From: Escherichia coli
GTDB taxonomy: Bacteria; Pseudomonadota; Gammaproteobacteria; Enterobacterales; Enterobacteriaceae
Assembly: GCF_001677475.2 (NCBI RefSeq)
Contig: NZ_CP015229.1
Direction: 5' to 3' (one strand)
DNA: 64,000 nucleotides
The notes under the pieces: model-generated
What the model was told of the DNA's origin: nothing
Databases searched by the model: none
What the model saw: only the letters and a program-made list of their open reading frames with translations
Position numbers and translations under genes: made by a program
Shown here: one piece after another, positions 1-64,000 of the stretch
Layout of the letters: each line of letters begins with the position of its first letter
How positions within the stretch are numbered: the first letter of the stretch is position 1

Positions 1-234
1 CTGGCCTGGGCCTCCAGCGCCGGGATCATCAGCCTGCTGTTTATTTTTGTCGCCTACCAGCCTGGCGTGGAAAACCAGACCGCCAGTTCGCTTGGCGGGA
101 TCGCGGCGATGGAAACATTACTGCCTGCGCTATTCCACCTGCTGCTGGCAGGGGCGATCCGCTTTTGCAAACTCAATAATCCTATGATGTCACGCATAGC
201 TACCGACCTGCGTCAGCGTCATGTACAGCCTTAA
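1..234 (+). CDS. 3' fragment (C-terminal 77 aa) of a membrane transporter, possibly a sugar:cation symporter; 5' end lies outside the window
   Basis: Open frame from position 1 to TAA at 232-234; translation is hydrophobic (…IISLLFIFVAYQP…LLPALFHLLLAGAIRF…) like a terminal TM helix pair; sits immediately upstream of a glycoside hydrolase gene. Family assignment is a guess. Confidence 0.45.
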   Translation: MAWASSAGIISLLFIFVAYQPGVENQTASSLGGIAAMETLLPALFHLLLAGAIRFCKLNNPMMSRIATDLRQRHVQP

Positions 235-244
235 GGAGCACAAG

Positions 245-2215
245 ATGAACATTTCGGAAGTCGATCTGCATAAACTGACGGTCAGCGATCCGTTCCTCGG
301 TCAGTACCAACAACTGGTCCGCGACGTGGTGATTCCTTATCAGTGGGATGCCTTGAACGATCGTATCCCAGAAGCGGAACCCAGCCATGCGATTGAAAAC
401 TTTCGCATTGCCGCCGGACTTCAGGAGGGTGAATTTTACGGGATGGTGTTTCAGGACAGCGACGTCGCCAAATGGCTGGAAGCGGTAGCCTGGTCGCTGT
501 GCCAGAAGCCGGACGCCGAACTGGAAAAAACCGCCGACGAGGTAATCGAACTGATCGCCTCCGCCCAATGCGAAGACGGCTATCTCAATACTTACTTTAC
601 GGTAAAAGTACCCGAAGAACGCTGGAGCAATCTGGCGGAGTGTCATGAACTTTACTGCGCCGGTCATCTGATTGAAGCCGGAGTCGCCTTCTTCCAGGCC
701 ACGGGCAAGCGGCGCTTGCTGGAAGTGGTTTGCCGTCTGGCCGATCATATCGACAGCGTATTTGGTCCAGATGAAAGTAAGTTACACGGTTACCCTGGTC
801 ACCCGGAAATTGAACTGGCACTGATGCGTCTGTATGAAGTGACCGAAGAGCCGCGCTACCTGGCACTGACGAACTATTTTGTCGAACAGCGTGGTGCGCA
901 ACCGCACTATTACGACCAGGAATATGAAAAGCGCGGGCAGACCTCGCACTGGCACACCTACGGCCCGGCGTGGATGGTGAAAGATAAAGCCTACAGCCAG
1001 GCGCATTTGCCCATCGCACAGCAACAAACCGCCATCGGACATGCAGTACGCTTTGTCTATCTGATGACCGGCGTCGCGCATCTCGCGCGTTTAAGTCACG
1101 ATGACAGCAAGCGTCAGGACTGCCTGCGGCTGTGGAACAATATGGCCCAGCGTCAGTTATATATTACCGGCGGCATTGGCTCGCAAAGCAGCGGCGAAGC
1201 GTTCACTAGCGATTACGATCTGCCGAATGACACGGTATACGCTGAAAGTTGCGCCTCCATCGGCCTGATGATGTTTGCCCGACGAATGCTGGAAATGGAA
1301 GGCGACAGTCAATATGCCGATGTGATGGAGCGCGCACTGTACAACACCGTGCTCGGCGGCATGGCGCTGGATGGCAAACATTTCTTCTATGTGAATCCGC
1401 TGGAAGTACATCCAAAATCGCTGAAATTCAACCATATCTACGATCACGTTAAACCGATCCGCCAGCGTTGGTTTGGCTGCGCTTGTTGTCCGCCAAATAT
1501 CGCCCGCGTGCTGACCTCGATTGGTCATTATCTCTACACGCCGCGTGAAGATGCGTTGTATATCAACATATACGCAGGAAACAGCATGGAAGTGCCGGTA
1601 GAAAATGGCACGCTGCGCCTGCGGGTTAGCGGGAACTATCCGTGGCAGGAGCAGGTGACGATTGCGGTTGAATCGCCCCAGCCGGTACGTCATACGCTGG
1701 CTTTACGTCTGCCGGACTGGTGCACACAGCCGCAGATCATATTGAATGGGGAAGAGGTCGAGCAGGATATTCGTAAAGGGTATTTGCACATTACCCGCGA
1801 ATGGCAGGAGGGCGATACGCTGAATCTGACTTTGCCGATGCCGGTACGCCGCGTTTACGGTAACCCGCTGGTGCGTCACGTCGCCGGAAAAGTGGCGATT
1901 CAGCGCGGCCCGCTGGTGTATTGCCTGGAACAGGCCGACAACGGCGAGTCACTGCATAATCTGTGGCTGCCCACCGATGCGCCATTTACGACATTTGAAG
2001 GCAAGGGATTGTTTAGCCATAAGATCTTAATCCAGGCACCGGGTTACCGGTATGAACAGAGCAATCCAGAGCAGCAACCGCTGTGGCATTACGACAGCGC
2101 GCCAGCCAAACGCCAGACGCAAACTCTGACCTTTATCCCGTGGTTTAGCTGGGCCAACCGGGGTGAAGGCGAAATGCGGATCTGGGTGAATGAGGAAAAG
2201 CATTGCCATCCGTAG
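245..2215 (+). CDS. Glycoside hydrolase family 127 (DUF1680) protein, beta-L-arabinofuranosidase-like
   Basis: ORF in track 221..2215; I place the start at ATG 245 (MNISEVDL…), 8 nt after AGGAG at 233-237. Contains the Cys-rich motif WFGCACCPPNIAR typical of HypBA1-type GH127 enzymes. Not part of K-12 gene order at this position as I recall it. Confidence 0.8.
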   Translation: MNISEVDLHKLTVSDPFLGQYQQLVRDVVIPYQWDALNDRIPEAEPSHAIENFRIAAGLQEGEFYGMVFQDSDVAKWLEAVAWSLCQKPDAELEKTADEVIELIASAQCEDGYLNTYFTVKVPEERWSNLAECHELYCAGHLIEAGVAFFQATGKRRLLEVVCRLADHIDSVFGPDESKLHGYPGHPEIELALMRLYEVTEEPRYLALTNYFVEQRGAQPHYYDQEYEKRGQTSHWHTYGPAWMVKDKAYSQAHLPIAQQQTAIGHAVRFVYLMTGVAHLARLSHDDSKRQDCLRLWNNMAQRQLYITGGIGSQSSGEAFTSDYDLPNDTVYAESCASIGLMMFARRMLEMEGDSQYADVMERALYNTVLGGMALDGKHFFYVNPLEVHPKSLKFNHIYDHVKPIRQRWFGCACCPPNIARVLTSIGHYLYTPREDALYINIYAGNSMEVPVENGTLRLRVSGNYPWQEQVTIAVESPQPVRHTLALRLPDWCTQPQIILNGEEVEQDIRKGYLHITREWQEGDTLNLTLPMPVRRVYGNPLVRHVAGKVAIQRGPLVYCLEQADNGESLHNLWLPTDAPFTTFEGKGLFSHKILIQAPGYRYEQSNPEQQPLWHYDSAPAKRQTQTLTFIPWFSWANRGEGEMRIWVNEEKHCHP

Positions 2216-2330
2216 GTTGGATAAGGCACTCGCGCCGCATCCAACGTAAGGAGCACATTGCCTGATGCGACGCTTAACACGTCTTATCAGGCATACAAGT
2301 CGGTGCGAGAGCGTAGGCCAGCCGCACCGA
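2216..2330. repeat. REP/BIME-like palindromic units between convergent GH127 gene and yiaT
   Basis: Palindromes gttggat…atccaac (2216-2245), gcctgatgcgacgc…gtcttatcaggc (2260-2292), cggtgcg…cgcaccg (2302-2330); the middle unit matches the canonical REP form. Confidence 0.6.
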
Positions 2331-2344
2331 CATCCACCGGTGAA

Positions 2345-3085
2345 TTAAAAACGCCAGCTCACGCCGGTGACAAAGGTAAAACTCTCATTACGATCAATCA
2401 TCGGGCTGTCGGTAATCTCTTCCGGCAGCTCGCTGTATCCTGCGCTCGCCATCAATACGACGTGCTCTCCTATCGGGTATTTTGCCGTCAGGCTGACATA
2501 GGGCACCCAGGAATCCTGCGCGGAATAACTTGCCAGACCGCTACGACGGGACTCACTCTCTGAAATGCCATAGTAATAGTCACTGAAATTCTCGTCATAA
2601 TAGAGAACGCCCAGCGCAGGTGTCAGCGACAGACGACCTATCTGCATTTTGTGGAATACCGATAGCTCCCCCACCCAGCCGTTGCTGTTATCCAGAACGT
2701 CCGCAGCTGCAGAGGCTTTCACGGTTCCCCAACGCTCGTGGTGATACCAGGCAACCCCCGCCATAGCCGTACTATCACGCTTATCAAGCTGTTGCATGGC
2801 ATAATCGTCATTATCGGCAGGGTCAAATTCCAGCGGCATCCAGGATGCGGTCAGGCTAAGTTCATTTTTTTCACTTTGCGACAGAATAAAACCTAACGTG
2901 GTCTGACGAACATAAAAAGAATCACCTTCATAACTAATCAGGGGAATTGCCTTTGTATTTTCATTATAACCGCGATAAGGCGATTCATTATAAGCCGCAC
3001 CGGCACCAATGGATAATTCAGAAGCAGTTGCGCTTGCCATAAAAGGCAACGCAAATAACGCCACAATATTGCGGTTAATTAACAT
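2345..3085 (-). CDS. yiaT: MipA/OmpV-family outer-membrane protein YiaT
   Basis: 246-aa ORF; sequence recognised as YiaT (MLINRNIVALFALPFMASA… signal peptide, ends …GVSWRF aromatic C-terminus typical of OM beta-barrels). Confidence 0.85.
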   Translation of the reverse strand: MLINRNIVALFALPFMASATASELSIGAGAAYNESPYRGYNENTKAIPLISYEGDSFYVRQTTLGFILSQSEKNELSLTASWMPLEFDPADNDDYAMQQLDKRDSTAMAGVAWYHHERWGTVKASAAADVLDNSNGWVGELSVFHKMQIGRLSLTPALGVLYYDENFSDYYYGISESESRRSGLASYSAQDSWVPYVSLTAKYPIGEHVVLMASAGYSELPEEITDSPMIDRNESFTFVTGVSWRF

Positions 3086-3208
3086 GTCCGGTATTCCATT
3101 TTAAAATAAGATAAAAAAGAGTCGGCATAGTAATGCTTACAATTTCTCCGGTGCAAGATTCATATTTATATAGTAATATATAAAATTATATATAATTGGG
3201 CTGTTGCG

Positions 3209-4183
3209 ATGACAAAATTACAACTTAAGTACCGGGAGTTAAAAATTATCTCGGTAATCGCTGCCAGTGAAAATATCAGCCATGCCGCGACTGTACTTGG
3301 CATCGCACAGGCCAACGTCAGCAAATATCTTGCTGATTTTGAATCAAAAGTAGGTTTAAAAGTCTTTGACCGAACCACCCGGCAACTGATGCTCACACCT
3401 TTTGGTACCGCGCTGTTGCCATACATCAATGACATGCTGGACAGAAACGAGCAGCTTAATAATTTTATTGCAGATTATAAGCATGAGAAACGTGGTCGGG
3501 TCACTATCTATGCACCAACCGGCATAATTACCTATTTATCCAAACATGTAATCGATAAAATTAAAGATATCGGTGATATCACCTTATCGCTAAAAACCTG
3601 CAATCTTGAGCGTAATGCCTTTTATGAAGGCGTCGAATTTCCCGATGATTGTGATGTTTTAATCAGCTACGCTCCACCAAAAGATGAATCGCTGGTTGCC
3701 AGTTTTATTACGCAATATGTCGTAACCGCTTATGCCAGCCAGCGCTATCTTGAGAAACATCACATTAGCCGTCCTGACGAACTCGAACATCACTCCTGTA
3801 TTTTGATCGACTCAATGATGATCGACGACGCGAATATCTGGCGCTTCAACGTCTCCGGGAGTAAAGAGGTGCGGGATTATCGTGTGAAGGGAAATTACGT
3901 TTGCGACAACACGCAATCGGCGCTGGAGCTGGCACGAAATCACCTGGGGATTGTGTTTGCGCCAGACAAAAGTGTGCAGAGCGATCTGCAAGACGGCACG
4001 CTGGTGCCCTGCTTTCAGCACCCGTATGAATGGTGGCTGGATCTGGTGGCTATCTTCCGTAAACGGGAATACCAGCCCTGGCGGGTCCAGTATGTGCTGG
4101 ATGAAATGCTGCGTGAAATTCGCCACCAGCTTGCTCAGTCGCAGCAACTGCGGCCTGAACAAGCGGCGGAAAGCGAAGATTAA
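3209..4183 (+). CDS. yiaU: LysR-family transcriptional regulator YiaU
   Basis: 324-aa ORF with N-terminal HTH (…[38 protein letters not shown]…); divergent from yiaT, ATG at 3209. Confidence 0.85.
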
Positions 4184-5316
4184 TGATCGAGATAAAGGTA
4201 ATGCACCCAGCTGGTCATGCGTAATAACACTTTGCGCATCACCGAGACATGGCTGAAATGATCGGAGTAGACCGCCACCTGGGCGTAAATACCGTCTGGT
4301 AAAGCGCTCAAATCAGTATGCTCATCCAGTTCAATGGTCGCGATAACGCCATCTGAACCCGGCGCTGTGTTTAACGTCTGTAAGGTACCGGTCGACTGAT
4401 AAGCTCCACCGGGAACAGCTGGACTAATGGCTGCCAGCTTACCGCTGAATACCTTACCTGGCAGAGCATTAAACACCACTTCCGCATCGTCACCAGGAGC
4501 CAGTCGCAGCAAGGAGTTCTGACGGAACTGCGCCACGATTTGTCGTTTCTGATCGGGTATAAACACCATCACCGGACGTAGCGGCAGCGACGCGGCATAG
4601 GTACCCGGACGAATCAGGACCTGGGCCACGTAACCATCGCTCGGCGCACGCACTATCGTCTGCTCAAGGTTATATTTTGCTTCCGCGAGCTGCGCTTTCA
4701 GGCTGGCGATTAGAGAATGTTCACCCAACACCAGGCTATCCAGCTGGCTCTGGACCTGTTTTTGTTCCGCCGCCGATGACTTTACGGAGGCTTCCTGCGC
4801 CAGATAATTTTGCCGCGCCACATCAATATCGCGTTCTGAAAACGGGTTTACTTTCGCCTGGCTGCCGCGTGCGTAACGCTGATACTCTTTAGCGAATTTA
4901 TCCCGCGTGGCCTTTGCCTGCTGAGTATTCGCCGCCATCTCATCTAACTCTGCGCCCAACGCCCGCTGTTTATGTTCTGCGGTAACGATATCCGCCATCA
5001 GCCGATCCACCCGCGCCTGATAACGCGTCGGGTCCAGTCGAAAAAGCACCTCGCCTTTTTTAATCAGCGTATTTTTCTTATCCGTCACTTCAATCACCAC
5101 GCCTGTCACCTGTGGGACAACAGGGATGGAAATAACCGCTTTTTGCGCTTTAAAGGTATACGGATGGTTATAGTTCATTAACAGAATTAAACCGCTGACA
5201 ATAAATATTCCCCCCAGGGCCGCTGTGGGAATGGTCCATTTATTTACAGGAATTTTGAAGATCTTAAACATTGCCCATGCGAAAGCCACATAGGTCAAGA
5301 TAATCAGTAAATCCAT
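4180..5316 (-). CDS. yiaV: HlyD-family periplasmic adaptor (membrane-fusion) protein YiaV
   Basis: 378-aa ORF; N-terminal TM helix, coiled-coil middle, barrel-sandwich/biotinyl-like C-terminal region; ATG at 5316 lies 5 nt after the yiaW stop. Confidence 0.85.
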
Positions 5317-5321
5317 AAGTA

Positions 5322-5645
5322 TTACTCGGCAGAAGAGGATTTGATGTCGGCGAGCTGTTTCTCCAGCCCGGCAATACGCTGTTGTAGTTGCACAACGGAG
5401 GAGTCATGGTTTTGCATTCCCCATCCCCGCTCCGGGCGGTAAAGCGTGGCCCAAATCCACAAAAATGGCCAGATAACATGCAGCGTAAAAAGACTCACCC
5501 AACCAGCGACATGAATGGCGTCGGCATGAGGATGATTACGTTTTTTAGCAATCAGGTAGGGAATATCATGTAAAATAATAATCCCATAGAATATCACCAG
5601 AAATACAAAAATAAGCACTCCCAGTGCAAAATAATCCAGGAACAT
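5322..5645 (-). CDS. yiaW: Small inner-membrane protein YiaW (DUF3302-like)
   Basis: Track ORF 5322..5675; I choose ATG at 5645 ([13 protein letters not shown]…, 107 aa) with GAGGG upstream; two predicted TM helices plus a C-terminal coiled-coil tail. Confidence 0.8.
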
Positions 5646-6066
5646 ATTTCCCTCAGAGAATATAAAAAAGAACAATTAACGCATATTATGAAATGCCATG
5701 ATGCAGTGCAATTTCCTTATTTATATAACGACATATTGTTTTTTATATACTTTCTGAAGTGTGCTGCCTGGCTTTTCAGCAGGTCGAGGCTTATCATATT
5801 GAAATAATGGAACTATTGACAAAACTAATGAATAACTCCAGTAAAACATCCACAGTACAGATAAAGCGTATTAAACCTTCAATTATCTACCGTTTATTGC
5901 TGATTGGCCTCGGAACACCAATGGTGATTTACGGCCTGGTTCGCCCGCTCACCATCGAAACGCGAGATTAAACTCCTGGCAAAACACGCCCCAGAAACGC
6001 ACTTCTGTTGGCGTAGTCTGGGTTATTGCGCACGTAGGTTTAAAACGTAAATTGTAACAAAGTGCG

Positions 6067-6148
6067 CTTTGTTTATGCCGGATGCGGCGTGTACGCCTTA
6101 TCCGGCCTACGGTCAGGTCCCCGTAGGCATGATAAGACGCGTAAGCGT
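6067..6148. repeat. REP pair (BIME) downstream of aldB
   Basis: gccggatgcggcgtgtacgccttatccggcctac and gtaggcatgataagacgcgtaagcgtcgcatcaggc: canonical inverted REP units. Confidence 0.65.
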
Positions 6149-6189
6149 CGCATCAGGCAATGAATACCCAATGCGACCAGCTTCTTATA

Positions 6190-7728
6190 TCAGAACAGCC
6201 CCAACGGTTTATCCGAGTAGCTCACCAGCAGACACTTGGTTTGCTGATAATGCTCCAGCATCATCTTATGGGTTTCGCGTCCGATGCCCGACTGTTTGTA
6301 GCCGCCAAACGCCGCATGTGCCGGGTAAGCGTGATAACAGTTGGTCCACACGCGCCCGGCCTGAATGCCGCGCCCCATCTTATAGGCCAGATTACCGTTG
6401 CGGCTCCAGACGCCCGCGCCCAGGCCATATTGCGTGTCATTCGCCAGCTCCAGCGCCTCTTCCATCGTTTTGAAGGTGGTCACCGCCAGCACCGGGCCAA
6501 ATATCTCTTCCTGGAACACACGCATATTGTTCTGACCAAACAGAATCGTCGGTTCGAGGTAGTAGCCGTCTTTCAGTTCGCCTTCCAGCAGCTTGCGCCG
6601 CCCGCCGGTAAGCACATCTGCGCCCTCTTTTTTGCCGATATCAATGTAATTGAGGATGGTTTCCAGTTGCCCGTGAGATACCTGCGCGCCCATTTGCGTC
6701 ACGCTGTCGAGCGGGTTACCGCTACGAATGCTTTCAACACGACGGATGGCGCGTTCCATAAAGCGTTCGTAGATAGACTCCTGCACTAAAGCACGGCTTG
6801 GACAGGTGCAAACTTCGCCCTGGTTGAAGGCGAACAATGCAAAGCCCTCCAGCGCCTTATCGAAGAAAGCATCTTCTTCATCCATCACATCGGCAAAGAA
6901 GATATTTGGCGACTTACCGCCCAACTCCAGCGTCACCGGAATAATATTTTGCGTGGCGTACTGCATAATCTGCTGACCGACTTCCGTTGAGCCGGTAAAC
7001 GCCACTTTGGCGATACGTTTTGAGGTCGCCAGATATTCACCTATTTCGCCGCCCGCACCGTTGACCACGTTCACCACGCCTGGCGGCAGTAAATCACCGA
7101 CGATCTCCATCAAAAGCAACACTGAAAGCGGGGTAAGTCGTGCGGGTTTTAGCACCACGCAGTTGCCCGCCGCCAGCGCGGGAGCCATTTTCCAGCTCGC
7201 CATCAGCAACGGGAAGTTCCACGGGATAATCTGCCCCACCACGCCTAACGGTTCGTGGAAGTGATAAGCCACAGTTTCGCTATCGACTTCACTGATCCCA
7301 CCTTCCTGCGCCCGAATACACGAGGCGAAATAGCGGAAATGGTCAATCGCCAGCGGCACATCGGCAGCACTGGTTTCGCGGATGGGCTTGCCGTTATCCC
7401 AGGTTTCTGCCGTCGCTAACAGTTCGAGGTTCTGCTCCATCCGATCGGCAATCTTAAACAGAATCGCCGCGCGATCCTGCACCGAGGTATGCGCCCATTT
7501 GTCTTTCACTTTATGCGCGGCATCCAGCGCCAGATCGATGTCGCGTTTGCCCGAAGACGCCACTTCGCACAGTAGCTGCCCGGTCACCGGCGTCAGGTTC
7601 TGGTAATACTCGCCGTCGGCGGGTGCTACCCATTCGCCGCCGATAAAGTTGTCATAGCGAGCTTTTAACTTGAGGGGGAAACCATACTCGCCGGGCTTAA
7701 TCTGTGCTGAAGGGGGATTGTTGGTCAT
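6190..7728 (-). CDS. aldB: Aldehyde dehydrogenase B
   Basis: Track ORF is 558 aa; conserved protein begins at [17 protein letters not shown]… (ATG 7728, AAGGAGACGATC upstream), giving 512 aa; classic ALDH motifs present. Confidence 0.95.
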
Positions 7729-7892
7729 GATCGTCTCCTTGCGGTGTGAGGTATAACAAGGGTAGACGTGACTGGCGAAATCTTCGCCAGCCGGTGACAG
7801 CTTTACGACGGCAATCACGAATTTACGGGCAAGGATTACAGAGATAATTGAAAAATCGGCTGACAATTTGCCAGCCGTTGTGGGAATGATGA

Positions 7893-9044
7893 TTACATCG
7901 CAGCGCGATAAATCGCCACAATTTCTTCGTGAGTTGCCTGAATCGGGTTAGTAAATCCGCAGGCATCTTTCAGAGCATTGGTCGCCAGTACCGCGAAATC
8001 TTCTTCTTTCACGTTCAGATCGCGCAGACCTGCCGGAATATCGACTTTCTTCGCCAGTTCACGGATAGCGTTAATGCAGGCTTCTGCACCTTCCGCGTCG
8101 TTTTTACCTGTCACGTTCACGCCCATTGCAGCAGCGCAGTCACGCAGACGTGCGGCAGCTACTTTGCTGTTGAATACCTGAACGTGCGGCAGCAGAACGG
8201 CGTTACATACACCGTGCGGCAGGTTGTAGAAACCGCCTAACTGGTGCGCCATCGCATGAACATAACCCAAAGACGCATTGTTGAACGCCATACCGGCGAG
8301 GAACTGGGCATAAGCCATCGCTTCACGCGCTTTCGCATTGCTGCCATCTTCTACGGCTAACGGCAGGTTTTCGGCAATCATGGTCACGGCTTTCAGTGCG
8401 CAAGCGTCAGTGATCGGCGTTGCGGCAATAGACACATACGCTTCGATAGCGTGTGTTAAGGCATCCATACCCGTTGCAGCGGTCAGTGACTTCGGCATAC
8501 CGATCATCAGAGAGGAGTCATTGACAGAAAGCAGCGGAGTCACGTGTTTATCCACAATCGCCATTTTGATGTGGCGCGCTTCGTCAGTGATAATGCAGAA
8601 ACGGGTCATTTCAGACGCAGTACCCGCCGTGGTGTTGATGGCGATCATCGGCAACTGCGGTTTTGCAGAGCGGTCAACGCCTTCGTAATCGCGAATATCA
8701 CCGCCGTTGGCTGCCACCAGCGCAATGCCTTTCGCACAATCGTGCGGAGAACCACCACCTAAGGAAATCACGCTATCGCAATTATTTTCTTTCAGCAGTT
8801 TGAGGCCTGCGGCGACGTTTTCCGTAGTTGGGTTAGGCTGGGTGCCATCATAAATAACGCTAAAAATATTGCGTTCTTCCAGTGCTTTTTGCACATCGCC
8901 CGCCATACCTAATTTCGTTAAAATATTGTCAGTAACAATTAATGTACGGGTAAAGCCATAGTCTGCCATCATATTCATTGCATCATTCAATGAATCAGCG
9001 CCGATGACATTCACTGAAGGAATAAAAAAGGTTGAAGCTGCCAT
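7893..9044 (-). CDS. yiaY: Iron-containing (group III) alcohol dehydrogenase YiaY
   Basis: 383-aa ORF with Fe-ADH signatures ([11 protein letters not shown]…, …HAMAHQLGG…). Confidence 0.9.
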
Positions 9045-9142
9045 AAAACACTCCTGGAAGAGTAAAAAGGGCTGGCAGATTACAAAGTATTTTCATTCGG
9101 AAATATGATCAACATTACCGTTTATCAAAATATTTTTAATAA

Positions 9143-9175
9143 AAAGCACGTTACATTCATCAAATAACGTGCTTC
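9143..9175 (-). terminator. Candidate stem-loop downstream of selB (possible selAB terminator)
   Basis: Inverted repeat aaagcacgtta / taacgtgctt with an 11-nt loop in an AT-rich spacer; no clean U-tract, so weak. Confidence 0.3.
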
Positions 9176-9232
9176 TTTAATATTAATAAGAATTTTGTAT
9201 TAATTCATATTTATTATGAATTAATCATTTCC

Positions 9233-11077
9233 TTATTTTTCGGGAAATAATAATGCATCGCGCAATAAATGATCATTTCCACGACGCCGCGTAAAGCCAA
9301 TGCGGTCAAAATATTCCAGAATCTGAATTGCCAGCTTTCGGCCTACACCTAAGCGATCGCGGAAATCCGCCGCGCAGGTTGAGCCACATTCCTGATCGAG
9401 ATCGCGGATCATATTGGCAAATTCAACAATCCGATCATTACGGTAATAACGATCTTTGACGATCGCCGTAATTATCCCCTGCTGTGCCGCCTGGCGTAGC
9501 GTCAAGCGCATTGCCTGCTCGTCGGTTCCCGTCTCTTTTGCCAGGTCACGCACCCACCACGGCTCGTCACCAAACAGCGGCTCTGCTTTTTGCCAGATGG
9601 CCTGCTGCTCTTCGCTGAAGCCCGCTTTGTGATCCGGCAGATGCAGCCAGCCGTGATGACTGAGGATGTCGCCGCTTTCGCGCATCTTTTCAATCAGCAA
9701 CAGTACCAGCGCTTCATCTTCCATTGGCAACGCCATACGTCGCAGACGTTCGCGCCCAGGACCAGGTTCATCGCGATGTTGCTCATGATAAGTCGCTAAT
9801 GTGTCGAGAATTTTCCGCTGCCAGCGGGCGGCAACCGGCGCATTCAACAAGCTATAACCAGCCTGAATATAGCCAGGCTGTTGCAATAGTTCGCGCATCC
9901 CTTCGCCGTTGAGCTGCCGTGCCCAGGCGAAATCGGCAAGGTTAACCGCGCCGCGTTCCAGATGAACAGATAACGCATCGGCATCGCTCTGCGCCCGTGC
10001 CAGTGACGCCAGCCATTGCAGATATTCCGGCTTACGTTTACCGCGACGCGGCGGGTTAAGCATCACCACACGCGCCCCCGCCAGCGTGTTGCGGGCCGAG
10101 ATATCGCGCAGCACTAAGCGATCGTTATCCGCCAGCCACAGCGGCGTGTCGAACACCAGCTCGGCAAGGTTATCTTCCAGCAGCGAAACGCGCCCCGTAA
10201 CATGGCTGGCGGCGTGGTGAATATGCAGCGGCTGCCACTGGGTCAGCGGTGTATGAGTTTGAAGCTCGACAATCACCCGTGTGAACGGCTCTGGCGGCAC
10301 ATCGGCAAGCAGCCAGTCGCCACGGTTAATCTGCTCTTTTTCCGCATCACCCGCGATGTTAAGTGCGATACGCTGCCCGGCATGGGCGGTTTCTGTTGGC
10401 TGGTTTTGCGCATGCAGCGCACGTACACGCATCGATTTATTTACACCAGTCAGCCATAGTGAATCGCCTACCTTCACTTCCCCGCTTAACGCCGTACCGG
10501 TGACGACCAGCCCGGCACCTTTTACAGTAAATGCGCGGTCGATCGCGAGGCGGAAACTATGTTGGCTGGCGTGTTCACGTTCTGGTAACTGAAGCAGATG
10601 CTCGCGCAGGGCATCAATTCCCCGACCTTCGGTTGCTGCGGTGATAAACAGTTTTGCCTCAGCAAAACCGTATTCCCGCAGCACCTCCTTTACCTGGCGT
10701 TCAACCTCATCAACACGCGCTTCGTCCACGCGATCGGCTTTGGTCAGCGCCACTGTCAGCATCGGGTTACCAGTCAGCTGCAAAATCGCCAGATGCTCAC
10801 GGGTCTGTGCCATCACGCCGTCATCGCACGCCACCACCAACAGCGCGTGATCGATACCACCAACGCCCGCCAGCATGTTGGAAAGAAACTTTTCATGACC
10901 GGGAACGTCGATAAAACCAGGCACGCGGCCATCCGGCTGCGGCCAGTAGGCATAACCGAGATCGATGGTCATGCCGCGCTTTTTTTCTTCCGGCAGACGG
11001 TCGGCATTTACGCCAGTAATCGCCTGCAATAAGGTTGTTTTGCCGTGGTCAACGTGTCCGGCAGTCGCAATAATCAT
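9233..11077 (-). CDS. selB: Selenocysteine-specific elongation factor SelB
   Basis: 614-aa ORF; N-terminal GTPase motifs ([24 protein letters not shown]); start overlaps selA stop. Confidence 0.95.
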
Positions 11078-12465
11078 TTCAACAACATCTCCAAAAACCG
11101 TTGCTCATCTTCAAGGCAGCGTAAATCCAGCCACAATCGTCCGTCATAAATACGACCAATCACCGGCACTGGCAATTCACGCCAGCGGGCGGCTAATGAC
11201 TCAAGGTGGCTACCGCGTCCATCATGGGGTGTAAACGTTAATGCCGCGCTCGGCAGGCGATCAACCGGCAGCGAACCACTGCCAATCTGCGAAAGACATG
11301 GCATAACCTGGACTGCAAACTCCGCGCCGTAATGTGCGGCAAGGGGAGCCTGTAAACGTTGTGCCTGGATTTGAATGACCTCTGCGCTGCGGGTAAGCAG
11401 GCGCAGGGTCGGTAATTTTTCACTCAGCGCCTCAGGGTGTAAATAAAGACGCAGCGTGGCTTCCAGCGCCGCGAGGGTCATTTTATCCGCGCGTAATGCA
11501 CGCTTCAGTGGATGGCTTTGCAGGCGGGCGATCATCTCTTTTTTACCAACGATAATCCCTGCCTGCGGCCCGCCTAACAACTTGTCGCCGGAGAAGCTCA
11601 CCAGGCTGACGCCCGCCGCAATCAACTCCTGCGGCATCGGCTCTTTCGGCAAACCGTACTGGCTAAGATCGACCAGCGAACCACTGCCTAAATCAGTCAC
11701 TACGGGAACATCCAGTTCTTTGCCAAGCGCCACCAGTTCAGCTTCATCTATCGCTTTGGTGAACCCCTGAATGCTGTAGTTACTGGTATGTACTTTCATC
11801 AACAGTGCGGTATTTTCATTCACCGCCTGACGATAATCATTCGCGTGCGTGCGGTTGGTGGTCCCCACTTCGTGCAGGGTACAGCCAGCCTGACGCATGA
11901 CGTCAGGGATACGAAACGCGCCGCCGATCTCCACCAGTTCGCCACGAGACACCACCACCTCTTTACCGCTGGCAGTGGCCGCCAACATCAATAACACCGC
12001 CGCCGCATTGTTATTAACGATACAGGCATCTTCCGCCCCCGTAATACGGCACAGCAGCTGCGCCAGCGCACGATCGCGATGTCCGCGTCCGGCGTCGTCC
12101 AGATCGTACTCCAGCGTCACCGGCGAACGCATAGCCTGCGCAACGGCTTCCACCGCGGCTTCTGCCTGTAAAGCTCGCCCAAGATTGGTATGCAGCACGG
12201 TTCCCGTCAGGTTGATCACCGGACGCAGCGCGCTCTGCGCTTCTTTCGTCAACCGGGCATCGACTTCTTGCGCCCAGTTCTCACACCACGCGGGCAGCGT
12301 CTGGCTGTCACGAATCACTTCTCGCGCTTCGTCAAGCATCTGACGCAGCAATTCCACCACGCGGGTGTGACCATAAGTATCACGCAAAGAAAGGAAGGAG
12401 CTATCGCGCAATAAGCGATCAATAGCCGGAAGTTGACTATAGAGGGAACGCGTTTCGGTTGTCAT
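11074..12465 (-). CDS. selA: L-seryl-tRNA(Sec) selenium transferase SelA
   Basis: 463-aa ORF recognised as SelA ([19 protein letters not shown]…), PLP-dependent fold. Confidence 0.95.
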
Positions 12466-12562
12466 AGGAAACCTGGCTAATCAAGGCTCTCTCACACGGA
12501 GAAGGGCGTTTAACATAACCACGGATTGTAACGTGAGATGGGTCAGGAGGACATATCGCGCA

Positions 12563-13171
12563 TCAAGCCTTTGGCGGTTCGGTGCGAGCAAAACTTTCGC
12601 GGCTAAACAGGTTTTCGACCAGTTTGACTAAGTGTGGGCGGTCGACACACCAGCCTGGCGCAACGCGGCGGAAATTGAGATATCCGACGGCACAGGCAAT
12701 GGCGATAGTCGCCAGATTGACCGTATCGGTTTTGAGTGTGCCATCGACCAGATATCCTTCCAGCACATCCAGACTGCGGTTGATTTTCTCCCGCTGGCGT
12801 AACAATTCATCTTCAGACTGCTGCGCCGCCGGACGCGCCTGTTCGCGCACCGACACCAGCCCGGCATCCATAATACCGTCGGCCAGCGCCTCAATTTTAC
12901 GCACTCGCAACGACTCCAGCGGATCGCGCGGCAACATCGCCGGAGCGACATTCATTAATTCAATATATTCGGCAATGATCGGCGAATCAAACCAACATTC
13001 GCCCTCTTCGGTCACCAGCACCGGCACTTTCCCTAACGGGTTAAATTGCGCCACGCCGTTGTCCGCGTTATAGGGCAGCTCATTAATAAATTCGAAAGTT
13101 ATGCCCTTTTCTAACAACAGAATAGAAAGTTTGCGTACAAACGGGCTGGTGTAGCTACCGACGAGTTTCAT
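12563..13171 (-). CDS. yibF: Glutathione S-transferase-like protein YibF
   Basis: 202-aa ORF with GST N-terminal thioredoxin-like fold ([24 protein letters not shown]…). Confidence 0.85.
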
Positions 13172-13241
13172 GCCGAGTCCTTTGTGCGAGGAAAAATATC
13201 AGTATGGCTCAGGCTCGCGCAAAACACAGGTGACATAAGTC

Positions 13242-14378
13242 TCAATGATCCAAATAAAGATAATGCATCCAACTGGTCATTCTCAGCAGCACCTTCCGCA
13301 TCACCGAAACATGGCTGAAATGGTCGGAGTAAACTGCTACCTGGGCGTAAATGCCGTCGGGTAAGGCATCGATATCATCGTTGGGGTCCAGTTCAATGGT
13401 TCCCAGCACACCGTCCGTGCCGGGCACGACCGTTAATGATTGCAATACCCCCTGCGCCTGATAAGAACCGCCTGGCACGACAGGTAAAATACTGGTCAGT
13501 TTGCCGTGGAACACCTGCCCAGGTAGCGCGTTAAACACCACTTCCGCATCATCGCCGGGTTTCAGACGTAACAGCGAGTTCTGCCGAAATTGGGCGACAA
13601 TTTGCCGTTTTTGCTCGGGGATGAAAACCATCACCGGACGTAGCGGCAAGGCAGCTGCGTATGTACCTGGGCGGATCAGTACCTGAGTAACGTAGCCATT
13701 GCTTGGTGCGCGAATGACAGTCTGCTCAAGGTTATATTTTGCTTCAGTAAGTTGCGCTCTTAAGCTCACAATCTGCGACTGCTCGCCGTTAACCATACTG
13801 TCGAGCTGGCTCTGGATCTGCGCCTGCTCCGCCACCGAGCCTTTCACCAGCGCGTCCTGCGCGAGGAAGTTTTGCCGCGCATCGTCGATGTCACGTTCCG
13901 AGAACGGATTCACCGCCGCCTGGCTACCTTTCAGGTAACGTTGATAATTTTTAAACAGACGGTCGCGCTCCGCTGAAACCTGGGTGGTGTTGGCCTGCGC
14001 TTCAGTGAGCTGGGCGCGCAGCGTCTTTATATTATGCGTCGCCGTCATCAGGTCAGCCTGAAGTCTGTCAACTCGCGCCTGGTAACGAACCGGGTCGAGT
14101 TTAAAAAGCACCTCGCCCTTTTGAATAAGCTGATTATTCTTGTCAGTGACTTCAGTAACAATTCCCGTCACCTGTGGCGTGATGGGGATCGCTATCACTG
14201 CCTTTTGCGCGGTAAAAGTGTAAGGATGGTTGTAGTTCATCAATAAAATCAAACCACTCACCAGAAATACGCCTCCCAACGCCGCCGTCGCCAGCGTCCA
14301 CTGATTCACCGGAATGCGGAAGATTTTAAATACTGCCCATGCCAGCGCCACGTAAGTTAAAACAATTAACAGATCCAT
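13242..14378 (-). CDS. yibH: HlyD-family periplasmic adaptor protein YibH (paralog of YiaV)
   Basis: 378 aa; co-linear with YiaV over its full length with identical C-terminus (…[33 protein letters not shown]). Confidence 0.85.
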
Positions 14379-14380
14379 AA

Positions 14381-14743
14381 TCAGATCTCCGGGAACGTGG
14401 AATAGTCACTCTTTTTTTCAGCTGCAAGTTGGTGCTCCAGCCGGGAAATACGGTCAGAAAGTGCGGCGATTTCCGGGTCAGTCACTTTCTCCTGCGACGC
14501 AACATGTGACTGCATGCCCCAGCCGCGCTCCGGTTGATAGAGCGTCGCCCAGATCCACAGAAACGGCCAGATAACATGCAGAGTAAACAGGCTAACCCAG
14601 CCCGCCGTATGAATAGCGTCGGCATGGGGATGGTTGCGCTTTTTGGCAATCAAATAAGGGATGTCATGTATCGCGATGATTCCATAAAAAATCACCAGAA
14701 AGACGAAGATCAGCACTCCCAACGCGAAGTAGTTTAGAAACAT
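14381..14743 (-). CDS. yibI: Small inner-membrane protein YibI (paralog of YiaW, DUF3302-like)
   Basis: 120 aa, [23 protein letters not shown]…; ATG at 14743 preceded by GAGG; stop 3 nt before the yibH start. Confidence 0.8.
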
Positions 14744-14959
14744 ATCTGCCTCGGATTCACGCTTATCAGTGTTGTTTTTTGGCTGGCAGCCGGAAGGGAG
14801 TCAGGCTGATACTTTGACATTAATCTGCGTTTGCCAATCTCGCCATCACACCGAAGGATAATTTTAAAAGGCGATGAGTTGCTCAGTTACAAAACTGTCT
14901 TAAGGCAAAGTCAGAACATGTTGCAGATCACATCAGGTGAATTACCGAAGAAAATATCT

Positions 14960-15136
14960 TGTGATTCAGATCACAAAAATCTAACAAACCATCAAAACAA
15001 AAATGTGACATTACTCACATTTAAATGCCATTTTTAGCGAAAATCGCCGCCTTGTTGCTTTTTTACACAAGCGTTTTGTGATGAACGTCACGCCAATTAC
15101 CTCTCTACCCCCTATATTTATGTGACTGATATCACA
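14960..15136 (+). promoter_or_regulatory. mtl operon control region with four CRP-consensus sites
   Basis: TGTGA-N6-TCACA matches at 14960-14975 (tgtgattcagatcaca), 15004-15019 (tgtgacattactcaca), 15077-15092 (tgtgatgaacgtcacg), 15121-15136 (tgtgactgatatcaca), all upstream of mtlA ATG 15280. Confidence 0.6.
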
Positions 15137-15279
15137 CAAAAGACCGTCGACTGGACAGTTAACCGATTCAGTGCCAGATTTCGCAGTATCTACAAGGTCC
15201 GGCTACCTCTGCCGCCACATTAACAAAAAACCTCGGGCTTCCAGCCTGCGCGACAGCAAACATAAGAAGGGGTGTTTTT

Positions 15280-17193
15280 ATGTCATCCGATATTAAGATC
15301 AAAGTGCAAAGCTTTGGTCGTTTCCTCAGCAACATGGTGATGCCAAATATCGGCGCGTTTATCGCGTGGGGTATCATCACCGCGTTATTTATTCCAACAG
15401 GGTGGTTACCGAACGAAACGCTGGCGAAGCTGGTCGGGCCGATGATCACTTATCTCCTGCCGCTGCTGATCGGTTATACCGGTGGTAAGCTGGTAGGCGG
15501 CGAACGTGGCGGCGTAGTCGGTGCCATTACCACCATGGGCGTTATCGTCGGCGCAGACATGCCGATGTTCCTCGGTTCTATGATTGCAGGTCCGCTGGGC
15601 GGCTGGTGCATTAAGCACTTCGACCGCTGGGTAGACGGTAAGATCAAATCCGGTTTTGAGATGCTGGTGAATAACTTCTCCGCAGGCATCATCGGGATGA
15701 TCCTCGCTATTCTGGCATTCCTCGGCATTGGCCCGATTGTTGAAGCCCTGTCCAAAATGCTGGCTGCGGGCGTTAACTTCATGGTTGTCCATGACATGCT
15801 GCCGCTGGCGTCTATCTTTGTTGAACCGGCGAAAATCCTGTTCCTCAACAACGCCATTAACCACGGTATCTTCTCGCCGCTGGGCATTCAGCAGTCCCAT
15901 GAACTGGGTAAATCCATCTTCTTCCTGATTGAAGCTAACCCAGGTCCAGGTATGGGCGTGCTGCTGGCGTACATGTTCTTTGGTCGTGGCAGTGCTAAAC
16001 AATCTGCGGGCGGTGCGGCAATCATCCACTTCCTGGGTGGTATCCACGAAATCTACTTCCCGTATGTGCTGATGAATCCGCGTCTGATTCTGGCCGTTAT
16101 TCTCGGCGGTATGACTGGCGTGTTCACGCTAACTATCCTGGGCGGTGGTCTGGTTTCTCCGGCATCTCCAGGTTCTATCCTTGCGGTACTGGCGATGACA
16201 CCAAAAGGTGCTTATTTCGCTAACATCGCGGGTGTGTGTGCGGCGATGGCTGTCTCCTTCGTTGTCTCTGCTATTTTGCTGAAAACCAGCAAAGTGAAAG
16301 AAGAAGATGATATTGAAGCAGCAACTCGTCGTATGCAGGACATGAAAGCTGAGTCTAAAGGTGCGTCTCCGCTGTCTGCGGGCGATGTGACTAACGACCT
16401 GAGCCACGTACGTAAAATCATCGTTGCCTGTGACGCCGGTATGGGTTCCAGTGCAATGGGCGCAGGCGTGCTGCGTAAGAAAATTCAGGATGCAGGTCTG
16501 TCGCAGATTTCGGTCACTAACAGCGCGATCAACAACCTGCCGCCAGATGTGGACCTGGTCATCACTCACCGTGACCTGACCGAACGCGCTATGCGCCAGG
16601 TTCCGCAGGCACAGCATATTTCGCTGACCAACTTCCTCGACAGCGGCTTGTACACCAGCCTGACCGAACGTCTGGTTGCTGCCCAGCGCCATACTGAAAA
16701 CGAAGTAAAAGTGAAAGACAGTCTGAAAGACAGCTTTGACGATTCCAGTGCTAACCTGTTCAAGCTAGGCGCGGAGAACATCTTCCTCGGTCGCAAAGCG
16801 GCCACCAAAGAAGAAGCGATTCGTTTTGCTGGCGAGCAACTGGTGAAAGGCGGTTACGTTGAGCCGGAATATGTTCAGGCGATGCTGGATCGTGAAAAAC
16901 TGACCCCGACTTATCTGGGTGAGTCTATCGCGGTGCCACACGGTACGGTTGAAGCGAAAGATCGCGTACTCAAAACGGGCGTCGTGTTCTGCCAGTACCC
17001 GGAAGGCGTACGCTTCGGTGAAGAAGAAGATGACATTGCCCGTCTGGTGATTGGTATTGCTGCCCGTAACAACGAGCACATTCAGGTTATAACCAGCCTG
17101 ACCAATGCACTGGATGATGAGACTGTCATCGAGCGTCTGGCACACACCACCAGCGTGGATGAAGTGCTGGAACTGCTGGCAGGTCGTAAGTAA
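15280..17193 (+). CDS. mtlA: PTS mannitol-specific EIICBA component
   Basis: 637-aa ORF; membrane EIIC domain followed by EIIB and EIIA domains. Confidence 0.95.
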   Translation: MSSDIKIKVQSFGRFLSNMVMPNIGAFIAWGIITALFIPTGWLPNETLAKLVGPMITYLLPLLIGYTGGKLVGGERGGVVGAITTMGVIVGADMPMFLGSMIAGPLGGWCIKHFDRWVDGKIKSGFEMLVNNFSAGIIGMILAILAFLGIGPIVEALSKMLAAGVNFMVVHDMLPLASIFVEPAKILFLNNAINHGIFSPLGIQQSHELGKSIFFLIEANPGPGMGVLLAYMFFGRGSAKQSAGGAAIIHFLGGIHEIYFPYVLMNPRLILAVILGGMTGVFTLTILGGGLVSPASPGSILAVLAMTPKGAYFANIAGVCAAMAVSFVVSAILLKTSKVKEEDDIEAATRRMQDMKAESKGASPLSAGDVTNDLSHVRKIIVACDAGMGSSAMGAGVLRKKIQDAGLSQISVTNSAINNLPPDVDLVITHRDLTERAMRQVPQAQHISLTNFLDSGLYTSLTERLVAAQRHTENEVKVKDSLKDSFDDSSANLFKLGAENIFLGRKAATKEEAIRFAGEQLVKGGYVEPEYVQAMLDREKLTPTYLGESIAVPHGTVEAKDRVLKTGVVFCQYPEGVRFGEEEDDIARLVIGIAARNNEHIQVITSLTNALDDETVIERLAHTTSVDEVLELLAGRK

Positions 17194-17199
17194 TCCAAT

Positions 17200-17385
<186 letters not shown>

Positions 17386-17421
17386 CCCTCTCGGGTAAAA
17401 ACATTGATGAAGGTTAATACT

Positions 17422-18570
17422 ATGAAAGCATTACATTTTGGCGCAGGTAATATCGGTCGTGGCTTTATCGGTAAACTGCTGGCAGACGCGGGTATCCAAC
17501 TGACGTTTGCCGATGTCAATCAGGTGGTACTTGATGCCCTGAATGCCCGTCATAGCTATCAGGTTCATGTGGTCGGTGAAACCGAGCAGGTAGATACCGT
17601 TTCCGGCGTCAATGCCGTCAGCAGCATTGGTGATGATGTCGTTGATCTGATTGCTCAGGTTGATTTAGTCACTACCGCCGTTGGTCCGGTTGTGCTGGAA
17701 CGTATTGCCCCGGCAATCGCCAAAGGGCTGGTGAAACGTAAAGAACAAGGTAATGAATCCCCGCTGAACATCATCGCTTGTGAAAACATGGTCCGCGGCA
17801 CCACACAGCTGAAAGGCCATGTGATGAACGCCCTGCCGGAAGATGCCAAAGCGTGGGTAGAAGAACACGTTGGCTTTGTTGATTCCGCCGTTGACCGCAT
17901 CGTGCCGCCTTCGGCTTCTGCAACCAACGATCCGCTGGAAGTGACGGTAGAAACATTCAGCGAATGGATTGTCGATAAAACTCAGTTCAAAGGCACGCTG
18001 CCAAACATTCCTGGTATGGAGTTAACCGACAACCTGATGGCGTTTGTCGAACGTAAACTCTTCACCCTGAACACGGGTCATGCTATAACCGCGTACCTCG
18101 GAAAACTGGCCGGTCATCAGACCATTCGTGACGCTATTCTCGACGAGAAAATCCGCGCGGTGGTTAAAGGTGCGATGGAAGAAAGTGGTGCAGTATTGAT
18201 CAAGCGCTACGGCTTTGACGCTGACAAGCATGCGGCGTACATCCAGAAAATCCTCGGCCGTTTCGAGAACCCGTATCTGAAAGATGATGTAGAGCGCGTA
18301 GGCCGTCAGCCGCTGCGTAAACTGAGTGCTGGCGACCGTCTGATCAAGCCACTGCTGGGTACGCTGGAATACGGCCTTCCGCACAAGAATCTGATTCAGG
18401 GGATTGCTGGTGCAATGCACTTCCGCAGTGAAGATGATCCGCAGGCTCAGGAGCTGGCAGCACTGATCGCTGACAAAGGCCCGCAGGCGGCGCTGGCACA
18501 GATTTCCGGTCTTGATGCCAACAGCGAGGTTGTATCCGAGGCGGTAACCGCTTATAAAGCAATGCAATAA
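17422..18570 (+). CDS. mtlD: Mannitol-1-phosphate 5-dehydrogenase
   Basis: Track ORF starts at 17239 inside the REP region; conserved start is ATG 17422 ([17 protein letters not shown]… NAD-binding motif), 382 aa. Confidence 0.95.
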
Positions 18571-19157
18571 TGGTGGACCAGGCGCAGGACACCCTGCGCC
18601 CGAATAACAGATTGTCAGATATGCAGGCAACAATGGAACAAACCCAGGCCTTTGAAAACCGTGTGCTTGAGCGTCTGAATGCTGGCAAAACCGTGCGAAG
18701 CTTTCTGATCACCGCCGTCGAGCTTTTGACCGAGGCGGTAAATCTTCTGGTGCTTCAGGTATTCCGCAAAGACGATTACGCGGTGAAGTATGCTGTAGAA
18801 CCGTTACTCGACGGCGACGGTCCGCTGGGCGATCTTTCTGTGCGTTTAAAACTCATTTACGGGTTGGGTGTCATTAACCGCCAGGAATACGAAGATGCGG
18901 AGCTACTGATGGCATTGCGTGAAGAGCTAAATCACGACGGCAACGAGTACGCGTTTACCGATGATGAAATCCTTGGACCCTTTGGTGAACTGCATTGCGT
19001 GGCGGCGTTACCACCGCCGCCACAGTTTGAACTTGCAGACGCCAGTTTGTATGCAATGCAAATTCAGCGTTACCAACAGGCTGTGCGATCAACAATGGTC
19101 CTTTCACTGACAGAGCTGATTTCCAAAATCAGCTTAAAAAAAGCCTTTCAAAAGTAA
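18570..19157 (+). CDS. mtlR: Mannitol operon repressor
   Basis: 195-aa ORF; ATG overlaps the mtlD TAA (taATGg). Confidence 0.9.
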   Translation: MVDQAQDTLRPNNRLSDMQATMEQTQAFENRVLERLNAGKTVRSFLITAVELLTEAVNLLVLQVFRKDDYAVKYAVEPLLDGDGPLGDLSVRLKLIYGLGVINRQEYEDAELLMALREELNHDGNEYAFTDDEILGPFGELHCVAALPPPPQFELADASLYAMQIQRYQQAVRSTMVLSLTELISKISLKKAFQK

Positions 19158-19167
19158 GTACTTTCGC

Positions 19168-19377
19168 TTACTTCTCCTCTACCTGTTTCGGCCGATAAAG
19201 CCGACGATAATACTCCAGACGTTGTAGATATAACGGCACGCTTTCATCAGGTATTCCGGACGGAATCGCGTTACGGGGAGGTAGTTTTTTCAGATACTCC
19301 CGGAACGCCTGGCTGGATGCCATGAAATCTACGGCTTTATCGATAAGAAGCGGAACGTTTTCACCTAATTTGCCCAT
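19168..19377 (-). CDS. yibT: Small protein YibT
   Basis: 69-aa ORF ([39 protein letters not shown]…) convergent with mtlR. Confidence 0.75.
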
Positions 19378-19660
19378 GATGATATCTCCGAATTACCCCG
19401 CGCCGGGAATGCGCGGCCGCCAATTTTAGTTTAGATCCCGGTATAAATGACATTAAGGAAAACGTGCTCAATCCTCAATAATCATCCGCTTCTGTTAATT
19501 ATCTTTTTTCTATAAATTTCTTAGTTAATCAACAAATTGCGTGCTTTTTAAGCAAGTTAATGATTACGTTATAGAACTATTGCAATGTCATCAGTTGTGA
19601 ACAAAGCACCTGGTCGCGCATACTAGGGGCTATAAATTTATCTTTATCAGAAGTCATCAC

Positions 19661-20023
19661 ATGAAAGAAGTCGAAAAAAACGAAATCAAACGTCTCAGCG
19701 ATCGTCTGGACGCCATCCGTCACCAGCAGGCCGATCTGTCGCTGGTTGAAGCCGCAGACAAATATGCCGAACTGGAAAAAGAGAAAGCTACGCTGGAAGC
19801 TGAAATTGCCCGCCTGCGTGAAGTTCATAGCCAGAAACTCAGCAAAGAAGCACAAAAGCTGATGAAGATGCCGTTCCAGCGTGCGATTACCAAAAAAGAA
19901 CAAGCCGATATGGGTAAGCTGAAGAAGAGTGTCCGTGGGTTAGTCGTAGTGCATCCGATGACCGCACTGGGTCGTGAAATGGGTCTGCAAGAGATGACCG
20001 GGTTCTCAAAGACAGCGTTTTAA
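19661..20023 (+). CDS. yibL: DUF2810-family protein YibL
   Basis: 120-aa ORF ([42 protein letters not shown]…). Confidence 0.85.
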
Positions 20024-20048
20024 CCCTCTTACCTGTATATCTCCCTCA

Positions 20049-20074
20049 CATCCCGCGTTTCTAAATGCGGGATG
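20049..20074 (+). terminator. Candidate stem-loop downstream of yibL
   Basis: Perfect 8-bp stem catcccgc/gcgggatg with a 10-nt loop, 26 nt after the yibL stop; T-rich stretch follows only after ~20 nt. Confidence 0.35.
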
Positions 20075-20513
20075 CAACAAATATCCTCCTCTTTTTCCTC
20101 TGTTACCTCGTAGAGTCTACTTTTTACCAATGGCACTAAATCTGAAAATGCATTCAGTAAAAGGTTTGGTTCGACGCCTAAAAATGGAAGATATCATTCA
20201 TAAAATAAAACTTTTGCCGTTATTTTTTCCATCTACATTCTAAAAACTCACCCAAAACATTTATTGTGTGAATATTAAATGAAAGCTATTTTTCTGCTTT
20301 AAATGCAGTGTTTGACATCTGATAACCCTCCTCATTAAAATCCGCCTCCCTAACACAATTAAACAATTTTAAAACTTAATAAATAATTTTCATAACAAAT
20401 ATATTCGCAACATTCATAAAGCCAGCCGTATAAATCGCAAAAGCATCAACCACAAATGGACACATCCCTTAGACCGCGTTGGTATCAGGGATGATATGTA
20501 AGGATAACTTTAT

Positions 20514-21197
20514 ATGAAAGTGAATAAATTATTGATAAGCGTCCTGGCGGCTTCGACAATACTGATGCTGTCAGGTTGTGATTACGTCGAAAAAACGAAA
20601 GTCGTTGATGAACTCACAAAACAACAAGAAGAACAAAAGGCCAGAATTGATCAACTCGAAAAACGATTAGAACAAGAAACCAAAAAGACAAACACCATTG
20701 AAAAACAAAGCATTAGTCTGATAAACAGTACAAAGCTGCTGGCTCAGGTAGTGAAAGAGATTAAGCATCAGCAAGATACATTTGTCTTTACTGAATTTAA
20801 CCCCGATCAAACAAAATATTTCATTTTAAATAACGGTTCGGTAGGTATTGCCGGCAGGGTGTTATCTGTTGAAGCAATAGAAAATGGCAGTGTTATTCAT
20901 ATGTCATTGGCCAATTTATTAAGTGTTCCCGTATCAAATATTGGTTTTCATGCCACCTGGGGCGGTGAAAGACCGGGTGATCAAAAAGAATATGCCAAAT
21001 GGCAACAACTGCTATTTAGCACCAACATGAACTCCACGCTGAAATTATTACCAGGTCAATGGCAAGACATTAACTTGACGTTAAAAGGGGTGTCTCCCAA
21101 CAACCTGAAATACCTGAAGTTGGCTATTAATATGCAGAATATCAACTTCGACAACCTTCCACCTGCTGATAACCGGCAGAAAAAAAGCAAAAAATAA
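20514..21197 (+). CDS. Inner-membrane lipoprotein, SadB-like putative helper of trimeric autotransporter biogenesis
   Basis: 227 aa; signal peptide with lipobox LSGC then Asp at +2 (C22-D23, inner-membrane retention); charged coiled-coil segment (QQEEQKARIDQLEKRLEQETKK); 43 bp upstream of the adhesin gene on the same strand; AAGGA 9 nt before the ATG. Function assigned by analogy with Salmonella sadB-sadA. Confidence 0.7.
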   Translation: MKVNKLLISVLAASTILMLSGCDYVEKTKVVDELTKQQEEQKARIDQLEKRLEQETKKTNTIEKQSISLINSTKLLAQVVKEIKHQQDTFVFTEFNPDQTKYFILNNGSVGIAGRVLSVEAIENGSVIHMSLANLLSVPVSNIGFHATWGGERPGDQKEYAKWQQLLFSTNMNSTLKLLPGQWQDINLTLKGVSPNNLKYLKLAINMQNINFDNLPPADNRQKKSKK

Positions 21198-21240
21198 ATG
21201 CAGTCATTGCACTTATATCAAGGAATAGAGAGCAACAACA

Positions 21241-24200
21241 ATGAACAAAATTTTTAAAGTTATCTGGAACCCTGCGACGGGAAGTTACAGCGTCGCCAGC
21301 GAAACGGCAAAAAGCCGTGGAAAGAAGAGCGGTCGCAGCAAGCTGTTAATTTCTGCGTTGGTTGCCGGTGGGTTGCTGTCGTCGTTCGGGGCGAGTGCTT
21401 CTGTCAGTCTTGATGGTGGTACATATTCTGATGGCACCGAACTTACTGATGCATGGATTGCTATTGGTAAAGGTGCGAAAGCTTCCTCTGTAGGCGGTAG
21501 CACAGCAAGTATTTCTATTGGGGTAAATGCAATCTCTGCTGCTGGGGCTACTGCAGTGGGTTATAACAGTAATGCTACTGGACAAAGTTCAGTATCAATG
21601 GGGCAGCTATCGAAAGCCACAGGGAGCAGGGGGGTTGCTATCGGCAGTGGAGCTAGTGCCATTGGCGACTATACAGTTGCATTAGCGGTTGGCTCCAGTG
21701 CTAGCGGTGAGAGTGCAGTGGCAATAGGTCAAGGTTCCGGAGCCAAAAATAAAGGTAGTGTTGCGTTAGGTAACAGAGCGTCATCATTAGGAGAAAAATC
21801 GGTAGCACTAGGGGTAGACAGTAAGGCCACTGGTGACGATAGCCTGGCATTAGGTAGAAACGCCTTGGGCAATAGCACAGGTTCCATTGCAATGGGTGCC
21901 GCAAGCGAAGCCAATGGATTATATAGTTTGGCATTAGGCGCAAGCAGCGTAGCTAACGCGGACAATACCGTTGCGCTCGGATATGGTGCCAATGCAGCCA
22001 AAGCTGGAGCAATGGCTTTCGGTCAGGCAGGAAAGGCAGATGGTGTAAATTCTATTGCGCTGGGTAATAAAAGTCAGTCAAGCGGCGAAAACAGTATTGT
22101 GCTTGGACAAGAAAGCTATGCTGGTAGTGAAAAAAGTATTGCGATTGGTAGCCTGTCCAACGTAACCGGTGTTAACTCCGTTGCTCTGGGCACAGAGTCT
22201 ACTGCCGTGGAAGATAATACTGTTTCAGTAGGTAACGACACGCTGCAGCGTAAAATTGTCCATATGGGAAAAGGCGATATTAGCAGTACCAGTACTGATG
22301 CCATCAATGGTTCACAGCTTTATGATATCAGTAAGTCAGTTGCAGACCGTCTGGGCGGCGGTGCCTCCGTGAGTACTGCCGGGGTTGTTAACGCCCCTAA
22401 CTACAAACTGCAAAGTGGTAACTTTAATAATGTTGGCGACGCATTAAAGGGTCTTGATGATAATACGTTGCAATGGGACTCGCTTAAAAAAGTCTACAGT
22501 GCAAAACACGGTTCCGATGCCACCAGCAAAATCACCAACGTTACGGCGGGTGAGCTGAACGCATCCAGTACCGACGCCGTTAACGGTTCTCAGTTGAAAA
22601 CCACTAACGACAATGTGGCAACCAACACCACTAATATCAGCAACCTGACCGGCGAAGTTGCTAACAACACCACCAATATCACTAACCTGACGAATGATGT
22701 TGCCGCCAACACCACCAGTATCACCAACCTGGCTGATACGGTGACTAACCTTGGTGAAGATGCGCTGAAATGGGATGACACCGCTGGCGTATTCACTGCT
22801 GCACACGGCACCGAAGCCACCAACAAAATCACCAATGTTACGGCAGGTGAGCTGACGGAGACCAGTACCGATGCGGTTAACGGTTCTCAGTTGAAAACCA
22901 CTAACGATAACGTGGCAACCAACACCACCAGTATCACCAACCTGACTGATACAGTGACTAACCTTGGTGCCGACGCGCTGGCATGGGATGACGCCTCAGG
23001 TGCATTCACCGCCAAACACGGCACCGAAGCCACCAACAAAATCACTAACGTTACGGCAGGTGAACTGACGGAGACCAGTACCGATGCCGTTAACGGTTCT
23101 CAGTTGAAAACCACTAACGATAACGTGGCAACCAACACCACCAATATCAGCAACCTGACCGGCGAAGTTGCTAACAACACCACCAACATCACTAACCTGA
23201 CGAATGATGTTGCCGCCAACACCACCAGTATCACCAACCTGGCTGATACGGTGACTAACCTTGGTGCCGACGCGCTGGCATGGGATGACGCCTCAGGTGC
23301 ATTCACCGCCAAACACGGCACCGAAGCCACCAACAAAATCACTAACGTTACGGCGGGTGAGCTGACGGAGACCAGTACTGATGCCGTTAACGGTTCTCAG
23401 TTAAAAACCACTAACGACAATGTGGCAACCAACACCACCAACATCACCAATCTGGCTGATACGGTGAACAACCTCGGTGAAGATGCGCTGAAATGGGATG
23501 ACGCCGCAAGCGCATTCACCGCTGCACACGGCACCGAAGCCACCAGCAAAATCACTAACGTCACCGCTGGAACAATCTCGTCTACCAGTACCGACGCTGT
23601 TAACGGTGGGCAACTCTTTAGCTTAAGTGATTCACTGGCAGACTATTTTGGCGGTAACGCCTCGGTTGATGAAAACGGTGTATTTACTGGCCCGTCCTAC
23701 ACCATCGGTAGCAACAGCTACGATAACGTAGGTGATGCGCTGGCGGCGATTAACACCTCCTTTAGCACTTCACTGGGCGACGCTCTGCTGTGGGATGAAA
23801 CGGCAAGTGCATTCAGCGCCGGCCACGGTGGCAATGCCAGCAAAATTACCAATGTCGCAAACGGTACTATTTCTGAAACCAGCACCGATGCCATCAATGG
23901 TGGGCAACTCTACGGTGTGAGCAACTCTGTTGTTGATGCCCTGGGCGGTGGCGCCGCAGTAAATGCTGACGGTAGCATCAGTGCGCCGACGTACTCCATT
24001 GCTGATACCGATTACAATAACGTCGGTGATGCTCTGGACGCGATCGACTCAACCCTGGATGATGCGCTGCTCTGGGACGCAACCGCCGGTGAAAATGGTG
24101 CGTTCAGCGCCAGCCGCGATGGCAAAGCCAGCGTAATCACTAATGTTGCTAATGGTGATATTTCTGAAACCAGTACTGATGCAATTAATGGTTCACAGTT

Positions 24201-25905
24201 GTTCGCCACCAACACGTTGATCAATCAGCAAAATGAGATCATCAACCAGATTGCCGGTAATACCAGCACAGACTACATCGAAGAGAACGGTGCGGGTCTG
24301 AACTATGCGCGTACTAATGACACCGGCTTAACCTTTATTGATGCGAGCGCATCAGGTACTGGCGCTACAGCGGTGGGTTATAACGCTGTCGCTTCCGGCG
24401 AAAGCAGTGTCGCAATTGGTCAGAATAGCAGCAGCAGCGTTGATACTGGTATCGCGCTGGGTAGCGAATCCGTCTCCAGCCGTGTGATTGTTAAAGGTTC
24501 TCGTAACACCAGCGTAACCGAAGAAGGCGTTGTGATTGGTTACGACACCACTGACGGCGAACTGCTTGGTGCATTGTCGATTGGCGATGATGGTAAGTAC
24601 CGTCAGATCATCAACGTTGCTGATGGTACTGAATCCCATGACGCCGTGACTGTACGCCAGTTGCAAAACGCCATTGGTGCGGTCGCCACTACGCCGACCA
24701 AGTACTACCATGCCAACTCAACGGAAGAAGATTCACTGGCGGTAGGTACTGACTCGCTGGCGATGGGCGCGAAAACTATCGTCAATGGTAATGCGGGTAT
24801 TGGTATCGGCCTGAATACTCTGGTTCTGGCAGATGCCATCAACGGTATTGCTATCGGTTCTAACGCACGCGCCAACCATGCAAACAGTATTGCAATGGGT
24901 AATGGTTCTCAGACCACTCGCGGCGCTCAGACTGGCTACACCGCCTACAACATGGACGCGCCGCAGAACTCTGTCGGTGAGTTCTCTGTCGGCAGTGAAG
25001 ACGGTCAACGTCAGATCACTAATGTCGCGGCGGGTTCGGCAGATACCGATGCCGTTAACGTTGGTCAGTTGAAAGTGACGGACGCACAGGTTTCCCAGAA
25101 CACCCAGAGCATTACTAACCTGAATACTCAGGTAACGAATCTGGATACCCGCGTCACCAATATCGAAAACGGTATTGGCGATATCGTAAGCACCGGTAGC
25201 ACCAAGTACTTCAAGACCAACACCGATGGCGTAGATGCTAACGCGCAGGGTAAAGACAGTGTTGCGATTGGCTCTGGCTCTATTGCTGCCGCTGATAACA
25301 GCGTTGCGCTGGGTACTGGCTCTGTGGCAAACGAAGAAAATACGATCTCCGTAGGTTCTTCCACTAACCAACGCCGTATCACCAACGTTGCCGCTGGTAA
25401 AAATGCTACTGACGCGGTTAACGTTGCGCAGTTGAAGTCTTCCGAAGCAGGCGGCGTGCGCTATGACACCAAAGCTGACGGTTCTGTTGATTACAGCAAC
25501 ATCACTCTCGGCGGTGGTAATGGCGGAACGACTCGCATCAGCAACGTTTCCGCTGGCGTTAACAACAACGACGCGGTGAACTACGCGCAGTTGAAGCAAA
25601 GCGTGCAGGAAACGAAGCAATACACCGATCAGCGCATGGTTGAGATGGATAACAAACTGTCCAAAACCGAAAGCAAGTTGAGCGGTGGTATCGCTTCTGC
25701 AATGGCGATGACCGGTCTGCCGCAGGCTTACACGCCAGGTGCCAGCATGGCCTCCATTGGTGGCGGTACATACAACGGTGAATCGGCTGTTGCTTTAGGT
25801 GTGTCGATGGTGAGCGCCAACGGTCGTTGGGTCTACAAATTACAAGGTAGTACCAATAGCCAGGGTGAATACTCCGCCGCACTTGGTGCCGGTATTCAGT
25901 GGTAA
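21241..25905 (+). CDS. upaG: Trimeric autotransporter adhesin (YadA-like), UpaG/EhaG family
   Basis: 1554-aa ORF; extended signal peptide [21 protein letters not shown]…; YadA-like head repeats (…SVALG.NS.A.G…); long Thr/Asn-rich repetitive stalk; C-terminal membrane-anchor domain ending …AALGAGIQW. Confidence 0.9.
22561..23580 (+). repeat. Intragenic tandem duplication in the adhesin stalk (2 x ~510 bp)
   Basis: 22561-23070 and 23071-23580 align co-linearly; the first ~300 bp of each copy differ at only a few positions, the remainder is ~85% similar. Further divergent stalk repeats with 210-300 bp spacing extend to ~24240. Confidence 0.7.
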
Positions 25906-25937
25906 TGACCCATTAACAAATGGGTAAACGCCAAATT

Positions 25938-26020
25938 GCCTGATGCGCTACGCTTATCAGGCCTACAGGGGATTCTGCACATTCCTGTAGGCCGGATAAG
26001 GCGTTCACGCCGCATCCGGC
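25938..26020. repeat. REP pair (BIME) downstream of the adhesin gene
   Basis: gcctgatgcgctacgcttatcaggcctac (25938-25966) and gtaggccggataaggcgttcacgccgcatccggc (25987-26020). Confidence 0.65.
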
Positions 26021-26106
26021 AAGATAAGACGCACCAGGTCAATGGTCTAAGGGCAATTCTCTGACGGGGATTGCCCTTTTCTTTACCAGACATCTCCCTA
26101 TCAAAA

Positions 26107-26249
26107 AATTGGCCCTACCAATTCTTCGCTTATCTGACCACTGGTTCACAGTTCCCCAATTAAAACTCACATTAACGTTGCCAATACAAAACATTTAGTT
26201 AACTATTCATTGTCATTATCCCTACACAACAAAATTGGCAGTGCCACTT
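26107..26249 (+). promoter_or_regulatory. lldPRD control region with two LldR-type operators
   Basis: Palindrome AATTGGccctaCCAATT at 26107-26123 and related AATTGGcagtgCCActT at 26233-26249, ~200 and ~75 bp upstream of lldP ATG 26322. Confidence 0.5.
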
Positions 26250-26321
26250 TTACACAACGTGTGACAAGGAGATGAGCAACAGACTCATTACACGATGTGC
26301 GTGGCCTCCAGGAGACCTGCA

Positions 26322-27977
26322 ATGAATCTCTGGCAACAAAACTACGATCCCGCCGGGAATATCTGGCTTTCCAGCCTGATAGCATCGCTTCCCATCCTGT
26401 TTTTTTTCTTTGCGCTTATTAAGCTCAAACTAAAAGGCTATGTCGCCGCTACATGGACAGTCGTTATCGCTCTGACTGTCGCGCTATTGTTCTACAAAAT
26501 GCCGGTCGCCAATGCGCTGGCCTCAGTGGTTTATGGCTTCTTCTACGGTTTGTGGCCCATCGCGTGGATCATTATTGCAGCGGTGTTCGTCTATAAGATC
26601 TCGGTGAAAACCGGACAGTTTGACATCATCCGCTCGTCTATTCTTTCAATAACCCCTGACCAGCGCCTGCAAATGCTGATCGTCGGTTTCTGTTTCGGCG
26701 CATTTCTCGAAGGTGCCGCAGGCTTTGGCGCACCGGTAGCAATTACCGCCGCATTGCTGGTCGGGCTGGGCTTTAAACCGCTGTACGCCGCCGGGCTGTG
26801 CCTGATTGTTAACACCGCGCCGGTGGCATTTGGCGCGATGGGTATTCCGATTCTGGTTGCCGGACAGGTAACAGGCATCGACAGCTTTGAGATTGGCCAG
26901 ATGGTGGGACGTCAGCTACCGTTTATGACCATTATCGTGCTGTTCTGGATCATGGCGATTATGGACGGCTGGCGGGGTATCAAAGAGACGTGGCCTGCGG
27001 TCGTGGTCGCGGGAGGCTCGTTTGCCATCGCACAGTACCTTAGCTCTAACTTTATTGGGCCGGAACTGCCGGACATTATCTCTTCGCTGGTATCGCTGCT
27101 CTGCCTGACACTGTTCCTCAAACGTTGGCAGCCGGTGCGCGTTTTCCGCTTCGGCGATCTGGGCGCATCGCAAGTTGATATGACGCTGGCTCATACCGGT
27201 TACACCGCAGGTCAGGTGTTACGCGCCTGGACACCGTTCCTGTTCCTGACCGCCACCGTAACGCTGTGGAGTATTCCGCCGTTTAAAGCCCTGTTCGCTT
27301 CGGGTGGTGCGCTGTATGAATGGGTGATCAATATTCCGGTGCCGTACCTCAATAAACTGGTTGCCCGTATGCCGCCAGTGGTCAGCGAAGCGACAGCGTA
27401 TGCCGCCGTGTTTAAGTTCGACTGGTTCTCTGCCACCGGTACCGCCATTCTTTTTGCTGCCCTGCTCTCGATTGTCTGGCTGAAGATGAAACCATCTGAC
27501 GCTATCAGCACCTTCGGCAGCACGCTGAAAGAACTGGCTCTGCCCATCTACTCCATCGGTATGGTGCTGGCGTTCGCCTTTATCTCGAACTATTCCGGAC
27601 TATCATCAACGCTGGCGCTGGCACTGGCGCACACCGGCCATGCATTCACCTTCTTCTCGCCGTTCCTCGGCTGGCTTGGTGTCTTCCTGACCGGATCGGA
27701 TACCTCATCTAACGCCCTGTTCGCCGCCCTGCAAGCCACTGCAGCACAACAAATTGGCGTTTCTGACCTGTTGTTGGTTGCCGCCAACACCACCGGTGGT
27801 GTCACCGGTAAGATGATCTCTCCGCAATCTATCGCTATCGCCTGTGCGGCGGTAGGCCTGGTAGGCAAAGAGTCAGATCTGTTCCGCTTTACCGTCAAAC
27901 ACAGCCTGATCTTCACCTGTATGGTGGGCGTGATTACCACGCTTCAGGCCTACGTCTTAACGTGGATGATTCCGTAA
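26322..27977 (+). CDS. lldP: L-lactate permease
   Basis: Track ORF from 26295; conserved start ATG 26322 ([15 protein letters not shown]…) after AGGAG; 551 aa, multi-TM. Confidence 0.95.
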
Positions 27978-28753
27978 TGATGGTTATACCCAGACGCCTG
28001 TCAGACGAGGTAGCTTCCCGTGTGCGGGCGCTGATTGAAGAACAAAATCTGGAACCGGGCATGAAGTTGCCCGCTGAACGCCAACTGGCGATGCAGCTCG
28101 GCGTGTCGCGTAATTCACTGCGCGAGGCGCTGGCGAAACTGGTGAGTGAAGGTGTGCTTCTTAGTCGTCGCGGTGGCGGGACGTTTATTCGCTGGCGCCA
28201 TGACGTGTGGTCGGAACAAAACATCGTCCAGCCGCTGAAAACGCTAATGGCCGATGATCCGGATTACAGCTTCGATATTCTGGAAGCCCGCTACGCCATT
28301 GAGGCCAGCACCGCCTGGCACGCAGCAATGCGTGCCACACAAGCCGATAAAGAAAAGATACAGCTCTGCTTTGAAGCGACGCTGAGTGAAGACCCGGATC
28401 TCGCCTCGCAAGCGGACGTTCGTTTTCATCTGGCAATTGCCGAAGCCTCACATAACATCGTGCTGCTGCAAACCATGCGCGGTTTCTTTGATGTCCTGCA
28501 ATCTTCAGTGATGCAAAGTCGTCAGCGGATGTATCTGGTGCCGCCCGTTTTTTCGCAACTGACTGAACAGCATCAGGCGGTCATTAACGCCATTTTTGCC
28601 GGTGATGCCGACGGTGCGCGTAAAGCAATGATGTCGCACCTCAGCTTTGTCCACACCACCATGAAACGATTCGATGAAGATCAGGCTCGCCGTGCACGCA
28701 TTACCCGCCTGCCCGGTGAGCATAATGAGCATTCGAGGGAGAAAAACGCATGA
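27977..28753 (+). CDS. lldR: GntR/FadR-family L-lactate regulator
   Basis: Start taken at ATG 27977 ([11 protein letters not shown]…), overlapping the lldP stop by 1 nt, 258 aa; N-terminal wHTH. Confidence 0.9.
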
Positions 28754-29940
28754 TTATTTCCGCAGCCAGCGATTATCGCGCCGCAGCGCAACGCATTTTG
28801 CCGCCGTTCCTGTTCCACTATATGGATGGTGGTGCATATTCTGAATACACGCTGCGCCGCAACGTGGAGGATTTGTCAGAAGTGGCGCTGCGCCAGCGTA
28901 TTCTGAAAAACATGTCCGACTTAAGCCTGGAAACGACGCTGTTTAATGAGAAATTGTCGATGCCAGTGGCGCTGGCTCCGGTGGGTTTGTGCGGCATGTA
29001 TGCGCGTCGCGGCGAAGTTCAGGCAGCCAAAGCGGCTGATGCGCATGGCATTCCGTTTACTCTCTCAACGGTTTCAGTTTGCCCGATTGAAGAAGTCGCT
29101 CCAGCTATCAAACGTCCGATGTGGTTCCAGCTTTATGTGCTGCGCGATCGCGGCTTTATGCGTAACGCACTGGAACGGGCAAAAGCGGCGGGCTGTTCGA
29201 CACTGGTTTTCACCGTGGATATGCCGACGCCAGGCGCACGTTATCGTGACGCACACTCCGGTATGAGCGGCCCGAATGCCGCAATGCGCCGCTACTTGCA
29301 GGCGGTGACGCATCCGCAATGGGCGTGGGATGTCGGCCTGAACGGTCGTCCACATGATTTAGGTAATATTTCGGCTTACCTCGGCAAACCGACCGGACTG
29401 GAAGATTACATCGGCTGGCTGGGGAATAACTTCGATCCGTCCATCTCATGGAAAGACCTTGAGTGGATCCGCGATTTCTGGGATGGCCCGATGGTGATCA
29501 AAGGGATCCTCGACCCGGAAGATGCGCGTGATGCAGTACGTTTTGGTGCTGACGGGATTGTGGTTTCTAACCACGGTGGCCGCCAGCTGGACGGTGTACT
29601 CTCTTCCGCTCGTGCGCTGCCCGCTATTGCGGATGCGGTAAAAGGTGATATCGCCATTCTGGCGGATAGCGGGATTCGTAACGGGCTTGATGTCGTGCGT
29701 ATGATTGCGCTCGGTGCCGACACCGTACTGCTGGGTCGTGCTTTCCTGTATGCGCTGGCAACAGCGGGCCAGGCGGGTGTAGCTAACCTGCTGAATCTGA
29801 TCGAAAAAGAGATGAAAGTGGCAATGACGCTGACTGGCGCGAAATCGATTAGCGAAATTACGCAAGATTCGCTGGTGCAGGGGCTGGATAAAGAGTTGCC
29901 TGCGGCACTGGCTCCGATGGCGAAAGGGAATGCGGCATAG
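28750..29940 (+). CDS. lldD: FMN-dependent L-lactate dehydrogenase
   Basis: 396-aa ORF, alpha-hydroxy acid oxidase family (…[10 protein letters not shown]…). Confidence 0.95.
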
Positions 29941-30011
29941 TTGGGGTGAGGGGAAAAGGCCGTACCAATCACCAATTTTCTGCTATCCTGCCCCCGCACT
30001 AAGGGGGCAGT

Positions 30012-30485
30012 ATGCTAAACATCGTACTTTACGAACCAGAAATTCCGCCAAATACTGGCAACATCATCCGTCTTTGCGCTAATACCGGCTTTCGTCTACA
30101 TATCATCGAACCGATGGGATTTGCCTGGGACGATAAGCGCCTGCGCCGCGCGGGGCTGGACTATCACGAGTTTACCGCCGTTACGCGTCATCATGACTAT
30201 CGCGCGTTCGTCGAAGCCGAAAATCCCCAGCGCCTGTTTGCCCTCACCACGAAAGGTACGCCTGCTCACAGCGCCGTAAGCTATCAGGATGGCGATTATC
30301 TGATGTTCGGCCCGGAAACGCGCGGCCTGCCAGCAAGCATTCTTGATGCCCTGCCCGCTGAACAAAAAATTCGCATTCCAATGGTGCCGGACAGCCGCAG
30401 CATGAACCTGTCCAATGCGGTGTCGGTCGTGGTGTATGAAGCCTGGCGGCAGTTGGGATATCCGGGAGCGGTGTTGAGAGATTAG
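30012..30485 (+). CDS. trmL: tRNA (cytidine/uridine-2'-O)-methyltransferase TrmL
   Basis: 157-aa SPOUT-family ORF ([26 protein letters not shown]…). Confidence 0.9.
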
Positions 30486-30494
30486 TTACGCCAT

Positions 30495-30532
30495 GCCGGA
30501 TAAGATGCGTTATGAACCGCATCGCATCCGGC
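30495..30532. repeat. REP-like hairpin between convergent trmL and cysE
   Basis: gccggataagatgcg…cgcatcgcatccggc imperfect palindrome. Confidence 0.5.
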
Positions 30533-30546
30533 ATAATCACAGGACA

Positions 30547-31368
30547 TCAGATCCCATCCCCATATTCAAACGTATGGTTAATACCGTTGAAATGCTGATC
30601 CATGTCCATTGACGGTTTATCGCTGTCTGGTTTACCGACAATGCGTGCCGGAACGCCAGCGGCGGTGGTATGCGGCGGCACCGGTTGCAGCACCACGGAA
30701 CCTGCGCCAATCTTCGCGCCGCGCCCAACTTCAATATTGCCGAGGATTTTCGCGCCCGCGCCAATCATCACACCTTCACGAATTTTCGGGTGACGGTCAC
30801 CACCAGATTTACCCGTACCGCCAAGCGTGACAGATTGCAGTATCGACACATCGTTTTCAATCACCGCCGTTTCACCAACGACGATGCCTGTCGCGTGGTC
30901 GAGCATGATACCGCGACCGATTTTTGCTGCCGGGTGAATATCCACCTGGAACGTCACAGAAACCTGGTTTTGCAGAAAGATTGCCAGTGCGCGGCGGCCC
31001 TGATTCCACAGCCAGTGACCGATGCGATAGGCCTGCAAGGCATGAAAACCTTTCAGGTATAACAGTGGGGTTGAGTATTTATCGACTGCCGGGTCGCGGG
31101 TACGTACGGCCTGAATATCGCAGGCCGCAGAAGCGATCATTTCCGGGTCGGCGGCGTAGGCTTCTTCAACCACTTCGCGGATAGCAATGGCAGGCATAAT
31201 TGGCGATGACAGCTTGTTCGCCAGCATGTAGCTCAGTGCACTGCCAAGGTTTTCGTGCTTGAGTAGCGTTGCGTGGTAAAAACTGGCCAGCATTGGCTCA
31301 CAGTCCGCCAGCGTTCTGGCTTCCGCTTTAATATTGTTCCAGACAATTTCCAGTTCTTCACACGACAT
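30547..31368 (-). CDS. cysE: Serine O-acetyltransferase
   Basis: 273-aa ORF with hexapeptide-repeat C-terminal region. Confidence 0.95.
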   Translation of the reverse strand: MSCEELEIVWNNIKAEARTLADCEPMLASFYHATLLKHENLGSALSYMLANKLSSPIMPAIAIREVVEEAYAADPEMIASAACDIQAVRTRDPAVDKYSTPLLYLKGFHALQAYRIGHWLWNQGRRALAIFLQNQVSVTFQVDIHPAAKIGRGIMLDHATGIVVGETAVIENDVSILQSVTLGGTGKSGGDRHPKIREGVMIGAGAKILGNIEVGRGAKIGAGSVVLQPVPPHTTAAGVPARIVGKPDSDKPSMDMDQHFNGINHTFEYGDGI

Positions 31369-31447
31369 TGCTTACTCCACACGATGAGATAATGACCGGC
31401 TCGTTCTGCGCGAGCCGGGTCATAGCGGTAACAAAGGTTCCCTGGGT

Positions 31448-32467
31448 TTAGTGGCTGCTTCGCTCGTCCTTGCGTGCACGACCTAATAACGTCAATGCTG
31501 CCTCGCGCGCGTTTTTTCCGCAATATAATACTTGATAAATTTCCTCGGTTATTGGCATTTCAACGCCGAAGCGATGCGCCAGTTCGCGGACTTCTTTCGT
31601 ATTGCGGTAGCCTTCCACCACCTGACCAATCTTCTCTTGCGCGCTTTGTACATCCATGCCCTGACCGAGCATCATGCCAAAACGGCGGTTACGCGACTGG
31701 TTGTCGGTACAGGTAAGCACCAGATCGCCCAGCCCCGCCATGCCCATAAAGGTGGCAGGATCGGCACCCAGCGCCGCGCCAAGACGCGACATTTCAGCCA
31801 GGCCACGGGTGATTAGCGCCGTACGCGCATTCGCGCCAAAACCGATACCGTCGGACATCCCCGCGCCAATGGCAATGACGTTTTTCACCGCGCCGCCAAG
31901 CTGCACGCCAATGAAATCCGGGTTACTGTAAACGCGGAAACTTTTACCGCAGTGCAGCAGCTGCTGAAGATCATCAGCAAAAGTTTGGTCGGTCGAGGCC
32001 AGCGAAATGGCTGTCGGTAAACCTGCCGCCAGTTCTTTCGCAAACGTTGGGCCAGAGATAACCGCCAGCGGAATTTGATCGCCTAACGCCTCGCGCGCCA
32101 CGTCCTGTAACAGACGTCCGGTTTCCGCTTCCAGCCCTTTGGTCGCCCACACCAGACGCGCATCAGGACGCATCAGCGGTTTAATCTGACGCAGCACTTC
32201 ACCAAAGACATGGCTGGGTACGACGACGAGAATATTACGGCTGGCTGCCAGCGCAGTGGCGAGATCGCTTTCAAGATGGAGCGTATCGGGAAAAGGCACA
32301 TCGGGGAGAAACGCGGCGTTACAGCGGTCGCGTTCAAGCGTTGCGATATGTTCAGGGTCATGGCCCCAGAGGACAACCTCGTGGCCATTTCTTGCCAGGG
32401 TGATGGCAAGAGCGGTGCCGTACGAGCCGGCACCGATCACAGTCATTGAAGCATTACGTTGGTTCAT
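31448..32467 (-). CDS. gpsA: NAD(P)H-dependent glycerol-3-phosphate dehydrogenase
   Basis: 339-aa ORF; N-terminal [10 protein letters not shown] Rossmann motif. Confidence 0.95.
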
Positions 32468-32934
32468 CAGGCATCCTGATGTTCTTCAGTACCTTCGCCA
32501 GCCTGCTGCTGCAAATAGTTCATGAACAGCGCATCGAAGTTAACCGGCGCAAGGTTCAGTTGCGGGAATGTACCGCGGGATACCATGCTGGTGATGCACT
32601 CACGAGCATACGGGAACAGAATGTTCGGGCAGTATGCGCCCAGGCAATGTGCCATCTGGGTGCCTTCGATACCCGCGATGGAGAAAATACCGCCCTGCTG
32701 AACTTCACACAGGAACGCGGTTTCTTCGCCCAGGGAGGCCGTTACGGTAACACGCAGTACCACTTCGTAAACGTCATCTGCCAGTTGAGTAGATGCCGTA
32801 TCCAGATCAAGTTTAACTTCTGGCTGCCAATCTTTCTGGAAAACGTGCGGCGCGTTCGGCGCTTCGAAAGAAATATCCTTGGTATAAATACGTTGGATCT
32901 GGAAAGTCATTTCGGTGTTGTTTTGTTCTGACAT
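32467..32934 (-). CDS. secB: Protein-export chaperone SecB
   Basis: 155-aa ORF ([29 protein letters not shown]…). Confidence 0.95.
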
Positions 32935-32996
32935 GTGTAGAAAACCCTTAAGTGTTGTCCTTAAATACTGCGCAATGTAATGCCAACGTTCGCACG

Positions 32997-33248
32997 TTAT
33001 TTCAGCAGGGGATCCAGTCCACCACGTGCATCCAATGCATACAAGTCATCACAGCCGCCAATGTGCTGTGCGTCAATAAAAATCTGGGGAACCGTGGTGC
33101 GACCGCTGCGTTTGATCATCTCTTCACGCTTAGCGGCGTTGCCATCGATCGGCAACTCCTGAAAACTCACACCCTTGCTGCTCAGCAGTGCTTTCGCACG
33201 ATGGCAATACGGGCAGGTTTCTTTGGTATAGATTTCAACATTGGCCAT
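32997..33248 (-). CDS. grxC: Glutaredoxin 3
   Basis: 83-aa ORF with CPYC active site. Confidence 0.95.
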
Positions 33249-33389
33249 AAATTAGCTCCTGTTTTTTTACCCTGAAATTTCATGTTGCAGGGCGGCAGCA
33301 AAATGGAGTGTCCCCAGAAGCTTATAACAATAAGTCGCTGGGGGCCTAATTGCAGCTAACGGCCTGCATCATGAAAGACGACAGGTAAA

Positions 33390-33821
33390 TTATTTGCCGC
33401 GCACCAAAGGCAAGTTTTCGCCAGCCCAGCCAGCAACGCCCTCTTTCAGCACGAATACTTGCGCAAAACCCGCTTTCGTCAGTGCGTTTGCAGGCTCCTG
33501 GCACTGCATGCCAGAACCGTCTACCACGATAACTGGTTTGTCTTTGTGCTTCTCAAGCTCACCAACATTGTTGGCTTTGATTTCGCTCGGCAACAGGTTG
33601 ATAGAACCTGCGATATGGCCTTTACGGAAGTCATCACGCTGACGTAAATCCACAACCACAGCATCTTCTTTGTTGATCAGACGCGTAGCTTCACCACGAG
33701 TAATCACCTTCACTTTCGAGGTCAGGCTCTTAAACGTAGTCACAATAACCGCCACCAGTAACGCGATCCAGGCGATACTCAGTATGGGATGACGGCCAAC
33801 AAATTGCATAATTTCTTGCAT
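33390..33821 (-). CDS. yibN: Rhodanese-domain inner-membrane protein YibN
   Basis: Start chosen at ATG 33821 ([12 protein letters not shown]…, 143 aa); the track's longer ORF begins at a TTG four codons upstream. Confidence 0.85.
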
Positions 33822-34063
33822 GGGGGGTAACAACTCCCGACGTAGTGATTAAAAACCAGGGAAGGAGTATACCTGCGCGTTGCGGCAAATACAGCCAGCG
33901 CGTGCACCGGAATGCAATTTTGCGGCACGCTACGAAAAAAAATCGCAAATCTGGCATCGGCTTGCCGCGAGCGGTCGTATATTTTGATCTTCAGAGGCTA
34001 TTTTATCGATTCAGCTGTAGTAAAATTACGCAAATTTTGACTCTTGAGTATGAGGTTGTCGCA

Positions 34064-35608
34064 ATGTCGGTTTCTAAAAAACCTATGGTACTGGTGATTC
34101 TGGATGGCTATGGCTATCGTGAAGAACAACAGGATAACGCCATTTTTAGTGCTAAAACCCCGGTAATGGATGCACTGTGGGCCAATCGTCCGCATACCCT
34201 GATCGACGCTTCCGGTCTGGAAGTCGGTCTGCCTGACCGTCAGATGGGTAACTCCGAAGTAGGCCACGTTAACCTGGGTGCCGGCCGCATCGTGTATCAG
34301 GACCTGACTCGTCTGGACGTTGAAATCAAAGATCGCGCTTTCTTTGCTAATCCGGTGCTGACTGGCGCGGTAGATAAAGCGAAAAACGCAGGCAAAGCAG
34401 TTCACATTATGGGTCTGCTCTCCGCAGGCGGCGTACACAGCCACGAAGATCACATCATGGCGATGGTAGAACTGGCAGCTGAACGCGGCGCAGAAAAAAT
34501 CTACCTGCACGCATTCCTTGACGGTCGCGACACTCCGCCGCGCAGTGCTGAATCCTCGCTGAAAAAATTCGAAGAGAAATTTGCCGCACTGGGCAAAGGC
34601 CGCGTAGCGTCCATCATTGGTCGTTACTACGCGATGGACCGCGATAACCGTTGGGATCGCGTTGAAAAAGCTTATGACCTGCTGACTCTGGCGCAGGGCG
34701 AGTTCCAGGCCGATACCGCCGTTGCTGGTTTGCAGGCTGCTTATGCTCGCGACGAAAACGACGAATTCGTGAAAGCGACCGTTATTCGTGCAGAAGGTCA
34801 GCCAGACGCGGCAATGGAAGACGGCGATGCGCTGATTTTCATGAACTTCCGTGCTGACCGCGCGCGTGAAATCACTCGTGCATTCGTGAACGCTGATTTC
34901 GATGGCTTCGCGCGTAAGAAAGTGGTTAACGTCGATTTCGTGATGCTGACCGAATACGCCGCTGACATCAAAACTGCGGTTGCTTACCCACCCGCTTCCC
35001 TGGTTAACACCTTCGGCGAGTGGATGGCGAAAAACGACAAAACTCAGCTGCGTATTTCCGAAACCGAAAAATATGCCCACGTCACTTTCTTCTTTAACGG
35101 TGGCGTAGAAGAGTCGTTCAAAGGCGAAGATCGCATTCTGATCAACTCACCGAAAGTGGCTACCTACGATCTGCAACCGGAAATGAGCTCCGCAGAGCTG
35201 ACCGAAAAACTGGTTGCGGCAATCAAGAGCGGCAAATACGACACCATTATCTGTAACTATCCGAACGGCGACATGGTAGGTCACACCGGGGTGATGGAAG
35301 CGGCGGTTAAAGCGGTTGAAGCGCTGGATCACTGCGTGGAAGAAGTCGCGAAAGCGGTTGAGTCCGTGGGTGGACAACTGCTGATCACCGCTGACCACGG
35401 TAACGCTGAGCAGATGCGCGATCCGGCAACGGGTCAGGCACACACGGCACACACCAACCTGCCAGTTCCGCTGATTTACGTTGGTGATAAGAACGTGAAA
35501 GCGGTTGAAGGCGGCAAACTTTCTGACATCGCGCCGACCATGTTGTCGCTGATGGGTATGGAAATCCCGCAAGAGATGACTGGTAAGCCGCTGTTCATCG
35601 TGGAATAA
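34064..35608 (+). CDS. gpmM: 2,3-bisphosphoglycerate-independent phosphoglycerate mutase
   Basis: Track ORF from 33845; conserved start ATG 34064 ([19 protein letters not shown]…) after GAGG; 514 aa. Confidence 0.95.
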
Positions 35609-35641
35609 TCCCTCCCCATGAGGGGAAAGGCGATTAATACC

Positions 35642-36901
35642 ATGACACGGGCCGTGAAACCGCGCAGGTTTGCAATCAGGCCCATCATCTACGCCAGCGT
35701 TCTGAGCGCTGGCGTATTGTTGTGCGCCTTTTCCGCCCACGCGGATGAGCGTGACCAACTCAAATCCATTCAGGCTGACATCGCCGCGAAAGAGCGCGCG
35801 GTACGCCAAAAGCAACAACAACGCGCAAGCCTGCTCGCACAATTGAAAAAGCAGGAAGAAGCGATCTCTGAAGCCACCCGTAAACTGCGCGAAACGCAAA
35901 ACACGCTCAATCAACTGAATAAACAGATTGATGAGATGAACGCGTCGATTGCCAAACTGGAGCAGCAAAAAGCCGCCCAGGAGCGCAGCCTCGCCGCACA
36001 ACTGGATGCCGCATTCCGTCAGGGCGAGCATACCGGTATTCAGCTAATTCTCAGCGGTGAAGAAAGCCAGCGTGGTCAGCGTTTACAGGCTTATTTCGGC
36101 TATCTCAACCAGGCGCGACAAGAAACCATTGCTCAGTTGAAACAAACGCGTGAAGAAGTCGCTATGCAGCGTGCCGAACTGGAAGAGAAACAGAGCGAGC
36201 AACAAACGCTTTTATATGAGCAGCGCGCCCAACAGGCGAAGCTGACCCAGGCGTTGAGCGAGCGTAAAAAGACGCTGGCAGGGCTGGAGTCTTCCATCCA
36301 GCAAGGTCAGCAACAGTTGAGCGAGCTGCGCGCCAACGAATCCCGTCTGCGTAACAGCATTGCCCGTGCGGAAGCCGCGGCGAAAGCGCGTGCTGAACGT
36401 GAAGCGCGCGAAGCCCAGGCGGTTCGCGACCGCCAGAAAGAAGCGACGCGCAAAGGCACCACCTACAAACCGACCGAAAGCGAAAAATCGCTGATGTCCC
36501 GAACTGGTGGCCTGGGTGCGCCGCGTGGTCAGGCATTCTGGCCGGTTCGCGGGCCGACGTTGCATCGCTATGGCGAGCAGCTACAGGGTGAATTACGCTG
36601 GAAAGGGATGGTTATCGGTGCCTCTGAAGGTACTGAAGTTAAAGCGATTGCCGACGGTCGGGTGATTCTGGCTGACTGGCTGCAAGGCTACGGTCTGGTG
36701 GTGGTGGTTGAGCATGGTAAAGGCGACATGAGTCTTTACGGCTATAATCAGAGCGCACTGGTGAGCGTTGGTTCGCAGGTTCGCGCGGGCCAGCCAATTG
36801 CACTGGTGGGCAGCAGTGGCGGTCAGGGTCGGCCTTCACTCTATTTCGAAATTCGCCGCCAGGGTCAGGCGGTCAATCCACAGCCGTGGTTGGGAAGATA
36901 A
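35642..36901 (+). CDS. envC: Murein hydrolase activator EnvC
   Basis: Start at ATG 35642 (MTRAVKPRRFAIRP…), 419 aa; signal peptide, long coiled coil, C-terminal LytM/M23 domain. Confidence 0.9.
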   Translation: MTRAVKPRRFAIRPIIYASVLSAGVLLCAFSAHADERDQLKSIQADIAAKERAVRQKQQQRASLLAQLKKQEEAISEATRKLRETQNTLNQLNKQIDEMNASIAKLEQQKAAQERSLAAQLDAAFRQGEHTGIQLILSGEESQRGQRLQAYFGYLNQARQETIAQLKQTREEVAMQRAELEEKQSEQQTLLYEQRAQQAKLTQALSERKKTLAGLESSIQQGQQQLSELRANESRLRNSIARAEAAAKARAEREAREAQAVRDRQKEATRKGTTYKPTESEKSLMSRTGGLGAPRGQAFWPVRGPTLHRYGEQLQGELRWKGMVIGASEGTEVKAIADGRVILADWLQGYGLVVVVEHGKGDMSLYGYNQSALVSVGSQVRAGQPIALVGSSGGQGRPSLYFEIRRQGQAVNPQPWLGR

Positions 36902-36904
36902 GTT

Positions 36905-37864
36905 TTGTTTCCATTTCGTCGTAACGTTCTTGCATTTGCCGCTCTGTTGGCGCTCTCCTCCCCCGTAATTGCTGGCAAACTTGCCATCGTCATTGATGAT
37001 TTTGGGTATCGCCCGCACAACGAAAACCAGGTGCTGGCGATGCCTTCCGCTATCTCCGTCGCTGTATTACCCGATTCACCGCACGCCAGAGAGATGGCAA
37101 CCAAAGCGCATAACAGCGGTCACGAAGTGTTGATTCATCTACCGATGGCACCACTGAGTAAACAGCCGCTGGAGAAAAATACGCTACGCCCGGAGATGAG
37201 CAGCGACGAAATTGAGCGCATTATTCGTAGTGCGGTCAATAATGTGCCCTATGCCGTGGGGATCAACAACCACATGGGCAGCAAGATGACCTCTAACCTG
37301 TTTGGTATGCAGAAAGTGATGCAGGCGCTGGAGCGTTACAATCTTTACTTCCTCGACAGCGTAACCATTGGTAATACCCAGGCGATGCGCGCCGCGCAAG
37401 GCACTGGCGTGAAGGTGATCAAACGGAAGGTGTTCCTCGACGATTCACAGAACGAAGCGGACATCCGTGTGCAGTTCAATCGCGCAATTGATCTGGCGCG
37501 TCGCAACGGTTCGACCATTGCCATTGGGCATCCTCACCCTTCCACGGTACGCGTGTTACAACAGATGGTTTATAACCTGCCGCCAGACATTACGCTGGTG
37601 AAAGCCAGCAGCTTGCTGAATGAACCGCAGGTTGATACGTCTACACCGCCGAAAAACACTGTGCCCGACACACCGCGTAATCCGTTCCGTGGCGTGAAGC
37701 TCTGCAAACCGAAGAAACCGATAGAACCTGTTTATGCTAATCGCTTCTTTGAAGTATTAAGCGAAAGCATCAGCCAGAGCACGCTGATCGTTTACTTCCA
37801 ACATCAGTGGCAAGGCTGGGGCAAACAGCCCGAAGCGGCAAAACTTAACGCTAGCGCAAATTAA
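36905..37864 (+). CDS. yibQ: Divergent polysaccharide deacetylase-family protein YibQ
   Basis: 319-aa ORF; first codon in the track is TTG at 36905, directly after the envC stop; start codon uncertain. Confidence 0.8.
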   Translation: MFPFRRNVLAFAALLALSSPVIAGKLAIVIDDFGYRPHNENQVLAMPSAISVAVLPDSPHAREMATKAHNSGHEVLIHLPMAPLSKQPLEKNTLRPEMSSDEIERIIRSAVNNVPYAVGINNHMGSKMTSNLFGMQKVMQALERYNLYFLDSVTIGNTQAMRAAQGTGVKVIKRKVFLDDSQNEADIRVQFNRAIDLARRNGSTIAIGHPHPSTVRVLQQMVYNLPPDITLVKASSLLNEPQVDTSTPPKNTVPDTPRNPFRGVKLCKPKKPIEPVYANRFFEVLSESISQSTLIVYFQHQWQGWGKQPEAAKLNASAN

Positions 37865-38885
37865 AGGCGCTGCGCGTAATGCGATGGTGCGACCGCGTTT
37901 TGTCGCGCCATTGCCATAAGCGGAAAGACCACAGTAACGCCTGATAACCCACCTTCACGCTGCGCACATTGGTAATCAGGCGCTTATACATACCGGAAGT
38001 AAATATCTCGGCAATCATCCGTTGGCGGGTAATAATATCCGGCTCTTTACGCACCGCATGGCAAACACGCAATGCTTCGTAAGTTATTTGCTGATGAAAT
38101 TCCGGGTAAATCGTAATTTTGTCGGCATAATTTCGATTTAATTTCTCCAGCAGGCGGGTAATCTTAATATAGTGACGTTGATAATTAAGGTTTTTATTCC
38201 CTTGTCTATTCAACCGACTCACTGACGTATTATGCAGATAATATTTATATAACGATTGCTCGGTATATCGCGCACGCAAAGCGTTAAACATGAATTCTGT
38301 TGTCCAGACAATATCCTGATGATGTAATCCGGCTATAAATTTAATGTTATTTTTAACAATAACATCGCGGCGATAAACCCCCATCCAGACAACGTGAGTC
38401 CAACGGCGCGAAGAAAGCCCCATCCGCAGCCAGTCCGGGCCGGTTAATACGCCGGTTGAGCGAAGGCGATCGGTGGGGATGGATTGCCAGGTTTCTCCCG
38501 TTTCACGAAAACACCAATCAGCGTTGCACTGCGCCACGTCGAGGTCGTCCTCTAACGCCATGGTCATCAGCGTTTCGTACATGGTGGGATAGACCTCATC
38601 GTCAGCATCGACAAAAGCGACATATTTTCCCGTTGCCACTTCAATCCCACGATTACGCGCCACCGATGCGCCAGCATTCGCCTGATGCAACAAACGAACG
38701 TGCGGATAGTTTTCTGCGTAATACTTTGCTATTTCAACAGAATTATCCGTTGAACCATCGTTAATAATAATGATTTCCAGAGCAGTCCAGGTTTGCGTAA
38801 TTAAAGATTCCATACAAGTGCGGAAATCATCGCCCGCATTATATAACGGAATAATAACACTAAGTTTATTGGTGCTGTTCATCAT
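37851..38885 (-). CDS. waaH: Family-2 glycosyltransferase WaaH (YibD)
   Basis: 344-aa ORF with GT-A motifs (…IIINDGSTDNS…, …DADD…); 3' end overlaps yibQ convergently. Confidence 0.85.
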   Translation of the reverse strand: MMNSTNKLSVIIPLYNAGDDFRTCMESLITQTWTALEIIIINDGSTDNSVEIAKYYAENYPHVRLLHQANAGASVARNRGIEVATGKYVAFVDADDEVYPTMYETLMTMALEDDLDVAQCNADWCFRETGETWQSIPTDRLRSTGVLTGPDWLRMGLSSRRWTHVVWMGVYRRDVIVKNNIKFIAGLHHQDIVWTTEFMFNALRARYTEQSLYKYYLHNTSVSRLNRQGNKNLNYQRHYIKITRLLEKLNRNYADKITIYPEFHQQITYEALRVCHAVRKEPDIITRQRMIAEIFTSGMYKRLITNVRSVKVGYQALLWSFRLWQWRDKTRSHHRITRSAFNLR

Positions 38886-39123
38886 AAATTACCGACGACC
38901 TCTGAAGTTATCCTGACGTTTTACAGGCTTTGTATTAAGAAACTATTAAGCCTGTGAGATATTATTTTTACAGGTGAGAGAGTCACTTCAGAGTAGAGAG
39001 ATAATGAGAGCAGCTATATAAGAGATCAGCGCAATTACGATATCTTTATTACACTGACAGGATTTTACATATTTAACGGATTATCCTCAGGCAAAAGGGC
39101 TGGAATACCAGCCCTTGTTCGTG

Positions 39124-40149
39124 TTAATCCCAGCTCAGAATAACTTTCCCGGACTGGCCCGAACGCATGGCGTCAAAGCCCTTCTGGAAATCATCGATAG
39201 AGAAACGATGGGTAATGATCGGCGAGAGATCGAGGCCAGACTGAATCAGCGCCGCCATCTTGTACCAGGTTTCAAACATCTCACGACCGTAAATACCTTT
39301 AATGAACAAGCCTTTAAAGATCACTTTGGTCCAGTCGATAGACATATCAGACGGTGGAATACCCAGCATCGCAATGCGACCGCCGTGGTTCATGGTGTCG
39401 AGCATGGTACGAAACGCTGGCGGCGCACCGGACATTTCCAGACCGACATCAAAGCCTTCGGTCATGCCTAGCTCCGCCATCACGTCATTGAGATTTTCTT
39501 TCGCGACGTTAACCGCACGGGTGATACCCATTTTGCGCGCCAGCTCAAGGCGGTATTCGTTAACATCAGTAATCACCACGTTACGTGCACCAACGTGTTT
39601 CGCCACCGCCGCCGCCATAATACCAATCGGGCCTGCACCAGAGACCAGCACATCCTCGCCCACCAGATCAAACGACAGCGCGGTATGCACGGCGTTACCG
39701 AAGGGATCAAAAATGGAAGCCAGATCATCGGAGATATTGTCGGGGATTTTGAAAGCGTTGAACGCCGGAATCACCAGATACTCGGCGAAGCAGCCCGGAC
39801 GGTTAACGCCGACGCCGATCGTGTTGCGGCACAGATGGGTACGACCGCCACGACAGTTGCGACAGTGACCGCAGGTGATATGGCCTTCGCCAGAAACGCG
39901 ATCGCCAATCTTGAAGCCTTTCACTTCCTGACCAATACCTACCACTTCACCGACATATTCATGGCCCACGACCATCGGCACCGGGATGGTTTTTTGCGAC
40001 CACTCATCCCAGTTATAGATGTGAACGTCAGTCCCGCAGATGGCTGTTTTACGGATTTTAATCAGCAGATCGTTATGCCCGAGTTCCGGTACAGGAACGT
40101 CGGTCATCCAGATGCCCTCTTCCGCTTTCAGTTTGGATAACGCTTTCAT
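39124..40149 (-). CDS. tdh: L-threonine 3-dehydrogenase
   Basis: 341-aa zinc-dependent MDR-family ORF. Confidence 0.95.
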
Positions 40150-40158
40150 CTCACATCC

Positions 40159-41355
40159 TCAGGCGATAACGCCCAGTTGTTTACCAATACGCGTGAATGC
40201 TTCTACTGCACGCGTAATTTGCTCAGGGGTATGCGCCGCAGACATCTGGGTACGAATACGCGCCTGACCTTTCGGAACGACCGGATAGAAGAAACCGGTG
40301 ACGTAAATGCCCTCTTTTTGCAGCTCACGGGCAAATTTCTGCGCCACTACTGCATCACCAAGCATGACCGGAATAATGGCGTGATCGGCTCCCGCCAGGG
40401 TAAAGCCCGCCGCCGACATTTGCTCACGGAACTGACGCGCGTTCGCCCAGAGACGGTCACGCAGCTCGCTACCCGCTTCAACCATCTCCAGCACTTTGAT
40501 GGACGCGGCAACAATGGCCGGTGCCAGCGAGTTGGAGAACAGGTACGGACGAGAACGCTGGCGCAGCCACTCAACCACTTCTTTGCGCGCCGCGGTATAA
40601 CCACCAGAAGCCCCGCCCAGCGCTTTACCGAGCGTGCCGGTGATAATATCGACCCGGCCCATCACATCGCAGTATTCATGGGAACCACGACCGTTTTCAC
40701 CGACAAAACCTACCGCGTGGGAGTCGTCTACCATCACCAGGGCATCATATTTATCTGCCAGATCGCAAACGCCCTTCAGGTTGGCAATCACGCCGTCCAT
40801 CGAGAACACACCATCGGTGGCAATCAGCACATGACGCGCACCGGCTTCACGCGCTTCTTTCAGACGTGCTTCCAGCTCCTGCATATCGTTGTTGGCATAG
40901 CGATAGCGTTTAGCTTTGCACAGACGCACACCATCAATAATAGACGCGTGGTTCAGTGCGTCGGAGATAATGGCGTCCTCCGCGCCTAACAGCGTTTCGA
41001 ACAGGCCACCGTTAGCATCAAAGCAGGAAGAGTAGAGAATCGCATCTTCCATCCCCAGGAAGGCCGCCAGTTTTTGTTCAAGCTCTTTATGGCTGTCCTG
41101 AGTGCCGCAAATAAAACGCACCGAAGCCATGCCGAAACCGTGAGAATCCATTCCCGCCTTTGCTGCCGCAATCAGATCCGGATGATTCGCCAGCCCGAGA
41201 TAGTTGTTGGCACAAAAGTTAATGACGTGGCTTCCATCAGCCACAGTGATATCTGCTTGCTGCGCAGACGTAATAATGCGCTCTTCTTTAAACAACCCTT
41301 CCGCCCGTGCGGTTTCCAGATCGTTGGTTAACTGCTGATAAAATTCTCCACGCAT
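40159..41355 (-). CDS. kbl: 2-amino-3-ketobutyrate CoA ligase (glycine C-acetyltransferase)
   Basis: 398-aa PLP-dependent ORF, immediately upstream of tdh. Confidence 0.95.
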
Positions 41356-41568
41356 TGCGATTCTCCAGACAGGGCAAATTCCAGCACATATTACCCAAAC
41401 TTATAGGTCGCGACGAGATGACGCGTTAACACTTCTGCAAAATTCAGGATAAATAACGTCCATCAATCTCACTTTTGGCGAATGGCTGAAGCCAACGCCG
41501 TGTAGTGATATGATAGAAGTATTCGTGTCTGAGATTGTCTCTGACTCCATAATTCGAAGGTTACAGTT

Positions 41569-42501
41569 ATGATCATCGTTACCGGCGGCGCGGGCTTTAT
41601 CGGCAGCAACATCGTTAAGGCCCTGAATGATAAAGGCATCACCGATATTCTGGTGGTGGACAACCTGAAAGACGGCACCAAGTTTGTGAACCTGGTGGAT
41701 CTGAATATCGCGGACTATATGGATAAGGAAGACTTCCTGATCCAGATTATGGCTGGCGAAGAGTTCGGTGATGTCGAAGCGATTTTCCACGAGGGCGCAT
41801 GCTCTTCCACCACCGAGTGGGATGGCAAGTATATGATGGATAACAACTATCAATACTCCAAAGAGCTGTTGCACTACTGTCTGGAGCGCGAAATCCCGTT
41901 CCTGTATGCCTCTTCCGCAGCCACCTACGGCGGACGCACCTCCGACTTTATTGAATCCCGCGAATACGAAAAACCACTGAACGTCTACGGTTACTCAAAA
42001 TTCCTGTTTGATGAATATGTTCGTCAAATTCTGCCGGAAGCAAACTCACAGATTGTTGGCTTCCGTTATTTCAACGTTTATGGACCGCGTGAAGGCCATA
42101 AAGGCAGCATGGCGAGCGTCGCTTTCCATCTCAACACCCAGCTTAACAACGGTGAATCGCCAAAACTGTTCGAAGGTAGCGAGAACTTCAAACGCGACTT
42201 CGTCTATGTGGGCGACGTGGCAGATGTAAACCTGTGGTTCCTGGAAAATGGCGTTTCCGGCATCTTCAACCTCGGCACCGGTCGTGCGGAATCCTTCCAG
42301 GCTGTAGCTGATGCTACGCTGGCTTATCACAAGAAAGGCCAGATCGAATACATTCCGTTCCCGGATAAGCTGAAAGGCCGCTACCAGGCGTTCACTCAGG
42401 CAGATCTGACAAATCTGCGCGCGGCGGGTTACGACAAACCGTTCAAAACCGTTGCTGAAGGTGTAACGGAATACATGGCCTGGCTGAATCGCGACGCGTA
42501 A
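41569..42501 (+). CDS. hldD: ADP-L-glycero-D-manno-heptose 6-epimerase
   Basis: 310-aa [23 protein letters not shown]… NAD-binding motif; ATG 41569. Confidence 0.95.
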
Positions 42502-42503
42502 CT

Positions 42504-43550
42504 ATGAAGATTTTGGTGATAGGCCCGTCTTGGGTTGGCGACATGATGATGTCGCAAAGTCTCTATCGCACGCTCCAGGCGCGCTATCCCCAGGCGATAA
42601 TCGACGTGATGGCACCGGCATGGTGCCGTCCGTTATTATCGCGGATGCCGGAAGTTAACGAAGCTATCCCTATGCCTCTCGGTCACGGAGCGCTGGAAAT
42701 CGGCGAACGCCGCAAACTGGGTCATAGTCTGCGTGAAAAGCGCTACGACCGCGCCTACGTCTTACCTAACTCCTTCAAATCCGCATTAGTGCCTTTCTTC
42801 GCGGGTATTCCTCATCGCACCGGCTGGCGCGGCGAGATGCGCTACGGTTTACTCAACGATGTACGCGTGCTCGATAAAGAAGCCTGGCCGCTAATGGTGG
42901 AACGCTATGTCGCGCTGGCCTATGACAAAGGCGTTATGCGTACCGCACAAGATCTGCCGCAACCATTGTTATGGCCGCAGTTGCAGGTGAGCGAAGGTGA
43001 AAAATCATATACCTGTAATCAATTTTCGCTTTCATCAGAACGTCCGATGATTGGTTTTTGCCCGGGGGCGGAGTTTGGTCCGGCAAAACGCTGGCCACAC
43101 TACCACTATGCTGAGCTGGCAAAGCAGCTGATTGATGAAGGTTATCAGGTGGTTCTGTTTGGTTCGGCGAAAGATCATGAGGCGGGCAATGAGATACTCG
43201 CCGCACTGAATACTGAGCAGCAGGCATGGTGTCGGAACCTGGCGGGGGAAACACAGCTTGATCAAGCGGTTATCCTGATTGCAGCCTGTAAAGCCATTGT
43301 CACTAACGATTCTGGCCTGATGCACGTTGCGGCGGCGCTCAATCGTCCGCTGGTTGCCCTGTATGGTCCGAGTAGCCCGGACTTCACACCGCCACTATCC
43401 CATAAAGCGCGCGTGATCCGCCTGATTACCGGCTATCACAAAGTGCGTAAAGGTGACGCTGCGGAGGGTTATCACCAGAGCTTGATCGACATTACTCCCC
43501 AGCGCGTACTGGAAGAACTCAACGCGCTATTGTTACAAGAGGAAGCCTGA
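42504..43550 (+). CDS. waaF: LPS heptosyltransferase II
   Basis: 348-aa GT9 ORF, ATG 3 nt after the hldD stop. Confidence 0.95.
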   Translation: MKILVIGPSWVGDMMMSQSLYRTLQARYPQAIIDVMAPAWCRPLLSRMPEVNEAIPMPLGHGALEIGERRKLGHSLREKRYDRAYVLPNSFKSALVPFFAGIPHRTGWRGEMRYGLLNDVRVLDKEAWPLMVERYVALAYDKGVMRTAQDLPQPLLWPQLQVSEGEKSYTCNQFSLSSERPMIGFCPGAEFGPAKRWPHYHYAELAKQLIDEGYQVVLFGSAKDHEAGNEILAALNTEQQAWCRNLAGETQLDQAVILIAACKAIVTNDSGLMHVAAALNRPLVALYGPSSPDFTPPLSHKARVIRLITGYHKVRKGDAAEGYHQSLIDITPQRVLEELNALLLQEEA

Positions 43551-43553
43551 CGG

Positions 43554-44513
43554 ATGCGGGTTTTGATCGTTAAAACATCGTCGATGGGCGATGTTCTCCA
43601 TACGTTGCCCGCACTCACTGATGCCCAGCAGGCAATCCCAGGGATTAAGTTTGACTGGGTGGTGGAAGAAGGGTTCGCACAGATTCCTTCCTGGCACGCC
43701 GCCGTTGAGCGAGTTATTCCTGTGGCAATACGTCGCTGGCGTAAAGCCTGGTTCTCGGCCCCCATAAAAGCTGAACGCAAAGCGTTTCGTGAAGCGCTAC
43801 AAGCAGAGAACTATGACGCAGTTATCGACGCTCAGGGGCTGGTAAAAAGCGCGGCGCTGGTGACGCGTCTGGCGCATGGCGTAAAGCATGGAATGGACTG
43901 GCAAACCGCTCGCGAACCTTTAGCCAGCCTGTTTTACAATCGTAAACATCATATTGCAAAACAGCAGCACGCCGTAGAACGCACCCGCGAACTGTTTGCC
44001 AAAAGTCTGGGCTATAGCAAACCGCAAACCCAGGGCGATTATGCTATTGCACAGCATTTCCTGACGAACCTGCCTACAGATGCTGGCGAATATGCCGTAT
44101 TTCTTCATGCGACGACCCGTGATGATAAACACTGGCCGGAAGAACACTGGCGAGAATTGATTGGTTTACTGGCTGATTCAGGAATACGGATTAAACTTCC
44201 GTGGGGCGCGCCGCATGAGGAAGAACGGGCGAAACGACTGGCGGAAGGATTTGCTTATGTTGAAGTATTGCCGAAGATGAGTCTGGAAGGCGTTGCCCGC
44301 GTGCTGGCCGGGGCTAAATTTGTAGTGTCGGTGGATACGGGGTTAAGCCATTTAACGGCGGCACTGGATAGACCGAATATCACGGTTTATGGACCAACCG
44401 ATCCGGGATTAATTGGTGGGTATGGGAAGAATCAGATGGTTTGTAGGGCTCCGGGGAAAAGTTTAAATAATCTCAACGGTCAAGCAGTTTTGGAAAAGTT
44501 ATCATCATTATAA
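43554..44513 (+). CDS. waaC: LPS heptosyltransferase I
   Basis: 319-aa GT9 ORF. Confidence 0.95.
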   Translation: MRVLIVKTSSMGDVLHTLPALTDAQQAIPGIKFDWVVEEGFAQIPSWHAAVERVIPVAIRRWRKAWFSAPIKAERKAFREALQAENYDAVIDAQGLVKSAALVTRLAHGVKHGMDWQTAREPLASLFYNRKHHIAKQQHAVERTRELFAKSLGYSKPQTQGDYAIAQHFLTNLPTDAGEYAVFLHATTRDDKHWPEEHWRELIGLLADSGIRIKLPWGAPHEEERAKRLAEGFAYVEVLPKMSLEGVARVLAGAKFVVSVDTGLSHLTAALDRPNITVYGPTDPGLIGGYGKNQMVCRAPGKSLNNLNGQAVLEKLSSL

Positions 44514-44522
44514 AGGTAAAAC

Positions 44523-45788
44523 ATGCCAACCTTCATTAAACTTCATTCATGGAAACCTTACACTCTGAAATCATCTATGATTTTAGAGATAATAACTTAT
44601 ATATTATGTTTTTTTTCATTAATAATTGCATTCGTCGATAACACATTCAGCATAAAGATGTATAACATCACTGCTATAACTTGCTTATTGGCGCTAATTT
44701 TACGTGGCAGACAAAAAAATTACAATATAAAAAATCTTATTCTGCCCCTTTCTATAATTATTATAGGCTTGCTTGATTTAATTTGGTATTCTATATTTAA
44801 AGTAGATAACTCGCCATTTCGTGCTACTTACCATAGTTATTTAAATACTGCCAAAATATTTATATTTGGTTCTTTTATTGTTTTTTTAGCACTAACTAGT
44901 CAGCTAAAATATAAAAAAGAGAGTGTATTATACATTTTATATTCTCTGTCATTTATAATTGCTGGATATGCAATGTATATTAATAGCATTCATGAATATG
45001 ACCGTATTTCTTTTGGTGTAGGAACGGCAACAGGAGCGGCATATTCAACAATGCTAATAGGGATAGTTAGTGGTGTTGCGATTCTTTATACTAAGAAAAA
45101 CCATCCTTTTTTATTTTTATTAAATAGTTGCGCGGTACTTTATATTCTGGCGCTGACACAAACCAGAGCAACACTACTCCTGTTTCCTGTAATTTGTGCT
45201 GTTACATTAATAGCTTATTATAATAAATCACCTAAGAAATATACTTCCACTATTGTTCTTCTAATTGCTATATTGGCTAGTATTGTAATTATATTTAATA
45301 AACCAATACAGAATCGCTATAATGAAGCATTAAATGATTTAAACAGTTATACCAATGCTAATAGCGTGACTTCCTTAGGTGCAAGGCTGGCAATGTACGA
45401 AATTGGTTTGGATATATTCAAAAAGTCACCTTTTTCATTTAGATCTGCAGAGTCGCGCGCTGAAAGTATGAATTTGTTAGTTGCAGAACACAACAGGCTA
45501 AGAGGGGCATTGGAGTTTTCTAACGTACACCTACATAATGAGATAATTGAAGCAGCGTCACTAAAAGGTCTGATGGGGATTTTTTCCACCATTTTCCTCT
45601 ATTTTTCACTATTTTATACAGCATATAAAAAACGCGCATTGGGTTTGTTGATATTAACGCTTGGCATAGTGGGGATTGGACTCAGTGATGTAATCATATG
45701 GGCACGCAGCATTCCAATTATCGTTATATCCTCTATAGTCCTCTTGCTTGTTATTAATAACCGCAACAATACTATTAATCAAGAATAG
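44523..45788 (+). CDS. waaL: O-antigen ligase (K-12 core-type WaaL)
   Basis: 421-aa polytopic membrane ORF, very AT-rich; sequence matches my recollection of the K-12 WaaL variant. Confidence 0.85.
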   Translation: MPTFIKLHSWKPYTLKSSMILEIITYILCFFSLIIAFVDNTFSIKMYNITAITCLLALILRGRQKNYNIKNLILPLSIIIIGLLDLIWYSIFKVDNSPFRATYHSYLNTAKIFIFGSFIVFLALTSQLKYKKESVLYILYSLSFIIAGYAMYINSIHEYDRISFGVGTATGAAYSTMLIGIVSGVAILYTKKNHPFLFLLNSCAVLYILALTQTRATLLLFPVICAVTLIAYYNKSPKKYTSTIVLLIAILASIVIIFNKPIQNRYNEALNDLNSYTNANSVTSLGARLAMYEIGLDIFKKSPFSFRSAESRAESMNLLVAEHNRLRGALEFSNVHLHNEIIEAASLKGLMGIFSTIFLYFSLFYTAYKKRALGLLILTLGIVGIGLSDVIIWARSIPIIVISSIVLLLVINNRNNTINQE

Positions 45789-45795
45789 ACAAGTT

Positions 45796-45822
45796 TAAGA
45801 AGTGAGTTTTAACTCACTTCTT
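45796..45822. terminator. Hairpin at the convergent waaL / waaU junction
   Basis: Inverted repeat aagaagtgagtt / aactcacttctt; overlaps the waaU stop, so acts for both converging operons if functional. Confidence 0.4.
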
Positions 45823-46887
45823 ATCTATACAAATTAATCTCTTTACTGAATCAGTTAAAATTTCAGTATCGATATCTTTTATCGTAAGTGTTGGAGATAC
45901 TATTTGTATAGATTGATGATTATTCGGGGCCCAAATTAAATGTGAGGGATATTCTGGTGTACGTGAATTAGGATAAAATGCAAGAGTTGGTTTATGATAA
46001 GCAGTAGCGATATGAACAAGAGCAGTATCAACAGAAATGACAAAATCACTATACTTAGTCAACGCGACAGTATAAATAAACTCGTCAAATGGTAGTGTTT
46101 CAATTTCAGGTATTGGTATTGTCAATAAATCTTGCGGTAACCCAGTAAATATCACTCGATAATTCTCAAACTGGACTTTCACTTCTTGATATATAACTTT
46201 TATTTGCTCAAACGTAAGTCGGCATATTTTTTTTGCACCTAATGGATTAATGATGACTATCCTTGTATTTCCAATAAAATCTATTATTTTATTTTCAACA
46301 TCTACAGGCAAATGCAAGTCGTAGTCGGTGGAAAATTCACCCTCACCATAAATATGCTTCAGTATTTCTATTGCTCGTGTACTCATATGTTCTTTTAAAC
46401 ATTCATCATGGGGATGGTAAAATGAATAGTAACGCTTATACCATTGATCAAAACCCAGAATGTAAGAATATTTTAAACTTGATAATATTAAACTATGCTT
46501 AAATGAGGGCATAGTTTCAAAGGGGTCTAATACAATATCGAACTGTAAATCCCGCAGATGCTTACATAGAGTAAGCATTTTAAGGGAACCTGTTGATTCT
46601 TTAATACAGAATCCAAATATATTTTTATTGTTAGAGAGAAACTCCCCACCCTTTCTATTTGTGAGAATAGTTATTTTAACTCCTTTACTATAAAGCTCAC
46701 GATAAATCGAACTTAATACAATTAAATCACCGAGTTTATTATTATCATGAATGATAAGGCATGATTTAACTTGTGCGAGATCTGTAACTTGATTATTGAT
46801 TTTTTTACGAAATAAAAAAGAAAGAAAATTAATCTTGATTTTGTTTATATAAAATCTTTTCTTTTTGTGAAAAGTTCCTAAACGCAT
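45814..46887 (-). CDS. waaU: LPS heptosyltransferase IV WaaU (WaaK)
   Basis: 357-aa GT9-like ORF, last gene of the long waaQ operon. Confidence 0.85.
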   Translation of the reverse strand: MRLGTFHKKKRFYINKIKINFLSFLFRKKINNQVTDLAQVKSCLIIHDNNKLGDLIVLSSIYRELYSKGVKITILTNRKGGEFLSNNKNIFGFCIKESTGSLKMLTLCKHLRDLQFDIVLDPFETMPSFKHSLILSSLKYSYILGFDQWYKRYYSFYHPHDECLKEHMSTRAIEILKHIYGEGEFSTDYDLHLPVDVENKIIDFIGNTRIVIINPLGAKKICRLTFEQIKVIYQEVKVQFENYRVIFTGLPQDLLTIPIPEIETLPFDEFIYTVALTKYSDFVISVDTALVHIATAYHKPTLAFYPNSRTPEYPSHLIWAPNNHQSIQIVSPTLTIKDIDTEILTDSVKRLICIDKK

Positions 46888-46966
46888 TTTTATACCATAA
46901 TATTTTAGTTTCAGGATGATTAATTAGCATAAGAATCAGTTGAAGCTTTATATTCCATTTTTTTTC

Positions 46967-47782
46967 TTATCTTATCTTATCCTGTGACTTTGACTCTTCT
47001 GAACTGATATCGAGAGGCTTAATAAATGGAATTACATCGTAAGAAATAGCCGTATCATCTGACAAATTATAAATATTAATATCTTCTACATTATCACGCA
47101 TAAAACGGAAAAATGGCAAGATTTTAAACAAATCCCTACTCAATTCCGAGGGCATAGGATTGTTACTTTCGTCATAGAAACGAGTACAACTACCAGTTAA
47201 ATCAAGACCAGAACAAATAATCCGCGCATACTTCAGCGAATAGGCTATTTGGATTGCAGCAAAGGCAACGGTATGGCATGAACAATAACCGAGATTAATA
47301 TCCTTGCAAAAGCCAACCAGACGACCTTTTTTAGAAAAAGGTACAGAAATCAGGAGCTCTTTATGAATTCGGCTCAAAATATTAAACTTAATCTTCTTAA
47401 TCAATCCACCTTTTTCTCTGCGGTAAAATGAACGTAGTACCAAGCAGTTTTGAAGGATGTACCGTTTATCTTCTTCAGAAGCATGTTCATAAACATCAAC
47501 ATTTACGATGGTATAACGACTTCTCTGGCTAAATTTATAAAAATCATCACGTCGTTGATGTAAAAAGCGAACATCAGTAAGTACATAAATATACGGAATA
47601 ATATTATGACTTAATAGATATTGCGCAGAACCATTGACAGCAATAACATCCCTTGTCTGCAGCACTGACAATGGTGTTTTTTGCGATGTGGGGCCGGAAA
47701 GAAAAATAATAACATCATCAGACGTTTTACTTTCTATCAGGTTCTCAACATCTTTTTTGCCAATGTATCTAATATTCTTCAT
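46967..47782 (-). CDS. waaZ: LPS core biosynthesis protein WaaZ
   Basis: 271-aa ORF in the K-12-type position between waaY and waaU; start codon not verified. Confidence 0.8.
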   Translation of the reverse strand: MKNIRYIGKKDVENLIESKTSDDVIIFLSGPTSQKTPLSVLQTRDVIAVNGSAQYLLSHNIIPYIYVLTDVRFLHQRRDDFYKFSQRSRYTIVNVDVYEHASEEDKRYILQNCLVLRSFYRREKGGLIKKIKFNILSRIHKELLISVPFSKKGRLVGFCKDINLGYCSCHTVAFAAIQIAYSLKYARIICSGLDLTGSCTRFYDESNNPMPSELSRDLFKILPFFRFMRDNVEDINIYNLSDDTAISYDVIPFIKPLDISSEESKSQDKIR

Positions 47783-47853
47783 GATAAACCTGTGAAATAA
47801 GAACTCCGCATAGAAATGTCCTGATGAAGACGTTTAAACGTAAGACGTTTACT

Positions 47854-48552
47854 TTATCGTGCTGGCTTCCCTTTCAAACGCCGCATAAGATTACGTATTT
47901 TTTTACGATAAACTAAAATATAATAACCGAGATCTTTAATCTCATTCTTAATACCATAATGTCGCTCTAAATCAATACGATCTTTCGCTTTACGTTGTGC
48001 AGATGCCCGTTTTCCTGAAAGATCAATAATGCGTACTTCACCATTTTCAATAATAAAATTACCACGGTGAGGATCACCAGATACCATACCATGTTCGTGC
48101 AATGAACGGATTGATTGTTGAATTTTATTTTTTAACGTTTCATCAATGTCGGGGATATCACACAACTCTACGCCATCGATATATTCGATAAGCATGATAT
48201 AAGTATGGACAAAACGTAATGTTTTCCGTTCTGCCAATAAATAAAAATCATTGAGTGTATTTAACCCTTCATTTCTTACTTTTTGGGTTTGCTCAAAAAG
48301 GCGTTCGTAATAATCACCTTTTAACAGAGACTTAAAGAAACGTTCGTTACGCTTAACTTTCGGAGAAAAAACCTTAAGAATCAATTTGCCGTAATCGGTA
48401 TCAATAAGCATAACTTTTGTATCATCAATAGAACGAAAAACCTTGATGATATTTATATTATAAGACAAGAAGTCATTTAATACATTGAGATACTTTGAAT
48501 TGTTTTCATCGGTAAAAACAACCAAGTCTTTGATCTTGCTCTTCTGAAACAT
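47854..48552 (-). CDS. waaY: LPS core heptose II kinase WaaY
   Basis: 232-aa kinase-like ORF. Confidence 0.85.
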   Translation of the reverse strand: MFQKSKIKDLVVFTDENNSKYLNVLNDFLSYNINIIKVFRSIDDTKVMLIDTDYGKLILKVFSPKVKRNERFFKSLLKGDYYERLFEQTQKVRNEGLNTLNDFYLLAERKTLRFVHTYIMLIEYIDGVELCDIPDIDETLKNKIQQSIRSLHEHGMVSGDPHRGNFIIENGEVRIIDLSGKRASAQRKAKDRIDLERHYGIKNEIKDLGYYILVYRKKIRNLMRRLKGKPAR

Positions 48553-48569
48553 AATAAACCAGTTAAGTG

Positions 48570-49586
48570 TTATTTACGGTAATATTTTCGGCAAAGATAA
48601 CAGACTCCTGCTATAATTCCTGAGATATAGTTATGCTGCACTAAAAGATGTTTATATCTTTTTTTAAATTCAATAATTGATTTTGCATCTCGTGGAGAGT
48701 CATCTTTCCATGGTGAATTTTCTAAAGCTATTTTATAGTATTTTACCGATGGATAAATTGCCCATTTGTGCCACGGTTTAGTTGCACCTGTATAATGAAT
48801 AAGCAGAGTACTTTCTGTAATCAGCTTTTTATAGTTTTGATGTGTTTTGTCTTTTAATTCACTTTTAATTGTATAAATTGTATTGTACTCACGAGGCAAA
48901 AATATTGTCATCCCTTTCAGTAAGACATTCATAACATCCTGATCAGGGTATTTATAAACATTATCTTTACTCATAAGAATAGACAACGCTTTTTCGGTTA
49001 GTTTTGCGTTAGCCCATTTTTTTAAATCTAAATAAACGACACCGGAATTAAAGTACTGCCCAAGTAATTCAGGATCAGACAACCTGGATGCCGCCTTTTC
49101 CTGCATTGGGTCAACATCTTTAACAACAGCAGCAACCGCTCCGTTTAAATCCAGATGCAATAGTTGGCTAATATCGCCTTTACAAACAACATCTGCATCA
49201 AGATAAAGCAAACGATTAAGCGTTAAACCCAATAATTGAAATGCAAATAAACGGAAGTACATTGCTCTTGACCAAACTTGTGTACAAGGCAAGCACTGAA
49301 GATTATCAGTATTTATTCTATAAAGTGTGATTCTTAATTGGTATTGCTCAGCAAGTTTTGCGACTTTTTGAAAGAAATCGTCGCTATAAACATCAGCAAT
49401 AATATAAAAATCAAGATTAACATGTCGATTATTGATGACAATTGAAGTAATGGATACACCTACAGCATCAAGATAATTTGCATCGACACCATAGGCAACA
49501 TTTAAACTTTCAGCAGTATTTTCATCAATAAGCCTAAAATCCCAAGCTTTAACTTTATCTATCTCTATGGCAGGAAATGAGTCCAC
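48570..49586 (-). CDS. waaJ: GT8 LPS alpha-1,2-glucosyltransferase WaaJ (WaaR)
   Basis: 338-aa family-8 glycosyltransferase. Confidence 0.85.
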   Translation of the reverse strand: MDSFPAIEIDKVKAWDFRLIDENTAESLNVAYGVDANYLDAVGVSITSIVINNRHVNLDFYIIADVYSDDFFQKVAKLAEQYQLRITLYRINTDNLQCLPCTQVWSRAMYFRLFAFQLLGLTLNRLLYLDADVVCKGDISQLLHLDLNGAVAAVVKDVDPMQEKAASRLSDPELLGQYFNSGVVYLDLKKWANAKLTEKALSILMSKDNVYKYPDQDVMNVLLKGMTIFLPREYNTIYTIKSELKDKTHQNYKKLITESTLLIHYTGATKPWHKWAIYPSVKYYKIALENSPWKDDSPRDAKSIIEFKKRYKHLLVQHNYISGIIAGVCYLCRKYYRK

Positions 49587-49625
49587 AAGGCTACCCTTAT
49601 ATCATTACTTTATAGTTTCCCAGTT

Positions 49626-50645
49626 TTAATTCTTTATCTTTTCAATAAAATAAAAAAGATAGTTGCTAAATCCTTTTAGATATCTATGCTTTTTAAGCAT
49701 ATGTTTTGCGCTATATCTTAATTGATTGCTATTATTCGGTTTCAGCAACGCCGTACTCTTCCATGGCGAAGCATTTTTTGCCTCCATAAAGGCTTGTGAT
49801 ACAGGATAATCCCAAGCCCAATCATGCCAGGGCTTGGTTGGACCGATATAGTGGATAAAAATAGTATCGTTGGTTACTGGGTTTGTAAAACTTTCTTTGA
49901 GTTGATAGTTTAAGCTAAACTGGGTGTTATATTTAATATCAGCAAAAATAAGTCTGTCTGCCAGCAACATATTTAATACATCCTGATCAGGATGTGTTAT
50001 TTTTTTGACTATTTCCGAATCATTTAGCATTGCAATGGCTCGTGCAGAAACCTGCTGAGCCGCCCATTGGTCAGTATTAATCAATAAAAAACCGGAGTTA
50101 AAGTAACCTTTAGCAATTCCCGCAACACCTAACGAATGTGCGCGTTTTTCCCACCAGTCAGCTTGCCCTTCTGTAACAACCATTGCGACTTTATCGTCAG
50201 GAAATGAGAATTTAATTAGGGGCTCAATAGTCCCCTGACAAATGATATCTGCATCCAGATAAAGGACTTTAGCCGCCTTATTAATAAAGTAATCTGCAAT
50301 AACAAAACGAAAATATATTGCATGAGTCCAGTTCTTTGTGCTAGGCAATGAGCGCAGTCGATCACCATTAATCAGATATATTTTAATTCTGGTTTTATAC
50401 TGCAACGCCAGTGCATCAAAATATTTACGATCATCATCACCAAAATAATCAGTAAAAATATGGAAGCACAATCGACTTCCTTCATTATACTTTAATATTG
50501 AAGCAATCGAAATTCCGCAACCAAATAGAAAATTTTTGTCAGTTCCATAAGCGATGTCCAGACAAAGATTTTCTGTTTCTACTTTATGATTATAATCAAT
50601 AACTGAATTAAGAAACTCAGTCTCCTGGAAAAACACCTGCTGCAT
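49626..50645 (-). CDS. waaO: GT8 LPS alpha-1,3-glucosyltransferase WaaO (WaaI)
   Basis: 339-aa family-8 glycosyltransferase, paralogous to the adjacent waaJ. Confidence 0.85.
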   Translation of the reverse strand: MQQVFFQETEFLNSVIDYNHKVETENLCLDIAYGTDKNFLFGCGISIASILKYNEGSRLCFHIFTDYFGDDDRKYFDALALQYKTRIKIYLINGDRLRSLPSTKNWTHAIYFRFVIADYFINKAAKVLYLDADIICQGTIEPLIKFSFPDDKVAMVVTEGQADWWEKRAHSLGVAGIAKGYFNSGFLLINTDQWAAQQVSARAIAMLNDSEIVKKITHPDQDVLNMLLADRLIFADIKYNTQFSLNYQLKESFTNPVTNDTIFIHYIGPTKPWHDWAWDYPVSQAFMEAKNASPWKSTALLKPNNSNQLRYSAKHMLKKHRYLKGFSNYLFYFIEKIKN

Positions 50646-51724
50646 TATTTCCTCCGGGAAATAGCAGAAATAATTATCTTATGTAATCTATCGTAATACT
50701 TCGATTTATAAAACTTATCGATCGACTCAGGAATTTTTTCATGTTCGATATGAATTTCACCTGCTATATATTTATTGAGAAGAGTTACAAAACCAGCAAT
50801 ATCTCCCGGTTGATACAGATGACCATTAACATCAGGTTGAATAATGTCAGCAGGCCCGGAGACACAATCGGCGCTGATGCAAGGAATTCCCCATGACAAG
50901 GCTTCAAGTAGGGTCATTGGGAAACCTTCAAAAGATGACGTGAGCAATAACGCACTCACTTTTTTAATATCTTGCTGGACCAATTCCCAGGGATGTTGTT
51001 GCCAACCATACCAGACAACTCGATCATCAATATTTAATTCTCTACCATAAGCCTGGCATTTTTCGAAATCGGAGCCATCTCCCAATACATGAAGTTTCCA
51101 GTCACCTTGCACTTGTGATAAGCCATCAAGGAGGTCTTTAACCCGCTTCTGGCCCTCGAATTTCATACGCCCAACATAAATGAACGTTGCCGTTTCACCT
51201 TCCTCAGGCCCAGGAATAACTGTGTCTTTAGCTTCGACTGGATTAAAAATAACATTTATCGTCGATTCTGGTACACCCCGATTAATCATTTGCTGTTTAA
51301 TGCCAGAGCTGATGGCTAAATGATAATCGGCACAGGTGATATATTCAGCATGTTTTTTGTGATCTAAAGAAAAATGCGGCCATGAAAATACAGGTACATC
51401 AATTCCCGATTTTTTACGAGCTTTGGCCGCATACAAACACGAGATCACGTCAATACAAATAACAACATCTGGCTGATAATCCTGAAGCCATTTGCTTAAA
51501 GCATGAATATGTTTCGCCCGACGCAAACAACCTAAGCGAATATTGGAAAATGAACACGAGTACTTAATACCGTCCAGCCATCCCTTATCCATTTTGTCAT
51601 TACGACAAAAGAAAAACATTTCACTATGGATATGTTGTTGCCTGAAGGTAGTAATAACATCACGAATGACTGTTTCCATGCCGCCAAATCCAGAAACAGC
51701 TTCGCCGATAAATGCTATTTTCAT
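50645..51724 (-). CDS. waaB: GT4 LPS alpha-1,6-galactosyltransferase WaaB
   Basis: Track ORF 369 aa; start taken at ATG 51724 (MKIAFIGEAVSGFGGMETV…, 359 aa); ATG 51736 and GTG 51754 are alternatives. Confidence 0.85.
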   Translation of the reverse strand: MKIAFIGEAVSGFGGMETVIRDVITTFRQQHIHSEMFFFCRNDKMDKGWLDGIKYSCSFSNIRLGCLRRAKHIHALSKWLQDYQPDVVICIDVISCLYAAKARKKSGIDVPVFSWPHFSLDHKKHAEYITCADYHLAISSGIKQQMINRGVPESTINVIFNPVEAKDTVIPGPEEGETATFIYVGRMKFEGQKRVKDLLDGLSQVQGDWKLHVLGDGSDFEKCQAYGRELNIDDRVVWYGWQQHPWELVQQDIKKVSALLLTSSFEGFPMTLLEALSWGIPCISADCVSGPADIIQPDVNGHLYQPGDIAGFVTLLNKYIAGEIHIEHEKIPESIDKFYKSKYYDRLHKIIISAISRRK

Positions 51725-51767
51725 TGAAACTCTCATTAATTGAGTAAAACTCACTGTTTTAATGGTT

Positions 51768-52692
51768 TTATTTTTCTATAAAATCAGAAACAATTGTTGA
51801 CATCATTTTATCAGGGCTGAATTTATATAAACTATCATAATCCATTGGTTTAACAGATGAGTTAATAAAATACTCTAACTTATCCCAATCATCATGCCCC
51901 ATTATAAAAAAGCGAGATTCACTATAGATTTCTGAACCAAGGATATTTATATTATTAGTAATTAATTTTTTATTGAAAAATAGTGCCTCAAGTATACGAA
52001 GAGTCCAGCCAGATTGGTTTTCTTTAGTTATATCAATAATTATATTAGCATTTAATATGCTCTTCATAAGGTAATTGCTTTTCAATCAAATACTTTGAAG
52101 TCGGAGATGATGTCTTATCTTTGACAACATTAAAATCTAGCTTACATCCTAGTGCTGTTAATCTATCGGCTAATTCATTAATTATTTGAAGACGTCCTTT
52201 ATCACGACCAAGAAAAAAACATATTGGCTGACTGTTATTTTTGTCAGATAAACTATAATTTATAATTTCATCCATTCCTATAGGAAAAAATCATTTTATT
52301 GCCTTGGTCTTTTCATTCCCTATAAATCTATGCTCAAAATTATAGATAATATCAAAATAATTAGAGTTATCAAAAATAAAATCTTCGCTGACAGTATTTC
52401 TTAGAAGTAATAGTTTACGATAATTAATATTTCTTAATATTTGCTTGTTAATACCTTTATTAATGACACTGTCATTAAAGATAATTATATCATCCTTTTT
52501 TACAGCATTTAGGTGATGTTTGATAAATAATCGCCCCAACCATGCATTATCCATCCCTAATTTCGAAATTTTCTTATTAACCCAGTTGTATTTGTTTGGT
52601 GTTGTTATATTTTTTATCTTGTACTTTTTTTTCAGGTACTGGATCATCTTTAATTCATAATCTGCAACCCAGTTTATAAAATAAATAGTCAT
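51768..52692 (-). pseudogene. waaS: waaS-like LPS core gene disrupted by an in-frame TGA and a frameshift
   Basis: Three consecutive minus-strand ORF fragments (52291..52692, 52045..52275, 51768..52085) together span 925 nt where one ~311-aa gene is expected. Fragments 1 and 2 share a frame and are separated by TGA (52291-52293); fragments 2 and 3 overlap in different frames. Confidence 0.6.
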
Positions 52693-52728
52693 AATGAAGT
52701 TAATTCCAGTACATACTGATAAATATTT

Positions 52729-53526
52729 TTATAATCCTTTGCGTTGTGTTCGCTCTTTAATATGCTCGGCCTTAACACTTGCCATGTTCAATAAATTCCG
52801 TTCAAGAGATAATATCTTACGTAAAGGCATCCCAAAATAAACCTTCATAAATCGCCAGATATCTCTCTGCGTTAGACCAATATTCATTGATGAGAAATAT
52901 AAACCAATCAAATCTTTATCCCGCCAACGACGTGGTACTTTTGCCCGTATCTGCGCGCGATGCAGGTCTATTACCGAAATTTTTAACCCATCTTCCCGGC
53001 CAGTAAATGGCAAATGGAGCAAAAAGTGGCAAATATAACAGTCGCGGTGATTTATCCCTGCGGCGTGCATTTTGTGCACCATGGTTGCCACACGCGCGAT
53101 CAGCATACGCTTAATATGTACATCAGGCGGGTTGACCGCCCAATCTGCACAATAATCTTCAAGGCTAATCGTGGGAGTGAGATCTTCGGTAATAATAAAT
53201 GATGTGCGAGTTAATGGATTTAACCCTTTTTCACCAAACCCTATTCCGTGCATCGTATCAACACCGACATCATGCAGTCGATGAATAGCGTGCCACTCTC
53301 TGTCTGCGCCTAAAACGGGCATCCGCAATGAGAGCAGGTTTTTTATAATTTCTTTTAAAGTCGTCCCTTTGTGCCACTTGAGGAAATAGCTTTTCCCGGC
53401 CAGTTCAAAGCGTAATGTGCGACGCGTCTCGAGTTCACGAAAGACCTCGCCATTCAGTTTTTTAACTTCTGCAAAGGCATCTTTACCACGCCAGAGTGTG
53501 GCAAGTGGCTCTTTTAATTCAACCAT
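52729..53526 (-). CDS. waaP: LPS core heptose I kinase WaaP
   Basis: 265-aa kinase-like ORF, overlaps the waaG 3' end by 8 nt. Confidence 0.9.
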
Positions 53527-54643
53527 CTAAACCACCAGTAATGATATCTGCCGCTTTCTCCGGCAAGCTATACAAATCCTGAGTATCGGCGTAATACCGA
53601 GCATTCTCCGCCCAAGCCATGCGCAATGGAGATTGAGTTAACGCTTTACGTAAAACGTCATTTAATTGTTCCTGGGAGAAAGGTTCAGCGATGACCGTTC
53701 CACAATTAGCATCCGCAATATAATGCGCGTACCCACATACCGCTGTTGTTAAAACAGGTAATCCAGCAGTGATCGCTTCAAGAAGAACGATACCCGCGGC
53801 TTCCTGATAAGCGGGATGCAGTAATAAATCAGCGGCTGCCATTAATTCTGACACATCATTGCGACCGGAGAAGAAATGCACATTGCTCCGCACGCCGAGT
53901 TTTTCTGCCAGCGCTTCAAACTTTCGCGGTTTATCCTGCCCAACAACAAATAACAGCGTATTGTGACGTAATGATTCCGGTAACGATGCCAAAGCTTCAA
54001 TTGAGCGATCCACACCCTTACGGCCAAAATCTGATCCAACCTGCAGTAATAAGTTTTGTTGTTCAGTGATGCCATTTTTCTGGCGATAAATTTCACGACT
54101 GTTTGGGATTTGCGCGCTGTATTTTCTGTCCGGGTAGATACCAGGAGGAAGAATTTGAAAACGTTCTGGTTCAGTTTGGTAATGCTTCTGGAAATCGGCG
54201 ATTTGCTTATCCGTCAGCATCATGAGTTTCGTCGGTTTACCATGCTCGAAAGTCGCTCGCTCAAATGCAGCATAATGGCGATAGCGTGATGTTAAACGAT
54301 AGAACAAGCCCTTTTCTTGCGCCACTTTCTCGGCATAACAGACATCAGCGGCAAAATAAACATCCAGCCCTGGCATCTTATTAAAGCCAACAACCCGATC
54401 AGCGGGATGTCCCTTCAGATGGTTTTGAACCCAGGCATAATATTCTGCATTACGTCCATGGTTAGTATGGGATTTAACCGGTACGCGAATAAGCTCAAAT
54501 GCATCCGGGCAATCGCCTTCCCACGACTGTGTATATACCCGAACATGGTGGCCCCGTGTGGCAACTGTTGAGGCAATACGCATAAAGTCACGCTGTAACC
54601 CACCAAATGGAAAATATTTATATAAGCAAAACGCCACGATCAT
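53519..54643 (-). CDS. waaG: GT4 LPS glucosyltransferase I WaaG
   Basis: 374-aa ORF recognised as WaaG. Confidence 0.95.
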
Positions 54644-55674
54644 AATTGTGCATTCCTGTCAGCTGAAGGGGCATCTTCTGGCAACAGCTTTTCCGTAGCG
54701 GCAATGACATCTTCCGCTGGAATAACAGAAAGATATTTTTTGTTGCGGTCAAGTTCGTGCCGGGTAGGCATTTTTTGATAATTCCCCGCCCAGAACTGAA
54801 TAATATTCTCGGTCCATGGACGCCAGAATACATGATCAGTAGCCCCAAACAGGCTAATAACTGGCGTGTTCACCGCCGCCGCAATATGCCCCGGCGCAGA
54901 ATCCACACCAATAAAGAGCACTGCATGATCAATTAATGCGCCCAGTTCAGGAAAACGTGTTTTACCGGCAAGGCCGGTAATAGGTTTTGTTTGGCAGCCT
55001 CGTGCAATTTCATCTACGCAAGCGAGATCATCTGCCGAAGGGCCACAAGTCAGCACAACCTGATAACCACGATGTTGCAACGCATCGATAACCATAGAAA
55101 ATTTATCGTTATCCCAGCACTTAAATAGCTGTCGGGCTGTCGGCTGGATGACGACATAATGATCTTTCACGCCCAGTGCATCTAATTCCTGGCGCATTTT
55201 CTTCCAGCAATCATCAGCATAACTCATTGTTGTTTCAGTATAAAAATCGGTAATACCTAATGACTCAAGGACCGACAAATTACGCTCAACAATATGTGTA
55301 CCGTGTATAGGCGCTAAGTGTGTAAAGCTTTTTTTCCAAATGCCATGCTGCCGATGAGCATAAAGCTGCGATATTTTCATCCGTGCAGGTAAACAACGTA
55401 CCAGCAGGGCCACCATCCACTGATCCGTAAGATTAATGACCAGGTCGTAATTATTCGCACGCAGAGTTTTTATCAGTGAAAGTGCATTTTTAATTTTATC
55501 GAATGTTCCCGCACCTTTATTGCTTATACCATAGAGTGCATTAATTTCTGGGTTTTCAGATAAAATCGGAATTGTATCCTGGTAAAGCAGCATATCGATT
55601 TTAGCATTGGGATAATTCTGCTTGAGTGTACTGATTACAGGAGTAGTTAATAACATATCTCCGTGATATCGCAT
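54640..55674 (-). CDS. waaQ: LPS heptosyltransferase III WaaQ
   Basis: Track ORF begins at GTG 55710 (356 aa); I choose ATG 55674 (MRYHGDMLL…, 344 aa); start not certain. Confidence 0.85.
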   Translation of the reverse strand: MRYHGDMLLTTPVISTLKQNYPNAKIDMLLYQDTIPILSENPEINALYGISNKGAGTFDKIKNALSLIKTLRANNYDLVINLTDQWMVALLVRCLPARMKISQLYAHRQHGIWKKSFTHLAPIHGTHIVERNLSVLESLGITDFYTETTMSYADDCWKKMRQELDALGVKDHYVVIQPTARQLFKCWDNDKFSMVIDALQHRGYQVVLTCGPSADDLACVDEIARGCQTKPITGLAGKTRFPELGALIDHAVLFIGVDSAPGHIAAAVNTPVISLFGATDHVFWRPWTENIIQFWAGNYQKMPTRHELDRNKKYLSVIPAEDVIAATEKLLPEDAPSADRNAQL

Positions 55675-55757
55675 CTTTATGACCAGGATTTTTCGAAATG
55701 GCTTTTCCACTAGCGACTCTTTTGTGTGATTGTCTGGTTAAGTTAAGCAGAAAAAAG

Positions 55758-55769
55758 CACGCTACCGCC
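55758..55769 (-). promoter_or_regulatory. ops element (RfaH recruitment site) in the waaQ operon leader
   Basis: Exact 12-mer GGCGGTAGCGTG on the transcribed (minus) orientation, reverse complement of cacgctaccgcc at 55758-55769, ~85 nt upstream of the waaQ start. Confidence 0.75.
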
Positions 55770-56114
55770 CCAGGCTCAACAGCTACCCGAATACTGATAA
55801 CGCACTTACTTTGACGCGCTAGTGTATCATTTCTTTCGCAGCAATCCGACCCGAATGATTTTTATACACAAAATATGATTTAACCATAAAAATCATATAG
55901 ATAAAATTTTGCATACAGAGAATCCAGATATTGTCTATGTAAAGTTGCAATCCTGGCTGAAATTCAATGAATCGCATAAAAATACAAAAAAATGAAGATT
56001 TAGCAGCAGATCAGCTCAAACAGAGACTATTTAAGTCAAAAACGGGAAAAGTAATGGTAAAGCCACAGCTAAATACATAGAATCCCCAGCACATCCATAA
56101 GTCAGCTATTTACT

Positions 56115-57879
<1,765 letters not shown>

Positions 57880-57886
57880 CGTTTAT

Positions 57887-57908
57887 GCCGGATGGTATGC
57901 CATCCGGC
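57887..57908. terminator. Hairpin between convergent coaD and mutM
   Basis: gccggatgg-tatg-ccatccggc, perfect 9-bp stem, 7 nt after the coaD TAG and 9 nt before the mutM stop. Confidence 0.45.
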
Positions 57909-57917
57909 TCGCATCAA

Positions 57918-58727
57918 TTACTTCTGGCACTGCCGACAATAAAACGTTGCCCGCTGCGCATGTTTAGTCGCCACAATCGGCGTACCGCACACCCGACACG
58001 GCTCGCCTTTTCGCCCGTAAACCTGCAATTCCTGCGCGAAATAGCCCGGTTTACCATCACTTTGCAGAAAATCTTTCAGAGTTGTACCACCCTGCTCAAT
58101 CGAACGCAGCAACACCGCTTTAATCACCCGAGCTAACAATTCACACTCTGCCAGCGACAGTGATGACGCCAGCCGATCCGGATGGATCCCCGCCGCAAAC
58201 AGTGATTCGCTGGCATAGATATTCCCTACCCCTACCACCAGCTTGTTATCCATCAGCCACGGTTTAATCGCCGTTTTTTTCTTCTCGCACTTCTGATGCA
58301 GGTACTCACCGTTGAAATCGTCGCTAAGCGGCTCCGGTCCAAGATGGGCCAGCACGTTGTGCCCTTCCAGCTCTTTGGTCCACAGCCAGGCACCAAAGCG
58401 GCGCGGATCGGTGTAGCGCAGCACTTTACCGTTGCTCATCACCAAATCAACATGGTCATGCTTTTCAGGGGGAAGTTCTTCTGGAAGGATGCGCAGGCTG
58501 CCAGACATCCCCAAATGAATGATAATCCAGCCCTCAGGCAGCTCCAGCAGCAGATATTTAGCCCGCCGCTGCACGCTAAGCACTGGTTGGTCGCTTAAAC
58601 GGTAGATCTCTTCTGAAACCGGCCAGCGCAAGCGTCCGTTGCGCACCACCGCATGAAGAATGGTTGCACCAACGAGATGCGGTTCTATGCCGCGACGGCT
58701 GGTTTCAACTTCGGGTAATTCAGGCAT
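57918..58727 (-). CDS. mutM: Formamidopyrimidine-DNA glycosylase
   Basis: 269-aa ORF starting [13 protein letters not shown]…; C-terminal zinc finger [25 protein letters not shown]. Confidence 0.95.
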
Positions 58728-58776
58728 AGCATCTCCAGGAATGAACAGATGCAGTCAATATGGGGGCAGGCAGATA

Positions 58777-58805
58777 ACAAAAAACCCCGCCGGGGCGAGG
58801 TTTTT
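58777..58805 (-). terminator. Intrinsic terminator downstream of rpmG (rpmBG operon)
   Basis: On the minus strand a GC-rich hairpin (plus-strand ccccgccggggcgagg, 58785-58800) is followed by a T-run (plus-strand aacaaaaaa, 58777-58784); located between rpmG stop and mutM start. Confidence 0.6.
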
Positions 58806-58824
58806 CGTTACATCAAAGCAAAAA

Positions 58825-58995
<171 letters not shown>

Positions 58996-59012
58996 TTATT
59001 TCCTCTAAGTAC

Positions 59013-59270
<258 letters not shown>

Positions 59271-59465
59271 TTAGCTCGAGCTTCGTATGGGGTATTGGCG
59301 CCTCGTCAGGCTTTACAGCCCGGTCATCGCAGTTCTATGTGAACTCTCGATTGCCAGGCCCAAATGCCAAACCCGAGATTCTCAAAGGTGGCGTAGTATA
59401 CGCTGACTCAGCGATGTGCTCAAGTCCCGAACAGACAAAGATCCCGAAGGATCGCGCATAGCGGG

Positions 59466-60140
59466 TTAAATCCAGCCGCGTTCGGCAAAAGAAACATACT
59501 CTCCACGCCCAATCACGATATGGTCGAGCACGCGTAAATCCATGAACTGACAACTCTTTATTATCCGTTCAGTAATGAGTTTATCCGCTTTACTGGGTTC
59601 AGCACAACCCGAAGGGTGATTATGTGCAAGGATCAGCGCCGAGGCGTTTATTTTTATCGCTTCGCGGATAATTTCCCGAGGATGGACTTCAACATGGTTT
59701 AGCGTGCCGGAAAAAAGACGGCTATGCGTTATAACCCGGTGTTGGGAGTCGAGAAAGATCACCATAAAGATCTCCCGCTCCTCGCCCGTAAGCTGGCTTT
59801 GTAAAAATTCCCTCGTCATCTCCGGGCTGAGTAAAGGGCTTTCTTCACGCATCCGCACGTTGTAGTAACGCCGCGCCAGTTCAGCAATCCCCTTTAACTG
59901 GGCAAATTTCGCCACGCCAATTCCATGAACGCCACTAAATTGTTCATATTCAGAGGTTAACAAGCCATAAAGAGAGCCGAAATTCTCCAGCATCTCTTTT
60001 GCCAGGGTTAATACATCTTTACCGCGCGTTCCGGTACGCAGAAATAGCGCCAGCAGCTCGACATCCGTTAAGGCGCTAATACCAAACTTCAGCATTTTTT
60101 CGCGCGGCATCAACAGCTGTGCATTATTTTTCACCTTCAC
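59466..60140 (-). CDS. yicR: UPF0758 / JAB-MPN domain protein YicR (formerly RadC)
   Basis: 224-aa ORF with the JAMM-like motif HNHPSG; track start is GTG 60140, with GTG 60134 and ATG 60110 as alternatives. Confidence 0.85.
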
Positions 60141-60305
60141 CTCCTTTGTGGTGCTCGCATCCTGTCATAGCCGTTCCGTTAAATCGACGGCCAGTTTTCA
60201 ATCCTGGAAAGCGCCTCGCAAAGTGATTCTCAGGTGAAGGCACGACAACAAAAGTATTGTGATAAAATCGCCAACTTCTGGTGTCACCCAACAGGAAAAA
60301 TCATC

Positions 60306-61526
60306 ATGAGCCTGGCCGGTAAAAAAATCGTTCTCGGCGTTAGCGGCGGTATTGCTGCCTATAAAACCCCTGAACTGGTGCGTCGTTTGCGCGATCGCGG
60401 GGCCGACGTCCGCGTAGCCATGACCGAAGCGGCAAAAGCCTTTATCACCCCACTTAGCTTGCAGGCGGTTTCTGGTTATCCCGTTTCCGACAGTCTGCTG
60501 GACCCGGCAGCCGAAGCCGCTATGGGCCATATTGAGCTGGGTAAATGGGCTGATTTAGTGATTCTCGCCCCTGCCACGGCAGATTTGATTGCCCGTGTTG
60601 CTGCCGGAATGGCGAATGATCTGGTATCGACGATTTGTCTGGCCACACCTGCGCCTGTAGCCGTGCTCCCCGCCATGAACCAGCAGATGTACCGTGCCGC
60701 TGCCACGCAGCATAATTTAGAGGTGCTTGCTTCCCGTGGTTTGCTCATCTGGGGGCCAGACAGTGGCAGTCAGGCTTGTGGTGATATCGGCCCTGGGCGA
60801 ATGCTCGATCCGTTAACCATTGTTGATATGGCGGTAGCGCATTTTTCGCCCGTCAACGACCTGAAACATCTGAACATTATGATTACCGCCGGCCCGACGC
60901 GTGAACCGCTCGATCCGGTGCGTTATATCTCTAATCACAGCTCAGGCAAGATGGGTTTTGCTATCGCCGCCGCCGCTGCCCGTCGTGGCGCGAACGTCAC
61001 GCTGGTATCAGGTCCGGTTTCACTACCGACGCCACCGTTTGTTAAACGTGTTGATGTGATGACTGCGCTGGAAATGGAAGCGGCCGTGAATGCTTCTGTA
61101 CAGCAGCAAAATATTTTTATCGGTTGCGCCGCCGTGGCGGATTATCGCGCAGCTACCGTGGCCCCAGAGAAAATCAAAAAGCAGGCCACGCAGGGTGATG
61201 AATTAACAATAAAAATGGTTAAAAACCCCGATATCGTCGCAGGCGTTGCCGCACTAAAAGACCATCGACCCTACGTCGTTGGATTTGCCGCCGAAACAAA
61301 TAATGTGGAAGAATACGCCCGGCAAAAACGTATCCGTAAAAACCTTGATCTGATCTGCGCGAACGATGTTTCCCAGCCAACTCAAGGATTTAACAGCGAC
61401 AACAACGCATTACACCTTTTCTGGCAGAACGGAGATAAAGTCTTACCGCTTGAGCGCAAAGAGCTCCTTGGCCAATTATTACTCGACGAGATCGTGACCC
61501 GTTATGATGAAAAAAATCGACGTTAA
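60306..61526 (+). CDS. coaBC: Bifunctional phosphopantothenoylcysteine decarboxylase / synthetase
   Basis: Conserved start ATG 60306 ([20 protein letters not shown]…), 406 aa; track ORF extends 24 codons upstream. Confidence 0.95.
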
Positions 61527-61962
61527 GATTCTGGACCCGCGCGTTGGGAAGGAATTTCCGCTCCCGACTTATGCCACCTCTGGCTCTGCCGGACTTGACC
61601 TGCGCGCCTGTCTCGACGACGCCGTAGAACTGGCTCCGGGTGACACTACGCTGGTTCCGACCGGGCTGGCGATTCATATTGCCGATCCTTCACTGGCGGC
61701 AATGATGCTGCCGCGCTCCGGATTGGGACATAAGCACGGTATCGTGCTTGGTAACCTGGTAGGATTGATCGATTCCGACTATCAGGGCCAGTTGATGATT
61801 TCCGTGTGGAACCGTGGTCAGGACAGCTTCACCATTCAACCTGGCGAACGCATCGCCCAGATGATTTTTGTTCCGGTAGTACAGGCTGAATTTAATCTGG
61901 TGGAAGATTTCGACGCCACCGACCGCGGTGAAGGCGGCTTTGGTCACTCTGGTCGTCAGTAA
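61504..61962 (+). CDS. dut: dUTP diphosphatase
   Basis: 152-aa ORF overlapping the coaBC 3' end. Confidence 0.95.
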
Positions 61963-62068
61963 CACATACGCATCCGAATAACGTCATAACATAGCCGCAA
62001 ACATTTCGTTTGCGGTCATAGCGTGGGTGCCGCCTGGCAAGTGCTTATTTTCAGGGGTATTTTGTAAC

Positions 62069-62665
62069 ATGGCAGAAAAACAAACTGCGAAAAGGAACCG
62101 TCGCGAGGAAATACTTCAGTCTCTGGCGCTGATGCTGGAATCCAGCGATGGAAGCCAACGTATCACGACGGCAAAACTGGCCGCCTCTGTCGGCGTTTCC
62201 GAAGCGGCACTGTATCGCCACTTCCCCAGTAAGACCCGCATGTTCGATAGCCTGATTGAGTTTATCGAAGATAGCCTGATTACTCGCATCAATCTGATTC
62301 TGAAAGATGAGAAGGACACCACAGCGCGCCTGCGTCTGATTGTGTTGCTGCTTCTCGGTTTTGGTGAGCGTAATCCTGGCCTGACCCGCATCCTCACTGG
62401 TCATGCACTAATGTTTGAACAGGATCGCCTGCAAGGGCGCATCAACCAGCTGTTCGAGCGTATTGAAGCGCAGTTGCGTCAGGTATTGCGCGAAAAGAGA
62501 ATGCGTGAGGGTGAAGGTTACACCACCGATGAAACCCTGCTGGCAAGCCAGATCCTGGCCTTCTGTGAAGGTATGCTGTCACGTTTTGTCCGCAGCGAGT
62601 TTAAATACCGCCCGACGGATGATTTTGACGCCCGCTGGCCGCTAATTGCCGCGCAGTTGCAGTAA
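62069..62665 (+). CDS. slmA: Nucleoid occlusion factor SlmA (TetR family)
   Basis: Conserved start ATG 62069 ([20 protein letters not shown]…), 198 aa. Confidence 0.9.
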
Positions 62666-62670
62666 TATGA

Positions 62671-62694
62671 CGCCGGATGACTTTTCATCCGGCG
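62671..62694. terminator. Hairpin between convergent slmA and pyrE
   Basis: cgccggatga-cttt-tcatccggcg, perfect 10-bp stem, 5 nt after the slmA stop and 7 nt before the pyrE stop. Confidence 0.5.
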
Positions 62695-62701
62695 AGTTTC
62701 T

Positions 62702-63343
62702 TTAAACGCCAAACTCTTCGCGATAGGCCTTAACCGCCGCCAGATGTTCCGCCATTTCCGGCTTCTCTTCCAGGTAAGCAATCAGGTCTTTCAGGGTGAT
62801 GATAGAGATCACTTTGCAGTTGTAATCACGCTCAACTTCCTGAATTGCCGAAATCTCGCCGCGCCCCCGTTCCTGACGATCGAGCGAAATCAATACGCCA
62901 GCAAGCGTCGCGCCATTGGCCTGAATAATTTCCATCGACTCGCGGATCGCCGTTCCGGCGGTGATCACATCATCCACCAGCATTACGCGTCCTTGTAACG
63001 CGCTACCGACCAGATTGCCACCTTCACCATGGTCTTTTGCTTCTTTGCGGTTAAAGCAGTACGGCAGGTCCAGGTAATGATGCTCCGCCAGCGCCACGGC
63101 AGTTGTGGTGGCAATCGGGATCCCTTTGTAAGCAGGGCCAAACAGCAGATCGAACTCAATGCCGGAATCCACCAATGCTTCAGCGTAAAAACGGCCTAAC
63201 AGTGCCAGATCGCGCCCGGTATTAAACAGCCCGGCGTTGAAGAAATAGGGGCTTTTGCGCCCGGACTTCAGCGTAAACTCGCCAAACTTTAACACCTGCT
63301 TGCTAAGCGCAAATTCAATAAACTGGCGCTGATATGGTTTCAT
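62702..63343 (-). CDS. pyrE: Orotate phosphoribosyltransferase
   Basis: Start ATG 63343 ([13 protein letters not shown]…) after GAGGAG; 213 aa. Confidence 0.95.
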
Positions 63344-63375
63344 GCCTTCGCTCCTCATCTTACTTTTCTACAGAC

Positions 63376-63403
63376 AAAAAAAAGGCGACTCATCAGTCGC
63401 CTT
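63376..63403 (-). terminator. pyrE attenuator (intrinsic terminator in the rph-pyrE intercistronic leader)
   Basis: Minus strand reads aaggcgactgatgagtcgcctt followed by 8 T (plus-strand A-run 63376-63383), between rph stop (63409-63411) and pyrE start. Confidence 0.75.
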
Positions 63404-63408
63404 AAAAA

Positions 63409-64000
63409 TCAGTTTGCCAGCGCCGCCTTCTGCGTCGCTACAATGGATTCGATTCCCCCTCGGGCCAGCGCCAACAAGGTGAGTAACTCTTCATGGGTGA
63501 ACGGCTCGCCTTCTGCCGTCCCCTGCACTTCAATGATGCGCCCGTCTTCGGTCATCACTACGTTCATGTCGGTCTCTGCGGCTGAGTCTTCAACGTATTC
63601 CAGATCGCAAACCGCTTCGCCGTTCACAATTCCGACAGAAACTGCGGCTACCATCCCTTTCATCGGGTTGGTTTTCAGCTTGCCGTTTTCCACCAGCTTC
63701 TGTAGCGCATCTGCCAGCGCCACGCAGGCACCCGTAATCGACGCGGTACGCGTGCCACCATCAGCCTGAAGCACGTCGCAGTCCAGCGTAATGGTGAACT
63801 CACCCAGCGCTTTCAAATCTACTGCCGCACGAAGAGCACGGGCGATCAGACGCTGGATTTCCATGGTGCGTCCACCCTGCTTACCTTTCGCCGCTTCACG
63901 CGCGTTACGGGTGTGGGTAGAACGTGGCAGCATGCCGTACTCTGCGGTGATCCAGCCCTGGCCCTGACCTTTCAGGAAGCGCGGCACGCCTTCTTCAATA
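63409..64000 (-). CDS. rph: Ribonuclease PH, 3' portion (5' end beyond window edge)
   Basis: ORF open to the window end; translation …[26 protein letters not shown]… ends …ATQKAALAN with stop 5 nt upstream of the attenuator hairpin. Confidence 0.9.

Follow-up and report, generated by a model that had tools for sequence, protein, structure and literature searches.

The left edge of the 64,000-nucleotide stretch of Escherichia coli DNA analysed here (the window) carries an intact gene for a glycoside hydrolase of family 127 (GH127), which in related genomes is preceded by a symporter gene and a divergently oriented gene for an AraC-type regulator. Taking all the evidence together, we think it likely that these three genes form an accessory sugar-use module for beta-L-arabinofuranosides, and that the locus, long a neighbour of the yiaK-S operon in enterobacteria, has been worn down by deletions that arose independently. 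The GH127 gene is already annotated in RefSeq and the module is an ordinary accessory one of an already known kind. The locus leaves the current understanding of GH127 enzymes and of E. coli genome dynamics unchallenged.

The GH127 gene and its product

The gene occupies positions 245-2215 of the + strand and encodes a protein of 656 amino acids (RefSeq WP_021578079.1, 'glycoside hydrolase family 127 protein'). The start at 245 is identical to that chosen in the RefSeq annotation, and an AAGGAG Shine-Dalgarno motif can be read from the sequence at 233-238 (+), where it overlaps the stop codon of the symporter gene. An in-frame ATG at 221 was discarded as start codon, since it lies inside the symporter gene and has no Shine-Dalgarno sequence; besides, RefSeq and all the orthologues begin at a methionine of the MNISEVDL type. 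The original prediction had proposed a GH127-type enzyme at 245-2215, and the Pfam HMM searches with the 656-residue protein sustained it far beyond chance, with matches to the catalytic domain PF07944 (E 4.7e-112, 375 bits against a cut-off of 24.9), the middle domain PF20736 (E 7e-24, 84 bits) and the C-terminal domain PF20737 (E 1.6e-25, 89 bits). The HMM check assigned it to GH127 and to no non-glycosidase family. The best match in a search of the PDB was 4qjy from Geobacillus (784 bits, E 1e-234, ~55% identity over query residues 11-650), and HypBA1 from Bifidobacterium longum (3wkw) was also found (510 bits, E 1e-151). With all three of the GH127 domains present and full-length alignment to both 4qjy and 3wkw, the protein belongs by sequence to the CAZy family GH127 (DUF1680). 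The identity of ~55% to the solved 4qjy structure along the full length suggests that it would fold into an (alpha/alpha)6 barrel. The enzyme is predicted to be cytoplasmic because its N-terminus, MNISEVDLHKLTVSDPF, is devoid of signal-peptide features.

The roles of the active-site residues are defined for HypBA1, in which Cys417 is the nucleophile, Glu322 is the acid/base, and Zn is bound by Glu338, Cys340, Cys417 and Cys418 (PMC8106489). Residues were matched through a HMMER alignment of the GH127 protein to 3wkw and their positions were then recomputed. On the + strand, E318 (codon 1196-1198) aligns with the acid/base Glu322, while E334 (1244-1246) and C336 (1250-1252) align with the Zn ligands Glu338 and Cys340. 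The C412-A-C414-C415 motif (1478-1489) supplies the equivalents of the nucleophile Cys417, which is C414, and of the Zn ligand Cys418, which is C415. This motif is part of FGCACCPPN (residues 410-418, nucleotides 1472-1498, +), the conserved Cys-rich catalytic motif that had been noticed beforehand. Thus, the nucleophilic cysteine and the acid/base glutamate of the family are both conserved, and the four residues of the predicted (Cys)3-Glu Zn2+ site, E334, C336, C414 and C415, are all there. The five positions are invariant in 8 orthologues from E. coli, Salmonella, Klebsiella and Kosakonia.

The top structures in the PDB search are named beta-L-arabinofuranosidases, from which an EC 3.2.1.185 activity on terminal non-reducing beta-L-arabinofuranosides is predicted. 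The same substrate class had been proposed as a possibility from the start, and it agrees by homology with both the HMM and the PDB searches. It should be considered that GH127 is a functionally mixed family, which includes the aceric acid hydrolase BT1003 and the GH127s of a Zobellia carrageenan cluster (PMC5698469). The E. coli enzyme might accordingly have another specificity (of the aceric acid type, an anhydro-sugar hydrolase, or one for a beta-L-arabinofuranosylated small plant glycoside), with the symporter importing that compound. The sole NCBIfam model matched is named aceric acid hydrolase (NF049879, an equivalog), the transporter is a GPH symporter whereas B. longum uses an ABC importer for beta-Ara2 (PMC8106489), and the place of the module next to lyxK-sgbHUE (L-xylulose/L-ribulose-5-P genes), conserved in E. 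coli, Salmonella and Klebsiella, might point to another pentose. We think that such a specificity is unlikely. The aceric acid model was discarded as an assignment: it gives just 456.4 bits, far short of its cut-off (950), and its best alignment covers only residues 252-649. The structures of GH127 enzymes other than arabinofuranosidases rank lower, with 387 bits for 6ex6 and 320 bits for 5mqo, than the 784 and 510 bits of the beta-L-arabinofuranosidases. As for the pentose, purifying selection still maintains the module where yiaK-S has been deleted, as in genomes of the O157:H7 type, and in Kosakonia it sits apart from yiaK-S; therefore, it is independent of these genes, and a functional tie between them was rejected.

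Layout of the three-gene module and its flanks

A transporter gene had been expected at the left edge, and window positions 1-234 (+) are indeed the 3' end of a symporter gene of the GPH family, comprising its last 77 codons and a TAA stop (frame 1 is open over 1-231, with the stop at 232-234). This DNA agrees at every position with the 3' end of the 'MFS transporter' gene WP_000204810.1 of strain Combat11I9 (locus L001, 12001-12234). The complete gene in genomes identical here measures 1401 bp and encodes 466 amino acids. The fragment of 77 amino acids matches the GPH family weakly by itself (TIGR00792, 25.9 bits, E 3.5e-6). The full protein, taken for scoring from a genome with no differences from the window over 1-2344, matches Pfam MFS_2 (PF13347) with E 8e-73 and reaches 331.8 bits with TIGR00792 (GPH:cation symporter), above the cut-off of 231.35. 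Its best subfamily matches, YagG with 355 bits and the glycoside-pentoside-hexuronide transporter PRK11462 with 323 bits, stay below the subfamily/equivalog cut-offs (610 and 836), so it is a distinct member of the GPH family.

Extension to the left through the identical genomes recovered the whole symporter and, upstream of it, a divergent regulator of the AraC type that lies outside the window (271 amino acids, L001 9793-10608; matches to PF12833, PF00165 and PF02311, giving it an AraC-type HTH and an AraC-like ligand-binding domain). The regulator and most of the symporter were read from genomes whose identity with the window over 1-2344 is 100% or 99.9%. Those with 100% identity there fall to ~97.7% farther right and have a Fic gene that is absent from the window, which is a mosaic relative to them in that part. 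With a query of 25 kb, none of the complete genomes matched over 90% of the length at a single place; for this reason, the left flank of the window is one that we infer. The order AraC (-), MFS_2 (+), GH127 (+) and the spacing are identical across the E. coli loci inspected, and the regulator gene has an equivalent position in Klebsiella, Kosakonia and Salmonella. The unit is located in K. michiganensis at the syntenic site, between a sgbE-like gene and selB, and in Kosakonia sacchari at an unrelated chromosomal site. One Salmonella lineage has kept the AraC and GH127 genes and lost the symporter gene, and the link between the hydrolase and this transporter is therefore not a strict one.

Only 10 nt separate the symporter stop from the GH127 start, which implies co-transcription of both genes and possibly coupled translation; no terminator-like site was found between them on the + strand. 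The terminator-like sites matched on that strand in the window all fall within coding sequence, and a sigma-70 promoter scan of the window gave nothing above shuffle expectation. The divergent regulatory region of 225 bp between the AraC and symporter genes contains blocks that are invariant across four genera, and the scan found no sigma-70 consensus promoter in it. This null result weighs little, because promoters activated by AraC typically lack a good -35 hexamer.

On the other side, yiaT adjoins the hydrolase gene, as had been stated originally. This gene for an outer-membrane protein of the MipA/OmpV family (2345-3085, -; PF06629, E 4e-52; RefSeq gene name yiaT) is convergent with the GH127 gene at a separation of 129 bp, and it is a neighbour of the module and no part of it. 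The intergenic region (2215-2344) holds a REP-like cluster, probably of the REP/BIME type, with three stable hairpins (MFE -58.4 kcal/mol, z -5.5). At 2215-2293 its score with the Rfam family naRNA4 (RF02564, derived from REP325) is 58.7 bits, slightly below the gathering threshold of 59.5 (E 4e-9). A partial, inverted second copy of the element (41 nt) is present at 6123-6162, and this copy and the three hairpins would be consistent with a repeat of the REP type. K-12 does not have the hairpin stretch, since window positions 2108-2317 find no aligning K-12 sequence. The cluster is probably a transcript-end or stabiliser element for GH127 and yiaT.

Population distribution and history of the locus

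The proposal that the locus varies between strains proved right. The part of the GH127 gene that is deleted in K-12 (245-1900) was used as query with a coverage of at least 80%, and it is present in 2314 of the 5426 complete E. coli genomes (~43%), with identities of at least 95% in all of them. The arrangements at this site fall into several types. The sgbE gene adjoins an intact AraC gene in 1893 of the 5426 genomes, a yiaJ'-AraC deletion junction is found in 426, the double-remnant junction of K-12 in 2460, and sgbE lies directly beside aldB in 481; some lineages have lost both the module and yiaTUVW. In the undeleted arrangement, which is that of E. coli B and strain LR-31, the yiaK-S operon and the GH127 module stand side by side. 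They are thus neighbours and not alternative cassettes, since in 1893 genomes sgbE adjoins the intact AraC gene that heads the module.

Strain LR-31, which is of the full type, served as the reference for mapping the ends of the deletions. In K-12, the module has been reduced by a 4021-bp deletion plus another of ~210 bp. The sgb/yiaK-S operon of K-12 had been described as ending at sgbE next to yiaT; the two genes are not in direct contact, as two remnants lie between them. The first is 104 bp from the 3' end of the regulator gene (locus L002, 7897-7998). The second is an internal GH127 piece of 190 bp (L002 8001-8190, equivalent to window 1918-2107 and to residues ~559-621) with 89.5% identity, labelled in RefSeq as 'hypothetical protein' only. 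The reported K-12 gene order yiaS-ysaC-ysaD-yiaT (PMC12361893) suggests that these remnants are the features named ysaC and ysaD. Because it keeps both remnants, K-12 is a deletion derivative and does not hold a different cassette. The genomes identical to the window at this locus (O157:H7, Combat11I9) have suffered a deletion separate from that of K-12, in which ~9 kb from yiaJ' to sgbE were lost and, with them, yiaK-S. The locus illustrates neatly how gene loss can be reciprocal at a single site, with K-12 as the degenerate state.

One might read the genomes that are identical to the window at this locus, in which the module stands in the place of yiaK-S, as carriers of a recently acquired island that replaced this operon by horizontal transfer. 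The GC content of the module (52.8-54.7%) exceeds the window mean of 49.1%, and in Kosakonia the module is beside an integrase-like fragment. This explanation is largely refuted, and we give it very little credit. Besides the 1893 genomes with both units in contact and the remnants at the same site in K-12, Klebsiella and Salmonella have the module at the syntenic site, with protein identities of 83-86% and dS at saturation. The junction of the window type is a simple deletion by which yiaJ became joined to the AraC 3' end, and no mobility genes were seen flanking the E. coli module.

The repeated losses raise another question, which is whether the GH127 gene is a decaying relic without current function in E. 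coli, heading to the K-12 state. The independent deletions (2460 genomes of the K-12 type and 481 of the sgbE-aldB type), the symporter deletion in a Salmonella lineage and the regulatory region without a detected sigma-70 consensus promoter would fit with it. Nevertheless, we find it highly improbable. The frame is intact and the catalytic residues are all kept, both in the window and in each of the orthologues examined, and no pseudogene flag is attached to the gene at the E. coli loci inspected. Comparisons within E. coli give dN/dS ratios of 0.04-0.11, and those with other genera 0.04-0.07, which means that the gene is under purifying selection, whereas the true remnant of K-12 has 8 of 63 residues changed (13%). 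What can be said is that the module is dispensable in many niches, because more than half of the E. coli genomes have lost it.

Related systems and proposed function

The nearest solved relative is Ara127N from Geobacillus stearothermophilus T6 (4QJY/4QK0), an intracellular enzyme that aligns end to end with E. coli GH127, with a similar length (648 versus 656 amino acids) and the FxCACCPPN motif. It differs in coming from a Gram-positive thermophile, and its gene belongs to a large cluster for arabinan utilisation that includes ABC transporters, instead of a three-gene GPH module. HypBA1 (3WKW/3WKX/7DIF) is the founding and mechanistically defined member of the family, and it acts in the cytoplasm on a disaccharide that has been imported. 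It shares the nucleophile, the acid/base and the Zn site with E. coli GH127, although it is more distant and has an N-terminal insertion that is missing from the E. coli protein. In B. longum it is partnered by a GH121 arabinobiosidase outside the cell and by an importer of the ABC type (PMC8106489). The E. coli module has a GPH symporter instead of the latter, and no GH121 gene was found in the flanking regions inspected.

K-12 has several pairs in which the gene of a GPH symporter is beside that of a cytoplasmic glycosidase, such as melB-melA, uidB-uidA, yicJ-yicI and yagG-yagH. The module described here shares this architecture, but its hydrolase is a GH127 with a cysteine nucleophile, versus the GH4, GH2, GH31 and GH43 enzymes of those pairs. 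The ysaC and ysaD features of K-12 occupy the same chromosomal site as the module, but they are non-functional fragments.

From these homologies, the most likely function is the uptake of a beta-L-arabinofuranoside followed by its hydrolysis in the cytoplasm. The symporter would import a small compound of this class, for which beta-1,2-arabinobiose or a related oligosaccharide is the best candidate. Its source might be plant hydroxyproline-rich glycoproteins or pectic arabinans, from which other gut or plant microbes would set it free. GH127 would cleave it as HypBA1 does, by a retaining mechanism with a cysteine nucleophile, in which C414 would attack C1, E318 would serve as acid/base, and E334, C336, C414 and C415 would hold the Zn. 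The L-arabinose released could enter the araBAD pathway, and the AraC-type protein would presumably switch the operon on when sensing the sugar. The identity of the substrate, the inducer, the direction of regulation and the cross-feeding ecology are all put forward here as predictions. We know of no secreted enzyme of E. coli that releases beta-arabino-oligosaccharides, so the supply of substrate must be assumed.

A more ambitious version holds that AraC-GPH-GH127 is a self-sufficient cross-feeding system, allowing growth on disaccharides of the beta-L-arabinofuranosyl type, freed from extensins and pectin by bifidobacteria or by microbes associated with plants. We propose it tentatively, and would put its chances slightly short of even. 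If true, it would serve ~43% of the E. coli strains, O157:H7 and E. coli B/BL21 among them, and might explain the co-segregation of GH127 with epithelial invasiveness in isolates from inflammatory bowel disease (IBD) (PMC11879602). It would also go against the working assumption that bound L-Araf is of no use to E. coli: a paper on arabinose use by O157:H7 does not mention the GH127 gene and states that the species has no direct access to L-Araf (PMC8489885). In a bolder variant, the natural substrate could be an undescribed beta-L-arabinofuranoside specific to enterobacterial niches.

Searches of the literature on E. coli-specific GH127 yielded no more than a pangenome association study and a commentary on it, with no biochemistry, and no enzymology or growth data on the protein were found in the searchable literature. 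A statistical link of the gene with invasive IBD isolates has been reported (PMC11879602) and, together with its presence in O157:H7, this gives the function of GH127 some interest, even if its importance is modest. On the practical side, the E. coli B lineage of expression hosts carries an intact endogenous GH127 gene, which is relevant when recombinant beta-L-arabinofuranosidases are assayed in lysates.

The GH127 enzyme and its gene context

The window is E. coli chromosomal DNA: of 5426 complete E. coli genomes, 4807 match positions 1-3200. Over positions 1-2344, strains Combat11I9, L26 and 23CRST011 show 100% identity. On the plus strand, reading frame 1 has no stop from the first base until a TAA at 232-234, which ends a symporter gene (1-234). 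This stop codon is overlapped by AAGGAG, upstream of the ATG at 245 that opens the 656-codon GH127 gene (245-2215, plus strand). After a gap of 129 bp comes yiaT on the minus strand (2345-3085; MipA family, E 4e-52), and then the LysR-type gene yiaU (3209-4183). The original prediction of a transporter fragment and a GH127 hydrolase abutting yiaT was right in its coordinates, as reading frames, domain matches and annotation bear out; its interpretation is supported as well, with refinements regarding K-12 remnants and the relation of the genes to yiaK-S.

The 656-aa protein contains the catalytic, middle and C-terminal Pfam domains of GH127 (E 4.7e-112, 7e-24 and 1.6e-25). Its top solved structure is the beta-L-arabinofuranosidase 4qjy of Geobacillus stearothermophilus (784 bits, E 1e-234; query residues 11-650, ~55% identity by count), followed by B. 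longum HypBA1 with 510 bits, while GH127 structures without the arabinofuranosidase name rank lower (6ex6, 387 bits; 5mqo, 320 bits). In HypBA1 the nucleophile is Cys417, the acid/base is Glu322, and Zn is bound by a (Cys)3-Glu site (PMC8106489). Their HMMER-aligned counterparts are C414 and E318, and E334/C336/C414/C415 for the Zn site; all five positions are invariant across the E. coli, Salmonella, Klebsiella and Kosakonia orthologues. The Cys-rich motif recognized initially is FGCACCPPN (nt 1472-1498). From this homology we infer a beta-L-arabinofuranoside as substrate, and think that a GH127 member with a different specificity is rather unlikely. The enzyme should be cytoplasmic because its N-terminus has no signal-peptide character.

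The sole NCBIfam match, the aceric acid hydrolase equivalog, reaches 456 of the 950 bits required and was rejected as an assignment.

The gene is of a known kind and already annotated: RefSeq lists the product as 'glycoside hydrolase family 127 protein' (WP_021578079.1), in a 90%-identity cluster of 13,276 sequences. A GH127 protein is among the accessory genes that Kim et al. (2024, PMC11879602) listed as co-segregating with the invasiveness of IBD isolates; citing HypBA1, they credited it with hydrolysis of beta-1,2-arabinobiose. This is probably the gene at 245-2215, since E. coli genomes have one GH127 copy. The literature search turned up no work on the biochemistry or physiology of the E. 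coli enzyme, and a study of O157:H7 arabinose use on plants does not mention the gene (PMC8489885).

A symporter-hydrolase module beside a divergent regulator

A 466-aa protein annotated 'MFS transporter' ends in the same 77 residues as the fragment at the left edge. In full length it hits Pfam MFS_2 (E 8e-73) and exceeds the cut-off of TIGR00792, the GPH:cation symporter model (331.8 vs 231.35 bits); the closest subfamilies, YagG and the glycoside-pentoside-hexuronide transporter model PRK11462, are both sub-threshold. In every GH127-carrying E. coli genome inspected (Combat11I9, L26, EC1515, O157:H7 F8492, EC476, GPEC874, LR-31 and E. coli B), symporter and GH127 are preceded by a divergent 271-aa AraC-family regulator with an AraC-type ligand-binding domain. 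Klebsiella michiganensis has the three genes with order and spacing unchanged at the syntenic site, between an sgbE-like gene and selB, and in Kosakonia sacchari they lie at an unrelated position. In a Salmonella enterica lineage, an intact regulator and GH127 occupy the syntenic site with the symporter cut to a 10-codon stub, so that this lineage retains the hydrolase without its dedicated transporter. The stub (7960-8010 of the GCA_010859705.1 locus) reads ATGACCTCTA and then TAGCCTTAAGGAGCACGAAATGA, and its stop overlaps the GH127 start codon.

GH127 proteins of other genera are 83-86% identical to that of E. coli. Alleles within E. coli give a dN/dS of 0.04-0.11, and comparisons with those genera give 0.04-0.07. 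Purifying selection acts on GH127, which contradicts the possibility that it is a functionless relic, a reading that we do not favour.

The best-supported function, judged from sequence, is beta-L-arabinofuranoside uptake and cytoplasmic hydrolysis. A small beta-L-arabinofuranoside would be imported by the GPH symporter and hydrolysed by GH127 through the cysteine/Zn retaining mechanism of HypBA1; the L-arabinose released would enter araBAD, and the AraC-type protein would exert sugar-dependent control. The layout parallels the E. coli symporter-plus-glycosidase pairs melBA, uidBA, yicJI and yagGH. E. coli is not known to have a secreted enzyme that makes such oligosaccharides, so cross-feeding must be assumed.

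Outside the window, the regulator/symporter divergent region (10609-10833 of the Combat11I9 locus) has blocks invariant in E. coli, Klebsiella, Kosakonia and Salmonella: TTTGATTATT, CAGGTCGGAATCG, CTTTTT.TACT and CCTTGT. They are candidate operator/activator sites, for the regulator or CRP. No sigma-70 consensus promoter was detected in this intergenic region, which is not unusual for activator-dependent promoters.

The B-lineage laboratory strains E. coli B-ZidR (3793-8224 of its locus) and C2566 have the intact module plus yiaK-S; expression hosts of that lineage therefore possess an endogenous GH127.

Repeated deletion at the yiaK-S locus

Deletions were compared to strain LR-31, which has yiaJ, yiaK to sgbE, AraC, symporter, GH127 and yiaTUVW. 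The original prediction placed sgbE next to yiaT in K-12, but the two do not adjoin: an AraC regulator piece (102 bp as annotated) and a 189-bp fragment annotated 'hypothetical protein' intervene. The latter (8001-8190 of the K-12 locus) aligns within GH127, at window 1918-2107, with 89.5% identity. Given the published order yiaS-ysaC-ysaD-yiaT (PMC12361893), the AraC and GH127 pieces are probably ysaC and ysaD, respectively. K-12 lacks 4021 bp, from the regulator interior to GH127 nt 1673, and a further ~210 bp that takes in the 3' end of GH127 and the REP-like region, with CCAGCC microhomology at the junction; an alignment search for a K-12 counterpart of window 2108-2317 gave no match, the stretch being absent. 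The GH127 remnant, common to ~45% of genomes, has 8 of 63 residues changed and no stop codon, and its nucleotide divergence (10.5%) is near the local synonymous divergence (dS 0.08-0.12), which fits long neutral decay.

Genomes identical to the window over 1-2344 lack ~9 kb; what is left of yiaJ, 141 bp of its 3' end, is fused directly to the AraC-gene stop codon at the sgbE/AraC terminator hairpin. Junction-specific searches of the 5426 genomes found this yiaJ'-AraC junction in 426 (O157:H7 included), the K-12 double-remnant junction in 2460, sgbE adjoining intact AraC in 1893, and sgbE directly adjoining aldB, without module and yiaTUVW, in 481 (e.g., ATCC 11775). GH127 (245-1900) is present in 2314 and adjoins yiaT in 1255; most other positives have a hicBA pair and a type I restriction gene in place of yiaTUVW.

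The sgbE-AraC adjacency, the K-12 remnants and the junction counts make the module an old resident beside yiaK-S, eroded several times, and simple deletions explain the variability of the locus. Recent horizontal replacement of yiaK-S by the module is not favoured, as synteny and the K-12 remnants contradict it; a replacing cassette was rejected because both units adjoin in full-type genomes. GC is 52.8-54.7% in the module vs 49.1% in the window, and no mobility genes flank the module in E. coli.

In roughly 1000 GH127-positive genomes, the hicB/hicA toxin-antitoxin pair and the annotated type I restriction endonuclease lie between GH127 and aldB, replacing yiaT-yiaU-yiaV-yiaW (11336-13500 in locus L003 and 11281-13445 in L004, both of GH127-positive E. 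coli).

Flanks and downstream sequence

The window begins inside the symporter gene, and the genomes 100% or 99.9% identical over 1-2344 suggest that the regulator and the yiaK-S deletion lie to its left. Beyond ~3.3 kb, identity to these genomes drops from 99.9-100% to ~97.7%, and a Fic-family gene (~1.3 kb) that Combat11I9, L26, EC1515 and also O157:H7 carry between aldB and yiaY is absent, at about 7841-7848. Recombination has thus made the source strain a mosaic here, and the left-flank arrangement is likely but not certain.

Between the convergent GH127 and yiaT genes, positions 2216-2344 hold an ordinary REP/BIME-like element whose predicted fold has three stable hairpins (-58.4 kcal/mol, z -5.5). 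Rfam naRNA4 (RF02564, REP325-derived) scores 58.7 bits at 2215-2293, slightly short of its gathering score of 59.5, and a 41-nt copy is inverted at 6123-6162, ~3.9 kb downstream.

None of the complete E. coli genomes covers more than 90% of window 1-25000 in one place. The best places for these first 25 kb span ~38 kb of subject, including S6 peptidase, YadA-like and fimbrial usher genes, which indicates variable islands downstream of the locus in other strains.

Follow-up and report, generated by a model that had tools for sequence, protein, structure and literature searches.

The yiaW-yiaV gene pair of Escherichia coli, a putative two-protein envelope module that may form part of a TolC-dependent conduit

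The yiaW-yiaV locus and its neighbours

We analysed a window of 64,000 nucleotides from the Escherichia coli contig NZ_CP015229.1 (assembly GCF_001677475.2), i.e., the whole stretch of DNA to which the coordinates below refer. A first-pass annotation, made from the letters of this stretch, had proposed that yiaW and yiaV form a gene pair at 4180-5645. The pair is real: the coordinates are exact, the two genes are 5 nt apart, and the Pfam and RefSeq identities agree. The RefSeq annotation of E. coli gives the same four genes, yiaT/yiaU/yiaV/yiaW. The features of the locus are as follows:

2345..3085, minus strand: yiaT, MipA/OmpV family; divergent from yiaU; context, a lineage-specific neighbour
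3209..4183, plus strand: yiaU (LpsR), LysR family; convergent neighbour of yiaV; context rather than a demonstrated part
4180..5316, minus strand: yiaV coding sequence, EmrA-like periplasmic adaptor, 378 aa, ATG start (open reading frame, Pfam, NCBIfam, AF2, and Foldseek)
5317..5321, minus strand: spacer of 5 nt from the yiaW stop to the yiaV start (sequence)
5322..5645, minus strand: yiaW coding sequence, DUF3302, 107 aa (open reading frame and Pfam PF11742)
5649..5654, minus strand: Shine-Dalgarno-like GAGGGA 5' of the yiaW ATG (read from the sequence)
5793..5822, minus strand: candidate sigma-70 promoter for yiaWV, TTGTCA-18-TATGAT (promoter scan; consensus match only)

YiaW starts with the ATG at 5645, and the mechanical open reading frame reaches farther, to a TTG at 5675. 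The stretch GAGGGAAAT just 5' of this ATG reads as a good Shine-Dalgarno sequence. Exactly 5 nt lie between the yiaW stop codon (5322-5324) and the yiaV ATG (5316), with no terminator-like site among them, and by this proximity the two genes appear to be tightly coupled in translation. Both are under strong purifying selection. Compared with the orthologues of Escherichia whittamii and Citrobacter, yiaV has a dN/dS of 0.02-0.05 and yiaW one of 0.03-0.11, with dS up to more than 1, and these low values indicate real genes rather than chance open reading frames.

The LysR gene yiaU had been described as divergent from the pair, which is incorrect: yiaU and yiaV converge, with stop codons that overlap in TTAA at 4180-4183, and only from yiaT does yiaU diverge. 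That the module adjoins yiaU and yiaT is true at this locus, but the adjacency is confined to Escherichia, Citrobacter, and Pseudocitrobacter, and yiaT and yiaU are thus not conserved partners of yiaWV. [quoted passage not shown] A role in anti-phage defence was rejected for lack of a PADLOC match for YiaV, YiaW, or YiaT. Searching for a riboswitch or leader RNA as a clue to a substrate gave only REP/naRNA4-like elements in the window (Rfam), and no Rfam elements were found upstream of 12 distant operons of this kind.

YiaW, a predicted membrane hairpin

YiaW matches DUF3302 (PF11742) with an E-value of 2.2e-43 over model positions 1-77 of 77, i.e., at full length. Its earlier description as a 107-aa protein with two TM segments is borne out by hydrophobic segments at 7-25 and 46-64, and by an AF2 model (pLDDT 87) consisting of a helical hairpin with helices 2-35 and 41-67. 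The turn of the hairpin is the conserved RNHPH, and the model has an additional C-terminal helix at 80-106. Among 100 homologues, P29, H38, P39, A43, S51, W59, P60, and W65 are invariant. The conserved turn, rich in His, Asp, and Arg, would be located in the cytoplasm, and the C-terminal coiled-coil helix in the periplasm. A fold search returned no relatives of solved structure. A weak profile match to helices of a cyanobacterial chloride-pumping rhodopsin (E 2.5e-4) was regarded as TM-composition bias.

YiaV, an EmrA-like adaptor with two membrane helices

YiaV matches the Pfam domains CusB_dom_1 and HlyD_D23. In its AF2 model (pLDDT 84), a lipoyl-like domain split by an alpha-hairpin is followed by a beta-barrel, which is the architecture of the periplasmic adaptor or membrane fusion protein family (HlyD-EmrA type, TCDB 8.A.1). 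Members of this family are anchored in the inner membrane by a single TM helix or a lipid; YiaV has such an anchor, but with two helices (2-19 and 28-50), to which the model adds the alpha-hairpin at 97-218 and a conserved C-terminal helix at 355-374. The top PDB matches of the model in Foldseek are EmrA chains 8zal and 8zar of EmrAB-TolC cryo-EM structures (E 7e-23, TM 0.63-0.69), with further matches to MacA, AcrA, and MexA. The nearest NCBIfam families are EmrA/EmrK, MdtN, and AaeA; YiaV scores 111.2 bits with the EmrA/EmrK model TIGR00998, below its cut-off of 390.8.

The loop between the two TM helices has a charge of +3 and no acidic residues. The modelled TM hairpin most likely has its N-terminus outside and its 11-residue loop in the cytoplasm. 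When 56 distant homologues are compared with YiaV, mean identity reaches 0.48 for residues 1-50 and 0.42 for the C-terminal helix, against 0.15 for the hairpin; by this measure, conservation is highest in the membrane part. All 136 YiaV-type partners carry FK.FK.P.NKW or a closely similar motif. The extra N-terminal membrane helix is conserved across the family, whereas EmrA and AaeA have one TM helix each. The tip of the hairpin is nearly fully conserved in 28 Enterobacterales homologues.

Conservation of the pairing and the paralogues yibI-yibH

Co-occurrence had been suggested as a check on the pair. A YiaV-type gene (V) lies directly 3' of 83 of the 95 DUF3302 genes (W) in the first 86 loci fetched, with a gap of -29 to +16 nt that is 2-5 nt in 77 of these 83 pairs. 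Contig ends account for the other 12 genes, apart from a single IS5 insertion and one artefact of start calling. The order W then V was also found in the best 80 metagenome loci. The scan of genome contigs gave matches in Enterobacterales exclusively, because only the best 80 were kept. Representatives of 50% clusters lie mostly on contigs of 1-2 kb and so gave little gene context. Judged by this gene order, yiaW and yiaV are obligate partners in a two-protein envelope module.

The window contains a second copy of the module, 9 kb from yiaW-yiaV:

13242..14378, minus strand: yibH, YiaV paralogue, 378 aa, 76% identity; core copy of the module
14381..14743, minus strand: yibI, YiaW paralogue, 120 aa; 2 nt upstream of yibH

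The products of yibI and yiaW are about 75% identical by tblastn and 79% identical in a MAFFT alignment. We found yibIH in 5406 of 5426 E. coli genomes and yiaWV in 3800 of 5426, i.e., yiaWV is absent from 30% of them. By this distribution of homologous sequences, yiaWV is an accessory, lineage-specific paralogue of the core pair yibIH. Citrobacter and Pseudocitrobacter have its orthologues at the corresponding locus. IS1 insertions in yiaWV were found in some strains and have also been described in evolved clones. Both yiaWV and yibIH have been treated as operons in genomic SELEX, with H-NS binding at the yiaWV operon promoter in K-12 (PMC3946193).

Absence of a pump gene beside the pair

The first reading of the locus had noted an HlyD-family adaptor without a transporter in cis, and this holds in every lineage sampled. 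No recurrent ABC, MFS, RND, or FUSC gene was found beside the pair by neighbour clustering in Enterobacterales, on alpha- and gamma-proteobacterial replicons, or in metagenomes. Members of the adaptor family are encoded and work with an energy-coupled inner-membrane transporter (ABC, MFS, RND, or FUSC); across several phyla and over 200 pairs, such a gene is not a conserved neighbour, and no energy-coupling element is evident within the module.

A few neighbours were considered individually. At 10 loci, a CPA gene (K+/H+-antiporter-like) lies 3' of the OMF gene and has the same orientation; L109 has a partial copy as an 11th case, and a CPA gene of 30% identity lies upstream of W in L129 and L134. 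In the one subclade where it follows the OMF gene, the CPA gene could be a conventional partner. We rejected it as the missing pump, its recurrence being limited to one syntenic subclade and the 30%-identical copy of L129/L134, and kept it as a lead. A Na/H exchanger adjoining the pair at L007 is unrelated. DUF1254/DUF1214 neighbours were rejected as partners, since they occur in two cases only (L007 and L085). In some genera the neighbours are envelope proteins, PqiB-like or MipA/OmpV and, by eye, DUF1471-like (not scored) or a putative lipoprotein.

Linkage to outer-membrane channels in distant bacteria

Three-gene operons of the form OEP-W-V or W-V-OEP were found at L003, L087, L088, L090, and L092; that of L087 is a clean operon between opposite-strand genes. 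The distant marine group has 38 informative loci, comprising the metagenome loci and those five, which were fetched individually, and at 26 of them the pair shares its operon with an adjoining gene for an outer-membrane efflux channel (OEP; 23 downstream, 3 upstream). Being made up of the 80 best contigs from marine or sediment sources, the metagenome sample is biased, and the OMF-linked loci are probably only two or three clades. Two of the OEPs score 238.8 and 231.5 with the NodT efflux-OMF model TIGR01845 of NCBIfam, for which the cut-off is 210. Persicobacter has a disrupted locus of the form W-IS-V-OEP. The distant OMF-linked relatives are 33-40% identical to the E. coli proteins for V and 47-55% for W. 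No OMF gene is linked to the pair in E. coli or at any gamma- or alpha-proteobacterial locus seen; hence, the use of TolC in E. coli is an extrapolation from distant relatives.

Comparison with known systems

YiaV and the EmrA of EmrAB-TolC have the same order of domains (TM anchor, beta-barrel, lipoyl, long alpha-hairpin, C-terminal helix), both lack a membrane-proximal (MP) domain, and their hairpins, which have similar tips, align except for one gap of 2 residues. However, they are only 20% identical in sequence, an EmrB-like MFS gene is not in cis to the pair in any lineage, and YiaV differs in its second N-terminal TM helix and in having a DUF3302 protein as its obligate partner.

The likeness to AaeXAB lies in a gene for a small membrane protein followed by one for an EmrA-like adaptor, with a LysR gene nearby; over the periplasmic domains, YiaV is 21% identical to AaeA. 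Systems of this FUSC type consist of an operon of DUF1656, adaptor, and FUSC genes with a divergent LysR gene, and yiaWV has a different composition. There is no FUSC/AaeB gene in cis, and we rejected a homology of DUF3302 to either AaeX (DUF1656; hhalign probability 0.2%) or the FUSC pump AaeB, none being detectable. Whereas the LysR activator AaeR is divergent, yiaU is convergent, and yiaV and yiaW are not among the targets named for it in the main text of the above study.

Regarding MdtNOP, MdtN is one of the two NCBIfam models that score best for YiaV and is the best for the two distant relatives tested, and mdtNOP exemplifies an operon with genes for both an adaptor and an OMF. Yet the W-V(-OEP) operons are missing an MdtO-type component, and YiaV scores far below the equivalog cut-off. 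AcrZ, like other single-pass accessories of tripartite pumps, is also a small inner-membrane protein tied to an efflux assembly. It attaches to the pump AcrB, its gene does not accompany that of the adaptor, and the complex can assemble in its absence, whereas YiaW is always co-encoded with the adaptor and has no pump in cis to bind.

Published observations

A published function for yiaW or yiaV was found neither among 7.7 M PMC papers nor in bioRxiv, in agreement with the initial view of the module as functionally undefined. The TCDB entry for YiaV is "uncharacterized", as are yibH and yibI in the 2024 revision of the y-ome, and yibH serves as a neutral integration site. The mutant phenotypes of the pairs in E. 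coli are weak or indirect. In a single assay, which scored how far macrophage phagosomes associate with LAMP1, yiaW::aph by itself caused no phenotype. Deletion of yiaW increases Ca2+ transformation efficiency according to a second-hand account, and deletion of yibI reduces both fitness in urine and adhesion. In mixed biofilm, yiaV expression is raised 1.5x, and an effect of yiaV on drug tolerance is a claim of Hu and Coates 2005 as cited in PMC10485832.

Possible functions of the module

No pump has ever been matched to this adaptor, of which E. coli has one copy or two. Tripartite efflux systems are central to drug resistance in Gram-negative bacteria, and to our knowledge every type described includes an energy-coupled inner-membrane pump. 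The reading that we tentatively favour is that of a trans-envelope conduit, dependent on TolC or another OMF, with an inner-membrane part built of YiaW and YiaV helices. Coupled translation would yield the two proteins in fixed proportion, and YiaV would be anchored by its family-specific, highly conserved TM hairpin instead of a single helix. By analogy with EmrA, it may form a hexameric tube and dock tip-to-tip on TolC. YiaW and YiaV would presumably bind each other and assemble into the inner-membrane and periplasmic portion of the conduit (with TolC as the OMF in E. coli), their helices taking the place of the MFS, FUSC, ABC, or RND pump of classical tripartite systems. The conduit would presumably serve transport. 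Such a minimal, pump-less conduit, if true, would be a new architecture of envelope transport and give a role to four E. coli y-genes.

We regard as doubtful the stronger proposal that DUF3302, a YiaV-type adaptor, and an OMF are a self-sufficient, pump-less tripartite system, with a ring of YiaW/YiaV TM hairpins as the translocation or gating unit of the inner membrane. At a 6:6 stoichiometry, about 24 helices would fill the space that the 14-TM EmrB has inside the EmrA hexamer. Coupling to protons or ions might use two conserved sites of YiaW, namely the mid-membrane His56 together with Trp59/Pro60 of TM2, and the turn of the hairpin, where His and Asp residues cluster (H26, D27, H38, H40, D42). 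This would amount to a new class of trans-envelope transporter, represented in E. coli by yibIH as a core pair.

On the unlikely side, although with several observations in its favour, is a YiaV that acts as a spare adaptor for a pump encoded elsewhere (EmrB-type MFS, AaeB/MdtO-type FUSC, ABC, or CPA antiporter), with YiaW as an accessory subunit like AaeX or AcrZ. The families nearest to YiaV all serve inner-membrane pumps, and a small membrane gene precedes the adaptor gene as in aaeX-aaeA. At L090, a classical FUSC-OEP-DUF1656-adaptor operon lies 3 kb from the W-V-OEP operon, and the CPA genes described above would supply a candidate pump. However, classical systems keep pump and adaptor in cis and often have the OMF in trans, a pattern that is reversed for W-V across phyla. 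DUF3302 has no detectable homology to AaeX or AaeB, and the CPA linkage is limited to its subclade, with the L007 exchanger unrelated. The conserved extra TM helix of YiaV and its co-inherited partner suggest instead a dedicated membrane assembly. Were a known pump borrowed, the module would be a new accessory layer of TolC-dependent efflux.

Returning to the conduit, its transport function would be dispensed with if yiaWV were a structural or sensing envelope device, such as a scaffold anchored in the inner membrane, an outer-membrane tether, or a stress module. No substrate, pump, or ATPase is evident, the links reported in the sources cited are diffuse (transformation efficiency, urine fitness and adhesion, mixed biofilm), and some genera have envelope-protein neighbours. 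We consider this quite improbable, as what shares the operon in distant clades is an efflux channel, specifically of the NodT type, and the whole EmrA-like tube architecture is kept, including the length and tip of the hairpin. Finally, it is very improbable that yiaWV is a copy of yibIH that has been silenced by H-NS, is decaying, and lacks a function of its own: it is found in fewer E. coli genomes than yibIH, H-NS is bound at its promoter region (PMC3946193), and it is hit by IS1, but both open reading frames are intact, dN/dS is low with dS reaching more than 1, all the family-invariant residues are kept, and Citrobacter and Pseudocitrobacter retain the orthologues in place.

The yiaW-yiaV locus

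The region 2300-6000 of the window is about 98% identical to 3827 complete E. coli genomes, and its RefSeq annotation comprises yiaT, yiaU, yiaV, and yiaW. The genes discussed here, together with a paralogous pair in the same window, are as follows.

Genes of the two pairs and yiaU
3209..4183, + strand: yiaU, sharing TTAA at 4180-4183 with the end of yiaV
4180..5316, - strand: yiaV, 378 aa
5322..5645, - strand: yiaW, 107 aa from the ATG, with GAGGGAAAT just upstream of the ATG
13242..14378, - strand: yibH, 378 aa, 76% identity to YiaV (tblastn against the window)
14381..14743, - strand: yibI, 120 aa, 75% identity to YiaW (tblastn against the window)

YiaW matches the Pfam family DUF3302 from end to end (E 2.2e-43), and YiaV matches the HlyD/CusB adaptor families; the NCBIfam models nearest to YiaV are EmrA/EmrK and MdtN, far short of the cut-off (111 bits vs 390.8). 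The stop codon of yiaW is separated from the yiaV ATG by 5 nt, and a scan of this junction found no terminator-like site. The first-pass annotation had described an adaptor gene with a small membrane protein gene, which is correct to the base because the ORF coordinates, the spacing, and the family matches all agree. It had also placed a divergent yiaU next to the pair. In fact yiaU converges on yiaV, the two stops overlapping, and its sole divergent neighbour is yiaT. The pair yiaU-yiaV also figures in the excludon list of ExcludonFinder, i.e., as adjacent genes with overlapping transcription.

Between yiaW and aldB, a small ORF divergent from yiaW (5768-5971, + strand; RefSeq hypothetical protein WP_000885435.1) encodes a single hydrophobic segment, IIYRLLLIGLGTPMVIYGLV. 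REP-type elements flank the yiaT-yiaU-yiaV-yiaW block on both sides (2215-2293 and 6071-6200), with an Rfam naRNA4 match of 58.7 bits (gathering score 59.5) plus weaker copies. A glycoside hydrolase family 127 gene (221-2215) precedes yiaT and, in the matching genome, comes after genes for an MFS transporter and an AraC regulator. At this position K-12 has the yiaK-sgbE operon, and the surroundings look like a variable region. For the three window regions tested, identity reaches only about 98% in the best full-length matches among 5426 complete genomes of E. coli; YiaW has 99% amino-acid identity to a contig of 'Escherichia sp. MOD1-EC7003' (L008). The window may derive from a divergent lineage of Escherichia.

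yiaWV is an accessory copy of yibIH

The paralogous pair yibI-yibH, with a spacing of 2 nt, lies 9 kb away from yiaWV. Of 5426 complete E. coli genomes, 5406 carry this pair and 3800 carry yiaWV. In other genera of Enterobacterales, every YiaV homologue resembles YibH (79-93% identity) more than YiaV (73-79%), except for a few at about equal distance from both, and the YiaV type (at least 86% identity) is restricted to the aldB-yiaU locus in Escherichia, Citrobacter, and Pseudocitrobacter. Hence, yiaWV is an accessory, lineage-specific copy of the core module yibIH. This copy shows no decay, as dN/dS is 0.02-0.05 for yiaV and 0.03-0.11 for yiaW. The whole yiaT-yiaU-yiaV-yiaW block was found in 3827 of the 5426 genomes, nearly the same number as yiaWV alone, which suggests that the four genes were gained or lost as a set.

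In this strain yibF abuts yibH; hence, the rhsA-yibA-yibJ-yibG island, which lies between these two genes in K-12, is absent. Several natural E. coli genomes carry IS1 insertions inside the yiaU-yiaV-yiaW region (NZ_CP042298.1, NZ_LR890508.1, and NZ_CP104123.1), and one IS1-bearing genome has two annotated DUF3302 fragments, in agreement with a split yiaW. Macrophage-evolved clones likewise acquired an IS1 copy in yiaW (PMC5495878). The region may be a target hot-spot of IS1.

The pair is conserved and its neighbours are not

We analyzed the pairing of YiaW-type (W) and YiaV-type (V) genes in the first 86 loci fetched, mostly from Enterobacterales, with some alpha- and gammaproteobacterial and metagenome contigs. 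Of 95 DUF3302 ORFs, 83 had a V gene downstream on the same strand, with a spacing between -29 and +16 nt, and the gap was 2-5 nt in 77 of these 83 pairs. Among the 12 ORFs without a paired V, one is accounted for by an IS5 insertion, one by a start-calling artefact, and the others by contig ends. The order W then V also holds in the best 80 metagenome loci.

Pairs of the yibIH type are flanked by mtlA and yibF-selAB, and those of the yiaWV type by aldB and yiaU. The neighbours in other genera, some of them labelled from sequences read by eye and unscored, include polyamine ABC permeases, a LysR gene, a putative lipoprotein, a DUF1471-like gene, PqiB, a diguanylate cyclase, and LldP, among others. 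Comparing neighbours across the fetched loci, we found no recurrent ABC, MFS, RND, or FUSC pump gene near the pairs. The yiaT-yiaU genes directly adjoin the pair only in the Escherichia/Citrobacter group; they lie about 5.6-6.8 kb from it in five Enterobacteriaceae loci (labelled Enterobacter, Lelliottia, Leclercia, and Huaxiibacter), and are absent in the Serratia, Yersinia, Rahnella, Buttiauxella, and Pantoea loci. The first-pass interpretation thus survives in part: the coupled pair lacking a transporter partner in cis stands, since no pump family recurs beside it across genera. The orientation of yiaU does not stand, and the link to yiaT and yiaU loses weight, given such restricted adjacency. 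The paralogue and the channel linkage described below are additions to it.

DUF1254/DUF1214 genes, in tandem and on the same strand, adjoin the DUF3302-adaptor pair in two fetched loci (L085 8254-10887, a Rhizobium sullae plasmid, and L007 4738-7770).

Distant relatives often encode an outer-membrane channel in cis

The DUF3302 family is of moderate size (883 representatives at 50% identity). In distant relatives, 47-55% (W) and 33-40% (V) identical to the E. coli proteins, the pair forms three-gene operons with an outer-membrane efflux protein (OEP) gene. The order is OEP-W-V in the fetched loci L003, L087, and L088 (the last a Reichenbachiella MAG, Bacteroidota) and W-V-OEP in L090 and L092. 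L087 is flanked on both sides by opposite-strand genes, and its operon therefore consists of exactly OEP, W, and V. A metagenome scan seeded with this subgroup (best 80 loci), together with individually fetched loci, gave 38 informative loci: 23 W-V-OEP, 3 OEP-W-V, and 12 with no OEP on either side, in a metagenome sample that is biased and with the linkage confined to distant clades. Of three OEPs tested, two score above the cut-off of the NodT model in NCBIfam ('efflux transporter outer membrane subunit'), and this model is also the best match of the third. A Persicobacter replicon has the order W-IS-V-OEP, with V split into two ORFs.

None of the W-V-OEP or OEP-W-V operons contains a conventional pump gene. 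In classical tripartite systems the pump and adaptor genes are found together and the outer-membrane channel (OMF) is often encoded in trans, TolC being used in this way by AcrAB, EmrAB, and MacAB. The W-V operons with an OEP gene show the reverse pattern, with the OMF in cis and no cis copy of a canonical pump.

In L090, a classical FUSC-OEP-DUF1656-AaeA-like adaptor operon (1-4851) lies 3 kb upstream of the W-V-OEP operon on the same contig, and such operons are likewise found near it in L102 and L139. In 10 loci of one marine syntenic subclade, a short CPA gene (K+/H+-antiporter-like, about 405-413 aa) follows 3' of the OEP gene on the same strand (L090 9716-10933, L141 8753-9994, and 8 others); L109 has an 11th copy, which is partial. 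These copies are 64-79% identical to each other. In another lineage (L129/L134 3887-5107), a copy with 30% identity precedes the DUF3302 gene by about 850 nt. As a partner of W-V-OEP, the CPA gene is a lead only.

Anatomy of YiaV and YiaW

The AF2 model of YiaV (71-sequence alignment, pLDDT 84) has helices at 2-19 and 28-50, lipoyl and beta-barrel strands, hairpin helices at 97-151 and 161-218, and a C-terminal helix at 355-374. In the PDB, the model most closely matches the EmrA chains of EmrAB-TolC cryo-EM structures (E 7e-23, TM 0.63-0.69), with MacA and AcrA next. The hairpins of YiaV and EmrA align with only one 2-residue gap, whereas YiaV has two N-terminal helices (a TM hairpin) and EmrA one TM helix. 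The alignment with AaeA begins at YiaV residue 33; hence, TM1 of YiaV is an extra element. Among 28 homologues from Enterobacterales, the hairpin tip (EYQRY..G....VNPFSE.DI.VAR) shows almost complete conservation. In 56 homologues with less than 50% identity, conservation is highest in residues 1-50 (0.48), then in the C-terminal helix (0.42), and lowest in the hairpin (0.15), which varies in length. The membrane part is the distinctive trait of the family. A loop motif, FK.FK.P.NKW or a near variant, occurs in 136 of 136 partners of DUF3302 genes examined. In YiaV this loop, which joins the two helices, has +2.9 net charge, contains no acidic residue, and is therefore probably cytoplasmic; hence, by the positive-inside rule and the periplasmic adaptor domains, the anchor of YiaV would be a TM hairpin whose N-terminus lies outside.

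In its AF2 model (pLDDT 87), YiaW is a helical hairpin (2-35 and 41-67) whose turn reads RNHPH, and a further helix spans 80-106. Among 100 homologues, P29, H38, P39, A43, S51, W59, P60, and W65 are invariant, and H26, D27, R36, H40, D42, and H56 are at least 90% conserved. Some DUF3302 members have an additional N-terminal TM helix with an Arg-rich segment in front of it. This implies a topology that would place the conserved turn in the cytoplasm and the coiled-coil helix at the C-terminus in the periplasm. No PDB relative of YiaW was detectable by fold, and no homology to AaeX or AaeB was found. A weak DUF3302 profile match to helices of the chloride-pumping rhodopsin of Mastigocladopsis repens (YiaW 11-65, E 2.5e-4) probably reflects TM composition bias.

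Proposed function

All functional statements on YiaW and YiaV extrapolate from gene order and fold. In the best-supported reading, the two proteins would form a dedicated complex in which YiaV may act as an EmrA-like tube using an OMF, namely TolC in trans in E. coli and a NodT-type channel encoded in cis in distant clades. The inner-membrane position would be filled by the conserved helices of the pair, with no canonical pump. In the published EmrAB-TolC structure (PMC13139468), EmrA has a single TM helix and forms a hexameric nanochannel in tip-to-tip contact with TolC, with one EmrB monomer at the inner membrane; our own reading of it is that the EmrA anchors may encircle EmrB. A 6:6 YiaW:YiaV assembly would have 24 TM helices, six of them equivalent to EmrA anchors. 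If six EmrA anchors do encircle EmrB, the remaining 18 could fill about the space of its 14. The pair may itself be the translocation unit, which seems improbable to us, or it may borrow a pump encoded elsewhere, which seems somewhat less improbable.

Literature and phenotypes

We found no functional assignment of yiaW-yiaV in the literature searched, in which DUF3302 is named in only two papers. YiaV is TCDB 8.A.1.1.4, 'uncharacterized', and the 2024 y-ome revision places yibH and yibI in uncharacterized clusters. Searches for riboswitches and defence signatures gave no hint of a substrate or energy source. YiaU, renamed LpsR, is a reported regulator of yiaT (up 2.8 log2 in a yiaU knockout) and activator of the waa operon, in a study whose main text does not mention yiaV or yiaW. 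Genomic SELEX listed yiaWV and yibIH as operons with RpoD promoters, the yiaW promoter being bound by H-NS (PMC3946193).

Phenotypic hints for either pair are weak. The LAMP1 association of phagosomes, the single assay applied to yiaW::aph, was unaffected by this insertion, and a second-hand account has Ca2+-mediated transformation raised in delta-yiaW. A V. vulnificus GWAS flagged a gene called yiaV, and yiaV was 1.5-fold up in mixed biofilm. For the paralogous pair, yibH is in use as a neutral integration site, and yibI is urine-induced, with a competitive index of 0.33 in urine for delta-yibI (UTI89).

Follow-up and report, generated by a model that had tools for sequence, protein, structure and literature searches.

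An RhsA-free allele of the yibF–yibH junction in a divergent Escherichia coli genome

The 70 bp that separate yibF from yibH in this Escherichia coli genome are very probably a spacer of ancestral type that was never expanded, and, of the two alleles of a presence/absence polymorphism known for decades, the genome has the RhsA-free one. At this position K-12 has a large Rhs element, which is missing from the whole stretch of 64 kb analysed here (hereafter the window). The RhsA-free allele of this site, rhs locus 10, is real, correctly read, ordinary and already known; the finding has little importance by itself, and what it offers is a correct comparative annotation.

The junction and its K-12 counterpart

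The gap from the yibF start codon to the yibH stop codon is exactly 70 bp (13172–13241), as given both by the sequence and by the ORF list, in which the ORFs 12563–13171 and 13242–14378 leave precisely this interval; an earlier note on this DNA had reported the same distance. The locus is laid out as follows.

selA, 11074–12465, minus strand: 463-aa ORF; SelA, TIGR00474, 632.7 bits
yibF, 12563–13171, minus strand: 202-aa ORF; glutathione S-transferase homologue
yibH–yibF intergenic spacer (unoccupied RhsA site), 13172–13241, minus strand: 70 bp
yibF leader, 13172–13208, minus strand: 37 bp, common to empty and RhsA-occupied genomes, with K-12 homology up to 13208
filler TCAGGCTCGCGCAAAACACAGGTGACATAAGT, 13209–13240, no strand assigned: 32 bp, specific to the empty allele, with 8,249 bp in its place in K-12
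yibH, 13242–14378, minus strand: 378-aa ORF; HlyD-family (HlyD/EmrA-type) periplasmic adaptor
yibI, 14381–14743, minus strand: 120-aa ORF; Pfam DUF3302, 140 bits; partner of yibH

The gene yibI is the first in the same-strand run yibI–yibH–yibF, and the neighbours are K-12-like: selA and selB follow on the yibF side, yibI and mtlADR on the yibH side. YibF matches the NCBIfam equivalog PRK10357 over its full length, at 407.7 bits against a cut-off of 181. YibF and YibH are each 100% identical in amino-acid sequence to their K-12 counterparts, and YibI is 98.3% identical; the nucleotide identity of yibH and the sequence downstream (13241–15000) to K-12 is about 95%, though the YibH protein is unchanged. 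A paralogous pair of a DUF3302 gene and an HlyD-adaptor gene, yiaW–yiaV (window 4183–5645), lies 8 kb from yibIH; its proteins are 75–76% identical to YibI and YibH, and the pair is also present in K-12.

For the comparison with K-12, we used the locus of MFDpir, an MG1655 derivative, in which 8,287 bp lie between the yibF start and the yibH stop; this interval contains rhsA, yibA and yibG, along with two Rhs core fragments and an Imm57 immunity pseudogene with a frameshift. The earlier note had placed rhsA and associated yib genes at this position in K-12, and it had named a 70-bp spacing in K-12 as the observation that would overturn its reading. This gene content is borne out, and the K-12 spacing is more than 8 kb in MFDpir; in MG1655 and W3110, a query spanning the junction breaks at the same base. 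Pairwise BLAST shows homology to K-12 ending at window position 13208 and restarting at 13241, one base ahead of the yibH stop codon, and the breakpoints are placed at 13208/13209 and 13240/13241. Between them, 32 bp specific to the window (13209–13240) stand against 8,249 bp specific to K-12 (5752–14000 of the K-12 locus, L001), within flanks that are collinear and align at 97.5% and 95.2%. The filler agrees with the K-12 sequence at the same position in 10 of 32 bases, which is chance level. K-12 differs from the window in that the element has taken the place of 32 bp instead of being cleanly inserted; the 37-bp leader of yibF and the stop codon of yibH are spared. The description of the junction as the insertion point of a polymorphic toxin locus is apt in that K-12 does have an Rhs locus there, and needs amending in that this was no simple insertion, 32 bp having been replaced by 8,249 bp.

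The site is indeed empty here, as had been claimed. Neither the 8,249-bp K-12 element (blastn) nor the RhsA protein (tblastn) has a match anywhere in the 64-kb window, and no ORF of the ORF list falls within the 70-bp spacer. By these searches the window holds no Rhs polymorphic-toxin element, the hallmark of which is a large YD-repeat core ORF with, behind it, a variable toxin tip at the C terminus and then an immunity gene. The ends of the K-12 element show no terminal inverted repeats, no direct repeats linking them and no target duplication, and no recombinase is annotated inside it. The marks of a mobile-element attachment site (target-site duplication, terminal repeats, recombinase) are thus absent, and the 32 bp were replaced, not duplicated.

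The yibF leader contains an AGGA ribosome-binding site and, at the end away from yibF, the conserved GCCATACTG motif (window 13200–13208, minus strand, some 30 bp before the yibF ATG), which is kept in Escherichia, Citrobacter, Kluyvera and Lelliottia. The sole conserved feature of the spacer is GCCATACT(G), found from Escherichia to Lelliottia, and the conserved motif sits exactly at the inner edge of the DNA that is retained in RhsA-occupied genomes. A consensus scan of the spacer detected no sigma-70 promoter and no intrinsic terminator, and its RNA fold is no better than those of shuffled sequences (z = −0.93). Although that scan called no promoter, CATACT, at that distance of some 30 bp from the yibF start codon, is a possible candidate for a −10 element. 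Where the site is empty, read-through may place yibF on one transcript with yibIH, and an Rhs element at the site would interrupt this read-through from yibIH to yibF.

Frequency of the empty site and divergence of the genome

With the 1.8-kb yibF–yibH segment as query, both genes were found in one place in 1,523 of 5,425 complete RefSeq E. coli genomes; where a listed genome was split, its match to yibH begins at query base 679, which corresponds to window 13241. A 181-bp query centred on the junction gave an end-to-end, single-piece match in 28% of complete E. coli genomes (1,521 of 5,424), UTI89 and LF82 among them, and every occupied genome listed, MG1655, W3110, C600 and O157:H7 included, stops matching exactly at query base 89 (window 13208). 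The same 70-bp spacer length is seen in ETEC1738. Because the same junction is present in other natural isolates, it is a population polymorphism, not a private deletion. Since 28% of complete E. coli genomes have the empty site, it is a weak strain marker, usable as one presence/absence marker among several for strain typing and for the evolution of rhs repertoires.

The occupied sites vary in the distance between yibF and yibH, from 6,533 bp in FORC_044 through 8,287 bp in K-12 to 10,135 bp in TUM14759, whose element contains NTF2-fold immunity genes and a frameshifted core. Such differences in size and cargo are the behaviour expected of a polymorphic toxin locus with arrays of orphan tips and immunity genes. 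The genome studied here has no RhsA toxin/immunity locus, and hence none of the RhsA-associated immunity genes of K-12-like strains. A relic of an occupied site is found in Escherichia sp. MOD1-EC7003 (L007, 1–2925), where 147 bp of the RhsA left end are present with no rhs core; unrelated small ORFs follow the left end, one of which looked on inspection like a fragment of an H-repeat/ISAs1-type transposase.

That the strain is not K-12, as the earlier note had concluded from the junction, is true but understates the difference, and the real distinction lies in sequence divergence. Over 55.7 kb of collinear sequence, identity of the window to K-12 is about 95.8%, and the best of about 5,425 complete E. 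coli genomes reaches 98.0% over each of the two segments tested, namely the 1.8-kb yibF–yibH segment and an 11.5-kb core. None of the GTDB representatives among the loci recovered with YibF is closer than 96%. A draft assembly, GCA_019140535.1, differs from the window at 4 positions in 21,077 bp (99.98% identity) and shares its yibF–yibH junction. Judged by these identities, the genome belongs to a divergent branch of the E. coli complex that has no close complete-genome relative in the collection; a divergence level like that of cryptic clade I would be our guess.

Elsewhere in the window, other segments also differ from K-12. A 5.9-kb segment between yibL and lldP (20024–25962) is absent from K-12; it encodes a YadA-type trimeric autotransporter adhesin of 1,554 aa (21241–25905), annotated as EhaG in other E. 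coli, and has a 227-aa ORF (20514–21197) where other E. coli have an annotated DUF3251 protein. A gene resembling GH127 beta-L-arabinofuranosidases (221–2215) is likewise absent from K-12 together with its upstream DNA (window 1–2317), the K-12 counterpart consisting of pseudogene remnants alone, beside yiaT. The interval between kbl and rfaD is 1,283 bp long in K-12, where it includes yibB (htrL), and is reduced to 61 bp in the window (41460–41520).

Ancestral state and alternative histories

A scan for YibF with one genome per species returned 55 loci. The order yibI–yibH–yibF–selA with a spacer of 61–92 bp between yibH and yibF is found in E. whittamii, two other Escherichia species, Citrobacter amalonaticus, Kluyvera cryocrescens, Lelliottia, Huaxiibacter and several others; the length of exactly 70 bp is shared with E. 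whittamii and other Escherichia species. Among other genera, there are loci with no yibIH, where mtlA adjoins yibF, and loci in which the spacer varies in length alone, from 61 to 174 bp. The filler itself is identical to that of E. whittamii and other Escherichia species at 26–28 of 32 positions (84–88%), and its ungapped alignment with C. amalonaticus has 21 of 32 identities, a score that none of 20,000 shuffles equalled. Because the filler can be aligned with these outgroups, both within Escherichia and in C. amalonaticus, the empty spacer is the ancestral allele, not a scar of deletion, and the Rhs element is derived.

Elsewhere in E. coli, the central 32 bp are exchanged for a 6.5–10 kb Rhs polymorphic-toxin element, made up of rhsA, its immunity gene and orphan toxin-tip/immunity modules, and transcribed away from yibF. 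The original gain was plausibly a single illegitimate event, because the sampled occupied genomes share their breakpoints and the element has neither terminal repeats nor a target duplication. Later, the element would have spread, or would have been removed, via homologous recombination in the flanking genes.

Secondary loss would give the junction a different past: the lineage once held RhsA, and either a deletion left the 70 bp or an empty allele replaced the occupied one by recombination. The site is polymorphic among related genomes, one of which (L059) has an identical SelB protein, 96.6% identical DNA and rhsA adjoining yibF with the K-12 left end, its contig ending inside rhsA; since this relative is occupied, an occupied allele could have been swapped for an empty one through recombination. 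Decay at the site is shown by the relic at L007, and the yibF–yibH segment is 98.0% identical to that of the empty-site genome ETEC1738, compared with 96.1–97.1% over two blocks spanning its surroundings. A deletion, however, would be expected to leave Rhs-end sequence or to take flanking DNA, whereas the spacer retains its 70 bp, resembles that of other Escherichia over the filler and can still be aligned with Citrobacter, and the window contains no Rhs remnant. A recombinational replacement, for its part, would end in an identical ancestral allele, and the sequence would be read no differently. We therefore regard secondary loss as improbable, while noting that gain, decay and, probably, recombinational allele replacement all occur at the yibF–yibH site; the allele is of ancestral type, and the data are still compatible with a past occupation of this lineage by RhsA. 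An artefact of assembly, in which a repeated Rhs element was collapsed or skipped and yibF was falsely joined to yibH, deserves mention because multi-copy Rhs cores often break draft assemblies, as they do where the L059 contig ends. Yet a collapse would not produce a 32-bp filler resembling that of the outgroups, the conserved and alignable spacer is found whole in 1,521 complete genomes as well as in several further species, and the near-identical independent assembly GCA_019140535.1 has the same junction, which for practical purposes rules a collapse out.

The situation in E. albertii bears on how the site came to be occupied. In this early-branching Escherichia species, which has no empty spacer, a MOSC/YiiM-like gene of 215 aa (215–230 aa; Pfam MOSC, 77 bits) lies between yibH and yibF, at the counterpart of window 13209–13240 (L064, 9141–10000; L008, 1–838), and its DNA has no match among 5,426 complete E. 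coli genomes. Homology of E. albertii to the window ends at 13208/13209, the RhsA breakpoint, and the next 17–22 bp resemble the left end of K-12 RhsA, not the filler of the window. A lone insertion into an empty site is therefore too simple an account of how the left junction arose. One could take the 32-bp spot for a specific hot spot of recombination, or an attachment site, into which unrelated cargo is drawn, with the empty spacer as an unoccupied target, as two unrelated cargoes are found at one spot (Rhs in E. coli and the MOSC gene in E. albertii), both with an identical left breakpoint relative to the window, directly beside the conserved GCCATACTG. We give this reading next to no weight: E. 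albertii and K-12 share those roughly 17–22 bp past the breakpoint, so their left junctions probably go back to one inherited event, there is no integrase, terminal repeat or target duplication, and the other genera vary in spacer length alone. Descent of the K-12 and E. albertii left junctions from one event is the simplest reading, a hot spot being the less likely alternative. A related proposal is that the base directly upstream of GCCATACTG is a preferred recombination point at which unrelated cargo (MOSC, Rhs) was repeatedly swapped in, the 'RhsA left end' of K-12 still including roughly 20 bp from an earlier insertion like that of E. albertii. This we consider unlikely; if it were true, the site that RhsA entered would have been filled beforehand, unlike the empty one of this genome. 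An ancestral-type spacer that was never expanded remains our preferred reading of the junction in this genome.

Relation to known Rhs loci

The rhsA locus was reportedly delimited by Feulner et al. in 1990 as 8,249 bp in K-12, with an unrelated 32-bp sequence in an Rhs-free strain. The Rhs-free ('Rhs0') allele of that work reportedly lies at the same site beside yibF and has the same 8,249-bp and 32-bp figures, a likeness in lengths; the window comes from a more divergent lineage, at about 95.8% to K-12. The K-12 RhsA element (rhsA–yibA, orphan Rhs tips, yibG and the Imm57 pseudogene) fills the position that is empty here, between collinear flanks, and compared with it the window has no toxin, immunity or orphan modules at the yibF–yibH site. 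The yibH–MOSC–yibF arrangement of E. albertii has the same flanking genes and, relative to the window, the same left breakpoint, with the spacer there holding the MOSC gene.

Modules of this kind have a counterpart in Dickeya dadantii, whose Rhs systems encode polymorphic toxin/immunity pairs together with orphan toxin-tip/immunity modules (Poole et al. 2011, PMC3150448). In a survey of 20 strains that recognized 11 rhs positions, rhs locus 10 was defined by its yibF and yibH flanks, was present in some E. coli/Shigella strains and absent in others, and was inferred to postdate the split from an rhs-poor group of pathogenic E. coli (Jackson et al. 2009, BMC Genomics 10:584, PMC2935791). The ancestral empty state confirmed by our comparison agrees with that work, and what the present analysis adds to it is a frequency on about 5,425 complete genomes (28% empty), breakpoints at the level of single bases, and polarisation of the two alleles by outgroup genera.

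Follow-up and report, generated by a model that had tools for sequence, protein, structure and literature searches.

Two anciently diverged paralogous operons in Escherichia coli, each encoding a DUF3302 membrane protein and an EmrA-like adaptor

The yibI-yibH and yiaW-yiaV gene pairs of Escherichia coli are paralogous two-gene operons. The explanation that best accounts for our data, and to which we assign a probability of about 60%, is that the two operons diverged anciently, that each encodes a near-obligate pair consisting of a DUF3302 protein with two transmembrane (TM) helices and an EmrA-like adaptor, and that these pairs would contribute to an envelope-spanning conduit. Both pairs are already annotated in E. 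coli, with the RefSeq product names "HlyD family secretion protein" and "DUF3302 domain-containing protein". As a duplication, the arrangement is ordinary: each of the four E. coli genes already has a name and an annotation, and the product names of the two pairs match. What is gained is a sharper picture of an uncharacterised, widespread two-gene unit without a linked pump. In the literature searched, we found no functional study of yibH, yiaV, yibI, yiaW or DUF3302, and the mentions are incidental (strain tables, expression lists, a phage-resistance deletion and a TCDB label). The last of these lists YiaV as TCDB 8.A.1.1.4, "uncharacterized" (PMC10971958). DUF3302 itself is named, in passing, in just two of the papers.

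Results

Two modules flank the aldB-yibF block

A six-frame HMM scan of the window, i.e. the whole 64 kb stretch of E. coli DNA that was analysed, identified exactly two modules. In the regions compared, this DNA shows 96-98% identity to complete E. coli genomes. Nine genes are encoded on the minus strand in the order yibI, yibH, yibF, selA, selB, yiaY, aldB, yiaW and yiaV. The ORF coordinates agree with a preliminary description of this DNA in which the two modules share one orientation, are separated by about 9 kb and bracket yibF-selA-selB-yiaY-aldB: the start-to-start distance is 9062 nt (9.06 kb) for yibH and yiaV, and 9098 nt for the DNA repeat over the 5' parts of the small genes. The features are as follows; the genes between the modules are taken from the ORF list and from RefSeq, as annotated for homologous E. 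coli DNA.

14743-13242, minus strand, yibI-yibH module, two-gene operon
14381-14743, minus strand, yibI, 120 aa, DUF3302 small inner-membrane protein (Pfam, hydropathy, AF2)
13242-14378, minus strand, yibH, 378 aa, EmrA-like periplasmic adaptor (membrane fusion protein)
6190-13171, minus strand, block between the modules from aldB to yibF (synteny in 40+ Enterobacteriaceae loci)
12563-13171, minus strand, yibF, between the modules
11074-12465, minus strand, selA, between the modules
9233-11077, minus strand, selB, between the modules
7893-9044, minus strand, yiaY, between the modules
6190-7728, minus strand, aldB, between the modules
5793-5822, minus strand, promoter-like site TTGTCA-18-TATGAT about 150 nt upstream of yiaW, a consensus match only
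5645-4180, minus strand, yiaW-yiaV module, two-gene operon
5322-5645, minus strand, yiaW, 107 aa from the ATG, yibI paralogue
4180-5316, minus strand, yiaV, 378 aa, yibH paralogue
3209-4183, plus strand, yiaU, LysR-type regulator (ORF list, RefSeq name), convergent with yiaV with a 4-nt overlap

The yibI stop codon lies 2 nt ahead of the yibH ATG. For yiaW, the family alignment backs the ATG at 5645 (MFLDYF...); the ORF that was called mechanically begins at a TTG at 5675, 30 nt upstream of this ATG, which makes it 10 codons too long compared to the family, and it was discarded. Promoter-like sites are no more numerous in the region than in shuffled sequences. The yibF-yibH gap is 70 nt (13172-13241) in the window and likewise in strain GN06156 (L001). 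A search with yibIH as the query returned two "places" in most complete E. coli genomes, for which an rhsA element inserted between yibF and yibH, as in E. coli K-12, would account. The LysR-type gene yiaU is a neighbour of yiaV and its membership of the module is doubtful; it was dropped as a module part because it stays beside aldB in genera without yiaWV. Elsewhere in the window, and unrelated to the modules, a JUMPstart RNA element (Rfam RF01707, 53 bits; 55758-55796, minus strand) lies ahead of a run of minus-strand ORFs that, judging from its position, is probably the LPS core (waa) operon.

The similarity of the copies reflects selection on an old split

YibH and YiaV align along their full length of 378 aa without gaps and with 289 of 378 residues identical (76%; 614 bits, E = 0), while YibI and YiaW share 85 of 113 residues (75%; E 4e-62). 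The similarity is full-length and is not of the low-complexity kind, in agreement with the equal lengths of YibH and YiaV and the paralogy of both pairs given in the preliminary description. In YibI/YiaW, 74 of the 80 N-terminal residues are identical, and the tail is diverged with an 8-residue indel. At the C-terminus of YibH/YiaV, residues 339-370 are identical, followed by M371V and seven further identical residues (39 of 40 overall). Thus, an identical C-terminal stretch of 30 residues, as described earlier, is found in the form of a run of 32 residues, but this run is not terminal and one substitution falls within the last 40 residues. At the DNA level, yibH and yiaV are 69% identical, and the two most similar stretches between the modules are the following repeats.

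14511-14755, 5' part of yibI with the ribosome-binding region, 245 nt, 78% identical to 5413-5657 in yiaW, encoding the conserved TM core
13244-13367, 3' end of yibH, 124 nt, 83% identical to 4182-4305 at the 3' end of yiaV, encoding the near-identical C-terminal 40 residues

That the most similar DNA coincides exactly with the near-identical ends (5' in the small gene, 3' in the large gene) is what would be expected if these ends had been kept alike by recent gene conversion. The synonymous sites refute this explanation. For yibH/yiaV, four-fold degenerate sites are only ~35% identical along the whole gene, and the Nei-Gojobori method gives a saturated pS of 0.78 and a dN of 0.18. Within the ends themselves, about half of the codons for identical residues differ synonymously, with pS 0.68 and pN 0.03 in codons 339-378 of yibH/yiaV and pS 0.87 and pN 0.044 in the first 78 codons of yibI/yiaW. 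Moreover, the same end motifs are conserved in distant genomes with a single copy, and family members as remote as those from Alcanivorax, Rhizobium and metagenomes carry the C- and N-terminal motifs too. The near-identical C-terminus is thus a family-wide constraint, and we regard recent gene conversion as exceedingly improbable. Because the synonymous sites are saturated, the protein similarity reflects purifying selection on an old split, and the DNA repeats above do no more than show where the proteins are under the tightest constraint. Neither low synonymous divergence nor long identical tracts, the signs of a recent segmental duplication, were found between the modules, for which the two repeats are the best tracts. 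In comparisons of Escherichia with Citrobacter or Pseudocitrobacter, dN/dS is 0.02-0.05 for both modules. Both copies are therefore under strong purifying selection where present.

The membrane parts are the most conserved parts of the pair

YibI and YiaW match PF11742 (DUF3302) with 140 and 147 bits, well above the gathering score of 32. YibI has two TM helices predicted from hydropathy (7-25 and 46-68), a His/Asp-rich loop and, in the AF2 secondary structure, a short amphipathic tail helix. The DUF3302 loop and the TM2, which is rich in Trp and Pro, were each delimited as a sequence of 20 residues. The DUF3302 core is ~90% identical within Enterobacterales and ~80% identical to that of Alcanivorax and Rhizobium, i.e. 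between gamma- and alphaproteobacteria, and the family comprises 814 clusters at 50% identity. In the DUF3302 variants without H56 (P0187 and P0253), H26, D27 and H45 are replaced as well, which suggests that these four polar residues act together. A PDB search with YibI returned only coiled-coil noise, and in an alignment of DUF3302 with AaeX (DUF1656) of E. coli K-12 we found no relation (hhalign probability 0.1%).

YibH scores above the cut-offs of the Pfam models CusB_dom_1 (56.7 bits, cut-off 26.5), HlyD_D23 (42, cut-off 30) and HlyD_3 (33, cut-off 22), and YiaV scores similarly. With the RND_mfp model TIGR01730 (cut-off 94.9), YibH passes with 99.9 bits and YiaV falls below with 85.4. 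Models for individual subfamilies all score YibH far below their cut-offs (EmrA/EmrK TIGR00998, 113.5 versus 390.8; MdtN NF007785, 110.9 versus 376; AaeA NF007850, 75.1 versus 400). The best PDB match by sequence is EmrA (8zar, 1.7e-11), and Foldseek ranks the EmrA chains of EmrAB-TolC first among PDB structures (E 6e-20, TMt ~0.7). An AF2 model of a YibI-linker-YibH fusion, calculated with 32 paired sequences (pLDDT 79), has in YibH an N-terminal TM hairpin (1-19 and 26-50), a lipoyl domain, a beta-barrel and a C-terminal helix (355-374). The alpha-hairpin consists of helices 97-152 and 161-218 (~56 residues) with pLDDT ~90, and the model aligns with EmrA in EmrAB-TolC. The inner-membrane anchor corresponds to the hydrophobic segments 2-20 and 29-47 in the hydropathy profile, both of which are helical in the model; the positive-inside rule was used to predict the topology. 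With a lipoyl domain and beta-barrel, an alpha-hairpin and an inner-membrane anchor, YibH has the complete set of parts of an adaptor of the HlyD superfamily.

The C-terminal helix of the adaptor is conserved, basic and amphipathic. Across the family, the mean majority-residue fraction is 0.86-0.89 in the loop and TM2 of DUF3302, 0.71 in the TM hairpin of the adaptor, 0.69 in its C-terminal helix and 0.41 in its alpha-hairpin. The most conserved parts of the pair are, thus, those in the membrane. The alpha-hairpin of the adaptor occurs in two versions, a short class (~317-334 aa in total) and a long class (~375-385 aa in total). The metagenome clusters also include four odd forms (P0106, P0119, P0001 and P0214), namely two adaptors with ~87% identity to YibH as well as to YiaV, which are either chimeras or artefacts of assembly, a 446-aa form with an internal tandem duplication, and a 105-aa protein in which the N-terminus of DUF3302 is joined to the C-terminal motif of the adaptor and which looks like a deletion product.

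DUF3302 and the adaptor form a near-obligate pair without a recurrent pump gene

Distant loci were sampled from metagenomes using a DNA pattern coding for HPHQDAIH. The adaptor gene lies directly downstream of the DUF3302 gene in all genome loci with room for it and in 91 of the 93 metagenome loci, where the spacing is mostly -7 to +11 nt. DUF3302 and the adaptor are, therefore, a near-obligate pair, and the two genes are probably translationally coupled.

No gene for an energised inner-membrane transporter adjoins either module in the window. Likewise, no transporter family recurs beside the module in the metagenome loci, and no family of any kind occurs more than five times among 45 downstream and 53 upstream genes. 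ABC ATPase genes were found among 4 of the 45 downstream neighbours and were not counted; near-identical ORF sizes and positions indicate that they probably represent one lineage sampled repeatedly. The most frequent same-strand, directly downstream neighbours are genes for outer-membrane efflux channels. In the window, no such gene adjoins the modules; in six to seven loci of other organisms (L002, L096, L108, L183/L204, L194 and L118), it follows the adaptor gene directly with no pump gene in between, and most of these loci encode an adaptor of the short class (~317-320 aa). In addition, a gene for a SulP-family protein (Sulfate_transp and STAS domains) is present within a few kb in seven loci of different sub-lineages (L098, L122, L172, L002, L115, L180 and L118); in the first three it is directly downstream of the adaptor gene on the same strand. 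SulP may be a facultative partner of the module or have a functional link to it.

yibIH is the conserved copy and yiaWV an accessory copy

Among 5426 complete E. coli genomes, yibIH is present in 5425. By contrast, yiaWV is complete or near-complete in 3766 and absent from ~30%. In the one strain examined for the replacement, GN06156 (L001, 6273-6885), a hicAB toxin-antitoxin pair takes the place of yiaT-yiaU-yiaV-yiaW between a GH127 gene and aldB. The yiaT-yiaU-yiaV-yiaW stretch (2345-5675 in the window) is a variable segment in E. coli. Two further genes of the window look strain-variable: a gene for a 664-aa glycoside hydrolase of family 127 upstream of yiaT (221-2215, plus strand), and a 1554-aa ORF (21241-25905, plus strand) located where L001 has an annotated gene for a YadA-like adhesin.

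A synteny survey of 74 genome loci, almost all from Enterobacterales, supports the same division between the copies. In Enterobacteriaceae, the order is mtlD-mtlA followed by the divergently oriented yibI-yibH-yibF-selA-selB-(yiaY)-aldB. Within these loci, yiaW-yiaV, placed between aldB and yiaU/yiaT, is confined to Escherichia, Citrobacter and Pseudocitrobacter. Enterobacter, Lelliottia and Leclercia lack yiaWV at this site, and aldB is the direct neighbour of yiaU/yiaT there. Thus, yibIH is the conserved copy beside mtlA across Enterobacteriaceae, and yiaWV is an accessory copy. Both modules are functional where present, with yiaWV being dispensable in nature. The proposal in the preliminary description that retention of both copies points to non-redundant roles is, therefore, supported in part. 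Retention holds for the near-universal yibIH and does not extend to yiaWV across the species. The strong purifying selection on both copies where they are present is compatible with, but does not prove, non-redundant roles.

Two observations concern the positions of modules in other genomes. In Atlantibacter subterranea (L058; P0315, P0340 and P0350), the module in the mtlA slot belongs to a divergent lineage that is 74-75% identical to every other group, so that position is no guarantee of orthology. In some Citrobacter, Pluralibacter and Serratia grimesii genomes (L057, L059, L068 and L064), extra DUF3302-adaptor modules are present elsewhere, each with a LysR-type gene nearby; some genomes thus carry three copies.

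The second copy probably diverged before the radiation of the YibH type

In a 42-taxon neighbour-joining tree of the adaptors, the YiaV orthologues form a clade with 100% bootstrap support. A second clade, supported by 93%, leaves YiaV out and unites the YibH proteins linked to mtlA with those encoded by the single copies of Yersinia, Serratia, Pantoea, Budvicia and Buttiauxella and with a third group of paralogues; deep nodes other than this one are weak. In Citrobacter and Pseudocitrobacter, orthologues of either copy are found at the corresponding site. From this distance tree, which we do not consider final, the YibH/YiaV split appears to predate the radiation of the YibH type in Enterobacterales, and it looks older than the conserved mtlA-yibIH-yibF-selAB-aldB neighbourhood. 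With so early a split, either losses must have been numerous or a copy that had already diverged must have been inserted at the aldB-yiaU junction.

The obvious alternative is that yiaWV arose by in-place duplication of the mtlA-linked module in the ancestor of Escherichia and Citrobacter, and that YiaV evolved fast, its deep position in the tree being a long-branch artefact. The distance of only 9 kb between the copies, their shared orientation and the restriction of yiaWV to Escherichia, Citrobacter and Pseudocitrobacter all fit this scenario, and an earlier, smaller tree with a single very distant outgroup placed YiaV beside the core YibH proteins with 31% support. That tree was unresolved and was replaced by the 42-taxon tree, in which closer outgroups give the 93% for the clade without YiaV and 0% for a sister relationship of YiaV and the mtlA-linked YibH. 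Moreover, there is no visible rate acceleration: the identity of YiaV to the nearer outgroup is 59.0%, compared to 60.2% and 59.0% for the other groups. Also, it is YiaW, with its length of 107 aa and its tail, that retains the type of the Yersinia/Serratia single copies, and YibI has an expanded linker instead. Finally, the saturated synonymous sites speak against this scenario. We therefore consider in-place duplication unlikely. The ancient duplication put forward in the preliminary description stands with regard to paralogy and age, and an in-place origin is made doubtful by the position of YiaV outside all Enterobacterales proteins of the YibH type.

Discussion

On the basis of these data, we suggest a tentative model for the function of the DUF3302-adaptor pair. 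In this model, the adaptor would oligomerise into a tube resembling that of EmrA, which would dock to TolC or to a different outer-membrane channel. The inner-membrane base of the conduit, replacing a co-encoded pump, would consist of DUF3302 and of the adaptor's TM hairpin and C-terminal helix. The conserved, membrane-embedded residues H26, D27, H45 and H56 would be candidates for proton or ion coupling, and the two copies in E. coli would differ in substrate, partner or regulation, and not in the basic mechanism. The part of the model in which the adaptor tube docks to the channel on such a base seems to us to have a little less than an even chance of being correct. In a stronger version, which is rather unlikely, DUF3302 and the adaptor would be a self-contained, pump-less module connected directly with TolC-type channels; the His and Asp residues would serve in ion coupling or gating, and E. 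coli would have two diverged versions of the module. We know of no precedent for a two-TM protein and a TM hairpin functioning as an energised transporter and, to our knowledge, all characterised adaptors work with a separate pump.

The pair could instead be accessory to an inner-membrane transporter encoded elsewhere (MFS, FUSC/AaeB-like, ABC or SulP), with DUF3302 acting in a manner similar to AaeX or AcrZ. We rank this possibility only slightly behind the docked conduit. The order of a gene for a small membrane protein followed by an adaptor gene mirrors aaeX-aaeA(-aaeB) of E. coli K-12, YibH and AaeA share 25% identity across 254 columns, and the family models that score YibH highest are those of pump-dependent adaptors of the EmrA/MdtN/AaeA type. 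The SulP genes, within a few kb of the module or directly downstream of it, are in line with the same idea. However, no transporter family is consistently adjacent among the ~100 sampled neighbours, and several operons consist of DUF3302, adaptor and outer-membrane channel genes without a pump gene. Also, conservation in the pair's membrane parts goes far beyond what a mere anchor would lead one to expect, and the comparison with AaeX gives no support to DUF3302 being its counterpart.

Another explanation would be that the pair is not involved in transport and is an envelope-spanning tether or sensor, e.g. a membrane-stress factor or an entry factor for phages or colicins. In K. pneumoniae, deletion of yibH reduced plaque formation by evolved phages (PMC11796411), and in E. 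coli yibH serves as a neutral integration site (PMC5852967). Both reports could be read in favour of this explanation. Against it stand the fold, which is that of a complete EmrA-like adaptor, and the predominance of outer-membrane efflux channel genes among the same-strand downstream neighbours. Furthermore, there was no meaningful match to defence-system models; the PADLOC models gave only two coiled-coil-type matches (E ~0.005, 13-14 bits). We consider this explanation improbable.

Should the pair prove able to do without a classical pump, the accepted inventory of components for Gram-negative efflux and secretion machines would have to be extended, and four E. coli genes of so far unassigned function would gain a role. 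The pump-less module, if correct, would join RND, ABC and MFS pumps as a fourth means of building a conduit across the envelope. The natural dispensability of yiaWV should guide the design of knockouts.

Among known systems, EmrA of the E. coli EmrAB-TolC complex (PDB 8ZAL/8ZAR) is the closest to YibH in both sequence and fold. An inner-membrane anchor, a lipoyl domain, a long alpha-hairpin and a beta-barrel are common to the two proteins, both of which lack a membrane-proximal domain. However, the anchor of EmrA is a single TM helix, whereas that of YibH and YiaV is an N-terminal TM hairpin of two helices. YibH and YiaV also have an additional, highly conserved C-terminal helix, and their genes adjoin a DUF3302 gene and no emrB-like pump gene. 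The aaeX-aaeA-aaeB operon likewise has a gene for a small membrane protein directly upstream of the adaptor gene, an arrangement also found in ydhI-ydhJ-ydhK of E. coli. In contrast to aaeXAB, the modules described here do not include a gene for an AaeB/FUSC-type transporter, and DUF3302 is unrelated to AaeX in the profile comparison. MdtN of MdtNOP has the second-best NCBIfam score for YibH (111 bits), far below the equivalog cut-off, and no mdtO or mdtP equivalents lie beside the E. coli modules. Finally, AcrZ, which acts with AcrB, illustrates how a small inner-membrane protein can work with efflux machinery, and DUF3302 is analogous to it in this respect. Unlike AcrZ, DUF3302 has two TM helices, is far more highly conserved (~80% between proteobacterial classes) and is encoded together with the adaptor rather than with a pump.

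Follow-up and report, generated by a model that had tools for sequence, protein, structure and literature searches.

The 64,000-nucleotide stretch of Escherichia coli DNA analysed here (hereafter "the window") carries the mannitol operon, and our interest lies in the spacer that separates the first gene of this operon, mtlA, from the divergent gene yibI. The features framing this spacer are as follows.

yibI, positions 14381–14743, minus strand: DUF3302 protein.
yibI/mtlA intergenic region, positions 14744–15279: 536 bp, the whole spacer between both genes.
mtlA, positions 15280–17193, plus strand: PTS mannitol transporter IICBA, 637 aa (NCBIfam NF011663, 1323 bits).
mtlD, positions 17422–18570, plus strand: mannitol-1-phosphate 5-dehydrogenase, 382 aa (NCBIfam NF002648, 878 bits).
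mtlR, positions 18570–19157, plus strand: mannitol operon repressor, 195 aa, NCBIfam-confirmed.

The gene order mtlA-mtlD-mtlR directly 3′ of the spacer and its CRP-site array is established by NCBIfam matches to all three proteins and agrees with how the matching E. coli locus is annotated. The encoded MtlR is identical to its K-12 counterpart at 193 of 195 residues, with both CRP-contact residues, R167 and L178, kept; it matches Pfam PF05068 alone and has no DNA-binding domain, and its nearest solved structure is 6kcr. The crp gene itself is absent from the 64-kb window. Further into the operon, the mtlA-mtlD spacer (17194–17421) harbors REP-type repeats (at ~17235 and at 17320–17332 on the minus strand) as well as two similar hairpins built on CTCTCCACATGGAGA (~17207–17224 and 17341–17357). 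For a 5.9-kb query that includes this spacer, the number of places hit per E. coli genome has a median of 21.

Within the yibI/mtlA spacer we find five CRP sites, numbered here from the yibI side. Coordinates are those of the 22-mers, scores are those of the CRP matrix described below, and positions relative to the transcription start are carried over from E. coli.

CRP1, 14914–14935 (core 14917–14932, CATGTTGCAGATCACA): degenerate, 7 of 10 consensus positions, as in K-12; 6.05 bits, rank 76.
CRP2, 14957–14978, TCTTGTGATTCAGATCACAAAA: half-sites perfect; centre 14967.5, presumed −219.5; 14.2 bits, rank 5.
CRP3, 15001–15022, AAATGTGACATTACTCACATTT: half-sites perfect; centre 15011.5, presumed −175.5; 19.0 bits, rank 1.
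CRP4, 15074–15095, TTTTGTGATGAACGTCACGCCA: 9 of 10 consensus positions; centre 15084.5, presumed −102.5; 15.0 bits, rank 4.
CRP5, 15118–15139, TTATGTGACTGATATCACACAA: promoter-proximal, half-sites perfect; centre 15128.5, presumed −58.5; 18.3 bits, rank 2.

An exact search of all 64,000 bases for TGTGA-N6-TCACA (TGTGANNNNNNTCACA) returned three perfect matches (14960–14975, 15004–15019, and 15121–15136), all of them in this spacer, where chance would provide 0.07 per 64 kb and none of 100 shuffled sequences reached three. The sole one-mismatch site of the window, TGTGATGAACGTCACG (9/10 consensus), sits among them at 15077–15092. Together, the four sites occupy 177 bp (14960–15136), which bears out the initial annotation in its count of four sites, three of them perfect, within 180 bp. 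Scoring relied on a symmetrised 22-bp matrix derived from 21 classical non-mtl sites, including those of lac, gal, ara, malT, deoP2, tnaA, and cya; these follow the Stormo/Lawrence data set, and the matrix and its scores are approximate, while the exact-pattern results are independent of the matrix. Among 63,979 scanned positions, CRP2 to CRP5 take ranks 5, 1, 4, and 2, and at 14.2–19.0 bits none of them drops below threshold in the matrix scan that the initial annotation had proposed as a check. Its description of the density as unusually high likewise stands: five sites of at least 14 bits were observed where 200 dinucleotide shuffles of the window led us to expect 0.64, and in no shuffle did a 200-bp stretch contain three or more sites scoring 12 bits or higher. 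The third-best match of the window (3746–3767, TATCTTGAGAAACATCACATTA, 15.4 bits) falls inside the 324-aa open reading frame of a LysR-type regulator (3209–4183) and may be an intragenic CRP site or a chance occurrence.

Centre to centre, CRP2 to CRP5 are 44, 73, and 44 bp apart, and the CRP2/3 and CRP4/5 pairs, both of 44 bp, are the only two in the 64 kb whose sites score at least 8 bits and lie 43–46 bp from one another. This geometry proved informative when the region was set beside that of K-12. Of 5,426 complete E. coli genomes, 5,404 contain a match to the 536 bp, at ~92% identity and nearly always in the 90–95% band, and for the surrounding 5.9 kb the best E. coli match reaches 97.5%, with a K-12-like locus at 96%. 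Alignment to a K-12-like genome is free of gaps and contains 41 substitutions, 34 of which fall in the 204 bp closest to yibI; the remaining 332 bp, which begin at 14948 and run up to the mtlA start codon, have only seven. None of these substitutions touches a TGTGA or TCACA pentamer; four of the seven lie within the 22-mers, all at non-consensus positions, and from 15144 to 15279 the two sequences are 100% identical. The yibI-proximal 204 bp (14744–14947) are thus only 83% identical to the K-12-like genome, whereas the flanking yibI, yibH, and mtlA and the remainder of the spacer reach 96–98%, which marks these 204 bp as a locally divergent or recombined patch.

The mtl control region of E. 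coli reportedly had its five CRP sites mapped by Ramseier and Saier in 1995. Their positions, designated CRP1 to CRP5, are −262.5, −219.5, −175.5, −102.5, and −58.5, that is, with spacings of 43, 44, 73, and 44 bp (PMC13421365). The 44/73/44 arrangement seen here equals the published spacing of CRP2 to CRP5, and given the gap-free alignment, the four sites are their orthologues. The same two pieces of evidence—alignment and published spacing—also locate a degenerate CRP1, centred at 14924.5 and 43 bp upstream of CRP2, which the initial annotation had missed. The K-12 mtlADR control region and the present one share their flanking genes, site positions, 43/44/73/44 spacing, promoter, and Cra box; they differ in that CRP1 is weaker here (6.05 versus 11.1 bits) and CRP2 slightly stronger (14.2 versus 12.0 bits). 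In other words, the region is the orthologue of the known five-site E. coli mtlADR control region, and as such it is already known, textbook-grade, and no new biology.

What is the purpose of so many sites? In E. coli, CRP is an essential activator of mtl transcription (Lee et al., NAR 2026; PMC13421365), and in a Genomic-SELEX screen for CRP only one clone was more abundant than the yibI/mtlA spacer (PMC3105977). CRP1 is poorly occupied and dispensable, CRP2, CRP4, and CRP5 are essential, and a mutation in CRP2 abolishes both mtlD expression and growth on mannitol (PMC13421365). As for the repressor, a study from 2017 pointed out that MtlR is devoid of any motif for DNA binding and that its operator had yet to be demonstrated, and proposed a DNA-binding partner; no interaction between MtlR and CRP was observed in the absence of DNA (PMC5320558). 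More recently, the same laboratory found that MtlR alone does not bind mtl DNA, in keeping with its lack of a DNA-binding domain, whereas it supershifts only those complexes in which two CRP sites 43–46 bp apart (centre to centre, with an optimum of 44–45 bp) are occupied; a CRP3-CRP4 probe is not bound (PMC13421365). The exchanges R167E and L178A abolish binding or supershift together with repression. Dephosphorylated EII(Mtl) draws MtlR off to the membrane, and CRP binding and MtlR supershift were demonstrated on both E. coli and S. enterica DNA (PMC13421365). Support for docking comes mostly from this single study of 2026 (PMC13421365) and an AlphaFold3 model.

To see how far the array extends, species-representative genomes were scanned with MtlA, which yielded 80 loci, and four-site arrays were sought with free spacings of 40–48, 50–99, and 40–48 bp, requiring at least 7 bits of the weakest site. 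A four-site array was recovered at 47 of the 59 gammaproteobacterial loci, while shuffled controls attained at most 3.7 bits. The spacings of these 47 arrays are distributed as follows.

CRP2-CRP3 gap: 44 bp in 44 arrays, 45 bp in 3.
CRP3-CRP4 gap: 73 bp in 43 arrays, 72 bp in 2, 74 bp in 1, 63 bp in 1.
CRP4-CRP5 gap: 44 bp in 43 arrays, 43 bp in 4.

The CRP3-CRP4 distance is thereby as fixed as the two 44-bp gaps across Enterobacterales, Aeromonadales, and Vibrionales, with exceptions in Edwardsiella (63 bp), Providencia vermicola and Budvicia diplopodorum (72 bp), and Tolumonas (74 bp). By comparison, CRP5 lies anywhere between 118.5 and 190.5 bp away from the mtlA ATG in the 47 arrays, so insertions and deletions are tolerated just outside the array. 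A pair with 43–46 bp spacing was present at 54 of 56 loci with mtlR, at 3 of 22 without a detectable mtlR (two of the three being truncated contigs), and in none of 79 control stretches inside mtlA; phylogeny is a confounder of this association of pair and mtlR, most of the loci with neither being from Firmicutes. Across 22 genera, mean conservation amounts to 1.1–1.3 bits per column in the four 22-mers; the spacers average less, namely 0.71 bits between CRP2 and CRP3, 0.61 in the 73-bp gap between CRP3 and CRP4, and 0.44 between CRP4 and CRP5. The pentamers of CRP2 are invariant.

Downstream of the array, the spacer contains two further elements.

Weak core promoter, positions 15152–15180, plus strand: −35 TGGACA (15152–15157), 17-bp spacer, −10 CAGATT (15175–15180).
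Cra (FruR) box, positions 15159–15172, minus strand: ACTGAATCGGTTAA, between −35 and −10.

The columns of the −35 and −10 hexamers are conserved in Enterobacteriaceae. Transcription probably starts near 15187, as projected through the gap-free alignment from the E. coli start, where S1 mapping puts CRP5 at −58.5. A promoter scan found no consensus sigma-70 promoter on the plus strand, and its one minus-strand match (15286–15259) is at chance level; the result on the plus strand fits an activator-dependent promoter and was not counted against the promoter proposed here. If the E. coli start holds for this genome, CRP5 is centred at −58.5, where a class I site would be expected near −61.5, upstream of a weak −35; the mtl promoter has been classed as class III (PMC13421365).

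Concerning the Cra box, its sequence is an exact match to the Cra/FruR consensus, RSTGAAWCSNTHHW. The window has three exact matches to this consensus versus 0.56 expected, the other two being located at 13901–13914 and 34002–34015. Cra is named as a repressor of mtl (PMC13421365). A scan of positions 12000–20500 against Rfam revealed no RNA family; the leader accordingly carries neither a known riboswitch nor a known sRNA. In mtlA leaders elsewhere (loci L037, L038, L040, L043, and L046), a palindromic element of the type GTTATTTGGCGATAACG or GGTTTTGGCGAACC occurs ~50–90 bp 5′ of the ATG; Providencia, Photorhabdus, Edwardsiella, Vibrio, and Photobacterium have it in common, but it is absent from the leader of the window.

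We consider it very likely that these features amount to an E. coli-type control region, with CRP2 to CRP5 activating transcription and, in their 44-bp pairs, docking MtlR, and with a degenerate CRP1 and a weak promoter. This genome itself shows that the sites exist, how strong and how conserved they are, and how they are spaced, and that MtlR is intact; that CRP binds and activates, that MtlR docks, and that transcription starts at the homologous position would follow by analogy with the E. coli experiments. According to this scheme, cAMP-CRP on the sites would serve as the obligatory activator of the weak promoter, while the CRP2/3 and CRP4/5 pairs would offer a docking platform for the MtlR dimer, which is predicted to bridge adjacent CRP dimers and block their contact with RNA polymerase. 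When mannitol is present, dephosphorylated EII(Mtl) would draw MtlR to the membrane and the operon would be induced.

With two 44-bp pairs, and with MtlR docking on CRP pairs, the array itself would be the operator. This bears on two statements of the initial annotation. Its view that the operon is under cAMP-CRP control agrees with the five mapped E. coli sites, the essentiality of CRP, and the SELEX data; the density, which it called consistent with strong catabolite control, would reflect a geometric requirement and not merely such control. The concern that the array leaves limited room for a separate MtlR operator falls away, as a repressor that lacks a DNA-binding domain and sits on CRP pairs 43–46 bp apart needs none.

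How does this arrangement compare with other repressors and arrays that involve CRP? CytR belongs to the LacI family, and its operator sits between two CRP sites ~52–53 bp apart. At deoP2 and related promoters, it resembles MtlR in that the repressor contacts two tandem DNA-bound CRP dimers and blocks activation (comparison made in PMC13421365), but CytR is itself a DNA-binding repressor (PMC13421365). The mtl pairs are 44 bp apart, MtlR is without a DNA-binding domain, and CRP4-CRP5 are without a conserved operator between them, so the mtl array is not of the CytR type. A closer likeness in layout is the malEp-malKp region, another dense tandem CRP array in a divergent spacer with a class III promoter (PMC5320558, PMC13421365); there, however, CRP2 and CRP3 are 34 bp apart, and MtlR binds only after this distance has been lengthened to 44 bp (PMC13421365). 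The mtlA promoter of Vibrio cholerae, with five verified CRP sites, shares the multi-site array and pairs of 43–44 bp, and in our array search several Vibrio and Photobacterium loci displayed a 44/73/43 array, some sites of which were weak. V. cholerae differs in that an antisense sRNA, MtlS, lies over the mtlA 5′ UTR, and in that the EII(Mtl) sequestration step is missing (PMC13421365).

Between and beside the CRP sites, the comparison of 22 genera of Enterobacterales revealed three short elements that are conserved almost like the half-sites, amid columns otherwise saturated with changes.

E1, positions 14951–14956, AAAATA: just 5′ of CRP2; 1.0–2.0 bits per column, neighbours below 0.5.
E2, positions 14983–14988, AACAAA: in the CRP2-CRP3 spacer, its centre 18 bp 3′ of the CRP2 centre.
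E3, positions 15053–15067, TGT-N9-ACA with a T6 tract, TGTTGCTTTTTTACA: within the 73-bp CRP3-CRP4 spacer.

In E2, A14984 and A14986–14988 are invariant in all 22 genera, and the motif is kept in Providencia and Edwardsiella, too. E3 carries 1.0–1.7 bits at 15053–15055, 15059–15061, 15063–15064, and 15066–15067, and less at 15062 and 15065. Several identities were considered and rejected: by eye, no Fis core (G-N13-C with an A/T-rich centre) overlies E1 or E2, and an IHF consensus does not fit; E1 read as a minus-strand −10 (TATTTT) lacks a suitably spaced −35; and E3 is not a sixth CRP site, since its TGT and ACA triplets are separated by 9 bp where 10 would be expected, and it is not picked up by the matrix.

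Elements of this kind raise the question of whether MtlR, or a DNA-binding partner such as the one proposed in 2017 (PMC5320558), might after all recognise a specific operator in this region, leaving the CRP sites to activation only. The conservation of E1, E2, and E3 at about the level of CRP half-sites would be in line with this. Nevertheless, MtlR alone does not shift mtl DNA, and spacer sequence is irrelevant to it: stretching the malK region from 34 to 44 bp turns it into an MtlR target, i.e., 44 bp of arbitrary sequence between two CRP sites suffice (PMC13421365). Moreover, the R167E and L178A variants, which no longer give a supershift, also fail to repress (PMC13421365). In our own comparison, the CRP4-CRP5 spacer, which supports MtlR binding, is barely conserved (0.44 bits per column) and has no conserved patch, as fits a repressor without an operator sequence. 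A classical operator is accordingly very improbable in our estimation.

We regard as still less probable that CRP1 to CRP3 mainly serve the divergent yibI-yibH genes instead of mtlA. The sites do occupy a divergent intergenic region, and at spacers of this type CRP is noted to act frequently on both promoters (Shimada et al., PMC3105977). Yet an upstream yibIH is confined to the group of Escherichia, Citrobacter, and Enterobacter, and the 44/73/44 arrangement persists in its absence in Serratia, Pantoea, Yersinia, Pectobacterium, Hafnia, Budvicia, and others, from which we infer that the array belongs to mtlADR. The 204 bp next to yibI are also the least conserved part of the region, and the loss of mtlD expression and mannitol growth upon CRP2 mutation in E. 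coli (PMC13421365) again argues for a function toward mtl. Finally, a chance cluster of functionless palindrome-like sequences is refuted by three perfect sites against 0.07 expected, by the lack of any comparable shuffle, and by half-sites invariant in 22 genera.

The E. coli-type region with its MtlR-docking pairs is thus our preferred reading, but the fixed 73 bp and E1 to E3 fall outside what the docking model explains. These features could reflect a DNA loop or wrap, another factor, or contact with the alpha-CTD of RNA polymerase. It is conceivable, if on balance doubtful, that the four-site array behaves as a single nucleoprotein unit, rigid and in helical phase, rather than simply as two independent platforms for MtlR. 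Pointing in this direction, the 73-bp distance is fixed although MtlR does not bridge it, and the one large exception, of 63 bp, is shorter by one helical turn. For the role of the far-upstream CRP sites in activation, phase-dependent looping or anti-silencing has been suggested (PMC13421365).

For some 30 years, the place at which MtlR binds was an open question, and the answer given in 2026 is a repressor without an operator that reads the spacing of CRP dimers. The present locus is a useful case for calibration. To this known picture, the strong constraint on the 73-bp gap and on E1 to E3 represents one modest addition, which bears on activation by CRP from far upstream. If true, a phased unit would explain why CRP sites as far out as −219.5 are essential for the activation of the mannitol operon.

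Follow-up and report, generated by a model that had tools for sequence, protein, structure and literature searches.

The window analysed here, a 64,000-nucleotide stretch of Escherichia coli contig NZ_CP015229.1, carries two genes between yibL and lldP. In the program-made list of open reading frames (ORFs), yibL occupies 19661–20023 (+) and is followed by an AT-rich leader (20024–20513, +; 490 bp, 34.7% GC), which extends from the yibL stop codon to the start of a homologue of sadB that encodes 227 amino acids (20514–21197, +; ORF list and homology to PDB 4c47). A 43-bp spacer that holds a AAGGAATAGAGAG ribosome-binding region and no terminator (21198–21240, +) separates sadB from the gene for a trimeric autotransporter adhesin of 1,554 residues (21241–25905, +), the positional orthologue of SadA, EhaG and UpaG. 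Downstream of the adhesin lies lldP, with a K-12-equivalent start at 26322 and a longest-ORF start at 26295. A preliminary description had placed a 227-residue lipoprotein gene and a 1,554-residue YadA-like gene at this site, behind an AT-rich region of about 490 bp; the gene coordinates proved exact in the ORF list and the measured length agrees. Base composition is uneven: the window as a whole has 49.1% GC, the adhesin gene 51.5%, the leader and sadB 31–38%, and the core of the leader (20100–20460) 31.3%. An Rfam scan returned no match within the locus.

In K-12 MG1655, yibL (b3602) and lldP (b3603) are adjacent, with a 371-bp spacer between them, and sequence comparison with MG1655 confirmed that the junction is empty there, as had been anticipated. 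Homology halts at 20023 and restarts at 25963, leaving 5,939 bp of the window (20024–25962) absent from K-12 and 11 unrelated bases at the K-12 deletion junction. The locus had been drawn as 20024–26050 and as ending in a BIME; the BIME is present, but the right edge needed correction, because the segment absent from K-12 stops at 25962, within the BIME, and a hairpin near 26078 is the most likely end of the transcription unit.

The product of the upstream gene matches the crystal structure of Salmonella SadB (PDB 4c47) at E = 5e-70, with residues 23–227 aligned to 3–207 of 207, and is 50% identical to the crystallised LT2 protein over 205 residues. It comprises a signal peptide with LSGC, a variable coiled coil (about residues 25–88) and a conserved beta domain (about residues 89–215). 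The lipobox reads L-S-G-C22-D23-Y24, and C22, D23 and Y24 are invariant in eight alleles; an aspartate at position +2 of a lipoprotein is a signal for inner-membrane retention. It is the signal peptide and the coiled coil that hold the divergence among the eight alleles, and a view of SadB as hypervariable throughout was softened, given that the C-terminal beta domain is conserved. A Pfam-A search of SadB found no significant family, the top match (DivIC, E = 0.014) being coiled-coil noise, and in NCBIfam the protein fell under the curated cutoff, with a weak match to PRK11530. In RefSeq, the orthologues that E. coli genomes carry at this site are labelled either 'SadB/YajI family lipoprotein' or 'DUF3251', and the latter name also stands on the NCBI entries of the protein itself. 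The spacer between sadB and the adhesin gene is 43–44 bp long in all eight loci compared and nearly invariant across genera, and a scan found no terminator-like sites in it; in Salmonella, the sadB–sadA spacer is 44 bp (Grin et al. 2014, PMC3953254). By analogy, the two genes are probably co-transcribed. Fractionation together with mass spectrometry has located SadB in the inner membrane, and SadB raises the display of SadA (PMC3953254). The SadB encoded here is predicted to form a trimer that enhances surface display of the adhesin, as is known for Salmonella SadB.

The large ORF was expected to carry YadA-type domains, and ESPR, YadA_head, YadA_stalk and YadA_anchor domains were all found. 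An ESPR spans residues 1–48 (21241–21384, +; PF13018, E = 1.8e-15), with signal cleavage predicted after A51-S52-A53. The N-terminal YadA-like head repeats, residues 99–333 (21535–22239, +), gave 12 YadA_head matches, six of them at E ≤ 0.001. Beyond them, stalk modules of 297 bp and 213 bp are repeated as a 510-bp duplication at 90% identity (22492–23607, +); these modules encode 99 and 71 residues and contain a coiled coil, a DALxWD motif and a neck. The membrane-proximal stalk and head modules, residues 1123–1493 (24607–25719, +), match solved SadA fragments: 2yo0 (E = 3.5e-141, residues 1123–1402), 2yo3 (E = 9.8e-91, residues 1277–1480), 2ynz and 2yo2. The protein ends in a YadA-like membrane anchor, residues 1494–1554, which with the stop codon occupies 25720–25905 (+; PF03895, E = 2.4e-19), and the Hia anchor structures 3emo and 2gr7 match residues 1467–1554. 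In total, the passenger yielded about 20 YadA_head matches (10 at E ≤ 0.001) and 14 YadA_stalk matches in Pfam, counts that include matches in a 100-residue overlap twice, because the domain scans ran as two overlapping halves. A motif scan identified 11 neck, 7 DALL-type, 3 FGG-type and 2 HANS motifs. The adhesin scored far under the NCBIfam cutoffs for the Vomp, Ata, EmaA, BimA and YadA models, and the NCBIfam matches of both proteins are family-level resemblance, not membership. Judged from its sequence, with an anchor, an ESPR and a head/neck/stalk passenger, the adhesin is a type Vc trimeric autotransporter, and it would form a homotrimer if it behaves as the homologous SadA fragments do in their trimeric crystal structures. 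Antisense ORFs of up to 295 residues inside the adhesin gene were discounted as side effects of its length and repetitiveness.

The adhesin varies between strains in both length and head sequence. Variation in length had been proposed, and genomes with an identical SadB indeed have adhesins of 1,455, 1,554, 1,582 and 1,848 residues. Close relatives differ by −99, +28 and +283 residues at residues 560–570, which corresponds to whole stalk modules, and one of them (L006) is identical save for the clean in-frame loss of a single 99-residue module. These whole-module differences among near-identical genomes pinpoint where fibre length changes. The head region (residues 1–360) is the most divergent part of the passenger, at 44–71% identity between alleles: 44–55% with E. 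coli, E. fergusonii, E. albertii and Salmonella, 60% with Pseudocitrobacter and 71% with an E. ruysiae-type allele. The final 450 residues are 90–98% identical in all alleles. Because the head diverges in this way, ligand specificity is not transferable from characterised proteins; extracellular matrix (ECM) binding, aggregation and biofilm formation by this adhesin may be expected in general terms from its characterised homologues EhaG and UpaG.

The leader can hardly be aligned from one allele class to another, with 53% identity per column and only three short conserved blocks in an alignment of eight loci (eight genomes across three genera). A TCTGAAAA box (20141–20148, +), about 170 bp upstream of the −35 element, is invariant in the eight genomes but for one column, in which C replaces T in Pseudocitrobacter, and is a candidate regulator site. 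A predicted sigma-70 promoter, TTGACA-18 nt-TAAAAT (20312–20341, +), matches the consensus at 11 of 12 positions and would start transcription near 20348–20350, giving a 5′ untranslated region of about 165 nt. The argument for this promoter is conservation across genera, since TTGAC and TAnnAT are kept in all eight loci, Salmonella and Pseudocitrobacter included, and the promoter scan itself returned no more sites than expected in shuffled sequence (8 in total against 8.2). An AAGGA ribosome-binding site (20500–20504, +) lies 9 nt upstream of the sadB ATG; AGGA is invariant in 8/8 loci and the leading base is C in Pseudocitrobacter. Just 3′ of the yibL stop, an inverted repeat with 12-bp arms and without a T-run, CATCCCGCGTTT..AAATGCGGGATG (20049–20074, +), may serve as a yibL 3′ hairpin, and the eight-genome alignment places a CCGC..GCGG-type hairpin at the same position in most alleles. 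Leader ORFs of 24–37 residues were set aside in view of the leader's lack of conservation from allele to allele. PMC5012682 names UpaG, at second hand, among H-NS-repressed genes, and H-NS may likewise repress the locus studied here, given that characterised homologue and the AT-richness of the leader (31–35% GC). Together, the conserved promoter and TCTGAAAA box offer an entry point into the regulation of a widespread sadBA adhesin operon.

Downstream of the adhesin gene, the anticipated BIME was recovered as two opposed REP-like palindromes in the intergenic region (25934–26022, no strand assigned), that is, two REP units in inverted orientation, and the right-hand end of the K-12 deletion falls within it, at 25962/25963. 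The REPs of this BIME match the K-12 mtlA–mtlD REP cluster at 78% over 103 bp. The number of REP units is not constant among strains: FDAARGOS_1268 lacks them, O157 has one and the present locus has two. Further on, a hairpin resembling an intrinsic terminator, AAGGGCAAT..ATTGCCCTT followed by TTTTCTTT (26049–26078, +; 9-bp stem and T-run), is also kept in K-12, where it lies downstream of yibL.

We conclude, with a probability of roughly 0.93, that the locus is the known chromosomal sadBA-type operon of the Enterobacteriaceae, comprising in E. coli ehaG/upaG and a sadB homologue. The adhesin is present in 4,154 of 5,426 complete E. coli genomes (about 77%), and the K-12-type junction in 1,261 (about 23%), 1,227 of them at an identity of at least 99%. 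The order mtlADR-yibT-yibL-sadB-adhesin-lldP recurs in E. coli, an E. ruysiae-type genome, E. fergusonii, E. albertii, Salmonella and Pseudocitrobacter. Because the gene order is common across genera and one deletion is common among the genomes that lack it, the locus is ancestral and was lost in one lineage; it is not an inserted island. Consistent with this, the empty junction is sequence-identical, cuts the BIME and leaves 11 unrelated bases, and so looks like a single deletion. That a sadBA operon lies between mtl and lld, with a deletion of about 5 kb in K-12, has already been published (Grin et al. 2014, PMC3953254). The term 'accessory locus' used in the preliminary description thus stands for the absence from K-12 and falls where it implies an insertion, the gene order being common to Escherichia, Salmonella and Pseudocitrobacter. 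Horizontal acquisition of an island by an ancestrally empty yibL–lldP junction could draw on the absence of the locus from K-12, the AT-rich leader and sadB (31–38% GC against 49% for the window) and the REP cluster at the right edge. We nevertheless regard it as highly improbable, because the site and gene order are identical in four Escherichia species, Salmonella and Pseudocitrobacter, the GC content of the adhesin gene is an ordinary 51.5%, and the empty junction exists as one sequence-identical state rather than many. The window contains no tRNA gene, and no integrase or transposase ORF occurs in or beside the locus; more broadly, the features by which a horizontal island is recognised (mobility genes, borders formed by tRNA or direct repeats, and a patchy distribution) were not found there, and Grin et al. 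(PMC3953254) concluded likewise. The operon is therefore real but ordinary, and already known.

Whether this copy of the ancestral operon yields a surface fibre is a separate matter. It might be a decaying or silent remnant that makes none, whether it is permanently silenced or its repeat array has been wrongly assembled: the conditions for native sadBA expression are stated to be unknown (PMC3953254), UpaG is reported as H-NS-repressed (PMC5012682), and assembly errors arise easily in 510-bp repeats that are 90% identical. A near-identical relative (L005) has the adhesin gene split into ORFs of 507 and 921 residues, so inactivation does occur in this lineage. In the copy studied here, however, the 4,665-nt frame is unbroken, the ESPR and anchor are intact, and the L006 allele differs by nothing but its in-frame module loss. 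The promoter, ribosome-binding site, spacer, SadB beta domain and adhesin C terminus are all conserved across genera, and such conservation of signals and domains implies purifying selection. On balance, we consider a non-functional remnant very unlikely.

The diversity of the operon has a further aspect. SadB allele classes are 66–76% identical in amino acid sequence, and two E. coli alleles, at 66%, are no closer to each other than alleles of different genera. The leader and sadB are 97–99% identical to those of strain E69 (a species representative, in which the locus is partial), and the yibL flank next to the locus is only 87–91% identical to that strain; the allele is a rare one, common to the E. 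coli lineage studied here and cryptic Escherichia lineages. Around the locus, a stretch of about 13 kb (window positions 18–31 kb) is 92–96% identical to E. coli, compared with 97–99.9% further out, and yibL and lldP are about 91–93% identical to K-12. The values for yibL and lldP had prompted the idea that the DNA belongs to an Escherichia other than E. coli, which was rejected in view of the 97–99.9% identity of the outer parts of the window to E. coli genomes. Because identity is lowered around the locus, these data suggest that it drives local recombination, like other surface-structure loci. We advance more tentatively, at slightly less than even odds, the idea that sadBA is a hot-spot of surface-antigen diversity, in which deep SadB and head classes persist and pass from one Escherichia species to another through homologous recombination.

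In the mechanism that we propose for the operon, the sigma-70 promoter in the AT-rich leader would most likely drive one transcript over both genes, which would end at the hairpin past the BIME. SadB would be exported, lipidated on Cys22 and held in the inner membrane by the aspartate at +2. There, a periplasm-facing SadB trimer would help to keep three adhesin chains in register and improve their surface display; both location and helper role are proposed by analogy with characterised homologues. The extended signal peptide would direct the adhesin into the Sec pathway and so across the inner membrane, and three C-terminal anchors, each contributing four strands, would assemble with the help of Bam into a 12-stranded outer-membrane barrel. 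The head-neck-stalk passenger would then be threaded out as a long fibre that could bind extracellular matrix and promote aggregation and biofilm formation.

The likeness to the sadB–sadA and EhaG/UpaG loci noted at the outset holds for both genes, through 4c47, the SadA fragments and EhaG at 66%. The closest characterised system is SadB–SadA of Salmonella enterica (STM3690–STM3691), which likewise lies on the chromosome between the mtl and lld operons and shares the two-gene layout with a 43–44-bp spacer. Salmonella SadB has the same lipobox-Cys-Asp, coiled coil and beta domain, and SadA the same ESPR, Ylhead, repeated neck/DALL stalk, HANS heads and YadA anchor. Over the 430 residues nearest the membrane, the adhesin aligns with SadA fragments of known crystal structure, with E values from 1e-91 to 1e-141. 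The differences lie in SadB, which at 50% identity to the LT2 protein diverges mostly within the coiled coil, in the head (44% identical) and in fibre length (2,044 residues in the Salmonella allele versus 1,554 here).

The trimeric autotransporters EhaG and UpaG, the latter from uropathogenic E. coli, were reportedly described by Totsika et al. in 2012. For this group, we compared O157 EhaG and further alleles from E. coli, CFT073 UpaG not being among them. EhaG of O157:H7 is encoded by a positional orthologue between yibL and lldP, with a sadB homologue upstream whose product is 66% identical to SadB here. The adhesins share the same module types and are 66% identical overall (one BLASTP alignment of the whole 1,554-residue protein with EhaG residues 1 to about 1470–1588) and 94% over the final 450 residues. 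By contrast, the head is 51% identical, stalk modules differ in number and order, and the leader is unalignable apart from the promoter and the TCTGAAAA box. PMC5854682 and PMC7312957 state that EhaG and UpaG bind laminin and fibronectin and form biofilm. Among the complete E. coli genomes searched, RefSeq applies 'EhaG' to O157-type alleles and 'YadA-like family protein' to the rest, and the latter is also the NCBI name of the 1,554-residue protein itself. We suggest the labels 'sadB-family lipoprotein' and 'SadA/EhaG/UpaG-type trimeric autotransporter' in place of 'DUF3251' or 'hypothetical protein' and 'YadA-like family protein', a change that matters little beyond annotation. The only other described dedicated helper gene beside a trimeric autotransporter gene belongs to TpgA–AtaA of Acinetobacter. 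TpgA is a widely distributed periplasmic helper with BamE-like and OmpA-like peptidoglycan-binding parts and is not homologous to SadB, whereas SadB is an inner-membrane coiled-coil lipoprotein confined to the Enterobacterales.

Towards its two ends the window is 97–99.9% identical to E. coli genomes and is therefore E. coli. Upstream of yibL (19661–20023), mtlD, mtlR and yibT lie on the minus strand. Downstream of it come an AT-rich leader of 490 bp (34.7% GC; core 31.3% GC), a sadB homologue (20514–21197; 227 aa; 38.3% GC), a 43-bp spacer and an adhesin gene (21241–25905; 1554 aa; 51.5% GC), set in a window of 49.1% GC overall. The adhesin gene is followed by a BIME of two REP palindromes in opposite orientation (about 25934–26022), a hairpin with a T-run (26049–26078) and then lldP, with its K-12-equivalent start at 26322, and lldR. 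The ORF list, composition count and REP and hairpin scans thus recovered in place every element listed in a preliminary description, confirming its observation and supporting its interpretation of the locus.

That description had called the region an accessory locus. In MG1655, a spacer of 371 bp separates yibL (b3602) from the next gene, lldP (b3603), and BLAST homology with the window runs to 20023 and restarts at 25963; the K-12 junction is therefore empty of both genes, as anticipated. K-12 lacks window positions 20024–25962 (5,939 bp), in place of which it carries 11 unrelated bases. On the right, the missing segment ends within the BIME, and the second REP and the terminator hairpin are retained in K-12. 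A deletion of about 5 kb that removes sadB and sadA in E. coli K12 has been described (Grin et al. 2014, PMC3953254). The order mtlADR–yibT–yibL–sadB–adhesin–lldP was found in E. coli O157 and FDAARGOS_1268, in a genome whose SadB is named E. ruysiae, and in E. fergusonii, E. albertii, Salmonella enterica and Pseudocitrobacter. Of 5426 complete E. coli genomes, 4154 contain the conserved 3′ 1.3 kb of the adhesin gene and 1261 the K-12 junction sequence (coverage at least 80%), with at least 99% identity in 1227 matching genomes; these two states cover nearly all complete E. coli genomes. A tRNA search of the 64 kb found no tRNA gene, and the ORF list contains no mobility gene at the locus. Taken together, the conserved gene order, the two junction states and the lack of tRNA or mobility genes indicate that the locus is ancestral and not an insertion: 'accessory' is apt only insofar as a single E. 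coli lineage has lost it, and does not denote a segment gained here.

The allele carried here is a rare one. Over about 18–31 kb, a stretch that takes in mtlR–yibL and lldP–lldR–lldD to either side of the adhesin locus, identity to E. coli genomes is lowered to 92–96%; in places lldP–lldD is nearer to an E. ruysiae-type genome (up to 97.8%). This pattern suggests that the regions flanking a polymorphic surface-protein locus have either diverged with it or been imported (18000–31000). A DNA search of complete RefSeq E. coli genomes did not find the window's sadB allele (best match 76%). The leader and sadB are 97–99% identical to strain E69, a species representative in the genome collection, with only 87–91% identity in the yibL flank immediately to the left, and the proteins that share at least 87% identity with this SadB carry the names E. 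ruysiae, E. marmotae or E. coli. Such a distribution suggests that sadBA may be a diversity hot-spot with allele exchange between species. SadB alleles are 64–76% identical in pairs, and a comparison of two from within E. coli (66%) shows no greater similarity than one between E. coli and Salmonella (66–68%). By contrast, YibL is 99–100% identical among E. coli, E. ruysiae-type and E. albertii genomes, and 96% in E. fergusonii. The SadB divergence sits in the signal peptide and in the coiled coil, with coiled-coil length differences of 3 or 14 residues between alleles, whereas the beta domain is conserved.

Aligning eight leaders from three genera gave only 53% identity per column on average, and three blocks stand out: TCTGAAAA (20141–20148), a TTGACA-N18-TAnnAT candidate promoter (20312–20341) and the AAGGA ribosome-binding site of sadB. 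The candidate promoter reads TTGACA/TAAAAT here, matching 11 of 12 positions. Overall, the promoter scan did no better than on shuffled sequence (8 sites found, 8.2 expected), and we favour this site because of its conservation among leaders, not its scan score. The sadB–adhesin spacer is nearly invariant (43–44 bp in 8 of 8 loci), and a terminator scan found no terminator-like site in it. The most likely arrangement is a single sadB–adhesin transcript, which would begin near 20348 and finish at the 26049–26078 hairpin. Within the predicted 5′ UTR, immediately before the sadB ribosome-binding site, another hairpin (20463–20493) has 13-bp arms (CATCCCTTAGACC..GGTATCAGGGATG); the E. ruysiae-type allele retains its stem, which the other allele classes have lost, and this hairpin could modulate sadB translation.

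Adhesin length varies by strain, as the preliminary description had proposed. Among genomes with identical SadB, adhesin lengths are 1455, 1554 (the window), 1582 and 1848 aa; in a further one the gene is split. The 1455-aa protein equals that of the window minus a clean 99-aa module at residue 570, and the other two carry 28 and 283 additional residues at residue 560. The stalk includes 297-bp and 213-bp modules arranged as a 510-bp duplication (90% identity), and repeats may be mis-resolved in some of these relatives' assemblies. The split gene (comparison locus L005, 10728–15113, GCA_037967675.1) is called as ORFs of 507 and 921 aa over a span that is a multiple of three; its split comes either from a premature stop, making it a pseudogene, or from misassembly of the repeats. 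REP units also differ: comparing window 25906–26050 with loci L003, L004, L011 and L015–L018 from other genomes, we counted none 3′ of the adhesin stop in FDAARGOS_1268, one in O157 and two in the window. In several strains TAAGGGCAA flanks the REP block on both sides, which hints that units are gained or lost at this short repeat.

K-12 has an 8.2-kb RhsA element (rhsA, yibA, yibJ, yibG, yibS, yibW, yibV, yibU) between yibF and yibH; here these flanks lie about 32 bp apart (13208–13241), so the element is absent. A second, diverged yibH–yibI pair (4182–5657), encoding an HlyD-family secretion protein and a DUF3302 protein, has about 69% DNA identity to the orthologous yibHI, which it precedes by about 9 kb. 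The sole Rfam match in the window is a JUMPstart element (RF01707, 53.1 bits, 55758–55796, minus strand), upstream of rfaQ in the LPS-core waa cluster as judged by the gene order of strain 18KM2445. The waa region and its neighbours (44000–64000) are 99.2–99.3% identical to a few best-matching E. coli genomes and only 90–95% identical to most E. coli records (4473 of 5426). Similarity to K-12 falls to 88–95% from 44 kb and stops at 47586, where the K-12 sequence used for comparison runs out; this fits an LPS-core allele over waaL–waaU that differs from the K-12 copy.

Both proteins belong to a known pair. The 227-aa protein matches the Salmonella SadB crystal structure 4c47 (E=5e-70, residues 23–227, 50% identity), and its lipobox ends at Cys22, followed by Asp23. 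Because Asp directly after the lipobox Cys prevents a lipoprotein from leaving the inner membrane (the +2 rule), the homologue is predicted to be held there, in line with its earlier description as an inner-membrane lipoprotein. Pfam-A gave no significant family for it and NCBIfam nothing above cutoff; RefSeq names its positional E. coli orthologues 'DUF3251 domain-containing protein' or 'SadB/YajI family lipoprotein', and NCBI entries for the protein itself read DUF3251 or 'hypothetical protein'. The 1554-aa protein, domain-scanned as two halves, proved to be the YadA-like trimeric autotransporter adhesin expected, with an ESPR signal (E=1.8e-15), numerous YadA_head and YadA_stalk repeats in the passenger and, at residues 1494–1554, a YadA_anchor (E=2.4e-19). 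A motif scan found 11 neck, 7 DALxWD, 3 FGG-type and 2 HANS motifs (daTAA nomenclature). Its best structure matches are SadA fragments (2yo0, E=3.5e-141; 2yo3, E=9.8e-91; also 2ynz and 2yo2), followed by the trimeric autotransporters BpaC, AtaA, Hia, UspA1 and YadA.

In Salmonella, Shigella and Escherichia, sadB (STM3690) and sadA (STM3691) form an operon between the mtl and lld operons, with a 44-bp spacer in Salmonella (PMC3953254). SadB was shown experimentally to be a trimeric, lipidated inner-membrane protein whose co-expression increases both the display of SadA at the surface and its resistance to protease; the conditions for native sadBA expression were reported as unknown (PMC3953254). 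A 2026 preprint reports SadB homologues in Enterobacterales only. By analogy with the Salmonella work, the adhesin here would be secreted with the SadB homologue as helper. Secondary sources state that EhaG and UpaG are adhesins that bind laminin and fibronectin and promote biofilm (PMC5854682, PMC7312957), and another includes UpaG among H-NS-repressed genes (PMC5012682). EhaG of O157:H7 aligns with our adhesin end to end at 66% identity, rising to 94% in the last 450 residues and falling to 51% in the first 360. The proposed resemblance to the Salmonella sadB–sadA and EhaG loci is thus upheld by the structure matches, this alignment and the shared position, and the locus is a textbook, already known positional orthologue of sadBA/ehaG/upaG.
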